DNA of 57,032 nucleotides, the filler included, from Platydemus manokwari (lineage: Eukaryota), in the NCBI GenBank assembly GCA_037951405.1. It is 5 parts of 5 records of this genome, joined end to end, with 100 filler letters (N's around TTAATTAATTAA, not from the genome) between each part and the next. Parts side by side here need not be neighbours in the genome. Positions count along the whole stretch, not along the records: positions 33,380 to 44,319 come from JBBMOY011035523.1; 4 more parts are not named here. One strand, written 5' to 3'. Shown one piece after another: positions 1-57,032 of this stretch (positions are counted from its first letter, which is position 1; every line of letters begins with the position of its first letter). The notes below the pieces were generated by a model. That model was given only the letters and a program-made list of their open reading frames with translations. It was not told the origin of the DNA and searched no databases. Both the position numbers and the translations under genes were made by a program.

Positions 1-50
1 ATTAATAATATTTATAATAATGTTTATTATTAACAATATCAAACTCATAC

Positions 51-3000
51 ACCATCTTGAGCTAATATCTCCAATAATTTTGCCATGTAAATCATCATGG
101 ATAAAGTAGGATATAATTCTTCCGTACCGAAGGCGGCAGTATCAAACATTGAAATGGTATCCATTTTCGTATAAATAAGAATGACTGATTTTTTAGATAT
201 CAAAGGCACTGGGTTAAATGTGATGTATATATTTTTACCATTCATATCTTCACAATACAATTGATCATCGTTCTGAAAAGTTAAATAATTTAACTATCCA
301 TGATATCATAATAGACATAAATACTACTATTTATATTTGTATGACTGCTAATATAAATTCCTATTCAAAATCTACAAAACTATATATTAATTTCTCCACC
401 GAGTAGGAGTAAAAAGTATTAGAAAATATCAAAATCGATATTAGTTATTAAATATTCGACTGGACGTTGGATTAGTCTTCTTTACTCAGTGGGTTTTGTA
501 ATCCAACTTCTTCATGTTTCTGCTTGACATCCTTTAAAAGATGCACTCAGATCACCTTCATTTGTTTGCTGAGTGCTTATATAAATTATTACTTTACCCG
601 GCGTCAGTTGACAATTACATGGTTATGCAATTACTACGTCCTGAACTGTTAAGCGCTTTTAATACATGTCTGTTAATGCTCTTAAGGCTTTTAGGCGGAC
701 AGATGGATTCAACGCCCTTCTCATTATCCTTCAAAAATTTTAAAAGTAACGCAATCACACTTAGTAGTGCGATGATTATAGAATTATAACAATTACTTTT
801 AAAAAAAATTGATGCTTATATGTAATATGTTTTAAAAGATCCGATGACTAAATTTTAAAACTCATTCTGAAGAATGTTTAAATATTCATATAAAATATAT
901 TTTTGGTTGAAAGTCTTAAAATCGTATTCAATACAAAACCTTGAAGAAATAACTTCAGCTATCAACTAGTTAGACATTATTGATTTGTTTATAGATTTCT
1001 AAATTCTAGGGATTGAAACTAAATGCATGTGTCGGCAGTTGTGCTTAGAATTTTTTATCTTGTTTTATATTTAGATATCTACCTTACTAATTTACAAGAT
1101 TCAATAATTCATTTTAAATAAATAATATTTCAACAAAATTTTCCTTTAATTACTTTTTCATACAATAATTATTATCTTTATAAAATGTTAAATATCTTAA
1201 TCGAAACAAATTCTCTTTATAAATTTCGAGTATTGATATTTATAATGATAAAATCTCACCAATTGAAAATATTTTCTGATAGATTTCCATTCTTGAAAAC
1301 AACTCTCCACGTTTCTTTCCGAAGGGTTGAAATTTTTAATGCTAACCATGCATTTAGATGATTTGTCTGGCATTAAATTATATGCTTCAAAGCAATCGAT
1401 AATATTCTCCTAAATATATAATTTTATAAATTGGAGATCCAATAACATAGGTAAATCAATTCAATTATAAATTATGTTTTGTATGCATGTTCGATGTGAA
1501 AGTAATATTAAGAGTTTTCAAACTAAAAATGTATCTTCAGATATAGCTAATCAGAGTTATAGTTAATAATTAAATAATTTAATAATAATAGTAATAATAA
1601 TAGATATAAAATCAAATACATTCCAATCTCTTCCATTGGTTTCAACTGATAATATATCATAATCGTTTGGGAATTGATAGTCAAAAGTTTGCGCATGTTG
1701 TATGTGTTCTATTCGATGTTCTGGTTTTTAAGATTCTACATGTATTTATTGGTTTATCATGACTGGGATTGATCAATCTTTATGTATTTGTCGTTATGTA
1801 GTCACGTATTGTGCCAAATTGAAATCATCGTCTATATCAACAATAATAGAACATATGAGAAAAAATCTATAAAGAATTTTGTGGACTAAAGAATAACTTA
1901 CAGAATCAGAATCAAACAAAAATAGATTCCTGAAAGTGGGGCAACAACACCTATCTGCTGTGAATCAACATAGCGACCATAAAAACCAAATCAAACAATG
2001 TTATCATCATACACAAGAAAAGAGTGAAGAGAGGAAAACAGTTGCTCACGATACCCAATGTTGTGTAGTAACTAAATCGTCAAGGCAACCGTTCTTCAGT
2101 GGAGTGATCAATGGTACAGAAAGTCACCGAACACACATGAAGTTGAGAAACCATCAGCGGAATTTTAAATCATTACGAAATCAACCCATGCTAATCCCTG
2201 GTCAAAGTAAGCCAAATTCGAGGAAAATTATATAAAAAACAAGACCGAAATGTGAAATTACTCAAATGTCAAATACCTTGCACTGGACTATACGAAAAAT
2301 AATGCCAATCGAAGAGATTAACTAAAGAAGTCCAAAATTCTCTTTGCAGAAAATTAGTACAGAAACCTTGTTATTCAAAAAAAGATCCGACTGTACCAGG
2401 GAAAAACAACATCGGACATAAATATCTATTATATGCTAATATAAAATTTGAGTTACCACATTCCATATTTGAAAAGTTAAAAATTTGAGGAGTTAAAAAT
2501 ATACACTACAATTATTGTTTCAAAACTAATGAGGAAAGATAATTAAGAGAAGATAGGATCCTGGACACTGATATCCATGTTGGACTGCTGTTACAAAATT
2601 CTCACAACAATCTTTTATCAACAGTTGCCAACATGAATAAACGAAAATAACCTACTCCATTAAAGAAAAACTAGGAGGCGTGCTCAGATCTTCGAAAGAT
2701 GTCAAAAAGAATAGACCCAAACACCCAGTCGAAATCCACTATAATAGTCTGGATTCTCGGGACTTGGGTGAAATAGAATAGCAAGATCTTGAAGAAATTC
2801 TTAATGGCACAGCAAACAATAAAGAAAATAGCAATAAATTGTATTAAGTACAATGGCGCTTTCACAGGTGGCAGAAGGATGCTAAGAACTTCCAACCAAT
2901 TGCAATAAACATAGAAGATTCAATCAACATTGATAACGAATTTGATGGATGGGCGAGTTGAGGTGAAAATATAGAGCTGATTTGATAAAAAATCAACCGA

Positions 3001-3594
3001 TAATAAACTTGATCCATAATATTTTGTGAAAAATTAAATTAATAAATTAAAGTAAAAGATAATTTCAATAAATAGTGAATATGATATACTTACCTGAATA
3101 AAATGATCTTTCGCTGAAATCAAAATCACGGGAATAAGCCAATTGTAATAATAGTATCCTTTGTAAAATAAATCCGAAGCCGACTGATTGCAGAAAACAT
3201 ATTCATTTTCTTCACATTGTTGATATTCGGTGAAATATTCGAGATTGAATGGAGGATAATCACATTTCGGAGATAGGACAATTATTCCAACAATTTTCAA
3301 TATATACTTGATCTTATTCATTAAGCCAATATTGGTGAATATGAAAGGTGGCATAACAATGATTATCATTTCATCTATGGGATTCGATACCAATCTTTCA
3401 AAATCTAATATCGTTCGAATAACAATAACGATTCCTTCGCTTTTTGTTGATGTACAACCAAAGCGATTGGTGAAATTCATTCTACTGGTACAATATGATA
3501 TTGCATAATTCGGAATTTTTACATCCATTTCTATACAATCTCCTCTATACTCAATAAATATGAGCAACAAATACAGGAACAATATTATTTTCAT
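51..3594 (-). CDS. NCSTN: Nicastrin-like (gamma-secretase subunit), first three coding exons (3594-3094, 1409-1260, 272-51); gene continues past the window start
   Basis: Signal peptide MKIILFLYLLLIF; CTSRMNFTNRFGCTS matches the nicastrin small-lobe motif C-x-R-x-N-x-T-x-x-x-GC-x-S. Exon 2 reads ENIIDCFEAYN...KCMVSIKNF...SC. Exon 3 reads YCEDMNGKNIY...VILIYTKMDTISMFDTAAFG (cf. CDPL...VVAATRLDSRSFF..APGA). GT/AG boundaries keep the frame. Confidence 0.85.
1860..2960 (+). mobile_element. Decayed retroelement-like coding remnant in nicastrin intron 1 (antisense to host gene)
   Basis: Purine-rich, higher-GC block with long interrupted frames. FFSGVING and LALDYTKNNA resemble the start and end of a retropepsin domain, but no intact catalytic motif is visible. 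Confidence 0.35.
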
Positions 3595-6104
3595 TTGAAA
3601 TTCATGAGAAAATTATCGATTCATGCTTATTTATAAATGATAATTAGATCATTAAATAATTAAAAACGTATTTGTTCATGATCTTATTTTAATTCATTGT
3701 ACGTTTTGAAAATTAGTTTAAAATAAGTCTTTATCGATGTTAACTTGGATTTTATTAGTGTTTATTTTTTAGGATATTTATTTGCACTCATTTCTTACTT
3801 GGAGTCGTTTTGGGTTTTGTTGTTGTCTTGGGTTTTTTATAAAAAATGTTATGAATAAGGAATTTTAGAATTTATATAACACATTAGAGATAACAACAAA
3901 TATAAAAATAAAATTATTATTATAAAGCGTTAACTCCAAATAAAATTATAAGAGATACAAATTAATGTTACAATCGAAATAAATGACAATTATGAGTAAC
4001 AATTAGCTAGATGAAACAATAACCAGATTTAATTAATTGAATGGTTGGACTGGGTCCAATCCATTTAAAGTTAGGATGACTCCATAGAAGTTTATTATAA
4101 CAATAATCATTAGGAAATTCATTTTAACAAAATAAATTTACTTGGGGTCAAAGAAAAATAATAATATCAGTGACTAAATATTTCTTTCTTTTCAACTAGA
4201 TTTATCGTATTTATAAGTGAAGTCCCCGTCGATTGATTATCTTCTCAATTGCAAACGTCCATGTGAAGATTTTCTGGCTTCTTCAAAATTATCAATGCAT
4301 TCTTGTCATATTTTGTGAACTGATTGCATCAGTCTTGGACAATAATGTGCTACACTTGTAGTATGATAACAATGGCGTAATAGTGATGCAATAATAATGG
4401 TCGTATTATAATAATGGTGGTGTTTCAACTGGGATTTTTTAAGTATATTTTTCTTGATTATCTTTCTCTGTCTTTTTTTATTTCTATTTTTGTATTTTAT
4501 TGATTCTGTTCCCTATAAATATAGATACAGTATAATATATACAGCTACATTATATAATACTCATAAATAAAGTACATAATTATAAATAAATATTAAAATT
4601 GTTCACAAATATGAAACTGCATTTTAAGCGGCAATAAGCATTCATGAAAATAAATTAGTTAGCATGATTAGTTCAAGTCAACATTTAAACAGTAAGCGTA
4701 ATCATTGTAATTTGAATTTCAGTCGCAATTGACCATAGCAAAGGAAGGAATTGCCGCAAGAAAACTAAAATGAGTAATAACTCCTACATACGCCAAAAAT
4801 CTGAAAAAATATAAAAGCAAAAGCATTCAGCAGTCATTCACATCAAATTTTCTCCTCATATTTAGTGGCACTAGGATTCGGAATATATCAGTGTTATTTC
4901 AAGTGAACCATTGTAACTCTGACAGGATCAGTTTCTTTTTACGCAATTGTTGTGCTATCAAACAACAATTTAAATCCGCAGATCTGTATTAACTAAAATA
5001 ATACAATCAAAGCCTCAATAATAACAATAACTCAATTCACTCAATCATTCAAGATGGGATCAGCGCCCGAAAGTCAAAAACCAAATGAAGAGTAATCAAA
5101 AGACTGATTACTGAAATCACACGTAAGCTAAACAATGAAATTACCTACCAAAAAAGACTGGCAAGAATCAATGGAATTAAACCTCTTTTATAGACCCATC
5201 GCTGTGTGTGCTTGATATCACGAATCTGTGTTTTCAATTCGCTGAATTTGTTTGTGAATCGATTTACTTGAGATTTTCCTTACATCTATTGTGCAATTGC
5301 CGGATATTTGAGCTTGTTGCCGTTTGTAGACATGTACCTGTCGATTTTTAGCTTTTAAATATGGATTAACATTAGAACAAATATGATTGGTTAATGGCAT
5401 GTGTGTATTTTGGGATGTGTGTATTGACCCTTTTTAGGGTTTTTCCTTGGTTCTTGGGACCATTTTGGATGGTTTGTAATATGCGTAACATTAATAAAAA
5501 TAGAACACATTAAAAAATCACTTAATGTCGGTAGCGAGTCACTCACACAAAGATTAAAAATTTTCCGAATCCCGAAATTTAGTAGAATTTTTGTTTTACC
5601 TTTGTTGAATTTTATTTAAGAATTAATTTAATTTTTCAATTGCTTATTTATTTAAAATTATGTATTTTATAGAAAATGCTGATATCCACAATAATTCTAA
5701 TAAATATTAGATGAAAATTATTATAAATAAACCATATGAATGACATCAATTTTTTTCATTTTTTTATTTCCATCAGTACCCAAAATATATCTTTTATGGC
5801 GTCTTTAATATCAAAGTGATTAATAGCTCATCCAGTCTAGAATGTATATAGTGTAGATCAGATTATTTCCATAATTCATACACACTGTCAGCTTATATCA
5901 AGTGGCTTTATCTGTTTTTACACGCAAATATTATTTATTATACTTATTTTTGATTAATATATTAAATATTAATTTTTTTATTTTAATTTTATTATTTAGC
6001 TTTATAATAAATACTAATCAGCAGATATATTTTAAAAAATCATATTTTGAACCAAATATTTTGAATAATACAAGAAACGTGTTATTATGTTCTTAATCCA
6101 TTTG

Positions 6105-6268
6105 ATATATTTTAAATAAATTAAATTTTTAATTCTAATTTAATTCCTAATTTTATATAAAATCATATTTATATAAAATTAAAATTATTTGTTTAAATAT
6201 TTATATATAAATAGATTTTTGGTATCTTGACTTTTTAATTCGTTTTAATGTGTGGTTTTTAAAATAGT
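6105..6268 (+). repeat. Dispersed ~165-bp AT-rich repeat, copy 1
   Basis: Aligns by eye with 42878-43038 (attaaatttttaattctaatttaattc...aaatcatatttatat...ggtatcttga...ggtttttaaaata). Confidence 0.8.
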
Positions 6269-8015
6269 AGCCGCTAACAACCCATTTGTTGATATTATTA
6301 TTTATAATTTAATTGATATACTGTGCGTGTACATGTATATTTGTGTGCGCAATTTAAATTTTGGTCATACTAGCTATCAACATCAATTGTATTTGAAAAA
6401 TGAATCACATGTTCGTGATACTAATCAAGCATTCACAATTGACAAATGTTTTTAACACTGACCAACAGCAATGTAGGTGGTTTGATCATTTTGGCACTGA
6501 TTCAAGTGGAATATAAGTGATTGAAGTGTTCGTGATAATGATTGCATGGATTAAGTGCAAATTTTTATAAAGAGTTTTGTCATTCACAGTTATTGAATTC
6601 CCTCTAATCCTCATTTAAATTCATGCTTTTTTAAAATTCAAAATCTATTATTTATTTAGCTCTCTTGATTTGGATGTGTGCTTGCGGAATTCAACTTTTG
6701 AATTGTTAATTTTGAACATTTTTAGATTCTTCGCTTGACATTTTATGTCTTGTTGCTGTTTCTTAAGGATGATCAAATTATTCTGTTTATTTTAAATATT
6801 TGGTTCTAAAAGGTTACTCACAAAAAAACAAATTCATGAATCTGTTATTCTTTCGTTGCCAAAAACGAAAGGATATTCAAAGATTTGTTGAAAATAAATC
6901 AGATCAAATTGTATTTGATCCTGAGGTGACAGTAAACAAGACACATACTAGCTTACGTTTTTATAGTCAAACCAATTTGTTTTTAGGATTTTCAATTTTC
7001 AATTATCATTAAGCTGTTAAAAATTTTGATTGATATTTCCAAAGGGTTTTTGATACTTTTAAGGGTTTCTAACGTGTTCTCGTTTTATTTGGCACATTAA
7101 TGATTGGTCGTTTGATGAGTTTCTAAATTACGATCAATATACGTGTATGCAATTAGGGCTTAAGTTAAGAAAAAGGTCCTTTGAGCTACTTTCGTAAAAA
7201 TAAATTTTCGCACATGAGATAATTTTATAATTTAATTTTATATATAACTGCTATGTTTAACTTATTCGTATAATTAGGTTAATAACTCATTTTTAAGATG
7301 TTCAATAGTGACAAAAAATAACTTTAAAACCAAGTTCCTATTCTAATCACAACACTTATATAAGATTATTTAAGTTTTTAAATTTAAAGTTTTATAATTA
7401 TAAGTCGAGTTAGTTAATTACAGAAATATAAACAAGAAGTCAAAATATTAGCAACAACAAGCTATACGGTCATTTAAGTTTAGTTTATTTAGAGAATATT
7501 TATAAGTGCCGTTTTGGTTGAATTAATATTATAATAAGAAAATTCTCAAGCATTAATTATGATAACAAGCTAAAGAACCATAAATAAATACAAAAAAACA
7601 TTTATCCACTTCAATGTAGCTAGTGACAGATTTATATTTCAAGCGAAGATACTTGACAAAATCCCTCATAAAATAATACGAATTATCTTCCAATCAGAAT
7701 ATTCAATTATAAAATAATCAAATCATAATGCCAGAATGATAATAAATTCATTCAAAATATATTTCTTAATTTGTACCAAAATGGTTTCACTTTTAATGTT
7801 TCGATTTTGTTTATCGAAAGCCAATACTTTCGTCGAGTCAACACACGTATTTTAATTAATGAAAACACAAATAATAAATAAATCTTTTCTGTTAGTAAAA
7901 TAAATAAGAACTTGGAAATTCATTCTTAAACAGATTTTTTAAATGATGGGAGATGTCGTTTGAACAAATATTGATTTTGAACAATTATTTTTGAAATAGT
8001 TGAAAATCCAACGAA

Positions 8016-8770
8016 TTATTTCACTTTCCTATTTTTGCTATCTTTTCTCGATACTATATTTCGAATTTTTTTCATCGTTCTTTTAACAGTGATCTTGCAT
8101 TTTTTCTCCAGTAAATCAAACGACATAACACACAGTGACAAACCGAATAAAACATAAACAGAGCACATTATCGATTTATATTGCAGCTTTTCACCGCCTG
8201 TTTCTATAGGAACCAAATCTCCAAAACCAATGGTGCTCAGCGTAACGAAAGAAAAGTACAACGAATCAATAAATGACCATTCCTCATAAATTAAGAAAAA
8301 TATCGATCCGATCAGATTATAAAACATGAAAACAATTATCACCAATGATACGGGAACTTCAATCGATTTCGATTCCTTAGCAGCTTCTAATAATTTATTG
8401 GGATTCGGTATTCTGAGAAGAAATTTCCGAAATCGTATGATATGACTAACAGTGTTAGTTTCGGAATAAACTTTCGATTTGTTCATGACAGTCACGGAAA
8501 AATCTTTATCATTAATCCCACTATTATCATTATCGATTGTGTCATTAGCATCGGTTGGTTTTGTATCCATTGACGAGTTTTTTAATTTTTGAGCTTTTTT
8601 GTGTTTCTTCATGGCTTTTAAGCACGACAAACGATAAAACAATCGAAAAATGTTAGCCATTAGAGATCCTATCTGAGTGAGATAAATGAACGTAAGAGGT
8701 ATACCAAAAAATGCATAAATAATCGTTCCGATTCGTCCAGTGATTGTTTTTGGAGTTATATGTCCATATC
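8016..8770 (-). CDS. Two-pore-domain (K2P/TWK, KCNK-like) potassium channel, large terminal exon; upstream exons not found
   Basis: Acceptor ttttacag| followed by GYGHITPKTITGRIGTIIYAFFGIPL (P1 end + M2), then M3, WSFIDSLYFSFVTLSTIGFGD (P2), M4, and a stop at 8016. Confidence 0.92.
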
Positions 8771-11700
8771 CTGTAAAACAAACAATTATAAAATAAGGTA
8801 TATCTGAGAGACAGTATCGTCTTCTCCACTTTTATATTCATTTTATGCTGTGATAAAGCACATCTATCTTAATTGCTGAGATAATCTGGTCATGGAGAAA
8901 ACCATGTATAAATCGATTATAGGATATAAAATAAATATTATCATCCATTTTCTTTTTAGATCAGAAAAACAAATTTCGCCACGGTGATGAGTTTTATTAT
9001 TGCTACAAAACTATATCCTGTTTTTTAGATCTTAGCCTGGTAATGATGAAATACGGGATGGTTGCAGAACGATAAGATTGAACTAAAGTAAAGCACGCAG
9101 TGAACATATTCATGCCTATGAAAACCGACTATGACTCACAAAAATTGAACTATAAAAACCAGAATTTCTGACTTTGATTTTCAAAAGAGAAATTTTTATG
9201 TTTTGAAATAAATCTTTGCATCTTAATATTGATTCGAAATTATGTTCCGTATCAAAAATAAGTTCAACTTAATATTTTATATTATAACTTGATAGATTAT
9301 TGTTTTGTTTGCCGAAATGAATAATATATTCTCCAAATTTTAATATCTACTATGACTTTTTTTCATAGATTTCGACTTAAAAGCTTATCATAACATTTCA
9401 AGAAATGAATCTATTCAGAAATCACCGGTGTATTTTGTAATTCACATTAAAATCTAAGACCATAAATAACAGAACTGGCGAAGTGTGGCTCACTCAACCA
9501 GAGGGTAAGATTCACGATACGGGTGAACCGTACAATGAATAAAAGCTATTAAAAATGGTAGGAGCAAAATGAAGAGAGTTTTATTTAATATCGAATCTTT
9601 CGACACGATATGAAGATAAAGATCAATGCTGATATACCTAATCTGTTGCTAAATCGGCTGTACGATTTCCAATTATGATAGATAGGATTGATTGATGGAT
9701 CGAAGTATTGATTACTAAAAGAATCAATTCGATATTGAAATCACTGTTTATTAGAACCATATTGAATCAAGTTCGAAAAATAATCATAGAAACAAAACAA
9801 AATATATTCAAACAAAATATAGCGCACAAAAACTTAAATATGTAATATTTTAATCCATAAAATGTCATCACATTGTATCTAAATATCCCATTAATTTTCT
9901 AAGTACAAACTGAGGTTTATTTTAATTGGTGTGCTTTATTTTACTTCTCGATTTGAATTCTTAAAATATAAATTTATAATAAAATACAGAGCTTCCACCT
10001 TTATAATGAATTTATAACATTTCGCCTTTAAGATAAATTCCAATAATCGGAATTTTTGTGTAATGGCTTTCAGAATGATTGATTTAGTGAAACACTATGC
10101 TTTATACAGAATTTTCGTTACAAAATCAAATTTTTTATATGCTAAAAAGCATCGAAATCTCAAAAAAATAATTAAAAAATAAGCAAAAACTTATTCTTCA
10201 GTTAACAATGAGAAGTTGTGTTCTTCATTCTTTTGTCACCACAGAAGGCAGTTATAGTATCTCATCTGACGTTGTTTCTGATCTTATGATATTTGCCTTT
10301 AATGTATATCTTGAGCTTTTTTGTATAAACAGAGTTTTTAATCCATAGTATTTTAAGGATTTTAAGAGAGGTTGAATTATGTAAGGACAAGTTCATAAAA
10401 ATACAATTCCGTCAATAATTGCAACCAATGTAATCAATTTATTCGAATAAATGATGTCTATAAACATTAAGTATCTAATTACACCAAAACAGCCTATTAA
10501 CTATGTGATTTGTTGATGATTCTTTTTTTCTTTCCTACTTTTATAGAACATTGCAGTAGGTATCTTGACTTGACTTATGATACAACATTCATATTCTTGA
10601 ATATCATTTAAGGGGTTTATGATAAAATGTTTATTGATCATCACAAGCACTACTCAGCATTATATCGGCTTTAGTTGACAATATATCATGCTTACTGCGG
10701 AATTTATAACCACATGTTTGTGTGTTGTCTGTGTGCACTTTGTATTTGATGCTTTGGTTTTCAAGGTTTCAACAGAAGCTATGGATTTATGTCAACTGAG
10801 ATAAGTAATTATAAAACGATGTAATTTTATTCAAATTATTTTATAAATTTTTGAAAGTTAAAGGTACTAAATATTGTTGGATGAATAATTTGAAAGATAA
10901 AAACATTTTAGTCAAGGTCGTTATTATTTCCATAAAGCCAAAATGTAAGTATTAGAAATTTTATTTATTTCAGATATTTTATTTTATGGTTTCAAATCTG
11001 TCTTTTTTTAGGCAATTATTGGATTTATTATTTTAATACTGTCTTGTTTCAGTTATTTATTTTAATAAAATTAATTCGGTTAGAAAAAAAGAACAATTTA
11101 ACTAATATCTGGTAGATAATTTTTAAATAATGTTGTAAATAATAATTCTTCCTTGTTTCAAATAATTGAAAGAATACTCATCACTTCGCTGAAATGACAT
11201 GCTTTAGATGAACTTCTTTTGAAGTATTGTAAACAGCGTAAGAAATTTAATTTTAATAATTGTTCTTCTCATTTGTAAATATCAGAATTTAAATAATTTG
11301 TGTAAATAATAAACTCAGAATTATGTGATAAGGAAAATTTTAATTAGGAGAATTTTTTCCATTATTAATAGACAAGGTCATATTAAGAATTTGTCTAAAA
11401 TTTATAACTCAATTGAAAGGATTGGTAATAAGGATAGAAAAAGTTATACAATGATTTGATTTTACCACAAATTCAGATAGATAAGAATGAGAATGAATCT
11501 ATTTGGTCAATTTGAGGTTCTATATAATTTCTAGTGAGAGGTAAAAACTTCTAAATAAGACTAGCACTAGTCTTTCGAGAATTGTTAAAATGAAGTTTTT
11601 GGATGTTTATGTTTGCTATGGTAGTGGTTCCTGGGTATCAAGAAATCTAAAAATATGAAGAGGTAATGTTGTTAAATTTCCTACTAACTACAAATTCAGT

Positions 11701-13249
11701 TAATCAATTAATCTGACTCCTTTTTTTTATTAAATTCACACTGAAAAAGTAGGTTCCTATATTTTTTCCTAAGTCTTTTCCTTTAAAAAAACTTATAAGG
11801 GTTACGACCAAAATCTAATTTAAGACAAATCTGGTCAATTGGCAAATTTCAACTGTCTTCTAGAAGATCACCTGTTATATTATAGTGCATGATAAACACG
11901 AACTCCCTTTCTAAACGTGCAATACTTCTCAAACCCTACCTGCGAATATAATACAATTACTAATTAACTGCAATACCGAAATTTATTACTTCAAATTTAC
12001 CTTGAAAACTATTATCCTAGTTTATTATTAAATAAAAAAGGCCACTGATTTTCTGGTGTTTTTATCCTTATTATCGGAATAGACACAATGTGTGTACTAA
12101 TTAAATTTGTCCAGAAATACCATAAAACGATTCTTATTAAGAAATATTTATTTATTCAGTTCACAATAGTAAGAACTACCTTTTATTTATATATTTATTT
12201 TTGTTTATTATAACTTTGTTCTCAATGCACAAATCTAAACCTCACTCATCTGTCAACAACAAGTTTCTTATGTAATATATAAATTAGAGAATTAACATGA
12301 GAAAATTACTAAGTTCTTTTTTGATCAGTGATAAATGGCTTTTTGCTGATAAATGATCCAAACAGTATTGGCTAACTTTAGCACCGTTATGTAACGGGAA
12401 AACAGCAACAGTGTTTAAGAACAAGAATGCAACTTATTAATTGTAAAAATAATATTCTTAAATTTATTATTGTTTGGTTAATCTAAAAATATAAACAATA
12501 AATAAATAACAGAAAGAAAAAAATAGAAACATTAATAAAATAAAGTAATGGTAATTTATAAGTTACCATGGCAATGACTAATTATAAACAGATAAAGAGA
12601 AGAAAACACAAAATATTGTAAGGCCATTAAACCGTAAGACAGCACATAAAAACCTGAAGCAAAGTTTTTCTTACACAGGAAGAATACTGGACCAAATAAC
12701 GAACAATTTTTTTATAATTAATATACAATAATATTACTTGAAAGGAAATTATTTATTGATTGATCTGGTCAAATTTCTCAAAAAACATTTGACTTCTTTT
12801 TAAACTACTTTTCCGCTGACTTGTTTTTCCAATACAATTGGGTTACGGTAGTTACCAACACTGGTTATTTCATACCTTGAGGGCATCACGTCGTTATACA
12901 TTGTACTAATTTTACGGTTAAACCTATTTACGAATAAATTTTATTGATTTTTTAGTTATTGCTATGTTAATCATCAAATTTAACTAAAACATCCAACTCA
13001 TGCTTCCGCACTACTGAGAGTCGGATATTTTGTGGAATTTGTACATAAGTATCTCAACCTTGGCAGATAACAAATCATGATCATCATCAAATTTCTATCA
13101 ATATTGTCTGCGGATTATATTTAATTTTATTTGCTATTAATATATCAATTTAGAATAATAGATTTAAAGATGTCAAGAGTGTCATTTAATAAAACAAAAT
13201 TTTTATGATATGAAGTGATACTTGATGGACGAAAAGGACCACATTACAA

Positions 13250-13566
13250 ATAGTAAAAAGATAACTCGTTTGCATCAAAATTGTAATCTATTTCAAAATA
13301 ACACCGTTTGTTTTATAATATTTAAACAAATCTCATTTTTTTATCTAACTTCACTCTCCCGTTGTTTTCGAAATCCTTTCTAGCCATTCAATTCTTCGAG
13401 GTTTTGGCTGTCCCTGGAAATCAAGAAGAACTTGATGTGGACTTAAAAATTTCAAAGTTTTGTGTGGACCTTCATAACGATCTACGTTTTTCTTTATCTT
13501 ATGTGGTTCTTTCTTCACTAAAACTTCTTCTCCAACTGTGAAAATTCTACAACCTCTTTTCTCAGC
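13250..13566 (-). mobile_element. 3' end of a short-LTR Ty3/Gypsy element: integrase GPY/F tail, polypurine tract and ~100-bp 3' LTR
   Basis: Minus frame FTVGEEVLVKKEPHKIKKNVDRYEGPHKTLKFLSPHQVLL, then gggagag directly followed by TG. The following ~100 nt resemble 36308-36411, and the peptide matches 38200-38290. Confidence 0.75.
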
Positions 13567-13666
13567 NNNNNNNNNNNNNNNNNNNNNNNNNNNNNNNNNN
13601 NNNNNNNNNNTTAATTAATTAANNNNNNNNNNNNNNNNNNNNNNNNNNNNNNNNNNNNNNNNNNNN
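13567..13666. other. Assembly gap/linker (44N-TTAATTAATTAA-44N)
   Basis: Identical 100-nt structure occurs four times; the 12-mer puts stop codons in all six frames. Confidence 0.97.
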
Positions 13667-13699
13667 ACATTTACAAAAGTATGATGACATTGTTAGTAT

Positions 13700-14900
13700 T
13701 GTTAATTGTTAAAAGATATCCCGCTTAATTTCTTTCTTAGCTGCTAATAGTTTTATTTATTCATAAAAAACTCTGTTGAGATTTCCATTCTATGCTAATT
13801 TTTATATTTTTCTAACGTTTGTTTTTTTTTAATATATTATGAATTTATTTAACATATTTATAAGTATTAAAATTAGGTTCTTTTGTTCCATTTGTTTTGT
13901 GTAATATTAGAAAATAATGTTTAATGCATTTTTCAGTTTTATTTTCGTTTTTACTGCTAAAATAACATTTAAGAATTAAGTAATAATTTGTTTTCTTGTC
14001 CATTGTTGCTGCAATAGATTTTACAATATATTCTTTGTTTTTTAGGTAATGCATTCCCGAAATCAATAAGTGTGAGTATTACTTTTTTAAAAATTTATTT
14101 TGTTACTTCAATATCCTTAGATTCAATATCTTTATTTACATTTCATTGTCTAGTTTTAGTGGGTGCTTGATTTTCATTTACTTTTTCTTGTTCCAATTTT
14201 AGTTTTTTCCGATTTCAAAAACTAGTGTCAATGTTGTTGCACAAAATTCAGTGATACCTTTGTTTCGTAAAAATTTTAGAGTTTTGTTTTTGCCTAGCTT
14301 TGCTACTTAATTAATATTCAAACGCTCCTGATTTTCACATTTTTTTCATTCTTTTATTTATTATTATACCATTCAACACAATTTCCTAAACTTCAGAATT
14401 GAAATTATTTTACAACATTTTTACGAACATGAAATTTTAATGAAAAAACTTTTATTTTCAGTTTGTATTTTTATTCATAAAGCAGTAAAATTATCAATTA
14501 AAATTTATTTGTATTGCATATGATGTATGTTGAATTATTATTGAAATTCATAAATATTGATAAACTCTAACAATTAATCTAAGCTCTGGCTACAAAAATA
14601 GAATGCATATACCGTATCACGGTTGTCTTCTTTTCCGCACAACTTATACGTACAAGACTAGACACGCTTTACAAAATATTAATTAAAATGTAGCTTAAAA
14701 ATGAAAATTGGCTATCTTTACTACGTTATTTATATTCAAGATTTCTTTGATTTCTTTGTAATTATTTGTGTCACGTTCTATCACATTTAGATTTGATCTT
14801 GTTACATGTTTGTTACAAGTTTCTAAGTTTATTACTTTTTTATATTGAGTTTTTAAGTTTTGACTAGGGTGGGATTGATTTTCCACCAATGTTTTTGTTG
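13700..14900 (-). mobile_element. Possible highly decayed Penelope-like element
   Basis: ORF 14695-14889 (NVIERDTNNYKEIKEILNI) resembles the C-terminal half of Penelope GIY-YIG endonucleases. Lysine-rich broken frames lie alongside it, and no RT motif was seen. Confidence 0.3.
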
Positions 14901-15888
14901 TGTGACTATGGCTTTCTTCTAATTGTCATTTACCATCTAACATAGGTCTGACTATTTGGTTGCTATGATCAGATATGGTTATGTAGGCATGTAAATGTTT
15001 GAAGGCCGTAAATATATGCTTAAAAATGTAAATACGTTTTTTTGTAGACCTCGATTTCACTCAACAATTTATGTAACACAACGTCTCTACCAATATCAGA
15101 AGAGCCTGCAAGGATTTTCAGAGAAATAGATGACCTCGTTGACTAAACATTGGAAGAAATTCAAGAGGAGACAGAATTAAAAGAAACTCAAGAGGAATTC
15201 CTCGAGTCACAGGAAGAAGTCCACTATGAGGAATTAATCCCACCTGTCAGAAGATGATCAGAATTTACCGAGCATGGACGCAAAAGTCAATCAGCTAACC
15301 AAGAAAGAGTAGAAGAATCCAGACCAAGTCATCTAGCACTAGGGAGACCAAGAAAGGATCAAATGTCAAGGCATACATTAAGTACCACTATAAGTACAAA
15401 GATTAAAGCGAGAGCTTTAGAGAAATTTGTACGAAATTTGATATAACCAAAAGGAATAACGCATGTGAAATCTACACAGGCAGAGGATATGTTAGGGAAA
15501 GTGCTGAAATTGCTACATTCAAAATTTAAAAATCTATTGGATAATGAGCTATTATGAAAACTAAGGACTGGATTTGTCGGAGTAGAATTACAAATTCAAC
15601 ATATCATTTTAGACAAAACATAGGATGACAAAGAGATCATCAAAAGCACTCCTCAAAGCATAATCGGATGCTAGAAAGCTCAAATGGCTATAGCTTTCAT
15701 GATACGAATGATATATGGAGTAACTACGAAGCATACACCGAAATATCAAGAAACTCTAGGAAAACTGGCCACGTTGTTGGAAAAGATTATCGAGTCATGG
15801 ATAAACAGACATATCGGATGGGAAGGACTGATAAAAGGGAAGAGTAAACCTAAATCATCTAAGAGAAGACAAAGCACCAAACATAGAA

Positions 15889-16831
15889 TTGGGAGCACAG
15901 ATGCCTATGGTATTGTTAACTATAATCATAGTAATGAGTTTATTTAATATAAAAGAAACCACGGCTATAAGAACAGTTGATTGCGATAAACCTGAGCTCG
16001 AAAAGATGTATTCGCTAGTGAATTTAAAGGAATGTCCTGAGGCTAAATACAACAAAATTTATATAGAATGTATATCAATAAACCGACTACAGAAGGCTAA
16101 ATTAAAAAAAGGTGTAATAAATACACAAATCCTCATTGAAGAAGGAGAAATTGACGATGATGTTCTATGTACTGAACGAGAAAGATATTTTTGCCAGAAT
16201 AAAAGGAGAAGTCCTATATAGTTACAAATGCAATGGGATAATGATTTCATTGAAAACACAGTTAGAATCTACCAATGAACTATCTGTATTTAACAACATA
16301 GAAAATAGATATTTGGAGCTAATATCTCGGATACTGATAGTTGAAAATGTAAAAGTAATAACGATGCTTTGCAATAGTATGTTAGGGCCACTGTATAAAT
16401 GTAATGGAACATGTTACAAGATGCTAAGCAAAGAGCCAATAGATAAGGTAGTTAACTTAGAAAAGATAAGGTTGTAACATGAATTAGATTTCAAAACGTT
16501 AAATGATATCGCGAAAATGGGAATTTATACCGTGGAAGATATAGAAGAAGCAAGAAGAAACCTAATGCTTCCATTAAGGCAAGAAAGAGTGGTCAGATAA
16601 ATAGTAGATTTAATGTTGCAAGGAGGCGGAGAGCAGCCAAACATCGAGAACCTGCTAGCTCCAGACCACTTTAACAGAGTGTCAATGACTTTCCTTCATA
16701 GGACATGGGGAAGATTTGTAGTCATTGGAAATGTTGTATCTGCGTTTAAAGGAATTTGGTTTATAAAAGTTATAATAAAAATGGTGTTGAATCCGTGTAT
16801 TTCAACATACGTACTAATAAGAGTACATTGA
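15889..16831 (+). pseudogene. Chuvirus-like (class III fusion-type) envelope glycoprotein, internally deleted and frameshifted
   Basis: Hydrophobic signal, then RTVDC...YSLVNLKECP; later GEVLYSYKC, NELSV....RYLELISRIL, C....PLYKCNGTCY, IAKMGIYTVED...LMLP, and a TM region TWGRFVVIGNVVSAFKGIWFI. This motif order matches chuviral/retroelement-captured glycoproteins as I recall them. Confidence 0.75.
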
Positions 16832-17237
16832 TAAATTTATGTTACTGGAGAAGCAACACACGGCAATTAGAAAGTTAAAAGAAAGAGTAAATATATTAGA
16901 ACAACCAGAAACTGCTATATACTGAGATACTAATAGAGATTCAAAGGAAAAAGAAGATGAAGTTTTATTGAAAAATCAAGTCAGAATATTTAGCAAAACA
17001 GTATGGAACTCAGTCTAAATAGAACCAGATCAGGATCATTAGGACGATTAAGCTGTGTAAGTAAAACGTTCGGATGTTATCCAAAACAATGAAATGGAAA
17101 ATTTTAATGAAAAGTAGTCGATTACTAAACCATCAAAAATAAATTCAAAAATCAACTTATCCGAGAGTTAGGTAAGAGCAGAGTTCTCAATACCGGATAA
17201 CAGAATAAATATGGTATATGAACCAAATCACAGTAAA

Positions 17238-17455
17238 TTTTCTATTAAAGTAAAAGTTAATGACTACATGATGTAAGCATTAATAGTTTCAGAAGCAGAT
17301 GTGTTAATCATCTCTTATAAAATTTTAACTAGGAAGCATTAAAGCCACTTACGGTACTAGTTTTGTCTAGAACAGTTACAGGAGAGTAAATCTCATTTGA
17401 AGGAAAAATCTTATGCAAAGCGCTAATTGGTGAATATAGGTTCACTCATGAATTT
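17238..17455 (+). pseudogene. Retropepsin-type aspartic protease remnant
   Basis: FSIKVKVNDYMM*ALIVSEADVLIIS (decayed ALIDSGADVSII), followed after a frameshift by RTVTGE*ISFEGKILCKALIGEYRFTHEF. Confidence 0.7.
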
Positions 17456-17469
17456 TCTTTCTTTTAGTT

Positions 17470-18960
17470 TCTCTTTTACGTCATTGCTCATCCAAGTTCT
17501 CTTCATTCTCAGAATCTGCAAATTCGACGGCTGAGATGCTATCTTTCTAATCCGATTCGGTGCTCTGCTTTGAGTAGAAAGTGTCTTTCCTTGATGCACA
17601 TATATATTATCTTTTCAGTTGTAACTCATTTGAAACCTGGTTTGCGTAGTAAGATTTCATTTGGAGATTTCCATTTCCCCAGATTTCCAATCACATAGGT
17701 ATGTGATTCCAACGTTGGCTTTCTTCACCTGGTTCCGCAGATCTTCGTATTTTTGTAAGTTGCCTTCATCCACGTTGTTCAACTAAATAGACACAGCTCG
17801 TCCTATTAATAAGTAATTGCCACTAAATTGGCAAGATTTTTATATGTATGTCATTTTCAGTGAAGTTATTGATGTATTTGGTCAAAATTTTCAATATTCG
17901 CATATGACGGTTGAGGATATATAAATGTGACATATTAAAATTAGTGTAAACATGGGTCTGGGATTTCAGCTCATACAAGCATTTTTGGAACTGTTGAACT
18001 ACCATGAACTTCATGTTTTGAGTGACAAGTGTGTCAAGCCAAGCTCGGTGTACAAAGGTAAACTCTGCTATTGAAAGTTGTACACAATCTTTTTTCATGT
18101 TGAAGTTATTTCCGGCCATATTTTTGGATATCTGTCACATCGAATTTGCTTGGCCAAGTGAAGTTGATAACTTCTGTTGAAGCATTGTCGGAGTAGATTT
18201 AGGAGTTTTTTCAGGTTATTTTAGCTCAGTGATGCTTCTTTTGTTATACCTCCTTCATCTCTGCAAATGCATTGGTAGATTTCGACACCAGTGTCTCCAT
18301 CGTTGATTTAGAATTTGACTGTGGTGAGCATTTAGACTTGTTCATATCAGATAAACCCAGAAATTTTATCCCGTTGCAAGTGCTTCTTTTTTCTGGTCTT
18401 TGGGTGGCATTTTAGCCAGTTTAATGATTTCACAAAGTTTTGATCACATCCTTGGGACTCCTTTGCAATTTCCTTGATAATTTTCTGTTTACTACTTTAT
18501 ATTACTAGCACATTTGATACTGTTACTATCCATAGCCAGCGTTTGATTTTATCTAGTATAAGAAGTACGTCGAGCAAAAGTTTGGTGCACCGATCATCTT
18601 TTTCAATATTTTCCTCAATTTTGTGTCCAAACTTTTCAGCTTGGTATATGTAACATAGTAAGTTCTGTCGAAAAAGATCACTTTGCTATGAACAAACATA
18701 CCACATTCATGAAGTATTTGCCATCGCAATAGACTACATTCAGTGAGTTTTTCTGATAAGGGTTTTAATTCTCGAGATTCTCGATTGAGTTATACAGATT
18801 TCAGCAAAGTTAACACTTAAATTTCTAAAATATTCTTTTCATTGAATTATCGGTATTTTCTAGCCATTGATTTGAAGGCTTTTGACTGATTGTTCCAATT
18901 TCATTTTCCACATGTGGCCGCACTTGTTTGGTTCGAATTTTATGGTCAATTAGTTCACAA
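17470..18960 (-). mobile_element. 3' part of an R2-group (NeSL/Utopia-like) non-LTR retrotransposon with restriction-like endonuclease, decayed
   Basis: Minus strand order: thumb IKFEPNKC; SLLRWQIL (cf. SLLxPWQKL); LKSLDTKLRKILKKMIGAP; AEFTFVHRAWLDTL (cf. RFIHRARLN.LP); decayed CCHC knuckle QKC..E.QTHV....NRH; RLE motifs QKYEDL and VIGNLGKW...NEILLRKPG. Confidence 0.75.
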
Positions 18961-18999
18961 TTGGCAGAGACTGGTTCATTAACATTTGAAATTCTTCGC

Positions 19000-20350
19000 T
19001 AATATTATGAATAATTGCTATAACATCGACATAAGCCGGTGATTTGATTGATTAAGAAAGATTCTAAGTTGAAAACGATGTTCAGTACTAAAACTAGGCA
19101 TTTCTGTTTTAAGAGACTACTTTTACATAATGTAACGCGCCCTTTTCAGAGGCTAATGAATGTAATTCTCAAGGTTTTGTTTTACAAAGGTCCTCTTGTT
19201 TATCTGGATGTTATTTTAGTGTATAGAAGAACAGTCGAAGAACACAATGGGAAACACGACAAGGTATTTATGTTGATTATATCAACAGGTTTGAAAATCA
19301 ATCTTAAAAATTTTCTTTTGAATCAAAAAATTATTTTATTCATAGGGTTAGTGTTGAAGGTAAATAAAACTAATAAAGACAAAGTAAAGAAGATTAAAAA
19401 ACAATAAAACACAGTTGTGTAACCCAGTTGATGTCGTTTCTTTGACTATGTAATTATTATCACTGGCGATTTAGCAAAGACTACGCATAAAATTATGTTC
19501 CATTAGTTGGAATGATGACCAATAATGACAAGTAATTATAATGGACTACGGAGTGTGAGGATTGATTTGTAAACTTAAAGGAACAAATATGCACAGCTCA
19601 GATTTTGGCCTTTCCGGATACAATTTAAAAGATGATTATAAATAACGTCACTAATTTCAAAGCAATTAGCCAATTAGATGGCACTAGAACAGAGAGAGTT
19701 GTTGTCTATAGTTCAAGAATTCTTAACAGTTATGAAAAGTTATTGCGTCAAGAGGAAGAAACTTTTAGCAACCATTGAGTTCATTATGTATTTAAATTTT
19801 TGACACCCACTGATAAGAAGGCATTAACATATATGAAGAAAACTAATAAACCAATTAGCTCTAAGTTTCAAACAAGGATTGCGAACTTAACTGGTTTAAA
19901 TATCAGAAGTTATCAGATCATGGAAATGCGGATGGATTCTCAAGGATAGGCGAAGCAGTTTTCACAGTGCTTATTTCAGCATAAAAGTGCTAAAGTAGGC
20001 AAACCATAAAATTGGTTTATTAATGTTTCAATTAGAGCATTCAATTAAAATTAATGACGAACTGAAGAAGATTCAACAAAAAGATACTGTCGTTTGTTCT
20101 ATTTGAAAATAGTTACAGAAAACGGAAACATAGGTCAATTCGTCGGTCAAGAACAGCAAATGTTTTAACGGTTTAGAGAAATACGATAATGATAATAGAA
20201 AGAAGCGAATTGTTATGCCAGAAGTTCATAAGAAGTTGTACCATATTGGTATTAAGAATATGGTCGATTACATTGAAGAGATTTACTTCTGACCAAACAT
20301 GTCACGAAACATTGATACAAAGTTTGAAATTGTGATATTTATCCTGAACT
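19000..20350 (+). mobile_element. Ty3/Gypsy pol fragment (RT-RNase H-integrase zinc finger) of the short-LTR family, decayed
   Basis: KTMFSTKTRHFCFKR...FQRLMNVILK...LVYLDVILVY...GLKINLK (RT); TDKKALTYMKK and DHGNADGFSR (RNase H end). Nucleotide similarity to 37270-37830. Confidence 0.85.
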
Positions 20351-20729
20351 GAAGGTTTTACACTCGACAAACTAAAGAAATGATGATTCCAAGATACTTT
20401 TAGAACACAACTGGTAATAATCTTCGTTGAGTCTCTTTCAATAAATCTAAAATCTTTTAATTTCTTACGATTATTCATACTCATATTCAAAATATTCAAA
20501 TGTTTTATATGTGATTTGGTTTTTTCATGTTTCGCTTAATCTGATATAAACATAGTCTGGTAAATTTACCCATTTTTAAATATAAAAAATAACTCTTAAA
20601 AATGGAGTCAAATTGTTGAAAATTTAAAGTTAATGGAAAAAGATTACTTAAAAAACTGAAAATCCTGAAGAATACGTAATTATAAAAAGTATTAAGATGA
20701 TAAATGTCCGTATTGTAGGCAAAAATCAT

Positions 20730-21010
20730 ATGAAAGAAACTGTATCATTCTGAATTCATTATTAGAGAATTTTAGGATATAGTGAAATAGAAATATATTT
20801 CAGGATGTCAAATATTATCTAAATCTTTTGTCGTAAAATTTTAAGACAAGATGAATTTGGGAGCTAATTAATATTGTCAAAAATTATCAGAATCTTTTCT
20901 AAGAGAATTCCAAGACAAAGCGGGTTACGAATATATTTAAATGCGCAAAAAATTATCTGAAAAATTTTCCGATAATTCCGAGAAAAATTAGATTGATAGA
21001 TCGGTTTCTC
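20730..21010 (+). pseudogene. Decayed tryptophan-repeat-family gene (LSE.FIREF.DKV.W..IS..Q units), likely viral/Polinton cargo
   Basis: Three to four degenerate units: IIREF*DIVK*KYISGCQILSKSFVVKF*DKM, QKLSESFLREFQDKAGYEYI, KKLSEKF. Confidence 0.55.
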
Positions 21011-21059
21011 TACGTTTTGTCTTAATCAATTTTTAGTATCTAAAAATGACTTTTGTTTG

Positions 21060-21680
21060 GGATCGGAATCAAAATATATTCAATAATCATCCAAGTTTTC
21101 CTTCATTTTTTAGAATGATAATTGTTGGAAGCTCAGGTTGTGGTGTAATTTACTTAATTTAATTAATTACTTAGATTAAATTAATTTAATAATGTTTACA
21201 AAAATTGTTTATTAAGAAGAATATCAAATTCATTATCGTCGATCTACAATTTTTTTATGAAAATAATGTATAAAAAATAATTGAAAATTAAGATGATTTC
21301 GATAACGATATAACTGTAAGAGAAATCAATGGGCTCATTGTTATATATAACTTTTTTTAGAGAAAAGTAAGATATAAATAACTATGCTATCTAAATTTAA
21401 CGAAATTATGAACCCGTTGGATTTACATAGAAATAAATAGAATTTAATAATTTTGGACGATTTTTACAAAGAAAAACAAAGAAATAATATCTGCTTATTA
21501 TATTAGAGGAAAATATTATAGTTGTAATAGTATTTTACTATCTGAAAGTTAGTTTAATTTACCCAATTCAAATTTTGTTCTTTTATGTTAATTAATAACA
21601 AAGATAACGATTCTGATTTATTATCCAACGCTACAGGAAAAAGGGATTTTGATTTTCTTGGAAATAAACAATGAAATTGG
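21060..21680 (+). mobile_element. Polinton/Maverick-type packaging ATPase (A32-like) remnant
   Basis: NHPSFPSFFRMIIVGSSGCG (Walker A, decayed), NLIILDDF (Walker B, ~21440), and YYIRGKYYSCNSILLSES*FNLP (cf. YTRGRH.N..CI.LSQ.YF.LP). Confidence 0.75.
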
Positions 21681-23363
21681 AAATATAAATACGCAGCTTT
21701 CGAGAAAGATAAAGGTGTAATTCTTGAAGACTTGTTTGCCATTTATGAAGAAAAATAAAGATGTTTTTTTAAATATTAAAAATGGGAACTTTTGAAATAA
21801 AAAAATACTAAAAGAATTAAAAAATGTTATTTCCTTCAAAAATAAAATCAATACTGAAGCTGATAAAAAATATTCTGAAGTTATGTTAAATCAGAATATC
21901 GCCAATTTCATAAACCTTTTTAACACTCGTTCTTCAAAATTAAAAAACCAAAACTAACAATGAAAGAGAGAAATAAAATTTTGAAAGCTATTGAAATAAA
22001 CAAGGTATTTAAATCATGAAATATTTGAAAGAAAATAATCCCAAAAACCAGGACATATTGAATAGAAAATATTTAGATCAAATCATGAAGGATATCTTTT
22101 AAATCCATTATACCGACATTATAAATTAAAAAATTAAATAACAAGGACTTTCTATTTTCATATATTTATTCTACCGAATTCTTGATAACGAAATCGGATG
22201 ACAAAATTTTTTTTATATATACTTGGGATGGGATGTTATTTGATATTACAGATAATTTGTTAAACATTATTTTGGTGAAATAAAAATGTAAATTAAAGGA
22301 AGAAGGCAATCAAACTTGTTTTGAAATATTAGAGAAAACAAATATAACAAAGGTATCTAATTGTAAGTAGTTTTCATACATCAATTATTAAAAAGAAAAA
22401 AACTTTATCAATTCAGGATATATGAGGAATGATTCAAAATAAAACTCGTACATCTGGAACATGATAAAATAATAATCAAATAAAGTCATCACATCTGGTA
22501 AATCTAATATAATTATTTAATGAATTAAGAAAACATTGAAAAGTAAAATAATTAAGAAGTATTTTCATTATATTTAGTTTTAAAAATGGTATCTAAATTA
22601 GATGGAAATCATTATAGATATTTATATCAGTTTCCTTCTATTTTCAATTGAATTTGAATTAAAAAAAATAAAGTAAAATTATTCTTCATGTTGCTCATAA
22701 TATTACTTTAAGAATGTTTATCCAATTTTTTTAATTCGATGAGATTAACGTTAGGAACACATGAAATCGAAAATATTGAAAGTAGTGGAGAAATATTTAT
22801 TTAAATGAATTATGTATTATTACAAAAGCAAATGAAGAAATAGAAGAATTAATAGGCTAGATATCTGAAAACTTAATGAAGGTCCGGATAAGGTTAACAA
22901 AGATTTCAAAAGAAAAACTTTTAAAAACTTTTAACAAACAAGAATGAAAAATATAGTTTTACAAGAAAATTTAACCAGAACAATTATTAAGATTTTTAGA
23001 AAGTTAGAAAGTAATCCAGATAGATTAGAAAACCTTAATGCAAAATAATAAATACCACTAGAAACTAGATAAGTCTATCAACAAAGAAAGAATAGTACAG
23101 AAATAATAATTTAAATAAGTGCATATAGGTAATCTAATTGAGTTATGCCTGTACGATATATAATTATAAATGGCTATATCAAATATGCAATGAAAAGTAA
23201 ACTGTGAAATAAACTGTCGAAAGTGCCTTTATCCAACAGAATCTCAAACACATATTTTTACAATGTGCCCACCTTCGAGTTCTTTCAAAACTTACAGGCA
23301 CAATGAGATTGTTGATATAGTTGCACGGTTTGTACAATATAATACTGATTTTAGGATTTTTAT

Positions 23364-23463
23364 NNNNNNNNNNNNNNNNNNNNNNNNNNNNNNNNNNNNN
23401 NNNNNNNTTAATTAATTAANNNNNNNNNNNNNNNNNNNNNNNNNNNNNNNNNNNNNNNNNNNN
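23364..23463. other. Assembly gap/linker
   Basis: 44N-TTAATTAATTAA-44N. Confidence 0.97.
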
Positions 23464-24919
23464 GTTTTGAAAATAAATCTCTAATATTTAAAATAATCAA
23501 GAGGCAAATTGGTGTCCCGACTTATGAGTAAAGCTTTAAATACTGTAAACTTCATAACAATTCTCGTTAGATATAATGTACAGAGATCGAAATGCAGGTA
23601 AACAACCGAGGAGAATAATCCACTCTTATACATTATGTTTTCATTTGCAGATCGCGGACAAGAAAAATCCAAAAGATGTTGAAATAAAGGAGCTCAAGTA
23701 CTAATGAATGCCATCAATTGAACATCTAACGCTTTGAATGAAGGAATAAATTAATAAAATCTATTAGCGAATTGAGTGACGAGGTTAATTTGATAATTTC
23801 ACTATCATAAAATCTATATGAAGATATGGAAGATTGACAAAATGGCTGATATCTAATTAGTCACCACTCGCGTTTGTTATTTATTGTGTAAACTCCAAAT
23901 GTGAAATCGATTTTCTTTAACAAACTTGTTCACTTAAAAGGCACAATGTCGAACTCAACTGTTGAGTGTGGAGAATCTCGATTAATTTGTCCTTATGATA
24001 ATTTAAATCCTAACTGTAAATCTAAAAAATTTATAAATGAGATGCAGCACATGATATCAACAAACAGGGAAAAGAGTCATCGCATAATTATCTTAAAGCA
24101 TTTGATAATTTGATAAATTGATGAAAATAATGAAATAGAAAGTGAAAAAGATGTCTCACATAGACTGGTTTCATTAATGATTAATAAAATTAATTGATTA
24201 AAGAAATTAATTGATTAAAAAATAATTTATTTATTAATTAATAATAATTAAAAAAATAATCAATAAATAAATTGGAAATTATCTCGCAGTTCAAAATTAG
24301 CTAAATAATTTTTTCTTTCTATACCAGTTTGAAATTGTAACGATCACGAATATAATTTCGGAAGTCAAATTTTCAACAGAATGGCTTTTCTAAAAATCAA
24401 ATCCATTCGGATTTTTCTTCCAACAATCAACCTGTTTAATAACCAATATTCGCAATATTGCTATATAATGTAACACAAGCACCATCAAGTGATACTTTAT
24501 GTCTACAACTATAGAACAAAATCGACATCATTTTCTAAAAATAACTCAGTGCCTCACTATTATTACCGATTTGTCATGAACAATATTCTGCCTGTTCGAT
24601 AATTTGGGTGATATTTTGTCGATTATATTGTAAATAAACAAATAAATATTTACCATTAAATAGCTTAATATGATGAATGATATCTAAATATAAAACATCA
24701 AAGATGCATAATCTGAAAATGTAATGCTCATAATATATTATTCATATTCATCCATTATAATACTGTTAATGTATGAATGGTACAATGCTATGTTTAAACA
24801 AATTATCAACACACCCTTATTATTTATTAAAATCACCAAAAATCAATATTAATAAATCAATGATCACAATTATTACGTTATTATAATTATTTATATAAAA
24901 TATAATAAATTATATATAC

Positions 24920-25417
24920 CAGGGTTCCGCCAGTACACTCCAGCGGTACCGCAATTTCTAAATTTCTTAATTAGAACAACGAACAAATAAACAGCATGTT
25001 AAATATCCTGCAATTGCCCAGAAATCGCTACGACTTCTTGTGAAATTTGTGTGTATTTGGCTTTTCAGCTCTGACAACCATCAAACCCAAGAAACTAGCA
25101 CAATTGCTATCTGTGGAAGATGAACTTCGTGTGTGTGTCTGTCAAAAACACAACCGAATCTTAAAGAGTTGTGCAAGAAACATCAGACTCAAATTTCCCA
25201 CTGATAAGAATAGATTTAGTCTATTCAAACATGTAAAATTTTGTTTTCATTTCATCAACAAACACGTACAATACTCTGAACATAAATGCTTTTCTCTCAT
25301 TTTAAAAAATAAATGCTGTTTTCTGCATAAAGCAATCAAATTATTGCACGCTGGTTCCTTGATCCAGAGGAATGTTTGCATGGGATTCCTCTCCATGGAA
25401 AAGGTTGAAAATCACTG
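24920..25417 (+). mobile_element. hAT (Charlie/Buster-type) DNA transposon deletion derivative: transposase C-terminal dimerization domain plus right TIR
   Basis: KYPAIAQKSLRLL ... FGFSALTTIKPKK...SVEDELRVC ... PNLKELCKKHQTQISH*. It ends in aaggttgaaaatcactg (Charlie-type TIR), and the left end has a gggttccgc subterminal motif. Confidence 0.8.
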
Positions 25418-28400
25418 CCATATATATATATATAATTTGCAATTAATATGAATGGATTGCTGTCAAGTGAATAATTGTGTTCATACAAATTCAAACCATT
25501 TTATTCAAACTCGAACTGGCGGATTTATATTTTTATTAAATAATAAAATATTCCATATTTCGCCTTTTCCAACTTTTCTTTCAAGAGCCTGGGTTCCGTT
25601 GGTTTTCCTCGTTGGGTCGAATTTATTTTCCTTTGTGATCCCAGTTCAAATCACTTCAGTCATTCAAACAAAGGCTCTGATATAATATTTAATAGGATAC
25701 TAGTGAGGCAATCGTTAAACTTCAAGAAAAGCAACCACAACCATACAGCTCAAATGGACAGATGATGTACGATTTAAATGTCTACTATTTATTTACGATA
25801 GTCTCAAGGCTACTGGAGTAACCCAGAGACATTGATTACTGCTGATTCGAAGAAAGTTCATGTTTTGACACAATTCGAGTTCCAATCGTTTTATACATTC
25901 GGAGTATGCAATCAAAACAGAAAATGTAAAAATTTAGTGCTTCACATCGTTTCGTACTATAAAAATAAGCTATGTGAGTCGTAATATCCGAATTCACTTT
26001 GTGTGCAGACAAATGTGTGCTTATAATTTTTTCCACATTTCCTTTTATAATAAAATCTGATAACCCTGTGCAAACTCTTCCGATAAATCGATAAATATTA
26101 CTCTGTTCTTTTGTGAAAATGATTTGTTTCTGTTTATACTTTCGAAAGTTTTACGTAATATATTTTATTATTAAACATGAGTTAAATATTTTTAAACCAA
26201 TTAAAATATTTTCGAGAGAGCTTTAATTTTTTCCAATCTTAATGAGGAATATATATACCTATATAATGCATGGTTTAGTTATAAATGATATGGTTTTAAG
26301 AGAGAAATGGAGAAAGAATAATTTAATAAACTAGAATAAAAAGCTTTCTATTAAAATATAAACATAGATATATAAACAACACTATTCCCACTTTCATGTA
26401 ATAAATGTCTGCGAATCGTCGAATTCAACAGTTGCCCATTAGTAGGAAAATTTATCATCGCATTTCTAAAAGCTCATAATATATTCAATCTTTTGTGTTG
26501 TATTTCACGTCCGCAGGCAAATAAATTATTCATTCTTGTGGAACCATTCTAATGGACTAATCTCGCAGAACTCTCGCAATCGTAAGCCTAATTAACGTAA
26601 CTAAATGCCACTTTCAACATCTCAGAAGCATTTTCTGATACACAATCGAACAGGTCAAATATAGTTGTGGTTATTTTATTCTTATTTTTTCCTTTCTCTC
26701 ATTTCTTTTTATTTCACATTTTTCACATCATTTGGCCTAAAAAACCACAATAAATTAGCATTGGACATACCATGAAAACCGGATAACTTTTATTACACTA
26801 TTATATATTTGTAAAGATTACGGTACCTTATTGATGAAACAATTGGAAAATACAACAAATGGTCAACAGACAGATCGGCTTCGTAGTCTTTCGTACTTAA
26901 CACTATAGGGCGTGGCTTCAAATCCAAATTTTAATAATTCGATCACCAGGAATTGCAATTAATTTTTTCTTTTTCATTACAGATTACCACCTGTGTTATT
27001 GGTCACCTTTTGAACTGACATTGAATCATAACATATTTAATATTAAAATTTTTCAGAAATTTTCAGAATTAATTTGTTATTTTCTATGTTCTGGAGAATA
27101 ATTTTCTTGAACAATTCTCTTAAAAATCAATAATAGCTTTCTCTTGGATATCTAATTCTGAATTAATTAAATGACTTTCGTTCTTTTAATAATTAAAATG
27201 AACCTATAATATTCATTTCGATGATGGAATGGAGGAGAATTTTCTTATCGATAGAAAAATATTTTTGAGTTATTAATTTGTTTTTTATCCTCCTTAAATA
27301 ATTAATTGAATTAAAATTTCATTAAATTTCATTGGATATTTTATCATTGAAATAAATGAATTTTGCTTATAAAAATTTCTTAAATTTAATTACAACCAAC
27401 ACGTCATAATTTGAGATTCTTTTCTTTATTGTTAATATTTTCGAAGTCTTCAAAATCGACTCTCTCTTCTGTAATATAATTACAGACAGCAATAGACAAA
27501 TCAATCTATAACACTCCACAACACGGAGTGGAAAGTCTTGATCATGAAAATGAAATAATAAAAAAATCATTAATTAATCTGTCTTTTTAGGAGAGCAAAC
27601 ACAGTAATTGGATATCAGTATGAATTATATTTATTAATTAAAACAACTACAAAAACTATGAAAACGTTTGAAAACGGATTGACAATATTATAACCAACAA
27701 AAAACGTTTCAGAATCTTCAGTGGGATTTAAATGAATTTGAAATTGAGCAGAAAGTGATCTTAAATTCGAATATATGCCACAAAAATTCTATTAATTATA
27801 AATAATACTTTTACTTAAATAAATAATTGGATTACACAATCTAATAAAATCTGTTATTACTTGATCATCTGACAAAAAATGACTCCAGCTATCAACTTAG
27901 ATAATTTATATGACCTACATGTATCTAAGACTCTTGTTTTGTTAATAAATATTTGTGATTACTGTTAGGGATTTGAATATTTGAGTGAACCAAAAACAAT
28001 AACGACAATGTAAATGACAGTGTAACAATATGTGTACGTAAGTATTATGTTACATTTTTAATGTATCGATTTATTAAAAGGTTTTAACGTATCAATATAT
28101 TTTATCCTGACAAATATCTGGTTAATTATTTATAACAAAATAATAATAATTGAGAGAGTGATAATAAAATAATAATTAAGAAAAATATATATTTATATCT
28201 TTTAAAGAAAATTATAAACTTATTTTAATTGACAACCGACAAATTTTAACATTATTTCGAATAATATTCTTTAAAATCTTGTGAAATAATGAATTGGAGG
28301 GAGAATGTTTTACGAAAATCCAGTGGGAATTAATTTAAATGTAGCGATTAAAAGTTTTAAGCGTAACGATAAAATATGAAAGTGTAACTATAAATGACGA

Positions 28401-31400
28401 GCAATGAAAAACTATATAAGGAGGTTGAAACATCACAACCATTCCCAAAACCTTTAAGCCTGTTATTGGAAACCACTCAGTCTATAGATTGTGTAATTCG
28501 TATCAAGAAAACATAGCTCTGCAATCATATTTGCCATTGCCGTTCAAATCATTGTCAATTAATGTGGATACGATTGTTATATGAACAACAGATCATAACT
28601 ATATACGTATCGTTTATCGTAATTTTATCGAGCTTTGAATGAAAAACCTCTCTTAAAGATAACTGGTTTTGCTCCAAGAGTGTGGAGTTTATCAATCGTT
28701 TGCTTAATCTAGAATTTGTTAATATAAGCCGATTTAGTGTCACTTTTATTTGGTGTGTAATTGTATTTGTAAAATCATTTTTTATCGATATTAAACGTTT
28801 AGTGTACGAAAATTGCGTTCATTAACTAAGAAAAATAAATAGGATAGTTTGAGACTGATAATAGTAATAAAATAAATGGATCACAGTTACCGTACATATT
28901 GTCTGCATACAATACGCGAGGCGAATAAAGAAAAATATAAGGCTTAGAATTGTATCTTGGGTTTTGTTAGAGCCACAGTAGACTGATAAGACGATAAGAT
29001 GATAATAATAATAATGATAATAATAATGATAATAATAATAATTATTATTATTATCGATATATCGATATTTGAGTGTTTTATTTTGAAAGTTCTTGAGAAC
29101 TCCAGATATTTTGCTATTTACATTTCTACTTTTCATGTTTACCTTGAGAGAAATTGTCTGAAATATATATAAATTATTAATCTAAACTTTGTATAAAATA
29201 ATTTACCTGGCAAATATAATGATCGAATATTATTTTGAAAGTAGATTCAGTTTCACTCATAGAGTTCAAAATTTTATCAGATAAGATCATTGCGTTTTAT
29301 TATTCAAGTCGTGTTGATCGATGAGCTCAAATAATGAGTTTATAAATAATAAATGAAGCTACTGCTGCAATTTGCATTTACTGTAAAACTCAATAATATT
29401 CAGCACTCACTTTCAAATCAATAAAGCAAGCACAATCAATTTCTCCTTTCATTGTTTTTTATCGGTTACTCAACATAAGTAAAATAAATTCTACATTTTT
29501 TCAAAACAGACAATAAAGTCAACACTAATAAGCTTTCAACTAACTCTACTCAAATCAACTATAGGCCATTTTACAACGTCAAACGCACTAACAATTTGTA
29601 TATGTTTTGTGTGGTAAATTCTATTTTGATTTTCTAATTCTTCAATTCCAAATTGATCTATCTATTGTCAAATCCCTATGTTCATACTATAGTGTAGTCA
29701 TGTTGACACCTTCGTGTTGATAACCGAATTGGTACCTTTAATATTTGTCGTATCTGATTGGTTTGTTAACATACCTGTATGGTTATGTAGGCATGTATGT
29801 ATGCAAAGTATTAAAACAGGGGTTCAAAGATGCCAAAATTGTAATTTTGAGTGACAAGTCGGTAAGATAGAATTGTGATGAAAATTAATAATGACAACCC
29901 ACGAACTCATGATTTATAAAGTATTGGGAAAGTTCTTTCATGAAATTTAGGAGCTGCTTAAAGCTGCTTAAGCTGGATTTGGTATATCATACAAGGCTAC
30001 AATTAAGAAAAGGTTTTCTAAAATAAAAATTTTTCACTTGTTGAGTGCCTTGCAAAAAACTTAATAGTTTATTTAACTATATTCATAAAAAATATTTTAC
30101 AATTTTTGAAGTTTCTAAGAGGAATTTTTGTTGCTTGAAAATAAATATTTTATAAACAAAATACTAAAAATTTGCAAAAATCGATTATTTGAAAAACTGG
30201 CCAAATTTGCATTTAATTGAAAATTAGCGAGGATTCTCTCTTTAAACATTAGAAGTCCCTGAGGAGATATTCCAAATTTCAACAATTATTTTATAAGAAT
30301 GAATAATAATAGATTATTAAACATGTCGATGGTCAGCTAAGTCTATTTATAATAACGAAATTTTAAAAATTGATAAAATCGAAAAATGATATATATGGCA
30401 ATGCAACCTATACAAGAAGTGCTGTGATTTGAATAGGAACTCGGTTTAACTATTCTGTTTTGTCTCTACAAACAAAAAATTGTTTTATTAAACGAACTCC
30501 ATGAACAAATCAACTCAAAAAATCGAAATTTTATAAAAATAAAACGAAAATTTTTCAATTATTTATTATGATATAAAATTTGCAGATATTACTATTGATT
30601 TTTATTTTCAAAACCAAAATGTGACAACTATGTGGCCATAATTACTGCATGAAAATAAAAAAAGATCAGTTATTTATAAGTTTTATTGGATGTATTATAG
30701 CTGCTTCAAACTTTGTTTCTCAATATGATTACTATTAACCACTCGAATTGCTCCGTAAACGAGAGGTTTATCACCAATGAATGTTGAGCAATTAATTTAT
30801 ACAATTTGGATATAAAATTAAAATTTTATATAAAAATAATGGTTTGCATGAAATTAATTATAAATAAAGAAATTAGGTCAAAGGATTCTTTTCCTTAACT
30901 TGTCATGTATAGGTGCGTATATTACTGCTTATCATCATTCTTAGATTTAGAATTGAAATACGAATTCCTTTGATTTGAGATAAGCTAAGCCTTCTTCAAA
31001 AATGTTATCTAAGTTTACGTGGTTTTTAGAAATCGATATAGAAACCCTTAATGATGTATTGCAATCAATATCCTTTATTTAAACTTTAATCTTTATTAAT
31101 CAAAAATATTAATATTGATTAGAAATTAAAAGAATGATATCGATTTTATTGATTTTTTTATTGTTAAAAAGTGAATATATAGTCGATATTGACAATTTAT
31201 TACATTTTTCGTGACACAGTTGAATGCAACGTCAACATTATAAGTCGCTTAAGTTCATAATTCTCCTAGATTTCAAAGTATCGAATTAGTTCGGTCAACA
31301 CACTGAAAGAGACAAAAATCGAAATTATGGCTGTCTCGAATGAAAACTATAAAACATAGGCTTTCAACAAACACGATGGTGAACGAATTCATTTATATTT

Positions 31401-32499
31401 ACATTCAAAAAAATCGTCAAAAAATTTAGCTTTTAAACAAAAATATTGATTTAAAATGAGCTCATAAATTATCTGTTAAAATTACTTTAAGATCAAATTG
31501 ATAAAGTGGGAACCGTTATATATTCGAACATTATTTTCGAAGAATGATTTATCTCTATTTTACTCAAATCTTTATTTATATTTGAACATTTATTCATCCT
31601 CGAATCAGAACAATTGAACTCCCAAAGAATCGTTTGATTCAACAAATGATTTTATATCCATGCCCTTCCAACACTTTCTCACTCGAGTTTTTTCGGATTA
31701 TCATAAACAATTATATTGATATTGAGAGCAAATCAATGGAAAACATAATGTTTGATATGTTTTCAAATTGAATGTGCTAGTCATGTTCTTCCTATAAAGC
31801 TTAAAATCTAGTTACCTTTACAATTTTCAGTTCTGTCTTTTGGAGATTCTAAACTATTACATTTTCTTAAAAATTTCTTTTTTCTGCAATATTTTTCACT
31901 ATTTCTTCGACTTTTTTCTTTAGATGCATTGTTATTCTTTTAAAGCGTCGATATGAAATTATATCTACTCAGAATTATATGTTCTAGAAAATAAACCATA
32001 CCAATATTCTATTTGTTAATAATGTAACCATAATTGCTATGACCCAATACACAAAGTTATTATTGTAAAATAACAGTTCTTACAAATTCAATAAATTCGT
32101 CAACCTTTCAAAAGAGATTGGCAGTTTCCCTGTAGATTCAATTCTTTTAATGGACTGTCATTTATGTAGACTTGATTTTCATTGGTAAAAGCCAGCCTAT
32201 TGAAAGATTATATTCTATTTCTCAGTGGTGTTGTTGTATTTCGTTAATTATTGATTGTTGCTAGTGTGTGCCAAATATTGATTGAAGCCAGTTCGGGGAT
32301 TGAAATTATGAAGGATTGTGACTGGCTTAATGATGCCTGTGTGCAGTAAACCTATGAAGGGTTTTCCCATGGTCTTGATAAACATTTTATCGCTTTGTCA
32401 CATACTTCACAATTATAAAAATATCAGCATATTTCATTAAAGATACTTAAAATGAAACGTTGTTCTTTAGGGTACACTTTTCAAAGGGCACATTGGTTA

Positions 32500-33379
32500 T
32501 AATTATTAACATAATAATAATAATAATTATGATTATTTTTATTTTCATTATTATTATTATTATTATTATTAAATTGATTTTATATAGATTTCACTATTTA
32601 TATCGTTGTGGTGACGGAAATGTTTCATTAAATATTCTTGAACCTGTCATTATTTGCGATGTAAACGTCAGCCGAGTTACTACTTTTGCTGTATTTGAAT
32701 AACTTTCTGATAGTTTTATTAAATATCTGCTGTGAAAATTTTAAATATATAAGTTGCTTAGAAATACGAGACAATCTTATGGGGAAATCAATTCCATTCA
32801 TTAAGATGCACATACTTTCCAATTAACATTAAGAAAGGTCATAAATTGATTAATGTATTCTTCAATTTTCAAAGGTTACTGCTGTAATATAAAATGCATT
32901 TCATCGATTTCGGTACATCCACTTTAATAATAATAATAATATTACTAATAATAATATCAATAATATTATTATTATTATTATTATTATTTTTAATAATAAT
33001 AGTAATAATAATATCAATAATACTACTACTAATACTACTAATAATATTACTAATAATAATAGTAATAATAAAGTCAATAATAATAATGATAATACTAGTA
33101 ATAATAGTAATAATATTATAGTTGTTATTATTATCAAATATCAACGCTTATTATTATGATAAGCCAAACGAATTTTATTTTACTTGCTTTATAAAAAAAA
33201 ATTGTGATATAACTTTTTTTATTATTATTTATATAATTATAATAAAATTATTAATGTTCTCATTATTAGAAGCGTCATTNNNNNNNNNNNNNNNNNNNNN
33301 NNNNNNNNNNNNNNNNNNNNNNNTTAATTAATTAANNNNNNNNNNNNNNNNNNNNNNNNNNNNNNNNNNNNNNNNNNNN

Positions 33380-33450
<71 letters not shown>
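32500..33450. repeat. (AAT)n/(ATT)n microsatellite and low-complexity tract flanking a gap
   Basis: Direct inspection; it produces spurious poly-Ile/Leu/Asn ORFs. Confidence 0.9.
33280..33379. other. Assembly gap/linker
   Basis: 44N-TTAATTAATTAA-44N. Confidence 0.97.
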
Positions 33451-33823
33451 TAATTACAGGCATTTAAATAATATCCTGAGAGAATATAAATAATCTATCA
33501 ATTATATTATTAAGATATTTTCATAATATTATATTTTATAATTGATTTTACATTGTAAAATTCTCGAAATATAAAACAACAACAAACTTTCATTTTATTG
33601 AAACATTAATCTTATAATTAAATGATTAGAAGTTAATAAACACGGAAGTAATAATAATATTATAAATTGTCATTTTATATATTTCATTTACAATATCATA
33701 AGTGAACTACTCTTCCCAATATTGTTTAATATTTATCAAACACAAACACCTTGAATAAATATTGTTATCAAAGTTAAGTTAACAATAAAAAGCAGCTTTG
33801 TAGTTAATTTTATCGACAAATAA

Positions 33824-35133
33824 TTATTCTGTATATTCTGGATAGTCGTCCAAATACTCCAATGTTTTTTCGTGACGTATCGATTCATCCACAGTAATAT
33901 CATTTAAAGGACATCCATTTTTATAAAATTGTTTAAATTGGGCTTTAAATCTATCTGTTAAACATTAAACTAATAATTGATTAATAATGAAAATATAAGA
34001 ACCAGAATGCTGTTTCAAAGGACCTCCTCGTCCACCATATTCGATTGGTAAGAGATCTTTCAATCCAGGAATATTTTCGAATGCTACATTCATATCATCA
34101 TTTCGAATAATCTGAAATTAATAACTCATTTAGTAATAAAAACCAATCAGTAATTAAATCAATGATGATAGTAAACAATCGATAAAATATAATATATTTA
34201 ACTAAAATTATAATTATCTGTGTACGCACTTTGCCATCAAATTGTTTATTCAGATGAAAACAGTACATTTTGAACGCATCATCATAAATGGCAGATGCAT
34301 TGTAAAATAAATGAACTTTCATTCGCCAAGGAAAAATATCCGAAAATTGATATTATTAAATTACTTAACCAAATAATCATTGAGAAAGTTACTTGAAAGC
34401 ACCTTGCCACTTCTATCAAATATTTACTACCAGTCCATATATCCGCTATTTTGGCGAGGCATCTGTCATATCATAGAATAATCTTACTCCATGGATTTCA
34501 GTCTCTTCTTCAGAAAGTATAACGTCATATCCCATGTAATACAAAGCAGTAACTTGAATATTGGTAAACCTATCAGGATTCCAGAATTCTAAAAAAAGTG
34601 AAAAGCTTTGAACTTGTTGCAATGAACAAAATGAGAACTCTTTCACCATCATAATCTATATTATTACAATTATATATTATCATAATGAAACATTATTACT
34701 TAATGGGGAGAAAATAATTAATTCTCCATCTTTATTTCTTCCCAATAGTGTAAACAGTCTACATATTTCACGATTTTTATAAGTATTTGAATAATTATTA
34801 GTCTACTGTAAGTCTAGAAATTCATTAATCATCGCGTCATCAATTTTGGCATAATGGAAATAATGTGCAGTTCCTCTATGGGAACCTCTCACTGTACATA
34901 AAGAATCCAATTGTTTTTTAGCTGTTTTCAAATCGAATTTCGCTACTCTTAGAAATCGTAGTAAGAATTTAGAATCTATTCAAATCAATTATAATGTAAT
35001 GATGAATATTATTTTATTATCATACCTGTCGGACAATTTGCTCGTGAATTTTGTCTGGATCTCCATTCAAATTATCAATAGCAAATTGTTTCGATGATTT
35101 GCTAATTTTATCATAATCATATTTATCAGTCAT
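33824..35133 (-). pseudogene. CRAL-TRIO (alpha-TTP/clavesin/RLBP1-like) gene, disabled tandem duplicate
   Basis: Exon-by-exon paralog of 40349-41723. It has a 43-nt deletion in exon 1 (~35038), a 1-nt deletion near 34445 giving DASPK*, and an AG>CG acceptor change at ~34341. Confidence 0.8.
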
Positions 35134-35597
35134 TATCACTGTGTCGGTTTTATAAAATCAGAAACTTATTCTCAAAATAAATCAATCTAATGTTTTATAA
35201 AAATAAAATAACACACACAAGTATTGAAAGTTAAAAGCTGAAATAGATTTAGCGGTACTGTCATTGATGAGTGATTCTTCTTTACGGTGTTAAACCAATG
35301 TAATTAACAAGTGGTCAAATTTTACAATTTCATGAAAATGTGTAAATCAATATTATCGACATTTTTAAGTGAAAACATTTTTGTAAAATCCAACACTTGA
35401 TGGAAGCAGATTTTTGCAAACAACTCTTCATTTCCATTAATATTTGATAAATATATTTTAGTATTCAGAGTGAACCTATATTAATTATTGATAATAATTA
35501 GGAATATATGCCAGTACTTTAATGTTATGCTGAATAAAACACATATTTTAAAAATCTAGCAAATTAGAAAACTGATAAAACTAGAATATAACAGATC

Positions 35598-35999
35598 TTG
35601 AAAATGAATGTGCATAATTGCGAAATTTGTGATACAACGTTTAAAGCTATAAAAGCTCATGAAAAATCAAAAAAGCATATAGCAAAATATAATGCATCTA
35701 TTAATAACAGTGAAATAACTTTAACCGATAATACAGGTGATATTATTAAATTTGTTAAATTCATTAAACATTCTCCAGAAAACAAAAATATAATTTCATG
35801 TATTTCAGAATCAACTGATAATATTTCAAAATACTTTAATATAGAGAATGGTATTAACTTTCGAATGATAACTGAAATTACATTGGAGAATCTTAATGAT
35901 TGTCGAAAAGAATATATTATTACAAAAGAAATAGATTCAAATATAAGAAAATATAAGAAATTGAAGGCAACAAAATTTAGAATATTTACTAAACTTTAA
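35598..35999 (+). pseudogene. Intronless ORF with a single C2H2-type zinc finger, probably Polinton/virus-derived
   Basis: CEICDTTFKAIKAHEKSKKH (C-x2-C-x9-H-x5-H). HxxSKKH fingers are common in Polinton-associated ORFs; origin is inferred. Confidence 0.4.
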
Positions 36000-36307
36000 A
36001 GGATAAAGAATAAATATAATACTAATAATAATATACCAACAGTAATTATTATTAACGATAATATTATTTATTAATATTATTATTACGTTAATAAAAATTA
36101 TAATGGCATTGATAATTATTTTATTTTATTTATATTTATATTATATTAATGATTATATATTATATAAATAACGATAGAAATTATGATAATAACCATAATA
36201 ATAAGTAATTATAATCTTAAAAAATAATTAATCTAAATAAAAAATCAAAAAAATATTTAAAACATTAATAACCAATTACAAAATAATTAATAATAATGCG
36301 ACCAGCT

Positions 36308-38300
36308 TGTAATATAGTTACATAAAGACTAAATTTGTTTAAATATTCGAAAAGAACGCGTGTGATTTTTAAAACAATACATTTCAATGGAAACCAGTGA
36401 TATATTTTTATTGGCGACTACGACGAAATAAAAGTTCTTACGAGAGCCAAACGAGAAATGAAGCAGAATCTGTTACACAAAAACCAGGAATTTTTTATTC
36501 CAAAGCCATTGTAATTTTATGCATCAATTCAAGACGCTGAAAAGTGGTTCCAGACAACCATGGGTTTCGCCACTATCATCTGCATTTGACATGCTATTGA
36601 GAGATGTCGCCAAACAACTATGGCAAGAATTCATCAGATTCAAAGAAGCTGTTTCAAATGAAGAAATTGAGAAATGGTTTTTGAAAATTTTTTCACATAC
36701 CAAAACTGTATACTACAAGGTTCAAGATTTGGCGGCAATGCAACAAAGACCGGATGAAAAATACCGCAGTTTTGAACTTCAGCTAAAGAAGCTGGCTTCG
36801 GAGGTGTTTAACAAGAAAAAAATTCTTCCAAAAAATTTCAAGACTATTTATTCTGCACGGCCTAAATAGCAAGAAATTGAAAAAGTCTTTTACTCTCGAC
36901 TCTGCAATGACCGATGATATGAGAAAATAGTCGGCTGTCAATTTTAAGAGTTTACTCCGACGAAGCCCATAAACGTCATCAAGAAGACATATGCTCAGCC
37001 ATTATTTTAAAGTAACCAAAGGAAAACCTTTCAAAAGGAAAATTCGTTCAAAAAACCAAACCCAATTCTGCTGGGAAGAGATTGCTGTAAAGGAATATCA
37101 TCGTGCTCCAGCTAATTACATTGAATCTTTAAACAATACTAGACCAACAACATAAATGAAGGCTATTGAGCCTAGGTTTTAACACCGATTGTAGAAGAAA
37201 AACCACACCACGTGGTGATTATTTTAAGCATGGAGCTTACTTTTACTGTGATGAGCTCTGACGCCGGAAGTTTTGTACCTCGAACTAATCACAAAGCATT
37301 GACAAACATGAGAAAACTGACAAACCAATTAGCTTCAGATTTCAAAAATGGTTTTTTAAACTTATATGGATTCAATTTTGAACATCAATATCGAAAGAAA
37401 ACAGATCATGGAAATACAGATGAACTTTCAAGAATAATCGAAGCATTGTGTTCACTCAACATCAAGGTCCTAAAAAGGCAAGCCAAAAGGTTTGTTTATT
37501 AATGTTGTCAAGAATTGAATTGCAAATAATTAGTAACTAAGCATGATTCAACAAGAAGATACTTTCATTAGTTCCATTCGAAAGTGGTTACAAAAAACGA
37601 AAGCAGAAGTCAATTCCTCGATAAGAAAAATTTAATATTTTAACAGTTTAGAGAAATATGAATTGTTTGAAGATACTGTAATGTATACTGAGAATGGAAC
37701 GAAGCAAATTGCTGTACCAGAGGTTCATTCGCAGAACCTAACGAGATACCTTTATGAAGAGTTGTGTCGATTACATTAAAAAGATTTACTTCTGCCCGAA
37801 GTACGAAATTGTCATGTTTGTGATAAAATGAATGGAGGTGAAAGAATTAGAATAAAGTTTTAGAATAAAGCAAGAATTTACCTCTCCATACCAACACCGG
37901 ACAAATGGCTTAGCCGTAAGGATGATTAGGACAATCCGAGACATGAAGGGAAGAGAACTGGTACCATAAAAACAGGATTGGAATAAATACATCGGATGGA
38001 ATTTATTGTCAATGCAACACATCAAAGCTCAATTCGATATTTCTCTTGTTTGGATGACGATTTAATTTGCATGGGTTACGATTAAATGAACCAAGTCACC
38101 ACCACTAGATCATCAAAGAAACTAAAAACCTTCTAAAACCACTAGTCACAAACTTAAGAAAATTTGATGATAAAAATGTTGTTGTAGAATTATTGTTGTT
38201 GGAGAAGACGTTTTAGTGAAGAAAGAATCACACAAAATAAAAAACAACGGATATCTTTATGAAGGTTTTCACAGAATTTTGAAATTTTTAATAATAGATA
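36308..38300 (+). mobile_element. Short-LTR Ty3/Gypsy element, internally deleted: 5' LTR, PBS, gag, RNase H end, integrase
   Basis: TGT...LTR 36308-36411, PBS at 36412, gag-like LAAMQQRPDEKYRSFELQLKKLASEVF, RTNHKALT...DHGNTDELSR, integrase TSPYQHRTNGLAVRMIRTIRDM, and GEDVLVKKE...YEGFHRILKF. Confidence 0.85.
36412..36425 (+). promoter_or_regulatory. Retroelement primer-binding site (TGGCGACTACGACG), possibly tRNA-Ser-type
   Basis: TGG (complement of tRNA CCA) immediately after the inferred LTR and just before gag; resembles the TGGCGACGAG tRNA-Ser(GCU) PBS. Confidence 0.6.
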
Positions 38301-38329
38301 ATAAATAAAATAAAGAATCTTTATGAAAG

Positions 38330-40140
38330 ACTAATTGGAATAATAGCTTCAATATATATTTTCAGAGAACTAGTAGAGATCAGTAAGACTCTACTGCAAG
38401 AATTCAGTATATTTGTAGCACGATTTGGATTAAGTCTCATGACATCCGAAGAGAACTTATACATATAATGATAAATATTGTAGGATATCTTAATGATATA
38501 AGTAAAGCTCATTATTTCACAAAAGCAGCAAAAATAGGAAGAAAAGATAAAGTGACTTGGTGGATGAATATATAAAAATGTTGACATATGAAGGTCAAGA
38601 ATTAGATGACGACATATATCCGATTGACATATGATGCAGTCATATGAAGTAAGCAAGATTACTGTATTTTATCTGGATAGTTAAGGACAAATGATGCCAA
38701 CCACCTGACTCACTGCACCACTAAAATAATTTACCAAAACTTCAACAAAGAGAGGTACAACGTAGCCTACTTAGTAATGGAACACCTTTACCAATAGCAG
38801 AAGAACCTACAAAAGTAACAAGAGAAATAGAAAACCCAAATCATGTTATATTGAAAGATATCCAGAAGGATAGGGAATCAGAAAAAATCCAGATCCAAGA
38901 AGATACCTAACTAAAAGAAACTCAAGTGGAAATCTTCGAGTCACAAACGGAAGTCGATTATGAACAATTGGTTCCATCTACCAAGAAAATATAAGAAAAT
39001 AAGCAGAAGTTACATAGCTAGAAAGTAGAATTGAACCAGCTGTCCAAGCGAAGGTTGAACCGATACTTCTTATGGGAAGGACTGATTAAAGAAAAGAGTA
39101 AACCAAAATAATGCAAGACAAGAGAAACACCAAATATAGAATTTGGCCCAAAAATGGCCTTGATATTGTTAATAGGAAACATTGTAATGAGTTTATTTAA
39201 TAAAACAAGAACCACGGCCATAGAAGCTTTTGATTGGGATAAATTGCAGCTTGGGAAAATATATTTATTATCGAATTTAGAAGAATGTCCAGAAGCTCAA
39301 TCAATGAAAATAAATATAGCAAATTATATATACCACGTGTATAAAGAAAGAGGTGGCAGAAGGGTAAGACAATGAAGATTGAAAAGAGCTAAGTTCGAAT
39401 ACTAATTAGGATCTAAATTAGGAACTAACAGGAGCATCTGCTACCTTTCAAAGAAGGACGACCATTGTTTTAATGGAAATATTTCATGCCATGGTATATA
39501 GACGATACAATTATTTTCTCAGGAATTTAGTAGAAAACATAGTGAATGTCTTAAAAGATCAAGATGTGCAGGCTTTAAAAATAAAACCAAACAAATGCGA
39601 TTGAGCTAGACCATAAGTGATATACGTAGGACATGCTATCTTTACATGTGGAATTAAATCCAACCCAAATAATGTGAAAAAGGTACAAAAGCTTCTAATA
39701 TCAAAATCTATTAAAGGGATCAGAGAGTTTTTATGACTAGTCGGATATTACCGACGATTTATTAAAAATTTCAGAAGGATAGAAGCCCCAATATATGATC
39801 TGCTACAATGAGTAAAATAAAAAACAAAAAGTGTTTAAAAGAAGAAATTAAATAAAATGATATCCGATAAAGAAATAGGAAAGGTTTAAATAATGCAAAC
39901 GTTCAAATGGGAACAGAAGCAGCAACAAGCGCTTGAAATGCTAAGAGTGTTTAACAACAGTTATAATGGCCAGAATGTGCAAACCATTTTACTCATTACC
40001 GATACTAGTCGGGTTGCAATAGGAACAGTACTAGAACAACAGAGGAACGGAGGAAAACATGTTATAGCATATGCCAGCATAGAGTCAAAAATGCATGAAA
40101 AGAAGCGATGTCGAAAATGCCGTAGCCGTTAAATAGGTTA
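38330..40140 (+). mobile_element. Decayed envelope-bearing Ty3/Gypsy element, copy 2: unknown domain - glycoprotein N-terminus - (deletion) - RT - RNase H
   Basis: LPIAEEP..REI..LKETQVEIFESQTEVDYEQLVP and WEGLIKEKSKPK match copy 1. Signal + IEAFDW...YLLSNLEECPEA at 39154-39410. Then LTGASATFQR..AMVY/IDDTIIFS, LKIKPNKC, LVGYYRRFIKNF..IEAPIYDLL, and ITDTSRVAIGTVLEQ...VIAYAS. Confidence 0.85.
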
Positions 40141-40348
40141 AAAAGAAAAGACAGCTAGAAAATGAAAAATAAAAAAATTAGTAATAATAATATTATTAAT
40201 AATTTTATAAAAACATAATATGTTAAGTCAATTACTGGTCCCAATAATCGTTTATATTTAAATATCACAATCACCCAGAATAAATATTGTTATCAATGTT
40301 AAGTTAATAATGGAAATCAGCTTTTTAGTTAATTTTATCGACAAATAA

Positions 40349-41723
40349 TTATTCGGTATATTCTGGATAATCTTCTAAATAATCCAATGTTTCTTCATGA
40401 CGAATCGATTCATCCACAGTAATATCCTTCAGAAGACTTCCGTCTTTAAAATGGGCTTTGAATTCTTCTTTAAATCTTTCTGTAAATTACTGAGTAAATC
40501 ACTGATTGAAAATGTAGATATAAATAACCAGAATGATGTTTCAAAGGACTTCCACGTCCACCATATTCGATAGGTAAGAGATCTTTCAATCCAGGAATAT
40601 TTTTGAATGCTACGTCCATATCATTAGTTCGAATAATCTGAAATTCATAATTCATAAAGTAATAATAAACCAATCACCAATCAAAACCATGATAATAGTA
40701 AAATATTAATAAAATATTATATCTAGCTAATTTTAAAAATCTGTTCAACAAAATATAAACTATTTACGCACTTTGCCATCAAATTGTTTCTTCAAATGAA
40801 AACTCCACATTTTGAACGCATCATCAAAAATTGCAGGCACATTGTAAAATACATGAACTTTCATTCGCCAAGGGAAAATATCCTAAAATTGATTTCATTA
40901 AATATCTAAATCAAAAATCATTCAGAACGTTACTTGATGGCACCTTGCTACTTCCATTAAATATTTATTGTCAGTCCATGCTTTCGCTACTTTCGGCGAG
41001 GCATCTGTCATATCATAGAATAATCTTACTCCATGGATTTGAGTCTCTTCTTCAGACTGAATAACTTCAAATCCCATAAAGTACAACGCAGTAACTTGAA
41101 TTTTAGAAATCGTATCAGGATTCCAGTATTCTAAAGAGGAAATGTGAAAAAAATTGAACTGGTTGCGATAAACAAAATAGGAACTCTTTCACCATCACAA
41201 TTCATATCATTACAATTATATATTATCATCATAAAACATTATTACTTAATGGGGAAAAAATAATTAATTCTCCGTCGCTATTTCTTCCCAATGGTGTAAA
41301 CAGTCTAAATATTTCACGATTTTTATAAGTATTTGAATTACTATGAAGTCTACTGTAAGTTCAGAAATTCATTAATCATCGCGTCATCGATTTTGGCATA
41401 ATCGAAAAAATGAGGACTTCCCCTATGAGAACTTCTCACTGTACAAAAAGAATCCAAGTGTTTTTGAGCTGCTTTCAAATCAAATTTCGCTGTTCTTAGA
41501 AATCGAAGTAAGAATTTAGAATCTATTCAAATCAATTATAATATAATGATGAATATTATTTTATTATCATACCTGTCGGACAATTGAAATGTGGCATTGC
41601 TATCGCCCATTTTCTCAGTTGGTCAATTTGTTCGTGGATTTTGTCTGGATCTTCATTCAAATCATTAATAGCAAATTGTTTCGATGATTTGCTAATTTTA
41701 TCATAATCATATTTATCAGTCAT
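40349..41723 (-). CDS. CRAL-TRIO domain lipid-binding protein (alpha-TTP/clavesin/RLBP1-like), ~7 exons, apparently intact
   Basis: LNEDPDKIHEQIDQLRKW...DSKFLLRFLRTAKFD (CRAL-TRIO N), EETQIHGVRLFYDMT, YFPWRMKVHVFY, DLLPIEYGG. GT-AG introns preserve the frame. Confidence 0.9.
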
Positions 41724-42877
41724 TATCACTGTGTCGGTTTTAAAAATTCAGAAATTTATTCTCAAAATCGAATCAATCTAATATTTTATAAACAAAAAAT
41801 AACACACAGTATTGAAAGTCATTAGCTGAAATACATTTTAACGGCCCTGTGATTGCTGAGTGGTTAATGTTTAGGGCGCTAAGCCAGTGTAATTAACAAG
41901 TGGTCAAATTTTACATTTTTATGTAAATGTACAAATCAATAATATCGATATTCTTAAGTGAAAACATTTTTGTAAAATCCAGCACTTTAAAGAATCACAT
42001 ATTTGGAAAAAACTGTTCACTCCAATTAAATAATATTTGATAAATATAAACTTCATTTATCAGAAAATATATTTTATCATTGGTCAGCAATATTTTATTT
42101 ATTTTCTACACGTTATAAAAATTGATAATCTTTTTTAGATTACACATTTTTAAATTGATTCTTCAGTAAATATTTATCAGTGAAACCAACAATTCAAATG
42201 TTTCATTTTTAGTCTCACTCAAAATAGTGTTCAAAAAAGTGTAAATGCAGAATTGAAAAAATTGAAATTATAAAATAACAGTTCTTAAAAATTTAATAAA
42301 ATCGTCAACACATAAGTCTCGAAAATTGTAAATTCAAATAAATCACAAAAAACAAAAGTTCCAAAAGTAAAATATCAGAAAACAAGAGCTCAAAACTCGA
42401 ACGATTAAAACAACGACAAAAATCAATAACTTTTAATTGCCGCTGAGAATCGACTTCTTTTATAAACTTATCTTTTGTGATGATTTGTTATCATACAGTT
42501 TTCATTTCATTTATTATAACCCCCTGAAGACCAGCCTTCTATCTTTATATAACATTATCGTATCTCGATGTTCATTGACTGTGGTTAATGTGCGCCATAT
42601 TCTCATATATGTTGCCCTAGTAATTGATTTTGATTTTCCGATTGTTGTCAGTACAGTAGTTTTATATTAGGTGGTTACTGATCATTATTGAGTGAATGAG
42701 AGTGCTAATGTATTTTGTGAAATACATAAGACTAGAAAGTATATAAGGGAGCTTAGATCATGAGAATAATTTTAATTATTTCCTAGAATCTAGATCTGTA
42801 GTTTGATGAGTAGATGATTTATGATTTTGATTTGTTTTTAAACAGAGCTGAAGAAGTTAAGTATTTTATATTTTGAG

Positions 42878-43038
42878 ATATTTTTAATTAATTAAATTTT
42901 TAATTCTAATTTAATTCTAATTTTTTATAAAATCATATTTATATCTAATTAAATTTATTTTATTAAATATTTGTATTTAAATAGATTATTGGTATCTTGA
43001 TTTTTCAGTTCGTTTTTAATATGTTGGTTTTTAAAATA
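42878..43038 (+). repeat. Dispersed ~165-bp AT-rich repeat, copy 2
   Basis: Matches 6105-6268. Confidence 0.8.
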
Positions 43039-44079
43039 TATATAATATTTTACCGGTGTGATTTAGAAATTCACGGAAAAATTTTCAATAACAATGTTTG
43101 AAGTGTAAATATCTTGATTCTTTATGAAATTTATTTTTATTTTTTTAAAAAAAAATTCTTTTTCATTTAAGATTTTCAGCTGAATTTAACAACATGTTAT
43201 TTCCATCTGTTAATTGTATTGTTTTATGAAACAGTCCTATTTTAAATATATACTCCAAAAAACAATATTACATACGTTTTATAATTTTAAATTACAATTA
43301 TAATATATTATAATTTTATATTTATCATAATTTTTTGTCTCTCTTTGTCCAGTTTGCTTTAATTCTGTGTTTATCTTTATCAGTTATAATTCTCTATTTT
43401 TAGATTAAATAATTAATTTCATTTATTTCAAGGATTTATTTAATCCATGTTTATATTATTATCAATCTTTTTACATGAATCATTATTCACTAAACAATTT
43501 TATTCCATTTATAATAATTATCATTCAAATTTTGTGCCCGACAGTTATTTTTAAATTCCACAAGATCATCTTTGTGTCGTTCGTGTTATCCACAATACTC
43601 TCACCTAGTTTCTTAAATCTAAATTCTGCGAATTAATTTTTAAATTTATATTTAAAATTTTGATAATGGTTATTTACTTTCATTAATGTTGAATTATACT
43701 GAATGCATTCCATGGTGATTGACTTCTATTTCTCTTAATTAAAAAAAATATTTTGTCTTCTAATGTTAATCACTGGATGAACAGATTGATATTAATCTAG
43801 TAATCTATAATTATTCATTGAGATGAAACCATTAGTTCCTGCTGACCGAAATGTTTAAACTTATGAATGGAATGTCGTTATTAAAATTCTTATTTAAAAT
43901 TATGCTTATTTATATTGTAATTCACTTTTTCAACAATTTTCAATTCATTGTTGACATCTTCAAGAGGTGATCTTTCTAAATTTATTGAAGTTTGACAATT
44001 TTTAGTACTCTCTAATAAAACATTTATAATTTTTCTTCATCAATTCACAAACACCAACTTTTGATGCGATATGAAATTT

Positions 44080-44284
44080 CATAATAATAATAGCAATAAT
44101 AACAATAATAATGATAATATTAATAATAATGATAATAATAATAAAAATAATATTAATAATAACACTAATTATAATTACAATATTAATAATAGCAATAATA
44201 ATAATAATAATAATAATAAATAATAATAATTAATAATATTAATATTAATAATAATATTAATAATGGTAATAATAATAACAATAA

Positions 44285-44318
<34 letters not shown>

Positions 44319-44319
44319 C
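44080..44319. repeat. (AAT)n microsatellite abutting a gap
   Basis: Direct inspection. Confidence 0.9.
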
Positions 44320-44419
44320 NNNNNNNNNNNNNNNNNNNNNNNNNNNNNNNNNNNNNNNNNNNNTTAATTAATTAANNNNNNNNNNNNNNNNNNNNNNNNN
44401 NNNNNNNNNNNNNNNNNNN
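44320..44419. other. Assembly gap/linker
   Basis: 44N-TTAATTAATTAA-44N. Confidence 0.97.
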
Positions 44420-44599
44420 ATGTTTAAATGATTTGGTAAAACAAAAACTTTAAACAACTAAAAAACATGAATAACTTTTGACTCAGCCTAATAATTAATC
44501 GAAAAATTTACCGATTGCATTCCTGAGTAGTGATAATTGAAGGCGCTGCGAAAGTTTCGACGAGCTGTAGATTATACGATGAAAATCATTGGACACTTC

Positions 44600-44890
44600 T
44601 GCAGTTTCATCTGAAAATTTGAAGGATTGAAATCCAATTAGCCAAATTTATCTGGAGATTCGAATAATTTATCCGAAGATTAGAAGGATTGAAATTCAAT
44701 TGAACAAATTTATCTGAAGATGTGGATGATTGAGATCCAAATAAACAAATTTATTTGACCATTGGAATGATTTATCTGAGATTCGAAGTATGGAAATCCA
44801 ATAAACAAGTTTATACAAATTTATCCGAATGATTGAAATACCAATAAACAAATTTATTTGAAGGTTTGAACGATTTATCTGAGATTCCGA
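44600..44890. repeat. Composite minisatellite of ~41-bp (gaaggattgaaatccaataaacaaatttatctgaagatt) and ~21-bp (gaatgatttatctgagattc) units
   Basis: About five long and three short degenerate units in tandem. Confidence 0.75.
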
Positions 44891-46895
44891 GCACTTGTAG
44901 AACGAGACGCTAAATTGAATTTGATGAGAAATTATTCTGGCGAATCACCTAAATCGCCCACTATTTTATAGAAATTTTCCTTGTGGGCGTACGTGGGATT
45001 TGATTATTTATTTTTCAGATTAATTCGGGATTTTATAATTTTATTTGCTATTGCCATGGTGATATATTAAATCACCATGATTATGTGTTTATTAAATATT
45101 ATTATTTTGTTACCATGGTGACGTATTAATTCACCATGGTGATGTATCATGAATTTTATTATTATTTTTATTATTATTATATTTTTCGATGGTGTGGGAG
45201 TGCGTGGGCAATTTATTTTATTAATTTTATCATTAGTAAATTATTTTATTTATATTTTGGTTGCCAACAATTACACAGCCAAAATATTGACCTATGTATA
45301 TTATAATGAATAAAACATATTTTTTAATCAATAAATACAAGCCCTATGGAAAATATAATTTTAAAAATGAACATGAAGACATGTGCGTCAGTTTCTTCCA
45401 ATTACACTGTGATACCATACAATCACTAACTAACACTAAAAAATAAACAACTTCCTTAGAGCTACACATGCCTCAGGATTGAATTCTCCAAAATAAAGCA
45501 TATCACCTTAATATGACAAAAATAAATTGTTAGCTCGCTCTTTAATCGCTAATTTTTTTTAAATCGCTAATATCCCTCTGTGTGCATCCTGTTATTCAAT
45601 CTTATGACAATATTAACGTATTCTTTATTCAATCTAATTTCCGGTAATAGTTGAAGATTGTTATTTTCAACTTTAAATTAATTTTCCTGCTATTAAACTA
45701 TTCCTGCACTATTTAATTAATTAACAGTGACATTTATGTTAAAAACATTAAACAGACATTGAATTGTGATCGTTGCTTTTCTCATATAATTTAGCGATTT
45801 TTATCCTTTTTCGTCTAAAATTGAATAAAATATCATAAGTCAAAATATGATAAAATATCATTATAGATAAATTTTGAAATTAAATGTTACACGAAAAATC
45901 ATTACATTAAAATTAGCTCATTGTTCACATTATCAACAAAGATTACAGAACGAAAATAATTTTACAGAAAAAAGTTACATAGTGAAACATATTATTATGA
46001 TGAATTTTATTGGTTTACAAAAGTATCGGCTCATAAGATCATAATGATATATCACTGGTTCTGTCTTACCACTGGGATTCTGAAATTAGCATGCTTAAAA
46101 TTTGACACTAAGCTGTTTTTAATCTTTAACTTTAAAATCTATCGTACATTCGTTAATACTAACCAAAATTTATGATTATTGAAAATTCAGTAATAATTTA
46201 TAAACGTCTAATTGAGAGGCGAGTGGAAGGGTTCAGAGTAAAATTTAACTATAGAAATATTTTTTTATTTGATTTCTAAAAATAATAACTTGTTATGCTT
46301 GATAAAAACGTGTAAATAAGAAATAAATCAAAACTAATCACTTTATTTTAATTCAACATAAGGCTATGCAAATTATTCCAAATGTTCAACAAATTAAGTA
46401 AATCGTTCGAAATTTAATCTTATATTGCACCATTTTTATTCATAGATATTCTAATCACCAAGGTGACATAGTTACAATCATTTTGGTTTTAAAAGATTTT
46501 TGTTATCCCTATATTCTTTGGATGCTTTCGGTCTCACAATCCAATGACAGCTATGATTACTAATAACAATTGGATGCCAATGCTATCAACTGCATAATAT
46601 GTTTTACGTTTCATGAATATTATTTTACCTTTAATCGATTATAAAATTAAAATAAAAATGTAGGAACGCGTAAGAGAAAATCATTTTCAAAAACATTCAA
46701 TTATACAAGAAACAGATTATCAGACAATTTCTGATTAAAATATTGCAATAAAGATAAAATTGTAATTTTATCAAAAATAAAATAATTCAAATTTTTCTTC
46801 ATTGAATTAATTTTATACCAAGGTAATATATGAAAATCATAATAAATTTATTAAACCACAAATCCGTTATTTCGATCACAATGTTTCGCAGTATG

Positions 46896-49800
46896 TTAAT
46901 GGTATGCATATCGTTCCTATATATAGGATAAATAAATTTAACTTTCACAAATATCAACAGACCTGAACTTTACTCATCATACCGTTAGCGAATGATGATA
47001 ACTTCCCAGCAACCTTGGTAACCCCGTTCCTGATCCCTTCTTTCAATTCATACATATCTGGAGCATAATAACCAGAAGTATCTTTGTTAGAAACACCCGT
47101 GTTAGGACCTCCTCCGAAGTAATCATCGCTAGAAATAGACGCACTACCCTGAAATCGTGATAGGTGAAATGTTTGGGAATCCTCATTCTAAATGAGAAAA
47201 ACTAAATATGGAAAAAATCTCAAAAAATAAATTACATTATATCCATTATTGAAGGCATCAGAAGAAATAGATTTGGCATTTCCAAATTTTTTTTGTGCTA
47301 GCTCAGAACTATTTGTGGTAGCATCTGTATTTAAATCGTTTGATTTTTTACTAACGGTGGTACTACACAAAATAATTATAATTACAACCATTTTCTTCAA
47401 AAATCCATACCTTGATTTTAGATATCCGCTTTCTTCACTTTCTTTTGTTAAATCCGTCCATGTACTTTTGGTACCCCAATTATACAGATTATCCCAAGAT
47501 TCATCTTTTGATTGTAATGATTTACCATTACTATTTCGACTAATTGGATTTGTTACTTCATCCAAATAATCATATTTAACTCCAGATCTTGTAAATTCTG
47601 GTGACTTATTACCATTGTTTTTAGATGGTTGGCCTTCTTGGTTTATAACTTTCAAACTGGTAAAAGCTGAGTGGCTTATTCCTCTAATGTATGATTAAAT
47701 CGAAAATAATGAAATTATAATAATTATATTATAACAAATCTTACTTATTTCCTAAACCAATACCACTCATTCCAAGTCGATCTACTTGATCGGCCTTTTT
47801 AGGGTCCATCTTCTTAATTTCATCGTCTTGTTTTTTACGGTTATTATCTATTTCTTTATACGCCAATCGAATTGAAGTGCTAAGGAAAATTTTAAATTAT
47901 TAATTATGCTTTCTCCCAAAAGTGTCATTTAATAATGTTAATAAAGTCAAATTTTTTAATCTCAAAATCATTTTAACATCGAAAAAATATTCTTAGATAT
48001 AAATAATATCTGTTTATTAATCCTCTTAATGTTATATTTCAATTAAAATTCTTGAAAAAATCATGGCAATGTAATCTTTGATATTTTATATCAATAAATA
48101 AATAATATTTTCATCTAATAATAGGGTAAGGAAAATTATTTTTAACCATCAAACTATTTTTCAATGGTAAATTTTGAAAAAAATCTAAATAATGATTGTA
48201 AATTTGAATCAAATTAAACATAATCATAAAATAATTAATTATACATTTTTTCTTCTTCAATTTGCTTAGCTTTAGCGGCATTTTCAATTGCCAGATTGGC
48301 ATTTTTTTCGCGAATCAAATCATTTTCTCTAGCTAATGTTTCAATTGCTGAAAAATCACCAGATACCTTCGACCCACCCAATCCTAAGCCTTTTGATTTC
48401 CTATTGCTCACCTACAATAAAGCAAACCAATTAATATATTTATTTATTATATTTACATACTTTTGAAGAACCAATGAGATTTTTTCTATCTGGTTTAAAT
48501 TTGTGTAATTCATTTTGAGATATGATATTTGAATCATTTGAAACTTAATAATTTAATAAATTATGATCAAGCATAAAAATAACTCTACTTTCATCGTGAA
48601 ATATATTTTTTTCCTGATCATTATTTTTCTTATTGATTGAGTTCAATGTTTCAGAGATATTTTCAGTTGTGTGTTCTTCAAAGAAATCAACTTCCTTTAA
48701 TTGAGGAGATTTGGCTTTTTCTTCGGAATGAGAATCGATGTGTAACTATTTAAAATTATATAAACATAAAAATTGAAAAAAACACTTAACATCATTATGT
48801 AAATAAGTTTTTTAAAATATTTTTCGAGCAAAATAATAATTCTAAACTCAAATGATACAAAAATATTTTTACAAATAATTGCTGCACTCAGGAATTATAA
48901 AATTGAATAAACTCCAAACCAAAGTATATAAGTCTAAGTCATTAGGTTATTCTAGTGCGACTTTGAAGTAATAAGTAATTATTTCTTGTTCTATTCTTTG
49001 AAAATCAGATCAACTTCGATGTAATCACAGAAATATCCATTTTTTATATTTAGTAGAGTATTAATATTGGTTTTAGGACCTCACAAATGACAAGTTAAAA
49101 AATATGCAGCAATGTCATTTGCAGATATCATGTTAGAATTCAGTGAAAATTATTTTGAGATCAAAATTTATTTTAAGAAAACAAATATATTAGTTAATTA
49201 CCATTTTAATCTTAAGTTATAAAATATGAACATTAATAAAACAAACATTTTTGATTTTGTAGCTACGGCTACATCGGTGTTTTAAATTGCTCTACTACTT
49301 GTATTTATAAAAATATCACTTCCATCTATATTTCTAATCTCAACTGGTCTTTTTCCAATTTAAATTATTTAATTAAAACCCATTCTTTAAGTGCTGATAC
49401 GAGGATATTATATATAATATAAAAAAATTATTATTTGTTACTGTTATTTTTCTTATTGTATGAAGCCAATGTCAAATAATAAGCTATTAAAGTTTAGTTG
49501 TCATTTATTAAATTATAAGCAGTAAAATTAAAATTATCATCGCACACTCAATCTTTCAAATGACTTCATAATAATATTTTATTTAGTACTTAATTATTTA
49601 AACTGACAAATTCTTGAAACACAAATTTATTTTAATTAAATTAAAAATGAAAATTCAAATTCTTAAAGATCCAAATATGACAAATTAACAATAGCAATGT
49701 AGCATTTCTCATTTAAAGGCGCAAAAATGTTTGACTAGAAATTATAAATTCTGATTATAAATTATCAGTCAAATGAAATGACATATCTTTAAAATGAAAT

Positions 49801-50665
49801 CAATAATGGTTTTGAATTAGAACTAATTTTTAGCTTTATAACAATTATTAATATTCTAGTTGAATAATTCCTAATTTCACAAAAAGTAAAATTTATTACT
49901 TAATCCTTAAAATATTATTATTATATAATTAAATAAAGAACCCTATTATTTTTAAAGTCTCAAGAATATGCTTTAAAGCAAAGCAAAGAAATTATAAACA
50001 ATAAAAAACAAATTGTCATCAAATCACTGTAATTCATAAAAAATTATAATTTATTATAAAAATGCGAAACATTATCAATTATAAATTAAATCATCTTAAA
50101 AATGATCATATGAATATTACAATTATAGAATAGAAACTTACCCGTGTCCCATGAATTTTCATAGCATCTGTTGCTAATTTCTCAATTTTCGATTTGTAAA
50201 GTTTAGCTGCCCGACTATTATATTTTTGTTGGGCATCATTACTTGTAGACCCGTGTTGACGGAAAAATAATGTCTACCGATTAATTAATAAAAATTATAT
50301 GTTACACATATCAAACCATAAAAATAGATAACTACCGCTTGAGAATTTCCTCCCAGTTGCATTGCTCTCAACTGAATCCAAGTCCAATTTGTATCGAGCT
50401 GAATAGATCTTATAAACGTAATATGTACACCTAAGCCACGATGCACGGCAGAACAGTCGATACATAAAAATACTCCATAAGTAACACTAGCCCATGTCGG
50501 ATTATTAGCTCCACAGTCAAAACATATCTAAAAAATAATTTTATAACGATTATTTTTTATATCACTTAGCATCTATCACAAAAATTATACCTTATTGCTT
50601 TGAATACTTTTTAACTTTTTAAATATAGTTTGGATATCAGATTTAGAAGGTGGTTCAATAGTCAT
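46896..50665 (-). CDS. ARFGAP2/3: ADP-ribosylation factor GTPase-activating protein 2/3 (Glo3 family), ~10 exons, complete
   Basis: [12 protein letters not shown]|[41 protein letters not shown] (ArfGAP zinc finger), [37 protein letters not shown] (Glo3 motif), and C-terminal [20 protein letters not shown]. Confidence 0.95.
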
Positions 50666-51784
50666 TTAGAATTGACGTGTAAATTATGTTGATCAAAATA
50701 ACAGTAGTAGTAATACAAAGTAAAACAAACAGCATAAATCAATTTTGTAATATTTTCTATAATTATGATCGATGAAAATTTATAGTATATGTGTATTTAT
50801 TGTAATTATACAAGAATGGATTGTTAAACTTATTAAATTAATTTTAAATAAAAATTTTATATTTCCTATTAAATATTATATAAGTAACTTAATTTTGAAA
50901 ACTTAATTTTGAAAAATTAATTTTAAAAAGTAAAAATTTTGCAGTAAATAAAATAATTTATATAAATGAAAATCAATAAATGTATATATTACGTATTTTG
51001 ATTATAATAAAAATAGCTTTTGATTGTTCATTTTGACTTAATTTATTTGCTTATTCAACTCAAATGCGTAATTCAGAAGTTTATAAATGAAAATTAATGA
51101 AGAAATATAAATATTAACTTTATCCACCAGAGTTACAACTACGGCAATGAAAATGTATAACTCACAAGAATGATTGTCTTTTCATGTGGATTTATATGAT
51201 TAATTACTTTGCTATTTATTTGTTGATCATTAAAAATATTTTAAACCTTTAAAAAACTTCAAACTTCAAAATTTGAAAACAAGACTTTTTTCAGATGCAC
51301 ATACGAAAATTTAAAATCACGGAAATCTAATTTAAATCATCAATAATAGCTATAACGATATAATAAATAATAGATATAAGTTATAACGATATAATAAATC
51401 CATAAATATTATATTAACTCAAGCAACATAATTTAAAGAAATTATTATTATCAAGATCGGAATCAATCATCTATTACATCCATGTCTTATGCTTATAGAA
51501 TTAGCAATTTAAATCGGAGATTAATTAATATCTCGGTTTATAATTCTATCAAAAGATTTAATGGAATTTAATAAGGAAATTGTATTGATTTTCTACAATT
51601 TATCGTGAACATAATATGATAAAGTAACTTCACCAAAACAAATACACCCAATCATACACAAACACACACACACATTCACTGTCTCACTGTATTCGTCCCT
51701 GTATTCATCCATCCTGCATAATATTAATAACAATTTATTGATTTTACCAGCAACTAAATGAGAAAATTTAAATAATGTTTTCAC

Positions 51785-54700
51785 CTTTGTGATTTGAGCC
51801 GAATGACCAAGATATTCCTGCCACTCACCGGGTTTAGTAAGTGGAAACTTGAATGATCGAACTGACCCATTATTGGTTCCACAGAATAACATTCGACCAG
51901 AATTAGACAATGTTACTGTCGTCAATTGCACATCAGGACTATCGACTTCTCTGAGAACTTGGGAGTCGGATATTTCCTTCAACGTTTTATCAGTTCCGAC
52001 AGCATAGGTGCTTTTACCATCTTGAGTGACACTGATTCCCGTGTAGCTGCATGCTTTGAGCACACTCTCACCGCATCTCTTGCCTGGAATAATTTATGTA
52101 TTAATCCACGTCATGGATAAACCGAATATACCTGTATTTGTGTCCCATTCGTAAACGGCCCCATCCATTCCACAAGATATGAGTTTCTTATCATCAGTTG
52201 TCCATACGACATTTCGAATTTTCCCATTATGACCCTTCAAACTCATGACAACCTCGAAACTCGTCGTTGAATAAATCTGGATTAGATTGCTGTGCACTGC
52301 TGCGAAATAGTGACCACCGTAGCTGAACGCGCACTGAAATGAAAAATCAATAAATGGGTTTTTTTATCGATCATGTTATCAAACCTCTTTACAACCGCGA
52401 ATTGAGAACTCCTTAAAAGTGCGAATATCATCAATCAAGATGTTCATCAAACGGAGTTTATCACTGAATCCCACGAGAATGTAAAGACCCGATGGGTGCA
52501 AAGCGATGCTGTAAGCTTCTTCAGCAAATTCTTTATATAACTCCAATTGGCTGAAAAGTAATTTTTTATTACGATAAATTCTTCATTCACTCACTTAGTC
52601 TCATAGTTCCAAATACGAACCGATCTATCCACAGCACAAGTCGCAATAATTGGTTTCCTTCTACAGAGATCAAGCCCAAGTATTTGAGAATAATGAAACG
52701 AATAAGATAACAGATCGAAATTCGAATGATCGCCAATTTTAGCTAATTCTGGAGAGGAAATTGTGAAGGAAAAAAGTTGATGGATATCAGTACACGCTAC
52801 AATCGTTTCTTCAGACGGACTGATGCACATATCTGTAATTATTTGTGCTTGCGATTTAGCTGGATCAGCACTGTTGGAGTCGATGGGAATGTGTATCTCT
52901 CGAATTTTACGATAATATTCCTTTTCATCAGTCTTCTCAAACCAATGAACTTTACCAAGTCCACAGGCCGCAGCAAAACCTTTATTACTCGAGACAATCG
53001 TGGTAATTTGCGTGTTGAGAGTGGTATTGTGACTACCTTCAGGTCTGAATGAAATATTTCAGTAGGTAATATTATTGGATTGGATATCACTACAAAAATA
53101 ATATTCTTCAGCATAGACTCACTTTGGTTGATCTTCAAAAGTAAGAGTAGCACCAAGGTTGTGCTCGACTTTGATCTCTCCATTTTCTACGAGAATCCAT
53201 TTGCCGGTATCTGTTCCAAGAATGATTCGTTCATCCGATACCCAAGTGTGACACAAGAAATTCTGTGATTCCACTTTTAATATGCCGAAATTTTTTAAAT
53301 TGTTTTCCGAATAGCGAAACATTTTGAAAAAGTTGTTGCCAATTGCACAGATTTGCGTGCTATCTTGTGGATTGAATGAAATCTAGATGATCATGACGAT
53401 TAAAAATAATTCAGGTACTAATTAGCTGTACTTTAACATATGTACTTTTGTTGTACTTTTGAATATATCAAGTTAAAGAATTTTCAATACAATAAGTTGT
53501 CATTTATTCTTCTCATAAACCATGGTAATTTTTAGTAAACAAAATTATTTCGATCGGAGGAATTGGTATATTGTAAATAATATTATAAAATCATGAATAG
53601 CAATATGAAAAACATTGGAATAAATTTATTAATCGAGTAAAAAATTAAAGACAGAAAGATTTCACTAACATCTATGTTTTGTCGAGCGAAATAATTTATA
53701 CATTAGAATCATCTTAACACGATTTCTGAGCCAGAGTGGCTATCAAACTGAACCAATGCGCGCGTGCACACACACACACACATATATATCTTTTTTTTAA
53801 TACATCCATTACATTTTATGTGATCTCTCTATTAGTTTTTTTCATCTCAATTTGTCGTGTTGGGATTTTACACTGCTACATTTTTGTAAAGATATTTTAA
53901 AATATTATTGTTTTAACTATTATTTATCATTACTTGATTATTAAGAACAAATTGTCGTCATATCAACAAAGAAACAATTAATGGACAATGATAAAAACCA
54001 AATATTATACAGAGAGATATTTCCAAATAGTTTATCAGCATTAGCAAACATCACTAATATTCCAATTATATCAATCAATGTTAGCTAGAACTGAATATTA
54101 TTAAGAGAAAAATGATCCTTGTTAGTGATATCAAGGAAAATTTTATAAACTAACATAGAACATAAAAGTATTATATTTAATGATTACAGAAAATATATTC
54201 AATACCGCACTATTGTTTACAATCATAATAATATCATACAACTATAATTGAGAGTTACTAGAAATTGTCGTTTGGAATACTAACAAATTATACACCTAAT
54301 GAACGTGCAATCATCATTGATTAATATAGTAAAAATATCATTCACGATACTATAAAAATCATTCACAATACCGCAAATATTTTTCATAGTACCATGTATA
54401 TCATTAATAATACCAAAAATATAATTAACAATGCCAAAAAGTTATTCAAAATAATATAAATATCATTCCCAATACTATAAATATCATTAACAATACCATA
54501 AATATCATTCATAATAATATAAATATCAAGCAAAATACCATAAATAAAGATCATTCATAAGACTATAAATATAATTTACAATCCCATGAATATCATTAGC
54601 ACAACCACAGATATCATTCAAAATACTTTAAATATCATTCGCAATACCACAAATTTTATTCACAATGATATAAATATCATTCGCAATAATATAAATATCA

Positions 54701-56069
54701 TCATAATACTATAAATATAATTTACACTGTCATGAATATCATTCACAATACCACAGATATCATTCATAATAATATAAATATCATTAACAATACCAAAAAT
54801 ATCATTCACAATAATATAAATATCATTCACAATGCCATGGATATTGTGAGGTTTATTCAAAAATACCAGAAATAATTAAAATTTACGTATGATCAAAATT
54901 AGTAAAAATTGAGTCAAAAGATATTTTAAAAAATTATGTTAAAAATAAATCAACGATATTAATATTTATAAAAGGATCTTGCTAAACAATACTGTTAAAC
55001 TCTCAGTATTAAAATTATTAAAATAAAATTTTAATTTTTGTTAAAAAAAGATATGATATAAAAATGTGTTAATTTTATATTTTGATCAAAAATCAAGATA
55101 AATCTGATGGAACAAATTTTAAAATTTGTTTAAAATGTGATGTCATAAATCATATATTTGTTCTGTTATAAAAAACATGACTACTGATTTAAATTTCGAG
55201 AATGAAGAAATTTTGGCAACAAACAAATATCTTTGACAACTGCGCATTTATCAATCATGATATATTAAATGAGCAATTATGATTCATCACTTGATCGATA
55301 ACTAATACGAGAACAATATTGAATGAAATCAATAAATTATTATATATTAAAATTATCGAGAATTTTGGAAATATTTAAATTCTATTCTATGAATATTTAT
55401 ATCGTAGATCTTATTTGTTATCATTTAATATCGACGATCTAGTTAACGATAAACCATTGGTTCAGATATTCGATATCAAGCGCGGAAATGATAAATCAAT
55501 ATAAAATGTTCAACAGGTTGTCATTTCATTTTTAATCAAAGATTATTTCAGAAATAACTATATAAATAATTGATTTTTTATTATTGCCTTACTTGGTTGA
55601 CAGAAAAAGTCGATGCTGGAGATGTTAATTTGGTCGATGCCAACTGTTTGCTCTTTTCCCAAGCCCAATAAATGAGAATCCAGTCCGGATTTGATGTTTG
55701 TCCAGCTAAATATTTGGAATCCGGTGAGAAAGCAATGCAACAAAACTCATTTGACTGAACTTCAGGTGCTGAAAGAGTTTTCTTTTTTCTCATGGAATTT
55801 AAATCATAAATGACAATCACGGGTTTATCTTCTGCTGTCGTTTCGGCAAGAGCAACATATCTTCGATTTGGACTAATTGCCATTGCTGTCATTTTACGAG
55901 ACTTCTCCAGACCCGAAATAAACTTTTGGGATCTTTGGTCAATATTATACATAACCAAATTGGAACCACAGGGATAAACCAATGTTTGTTCATTTTGATA
56001 TGCAATGGCCCCGTTTACACCAACTCTAAAGCCAAAAACGTGTTTCAAATGTGCAGCAGCTATAGACAT
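51785..56069 (-). CDS. CFAP57: Cilia- and flagella-associated protein 57 (WDR65), first six exons only (approx. 56069-55593, 53382-53123, 53044-52595, 52551-52385, 52333-52132, 52084-51785)
   Basis: [44 protein letters not shown]; ISFNPQD; [24 protein letters not shown]; [27 protein letters not shown]; LKGHNGKIR; [11 protein letters not shown]. The last exon ends in a GT donor. Confidence 0.93.
54330..54845. repeat. 21-bp minisatellite (atatcattcacaataccataa-like), about two dozen degenerate copies, in CFAP57 intron 1
   Basis: atatcatt recurs with ~21-nt period. Confidence 0.9.
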
Positions 56070-56251
56070 TTATCGTGCTAAAATATTTTCAAGTTGCATA
56101 TGTTTAAAAAGTAGAAAATAATTTGTAATGAAATTATCAAAAATTAAATTTCTAATTAATTGTTGCTAAGATTCTTAAGAGTTAAACAAATAATTTGCAT
56201 TGCATTTTAGAATTCATTTATAGAAATCAACGAAGAAAGATAAACCGTAAT

Positions 56252-56638
56252 TTATTTAATATTAAGAATTTCATAATGTAAATTTTGTAATCTTTCTGAC
56301 ATAAAAAAGCACATTACACTTTTGTTTCTTAATTTTAAACACTCAATTCTTGAACGTAAACTCTTAATTAACTGTTTGATCTCATTTTCCAGTGATTCTT
56401 TCGAGCGTCGATTTGAATAATTTGATGAGGTTGAGATAAATGATTTTTTAGAAAATTTTTCTGAAAATCCACTATCTGTCATATGTGTTTGAACTTCATT
56501 AGAATACCACTCATCAGTTTGTGTGGCAATTGACCTAGTATGTTTTTCTAAGCTCTCCGAATCAAGGTTAAGCTCTGAATTCATTTTCCAAATACTTTTT
56601 CTAGTTTTAAGTGGTCTCTCAATAGGTAGAATCGTCAT
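56252..56638 (-). CDS. Probable terminal exon of an unknown gene (TQT motif plus short coiled coil)
   Basis: 128-codon open frame preceded by an acceptor-like ttatctag|. Contains RSIATQTD and LENEIKQLIKSLRSRIECLK. Confidence 0.55.
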   Translation of the reverse strand: MTILPIERPLKTRKSIWKMNSELNLDSESLEKHTRSIATQTDEWYSNEVQTHMTDSGFSEKFSKKSFISTSSNYSNRRSKESLENEIKQLIKSLRSRIECLKLRNKSVMCFFMSERLQNLHYEILNIK

Positions 56639-57032
56639 CTAGATAATATATAATTTCAAATATATAATTTCTTTAAATTTTAAACTAAAATTATACTAGA
56701 AACTCTGAATAAAAACTATAAACTAGTTTCCATGCATTAAGTTATACGATGAAAAATTTTAATTGTTAAGGTTACTTTGACGAAAAACAAAAAATACTAA
56801 GAAGTAACATTATTTTAAAAATTCAATACAGAAAAATCTTACCAATTCAATAGATAAATGGAAATAAAATAGTAATGATTTCAAATCAACGGAAGCAATT
56901 ATAAGATTGTTGCCCTACTTTATCCTACACAAATTGATTGTTTACAATTTAAATTAATTGACTATGTGAAACATTTATATATATATTTTTAACATTGACT
57001 GAACTAAAAACAAAGTAAAAAAAATTATGAAA

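Follow-up and report, generated by a model that had tools for sequence, protein, structure and literature searches.

Background

The closest described system is Burro (GYPSM1), a giant Ty3/gypsy element of planarians (Grohme 2018 and Jurka 2007, as cited in PMC6431247). It has a 4,873-aa ORF with gag, SUMO-like, BCL2, env, PR, RT, RH and IN (Arkhipova and Yushenova 2019, PMC6431247). Its env matches the fusion glycoproteins of mononegaviruses and is, according to the same paper, the first env that lies in frame between gag and pol. Decayed Burro fragments with stops and frameshifts are noted there for one planarian. The account of Burro in section 7 of that paper does not mention a signal peptide or processing. 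A Burro element is reported to aid the survival of planarian stem cells through a different domain, IAP (as cited in PMC13465017).

GAG-ENV-POL errantiviruses with an env of the HSV/gB type have been described from the Platyhelminthes, Nematoda and Bryozoa (Chary and Hayashi 2026, PMC13524379). Supplement 1 of that paper has 9 flatworm elements, 6 of them from Schmidtea mediterranea. Expression is left unaddressed there, since the words 'polyprotein', 'splic', 'frameshift', 'single ORF' and 'Burro' do not occur in the main text.

The window considered here is the whole stretch of 57,032 nucleotides, filler included, from Platydemus manokwari (GCA_037951405.1). What its copies have in common with Burro is a BCL2-like domain just before a mononegavirus-type env, followed by PR-RT-RH-IN (PMC6431247). 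The window has fragments only, whereas Burro is over 25-30 kb long and has LTRs; the copies are likened to it by its published description. A profile search of the window found no gag, LTR or accessory domains. The layout of one ORF with an in-frame env is already published for Burro, and the window copies are a new, dead Burro-like element. We think it quite probable that the junction upstream of their glycoprotein is that of two decayed Burro-like Ty3/gypsy copies whose relatives have Bcl-2-like-G-PR-RT-RH-IN in one frame, and that the hydrophobic segment at this junction is likely an internal signal peptide, likely cut by signal peptidase.

Two decayed copies

The junction of copy 2 lies in a single frame. 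From 39073 to 39350 this frame runs from a conserved Trp through a basic lysine-rich stretch, one stop and a hydrophobic segment to the N-terminus of a Monjiviricetes-type fusion glycoprotein (G). The landmarks are the Trp codon at 39073, the sole in-frame stop at 39109-39111, the Met at 39154 and, in frame with the Trp codon, a hydrophobic 13-mer from 39160 with a mean Kyte-Doolittle value of 2.53. We take BH2 to be the name for the Trp-containing region of the Bcl-2-like domain in the copies. Copy 2 and the relic upstream of it consist of the following.

37284..38011, plus strand: RNase H-integrase relic of the same family, separate, upstream of copy 2 (67% identity to 19809-20297; integrase profile at 37841-38011, iE 8.6e-6)
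38786..38969, plus strand: acidic segment upstream of the deleted Bcl-2-like domain (76-78% identity to copy 1 at 15085-15130 and 15159-15235)
39073..39108, plus strand: last helix of the Bcl-2-like domain, with the BH2-like Trp, and basic segment (ungapped alignment to copy 1 at 15819-15854, where the Bcl-2-like profile match ends)
39109..39111, plus strand: in-frame linker stop, likely a decay lesion (an alignment to the relative P0161 spans it; stop density is at background)
39112..39153, plus strand: linker of 14 codons from the basic segment to the signal-like segment (compared with copy 1)
39154..39219, plus strand: signal-like hydrophobic segment (hydropathy; same place as the one that precedes the conserved start motif of G in relatives)
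39220..39350, plus strand: mature fusion glycoprotein, first 45 codons or so, then truncated (tblastn with the G N-termini of relatives)
39413..40105, plus strand: RT (YIDD) and RNase H remnant, joined straight to the G start (profiles of relatives; Pfam RT_RNaseH)

The tblastn matches to the G N-termini of relatives cover 39085-39348 with E between 1e-3 and 1e-6. By the small-residue rule for signal peptide cleavage sites, the cut in copy 2 is predicted to fall just before about 39220. The profiles of relatives find RT at 39413-39820 (iE 4.5e-34) and RH at 39983-40105 (iE 1.9e-7). About 0.48 kb of the Bcl-2-like region is missing from copy 2, where 38969-39051 corresponds to 15235-15797 of copy 1. 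What had been called the upstream ORF of copy 2 joins the Trp block only across this deletion near 39050. A third fragment (13443-13553, minus strand), which adjoins an assembly gap, is 83% identical to 38181-38291, a stretch just downstream of the integrase core match in the upstream relic.

The junction of copy 1 (15819-16060) has the Trp at 15819, the Met at 15901 and a hydrophobic 13-mer (mean Kyte-Doolittle 2.95) from 15907. The parts of copy 1 are these.

15402..15842, plus strand: Bcl-2-like domain, broken by stops (profile of the domains of 7 relatives; hhalign)
15843..15900, plus strand: basic segment and linker with a frame break near 15873 (alignment to copy 2)
15901..15966, plus strand: signal-like hydrophobic segment (hydropathy; PF24664 profile positions 4-69 at 15913-16110, weak, E 0.009)
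15967..16825, plus strand: Monjiviricetes-type fusion glycoprotein (Pfam PF24664 at 16157-16825, profile 359-580, E 9.4e-27)
17238..17354, plus strand: aspartic protease remnant downstream of G (protease profile of relatives, weak, iE 0.0096)
19051..20313, plus strand: RT, RNase H and start of integrase (Pfam and profiles of relatives)

The PF24664 match at 15913-16825 is placed between the Bcl-2-like domain and PR. Near 16110-16157 some 290 internal positions of the profile are missing from it, and a TM anchor is likely near 16733-16790 (hydropathy 1.79 over 19 residues). The pol domains follow in the order PR (17238, weak), RT (19051), RH (19599) and integrase zinc domain (20197, weak), which is PR-RT-RH-IN. 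The 1.6 kb or so between protease and RT (17400-19050) has a reversed strand skew and is unmatched by relatives or Pfam; it is probably a later insertion.

The window is rich in AT (GC mostly 22-36% per kb), and it contains assembly gaps as well as host genes split by introns. Host gene exons on the minus strand at 8016-8831 and 51593-56069 belong to a two-pore potassium channel (PF07885, E 1.3e-27) and a WD40 protein. A tRNA gene search of the window found none. A 1.9-kb direct repeat, 82% identical (33647-35455 and 40180-42048), flanks copy 2. We considered these repeats as LTRs and rejected that, since they hold minus-strand fragments of a protein-coding gene. These exon-like pieces make the repeats a host gene duplication; presumably the gene is one that resembles a CRAL-TRIO lipid-transfer gene.

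Weight of the two lesions

The two copies are 74.9% identical over 259 nt (15818-16075 and 39072-39329, E 1.5e-41). Copy 1 is open where copy 2 stops, but it has one extra base near 15873, so its Trp block and signal block are in different frames. The preliminary description had given copy 2 a single stop in one frame and copy 1 a single inserted nucleotide near 15872, and our alignment agrees with both. It went on to argue that lesions which differ imply a continuous ancestral frame. This step is statistically weak because both copies are decayed and the lesions are at the background level of stops. There are 16 stops in 737 codons of the main frames in copy 1 and 7 in 240 in copy 2. At these densities the probability of at least one stop in a 27-codon linker is 0.45 for copy 1 and 0.55 for copy 2. 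The copy 2 stop and the copy 1 frame break are likely ordinary decay. Each copy also has its own Met two codons before the hydrophobic core, so the window alone fits a separate env ORF equally well. In the 9 codons before this Met the copies differ at codon positions 1, 2 and 3 by 3, 0 and 4 sites, which is coding-like with few sites. Codon-position bias between the copies was tried as a frame indicator and is too weak to fix the frame. The continuous frame itself stands, on the relatives and the literature.

The upstream domain

The preliminary description passed over what the protein upstream of the junction, its X, might be. We conclude from profiles and a predicted model that it is a Bcl-2-like domain. 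A profile built from the domains of 7 relatives has its only window match at 15402-15842 (iE 1.3e-8), and hhalign of a 6-sequence alignment of relatives' domains against the window gives a probability of 91% (E 1e-6). The window sequence alone has no Bcl-2 match in Pfam, so the assignment is made in two steps, through the relatives. When the 6-sequence alignment is searched against the PDB, chains of the Bcl-2 family fill 59 of the 60 best rows (best E 2.6e-4). Single-sequence PDB searches with a relative's domain gave designed helical repeats and ETV6 fusions at the top and one Bcl-2 homologue at E 0.75. With the domain from locus L002 as modelled by AlphaFold (pLDDT 65), Bcl-2-fold proteins take the top 33 VIA rows; the best has Z 9.0, rmsd 3.0 and 114 aligned residues, and the first unrelated row has Z 5.8. 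Foldseek with this model also has Bcl-2-fold proteins in all of its best rows, but with E 0.02 or worse. An Atlas search with a relative's domain was uninformative, with all scores under 0.9.

A GGW motif in this domain lies 48-53 residues before the G motif in the window, P0001, P0016 and L002, and about 80-87 residues before it in four others. It is absent from the Bcl-2-like position in many relatives.

Reading frame in relatives

An exhaustive homologue search with the window's G gave 211 matches, of which the best 150 were used for motif counts. A word-index search with the G half had found no match among 473 candidates. The 7 best of the 150 listed phmmer matches all have G deep inside a longer frame. 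The G start motif is present in 69 of these 150; it is within 60 residues of the start in 57, which are stand-alone G proteins, and deeper in 12, one of them spurious. A metagenome scan with G gave at least three loci (L001, L002 and L003) among 593 matched stretches, and scans of viral contigs and genome contigs found no loci. Together with 18 proteins these loci make up the 21 sequences examined, which were chosen as long relatives. They are not independent: P0005 and P0151 form one cluster, P0004 and P0157 are 82% identical, and 18 of the 21 are known as protein calls only.

The relatives are where the frame can be followed without a break. At the DNA level G, PR, RT, RNase H and integrase lie in a single ORF both in L001 (3426 codons) and in L003 (2693 codons); that of L003 runs to them from a gag-like start and zinc knuckle. 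P0158 (3700 aa) has zinc knuckles, G and all of pol in one protein. The full G-PR-RT-RH-IN is also found in P0006 (2627 aa), the gene of which was called in prokaryotic style on a contig of 9084 nt. P0157 has capsid, knuckle, Bcl-2 (E 0.0015), G, protease and ankyrin repeats. The domains found among the relatives include ubiquitin-like, ankyrin, zinc knuckle and gag capsid; gag with CCHC knuckles and a SUMO/ubiquitin-like domain lies upstream in P0157, P0158 and L002. At the junction itself, residues 940-1026 of P0161 are uninterrupted and align across the copy 2 stop in one HSP. The distance from Trp to the G start motif is 51 codons in copy 2, equal to that in the uninterrupted P0001. In run X1, which may be the source sample of the window, a contig of high depth (about 518 of 573) has a linker whose net difference in length from that of copy 1 equals the difference seen in copy 2.

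At least 128 open codons or residues precede the hydrophobic core in 20 of the 21 sequences, and the 15 residues just before the core have a positive net charge in 18. Two claims of the preliminary description are borne out by this comparison: that X, signal, G, PR and RT share one frame, and that a basic segment is followed by an internal signal-like segment. It is the uninterrupted relatives and the literature that argue for frame continuity at the junction, not the two lesions in the window.

Several other features of these sequences were observed. P0006 is annotated as a hypothetical protein of a bacterial MAG, which is likely eukaryotic contamination of the bin. P0151 (4844 aa), P0003 and P0001 have several aspartic-protease-like domains per polyprotein, with 7 Pfam stretches in P0151, as well as ankyrin and C2H2 zinc-finger inserts. 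Just downstream of the L001 polyprotein, a 496-codon ORF (10617-12107) has an exonuclease domain of the RNase T type (E 1.4e-5) and is a possible accessory gene.

Expression and topology

The sequences show the homology of each part, the order of the parts in copy 1 and the single ORF of the relatives; the processing steps are our inference. The Gag, ubiquitin-like and Bcl-2-like domains would be synthesised in the cytosol. The hydrophobic segment would then insert with its basic N-side in the cytosol. Signal peptidase would release the N-terminus of G in the lumen, and the segment would stay on the end of the Bcl-2-like domain. The hydrophobic helix at the end of G would stop transfer, which would leave PR-RT-RH-IN in the cytosol to be excised by the element's protease, and env would have no spliced RNA of its own. 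The same signal-plus-anchor pattern may be repeated after integrase in many relatives.

A crude hydropathy scan of the full-length relatives found no hydrophobic segment within RT-IN in 11 of 11, a TM segment where G ends in 10 of 11, and at least two hydrophobic segments after integrase in 9 of 11. Extra hydrophobic segments between the G start and RT occur in 6 of the 11; one of them is a second stretch that closely follows the G anchor of P0006. The parity of membrane crossings is therefore not established. As a separate observation, at about residues 1585-1770 and 3017-3347 of its ORF, L001 has pairs of a signal-like segment and a TM segment, and the ectodomains that they enclose are unmatched in Pfam. 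One L001 pair lies between protease domains. Such pairs after integrase occur in 9 of 11 relatives, L003, P0002, P0006, P0049, P0151, P0154, P0158 and P0159 among them. The pairs are a possible second membrane protein in the same ORF.

Alternative explanations

One can imagine a scenario where the frame is continuous but synthesis of G begins, also or mainly, at the Met that heads the segment, on an RNA that is spliced or started internally, with the polyprotein serving for Pol only. The env of Drosophila gypsy is made from a spliced RNA, which is a precedent. Both window copies have the Met described above, and a Met lies within 25 residues of the core in 9 of 20 relatives. A single ORF also has no obvious way to set the ratios of Gag, Env and Pol. 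Against this, 11 of the 20 lack a Met in the 45 residues that precede the core (a Met inside the core is not counted), and the 120 nt before the Met contain no pyrimidine-rich acceptor in either copy. The YAG sites in those 120 nt follow purine-rich sequence, with a pyrimidine fraction of 0.25-0.40, though the copies are decayed. Pol made from the long ORF must still pass the signal and the anchor. We consider this scenario unlikely. A second possibility is that the signal is not cut at all. The segment would then be an uncleaved signal-anchor. G would be anchored at either end and would remain joined to the Bcl-2-like domain up to the point where the protease of the element makes a cut on the cytosolic side. 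Some gB-type ectodomains are indeed predicted to lie between two TM domains with no signal peptide (Chary and Hayashi, PMC13524379, section 6). In our relatives, by contrast, the segment is short, with 3-5 residues between its end and the start motif, the same motif that follows an N-terminal signal in the stand-alone G relatives (the 57 of 69 motif-bearing matches among the 150 listed). Class III fusion proteins normally have a free N-terminus, which also speaks against an anchor here, and we give this scenario very little credence.

In the remaining scenario some lineages have a programmed stop after the Bcl-2-like domain and ahead of the signal. Low readthrough would give more of the Gag side than of Env-Pol, and the copy 2 stop would be genuine. 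A conserved stop before the signal is the pattern that the preliminary description set against its own reading. It has one instance, in L002, and is not common to the other 20 sequences examined. The L002 stop (3058-3060) is in frame 6 codons before the core with no Met between, and it is flanked by open frames of 999 codons (gag-ubiquitin-like-Bcl-2-like) and 402 codons (G). The chance of a lone random stop falling in this linker is about 0.02, and copy 2 has a linker stop too. These two stops are different codons, however, and they lie 12 codons from the Trp in copy 2 and about 21 in L002. Copy 1 reads through at the position of the copy 2 stop, and the latter is expected from decay at the density given above. 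A search with the L002 upstream region found, among 7999 scored candidates, no other protein that ends at this stop, only L002's own, which is weak evidence. With 1 of 21 sequences on its side, we think this scenario very improbable. We read the L002 stop as a lesion, though programmed readthrough may occur in that lineage.

The internal signal peptide with cleavage is the reading we prefer, and a more speculative extension of it can be made. The env signal peptide might have a second role: once cut, it might remain on the Bcl-2-like domain as its C-terminal tail anchor and so hold Gag and an apoptosis regulator at the membrane into which G inserts. The polyprotein might thread the ER several times and release G along with one or more further membrane proteins, as in positive-strand RNA viruses, with a second, undescribed glycoprotein. 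We put this forward tentatively and think it somewhat doubtful. Cellular Bcl-2 proteins consist of a core, a short basic linker and a hydrophobic helix. The tail-anchor role is possible because the segment follows the last Bcl-2-like helix by way of a short basic linker in the window, P0001, P0016 and L002. It cannot be general because many relatives have no GGW motif there. To our knowledge almost all enveloped retroelements have env on a separate RNA. If the extension holds, a co-translational signal and anchor route would be a distinct expression strategy, one by which the assembly of particles would be tied to the control of cell death in the host.

Comparison with known systems

We found no paper on signal-peptidase processing of a gag-env-pol ORF in a search of mostly open-access literature; Grohme 2018, Sacco 2022 and Lee et al. 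2026 (Dev Cell, Burro1) may cover processing. The intact L001, L003 and P0158 make the topology of the single gag-env-pol ORF open to direct tests.

The GAG-ENV-POL errantiviruses have the same gene order and env class as the copies and their relatives, and the env rows share motifs with the relatives as judged by eye only (PMC13524379). The glycoproteins of chuviruses and other Monjiviricetes, and of the BEL/Pao elements that bear a chuvirus G (PMC7642597), belong to the same Pfam family as the copy 1 G, PF24664. They differ in that G stands alone there, about 650 aa long with an N-terminal signal, and the elements are BEL/Pao rather than Ty3/gypsy in pol order.

The precedent for a signal that is left behind as an anchor is the core-E1 junction of HCV (PMC5402940). 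In that system the signal peptide of the following glycoprotein forms the end of a cytosolic protein, which stays anchored in the ER once the two have been cut apart. HCV and the relatives differ in several ways. The viruses are unrelated, the glycoprotein of the relatives is a class III-type G and not E1, RT and integrase follow the anchor, and cleavage in the relatives is a prediction. An arrangement comparable to the HCV junction is found in the structural polyproteins of flaviviruses and alphaviruses.

Follow-up and report, generated by a model that had tools for sequence, protein, structure and literature searches.

The stretch between positions 38770 and 40105 is best read as a dead copy of a Ty3/Gypsy element, internally deleted and truncated; its intact relatives encode a gB-type fusion glycoprotein (env) ahead of the protease (PR) and reverse transcriptase (RT), all in one frame. 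We put the probability of this reading at about 0.88. The analysis demonstrates which domains are present, in what order the relatives have them, and to which RTs the fragment is akin. As a protein-coding element the stretch is inert. The window, that is, the whole 57,032-nucleotide stretch of DNA that was analysed, consists of five AT-rich contigs with N spacers between them. Copy 1 of the env lies on the second contig and copy 2, to which 38770-40105 belongs, lies on the fourth. The parts of both copies are as follows.

15063..15270, plus strand: acidic upstream peptide of copy 1 (pairwise match to copy 2).
15609..15842, plus strand: Bcl-2-like domain of copy 1, with stops and with a BH2-like motif at its end (profile of three relatives, E 3.6e-6).
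15870..16830, plus strand: signal peptide, glycoprotein start, gap, C-terminal ectodomain, and transmembrane helix of copy 1 (PF24664, E 0.013 and 8.5e-24).
17199..17440, plus strand: aspartic protease remnant of copy 1, downstream of env (tblastn of P0003 1807-1865, matching 17199-17417 at E 2.3e-4).
38770..39000, plus strand: acidic upstream peptide of copy 2, with stops (43% over 76 aa against copy 1 15063-15260, E 1e-14); its position is that of the region separating gag from the Bcl-2-like domain.
39055..39105, plus strand: final helix of the copy 2 Bcl-2-like domain, its BH2-like end (12 of 17 aa, 71%, identical to the end of the copy 1 domain).
39127..39412, plus strand: hydrophobic signal peptide of copy 2, then ~65 residues from the start of its Monjiviricetes/gB-type fusion glycoprotein (profile and pairwise matches).
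39350..39425, plus strand: interval of copy 2 holding the deletion junction, at which the rest of env, the protease(s), and the RT start are missing (bridged by one X1 contig).
39425..40105, plus strand: RT palm/thumb (Ty3/Gypsy type) of copy 2, followed by the first half of its RNase H (Pfam, ranking, and tree).

The env side of copy 2 is recognised by its resemblance to copy 1. A single frame runs from 38770 to 39414 with 6 stops in 215 codons, and the peptide, the BH2-like end, and the env start all lie in it. In this frame the acidic peptide comes first; a brief Trp-Glu-Gly-Leu motif and a signal-like hydrophobic segment follow, and last comes the glycoprotein start, which contains Cys. 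The matching region of copy 1 is 15063-16075. The glycoprotein starts of the two copies are 56% identical over 64 aa (E 7e-20), and their DNA matches at 74.9% over 259 bp and 77.9% over 77 bp. When an env-start profile built from nine relatives was compared with six frames of the window, it matched only at 15910-16062 (E 5.5e-13) and 39172-39387 (E 1.5e-11), the next-best match being at E 0.57. The env similarity of copy 2 thus reaches 39387 by profile, with a weaker pairwise extension to ~39412. An earlier note on this DNA had claimed that the upstream peptide and the glycoprotein start recur in diverged form on another contig, which the amino acid matches of 43%, 71%, and 56% bear out. By eye, the env start of Schmidtea errantivirus 1, as given in the supplement of PMC13524379, resembles P0001 and P0003 as well as window 39330-39412.

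Judged by its sequence, the glycoprotein of both copies is a Monjiviricetes/gB-type fusogen (PF24664). Relatives were collected with phmmer, using the copy 1 glycoprotein as query against 1.84 billion representatives, and 99 matches were obtained; unlike the full phmmer search, a word-indexed search with the same query found none among 396 candidates. Domains were scanned in 16 of the 99 matches (the top 10 and 6 chosen). All 16 carry PF24664, and in 11 of them an aspartic protease follows it in the same ORF. RT-RNase H lies further on in three, two of which also have an integrase, and an RT upstream of the glycoprotein was found in none of the 16. The earlier claim that env stands before pol is upheld by this polyprotein order together with the RT affinity described below. 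The order PR-RT-RH-IN is present in P0002, P0005, and P0100; copy 2 lacks PR and IN. P0100, which clusters with P0004 and is 4,844 aa long, reads env-PRx7-ankyrin-RT-RH-IN. Gag sequences stand upstream of env in P0003 (a CCHC knuckle) and P0022 (Retrotrans_gag), and none was found upstream of env for copy 1 or copy 2 in the window. Several protease domains occur in P0002, P0005, and P0100 (seven stretches in the last), and P0002 and P0005 show, by eye, another signal-like, transmembrane-like region after the integrase. The record for P0005 carries the name of a bacterial MAG, probably through eukaryotic contamination.

The Bcl-2-like domain is seen mainly through the relatives and copy 1. The corresponding region of P0008 matches Pfam Bcl-2 at E 9.6e-4, which is under the curated cut-off, and Bcl-xL chains at E 0.01, while a Gly-Gly-Trp motif of BH2-like character lies ~30 residues ahead of the env signal in P0001 and P0018. 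A profile made from P0008, P0001, and P0018 finds Bcl-xL at E 1.3e-3 and, in the window, 15609-15842 at E 3.6e-6, with the next best at 0.93. The motif was not seen in several other env relatives, and an Atlas search with P0018 1195-1325 gave no usable match. An AlphaFold model of the Bcl-2 fold from the three-row alignment is of low confidence (pLDDT 53); its PDB matches listed are all of the Bcl-2 family, none of them significant (E at least 0.18). At the level of sequence, a Bcl-2-like domain appears to stand directly before env, as in the planarian Burro elements, with weak structural support. In P0018 (~990-1320), a stretch that looks ubiquitin-like by eye is followed by the Bcl-2-like domain and env, which is the order described for Burro in PMC6431247.

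The RT side of copy 2 (39425-40105) spans 227 codons, 7 of them stops, with a frameshift around YIDD, which lies in a different frame from its flanks. The motifs named in the earlier note are all in place: ASATFQR at 39434-39454, YIDD at 39495-39506, the thumb motif LVGYYRRFIKNF at 39737-39772, and TDTS...VIAYAS of RNase H at 39998-40078. Pfam models RT_RNaseH (PF17917) and RT_RNaseH_2 (PF17919) match at E 4.4e-6 and E 2.4e-6, respectively, and the copy breaks off before RNase H is complete, the match covering profile positions 5-46 of 105. RVT_1 and RNase H models of the PF17917/PF17919 type occur in all 16 database matches of the RT fragment. In the Pfam scan, Peptidase_A17 (Pao-type) gave no match at E up to 1, and the Gypsy-type RNase H models matched instead. 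By these models, the database matches, and the tree below, the RT/RNase H of copy 2 is of Ty3/Gypsy rather than BEL/Pao type, as had been proposed. No gag, LTR, or integrase belonging to the element of copy 2 was detected in the window, and a self-comparison of the window gave no flanking repeat pair around the copies, both of which are truncated.

Whether this RT belongs with the env was examined by ranking and by phylogeny. The RT fragment's own database search covered proteins of 400-2,000 aa only, so the env-linked polyproteins fell outside it. The ranking set comprised 140 RT-bearing proteins, 5 env-linked and 135 background; a search with the P0005 RT brought no new env-linked RT among the 120 matches listed, and the multi-RT gene models common among these served as background. 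The fragment ranks the env-linked RTs 1-5 of 140, with domain scores of 79.9-93.8 bits against 79.5 for the best other protein, the fifth env-linked RT being only 0.4 bit above this outsider. With a control RT at 19048 as query, the env-linked RTs fall at ranks 32-115 of the same 140. Whole-sequence scores are 99-115 bits for the env-linked RTs and at most 80 for the 16 matches of the fragment's own search. A HAMVY stretch before IDD is common to copy 2 and four of the five env-linked RTs displayed; of the 42 background RTs scored, 11 also have the short FQR-to-YxDD spacing. HAMVY was not found in the survey supplement tables of PMC13524379, as represented by the first 400 characters of each cell and apart from the figure supplements.

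A maximum-likelihood tree of 52 rows, built after a 75% identity cut had reduced the 140 segments to 51 and lacking a BEL/Pao or Copia outgroup, groups the RT fragment with 4 env-linked RTs (99/98). The end branch of the fragment is long (2.09), and its identity to the env-linked RTs is 33-36%. In a placement test with 30 hand-thinned references and 57 positions (the best 9 of 57 listed), the 7 best placements are inside or at the stem of the env-linked clade, with a summed RELL of ~0.95. The nearest positions outside the clade lie at delta lnL 8.2 and are not rejected (AU p ~0.10). As far as sequence comparison goes, the case for an env-linked affinity of this RT is good, though not absolute.

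The junction between the two sides is best explained by an internal deletion. Clear RT similarity begins at 39425, and a weak competing extension reaches back to ~39368. In the relatives the env start and the RT are separated by ~1,000 (P0005), ~1,300 (P0002), and ~2,300 (P0100) residues; because of these distances, ~3-7 kb between the env start and mid-RT has probably been deleted from copy 2. The earlier note ascribed the arrangement to a single deletion of a G-PR-RT polyprotein. The internal deletion is retained and the single event is not, in view of the further lesions: copy 2 is without ~480 bp of the Bcl-2-like domain that copy 1 keeps (from the spacing of DNA matches 15235/38969 and 15818/39072), its RT connection has ~27 extra codons relative to the relatives, it ends within RNase H, and it carries in total 13 stops and a frameshift. 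The RT frame after the deletion also differs from the env-side frame. The same note took the family to be old and abundant. Great age fits the divergence and, together with the density of stops, is what we infer for the copies; an abundant env family does not follow from the summed contig depth, which is not a copy number.

At the copy 2 locus, 38262-40293 is bridged by a single X1 contig of 2,032 bases with 0 mismatches, 0 gaps, and a depth of 12.9. X1 is the sole run containing this stretch, and it does so in contig form; no RNA run was listed with it, which has no bearing on expression. As X1 is possibly the window's own source, this contig does not count as independent support. An assembly chimera at 39350-39425 is nonetheless hardly credible: a mismatch-free contig crosses the junction at the depth of unique pieces, and the resulting order is that of the intact relatives, which weigh against the fact that the stretch is present in one run only, as contigs that are perhaps the window's source. 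The proposal that the env is instead the 3' gene of a canonical gag-pol-env element, namely the gag/RNase H/integrase remnant at 36333-38291, with the RT a separate piece, would account for an integrase-like sequence on the same strand, ~500 bp ahead of the peptide. It is largely refuted, and we consider it highly improbable. Summed contig depth is 5,000-32,000 over 36333-38291 and 38-193 over the env/RT part; contig joints fall at 36333 and 38291; the integrases of the env family rank just 16-53 of 91 for the remnant; and pol is upstream in no scanned env relative, the protease of copy 1 likewise being after env.

Two further alternatives concern how env and RT came together. By chance nesting, a fragment of an unrelated Gypsy element without env, the possibility on which the earlier note said its reading would fall, could have come to lie beside a truncated env. 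Many decayed elements lie on the contig, copy 1 also precedes an RT of a probably different family, and the AU test (p ~0.10) leaves an adjacent placement in play. Chance nesting is nevertheless very unlikely, because the RT fragment ranks (1-5 of 140) and groups (99/98) with env-linked RTs; it shares the HAMVY stretch with them, and env and RT are collinear on the same strand, with no LTR, gag, or protease seen between. Recombination or nesting of two related env-before-pol elements, by which env and RT would derive from different copies or subfamilies, is also improbable, if a little less so. Copy 1 offers no RT of its own for comparison and the junction is placed only to ~39350-39425, which leaves room for such a product, but one deletion accounts for the same data with fewer events, and the conclusion on domain order would stand either way.

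Copy 1 is itself damaged. Its env lacks ~280 codons internally, and its protease remnant has no Pfam match. The RT-integrase that follows at 19048-20300 is, on sequence comparison, probably of a different family from the copy 1 env, so copy 2 is the sole link in the window between this env and its own RT. A remnant at 17450-19000 on the minus strand, gag/protease/RT-start-like by eye, adjoins the RT-RNase H-integrase at 19048-20300 on the plus strand; possibly both are one element with an internal inversion that broke up copy 1. The integrase region of the 19048-20300 element is 67% identical to 37284-37800.

The following working of the intact element is proposed, in part on the basis of what is generally known of polyprotein processing. 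From the anatomy of the relatives, the intact ancestor would have encoded one polyprotein, Gag-(extras)-Bcl-2-like-signal-Env-TM-PR-RT-RH-IN, the parts of which would be made in equal stoichiometry without a frameshift or splice. Led by the internal signal peptide, the Env ectodomain, a class III fusogen, would be threaded into the ER; past the transmembrane helix, protease, RT, RNase H, and integrase would be back in the cytosol. Signal peptidase would then cleave between Gag/Bcl-2 and Env, and Pol would be released by the protease of the element itself. Lying ~30 residues past the BH2-like motif, the signal segment might double as a Bcl-2 tail anchor, and the anchored Bcl-2-like domain may damp apoptosis in the producing cell. 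The intact element would likely have formed enveloped particles or spread from cell to cell.

Env-before-pol order has already been published (PMC6431247, PMC13524379), and copy 2 probably adds another dead member to a kind already described. Arkhipova and Yushenova (2019) described planarian Burro polyproteins with env between BCL2 and PR, matching mononegavirus fusion glycoproteins, as the first in-frame env between gag and pol (PMC6431247). Burro/GYPSM1 are giant Gypsy elements of dugesiid planarians, 25-30 kb long, with MATH/BIR/Smc/ankyrin/dUTPase extras, and decaying Burro fragments are recorded in Dugesia japonica (PMC6431247). BURRO1 is expressed on loss of SMEDWI-2 (PMC8532177). The family studied here shares with Burro a mononegavirus-like fusion glycoprotein immediately preceded by a Bcl-2-like domain (in copy 1) and followed in the relatives by an in-frame PR-RT-RH(-IN), as well as ankyrin repeats, these in relative P0100 only. 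It is unlike Burro in that giant size, LTRs, gag, and the MATH/BIR/Smc/dUTPase extras were not seen in the window, where contigs are ~10 kb and the copies truncated. Since the Bcl-2 and env-order features are found and the comparison with Burro is by description only, we file it as Burro-like.

Chary and Hayashi reported GAG-ENV-POL Gypsy elements with a gB-type env in Nematoda, Bryozoa, and Platyhelminthes, the flatworm ones being nine, six of them from Schmidtea (PMC13524379). Copy 2 resembles these HSV/gB-type errantiviruses in its Gypsy pol, gB-type env, and env before pol; that survey is of intact elements, whereas copy 2 is dead. The main text of PMC13524379 makes no mention of Burro, Bcl-2, or polyproteins, and the present locus ties the two separate descriptions together. 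Mosquito BEL/Pao elements carry a Chuviridae-like glycoprotein (PMC7642597, as summarised in PMC13524379), of the same class as that of copy 2; the RT/RNase H of copy 2 is of Ty3/Gypsy type by Pfam models, its database matches, and the tree without a BEL/Pao outgroup. The non-canonical nematode metaviruses of Sacco et al. 2022, as summarised in PMC13524379, have env before pol, the same flipped order by description.

The locus is an inert fossil, and the Bcl-2-bearing env-before-pol architecture is old and has long been decaying in this genome. We regard it as rather doubtful that the host is non-planarian and that the in-frame Bcl-2/env-before-pol polyprotein is the hallmark of a broader lineage of invertebrate reverse-transcribing viruses that are enveloped and block apoptosis, with flavivirus-like processing and the env signal peptide as Bcl-2 anchor. 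If such a lineage exists, the relatives with up to seven protease domains and an extra membrane-anchored domain after the integrase would be its undescribed diversity; a host outside planarians would give the architecture a wider range.

Several other pieces of the window were recognised. The sequence at 36333-38291 (plus strand) is what remains of a different Gypsy element with an internal deletion; it has a gag-like part, the end of RNase H, and an integrase, and its summed contig depth of 5,000-32,000 compares with ~13 for unique pieces. Some contigs link 38291 back to 36333, and the family is possibly one of very high copy number whose ends are tandem or LTR-bounded. Contig 1 has at its end an integrase C-terminal fragment, 13443-13553 (minus strand), that is 83% identical to 38181-38291. 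A CRAL-TRIO gene segment is duplicated on the contig of copy 2 (33647-35455 and 40180-42048, 82.6% identity over 1.9 kb), and its second copy begins where the RNase H of copy 2 stops. Host gene pieces on the minus strand, at 3034-3612, 8016-8831, and 51593-56069, are nicastrin-like, a two-pore potassium channel, and WDR62/MABP1-like WD40, a set in keeping with an animal and not specific to one phylum. A peptide at 21060-21150 (plus strand) is Walker-A-like and may resemble Polinton packaging ATPases.
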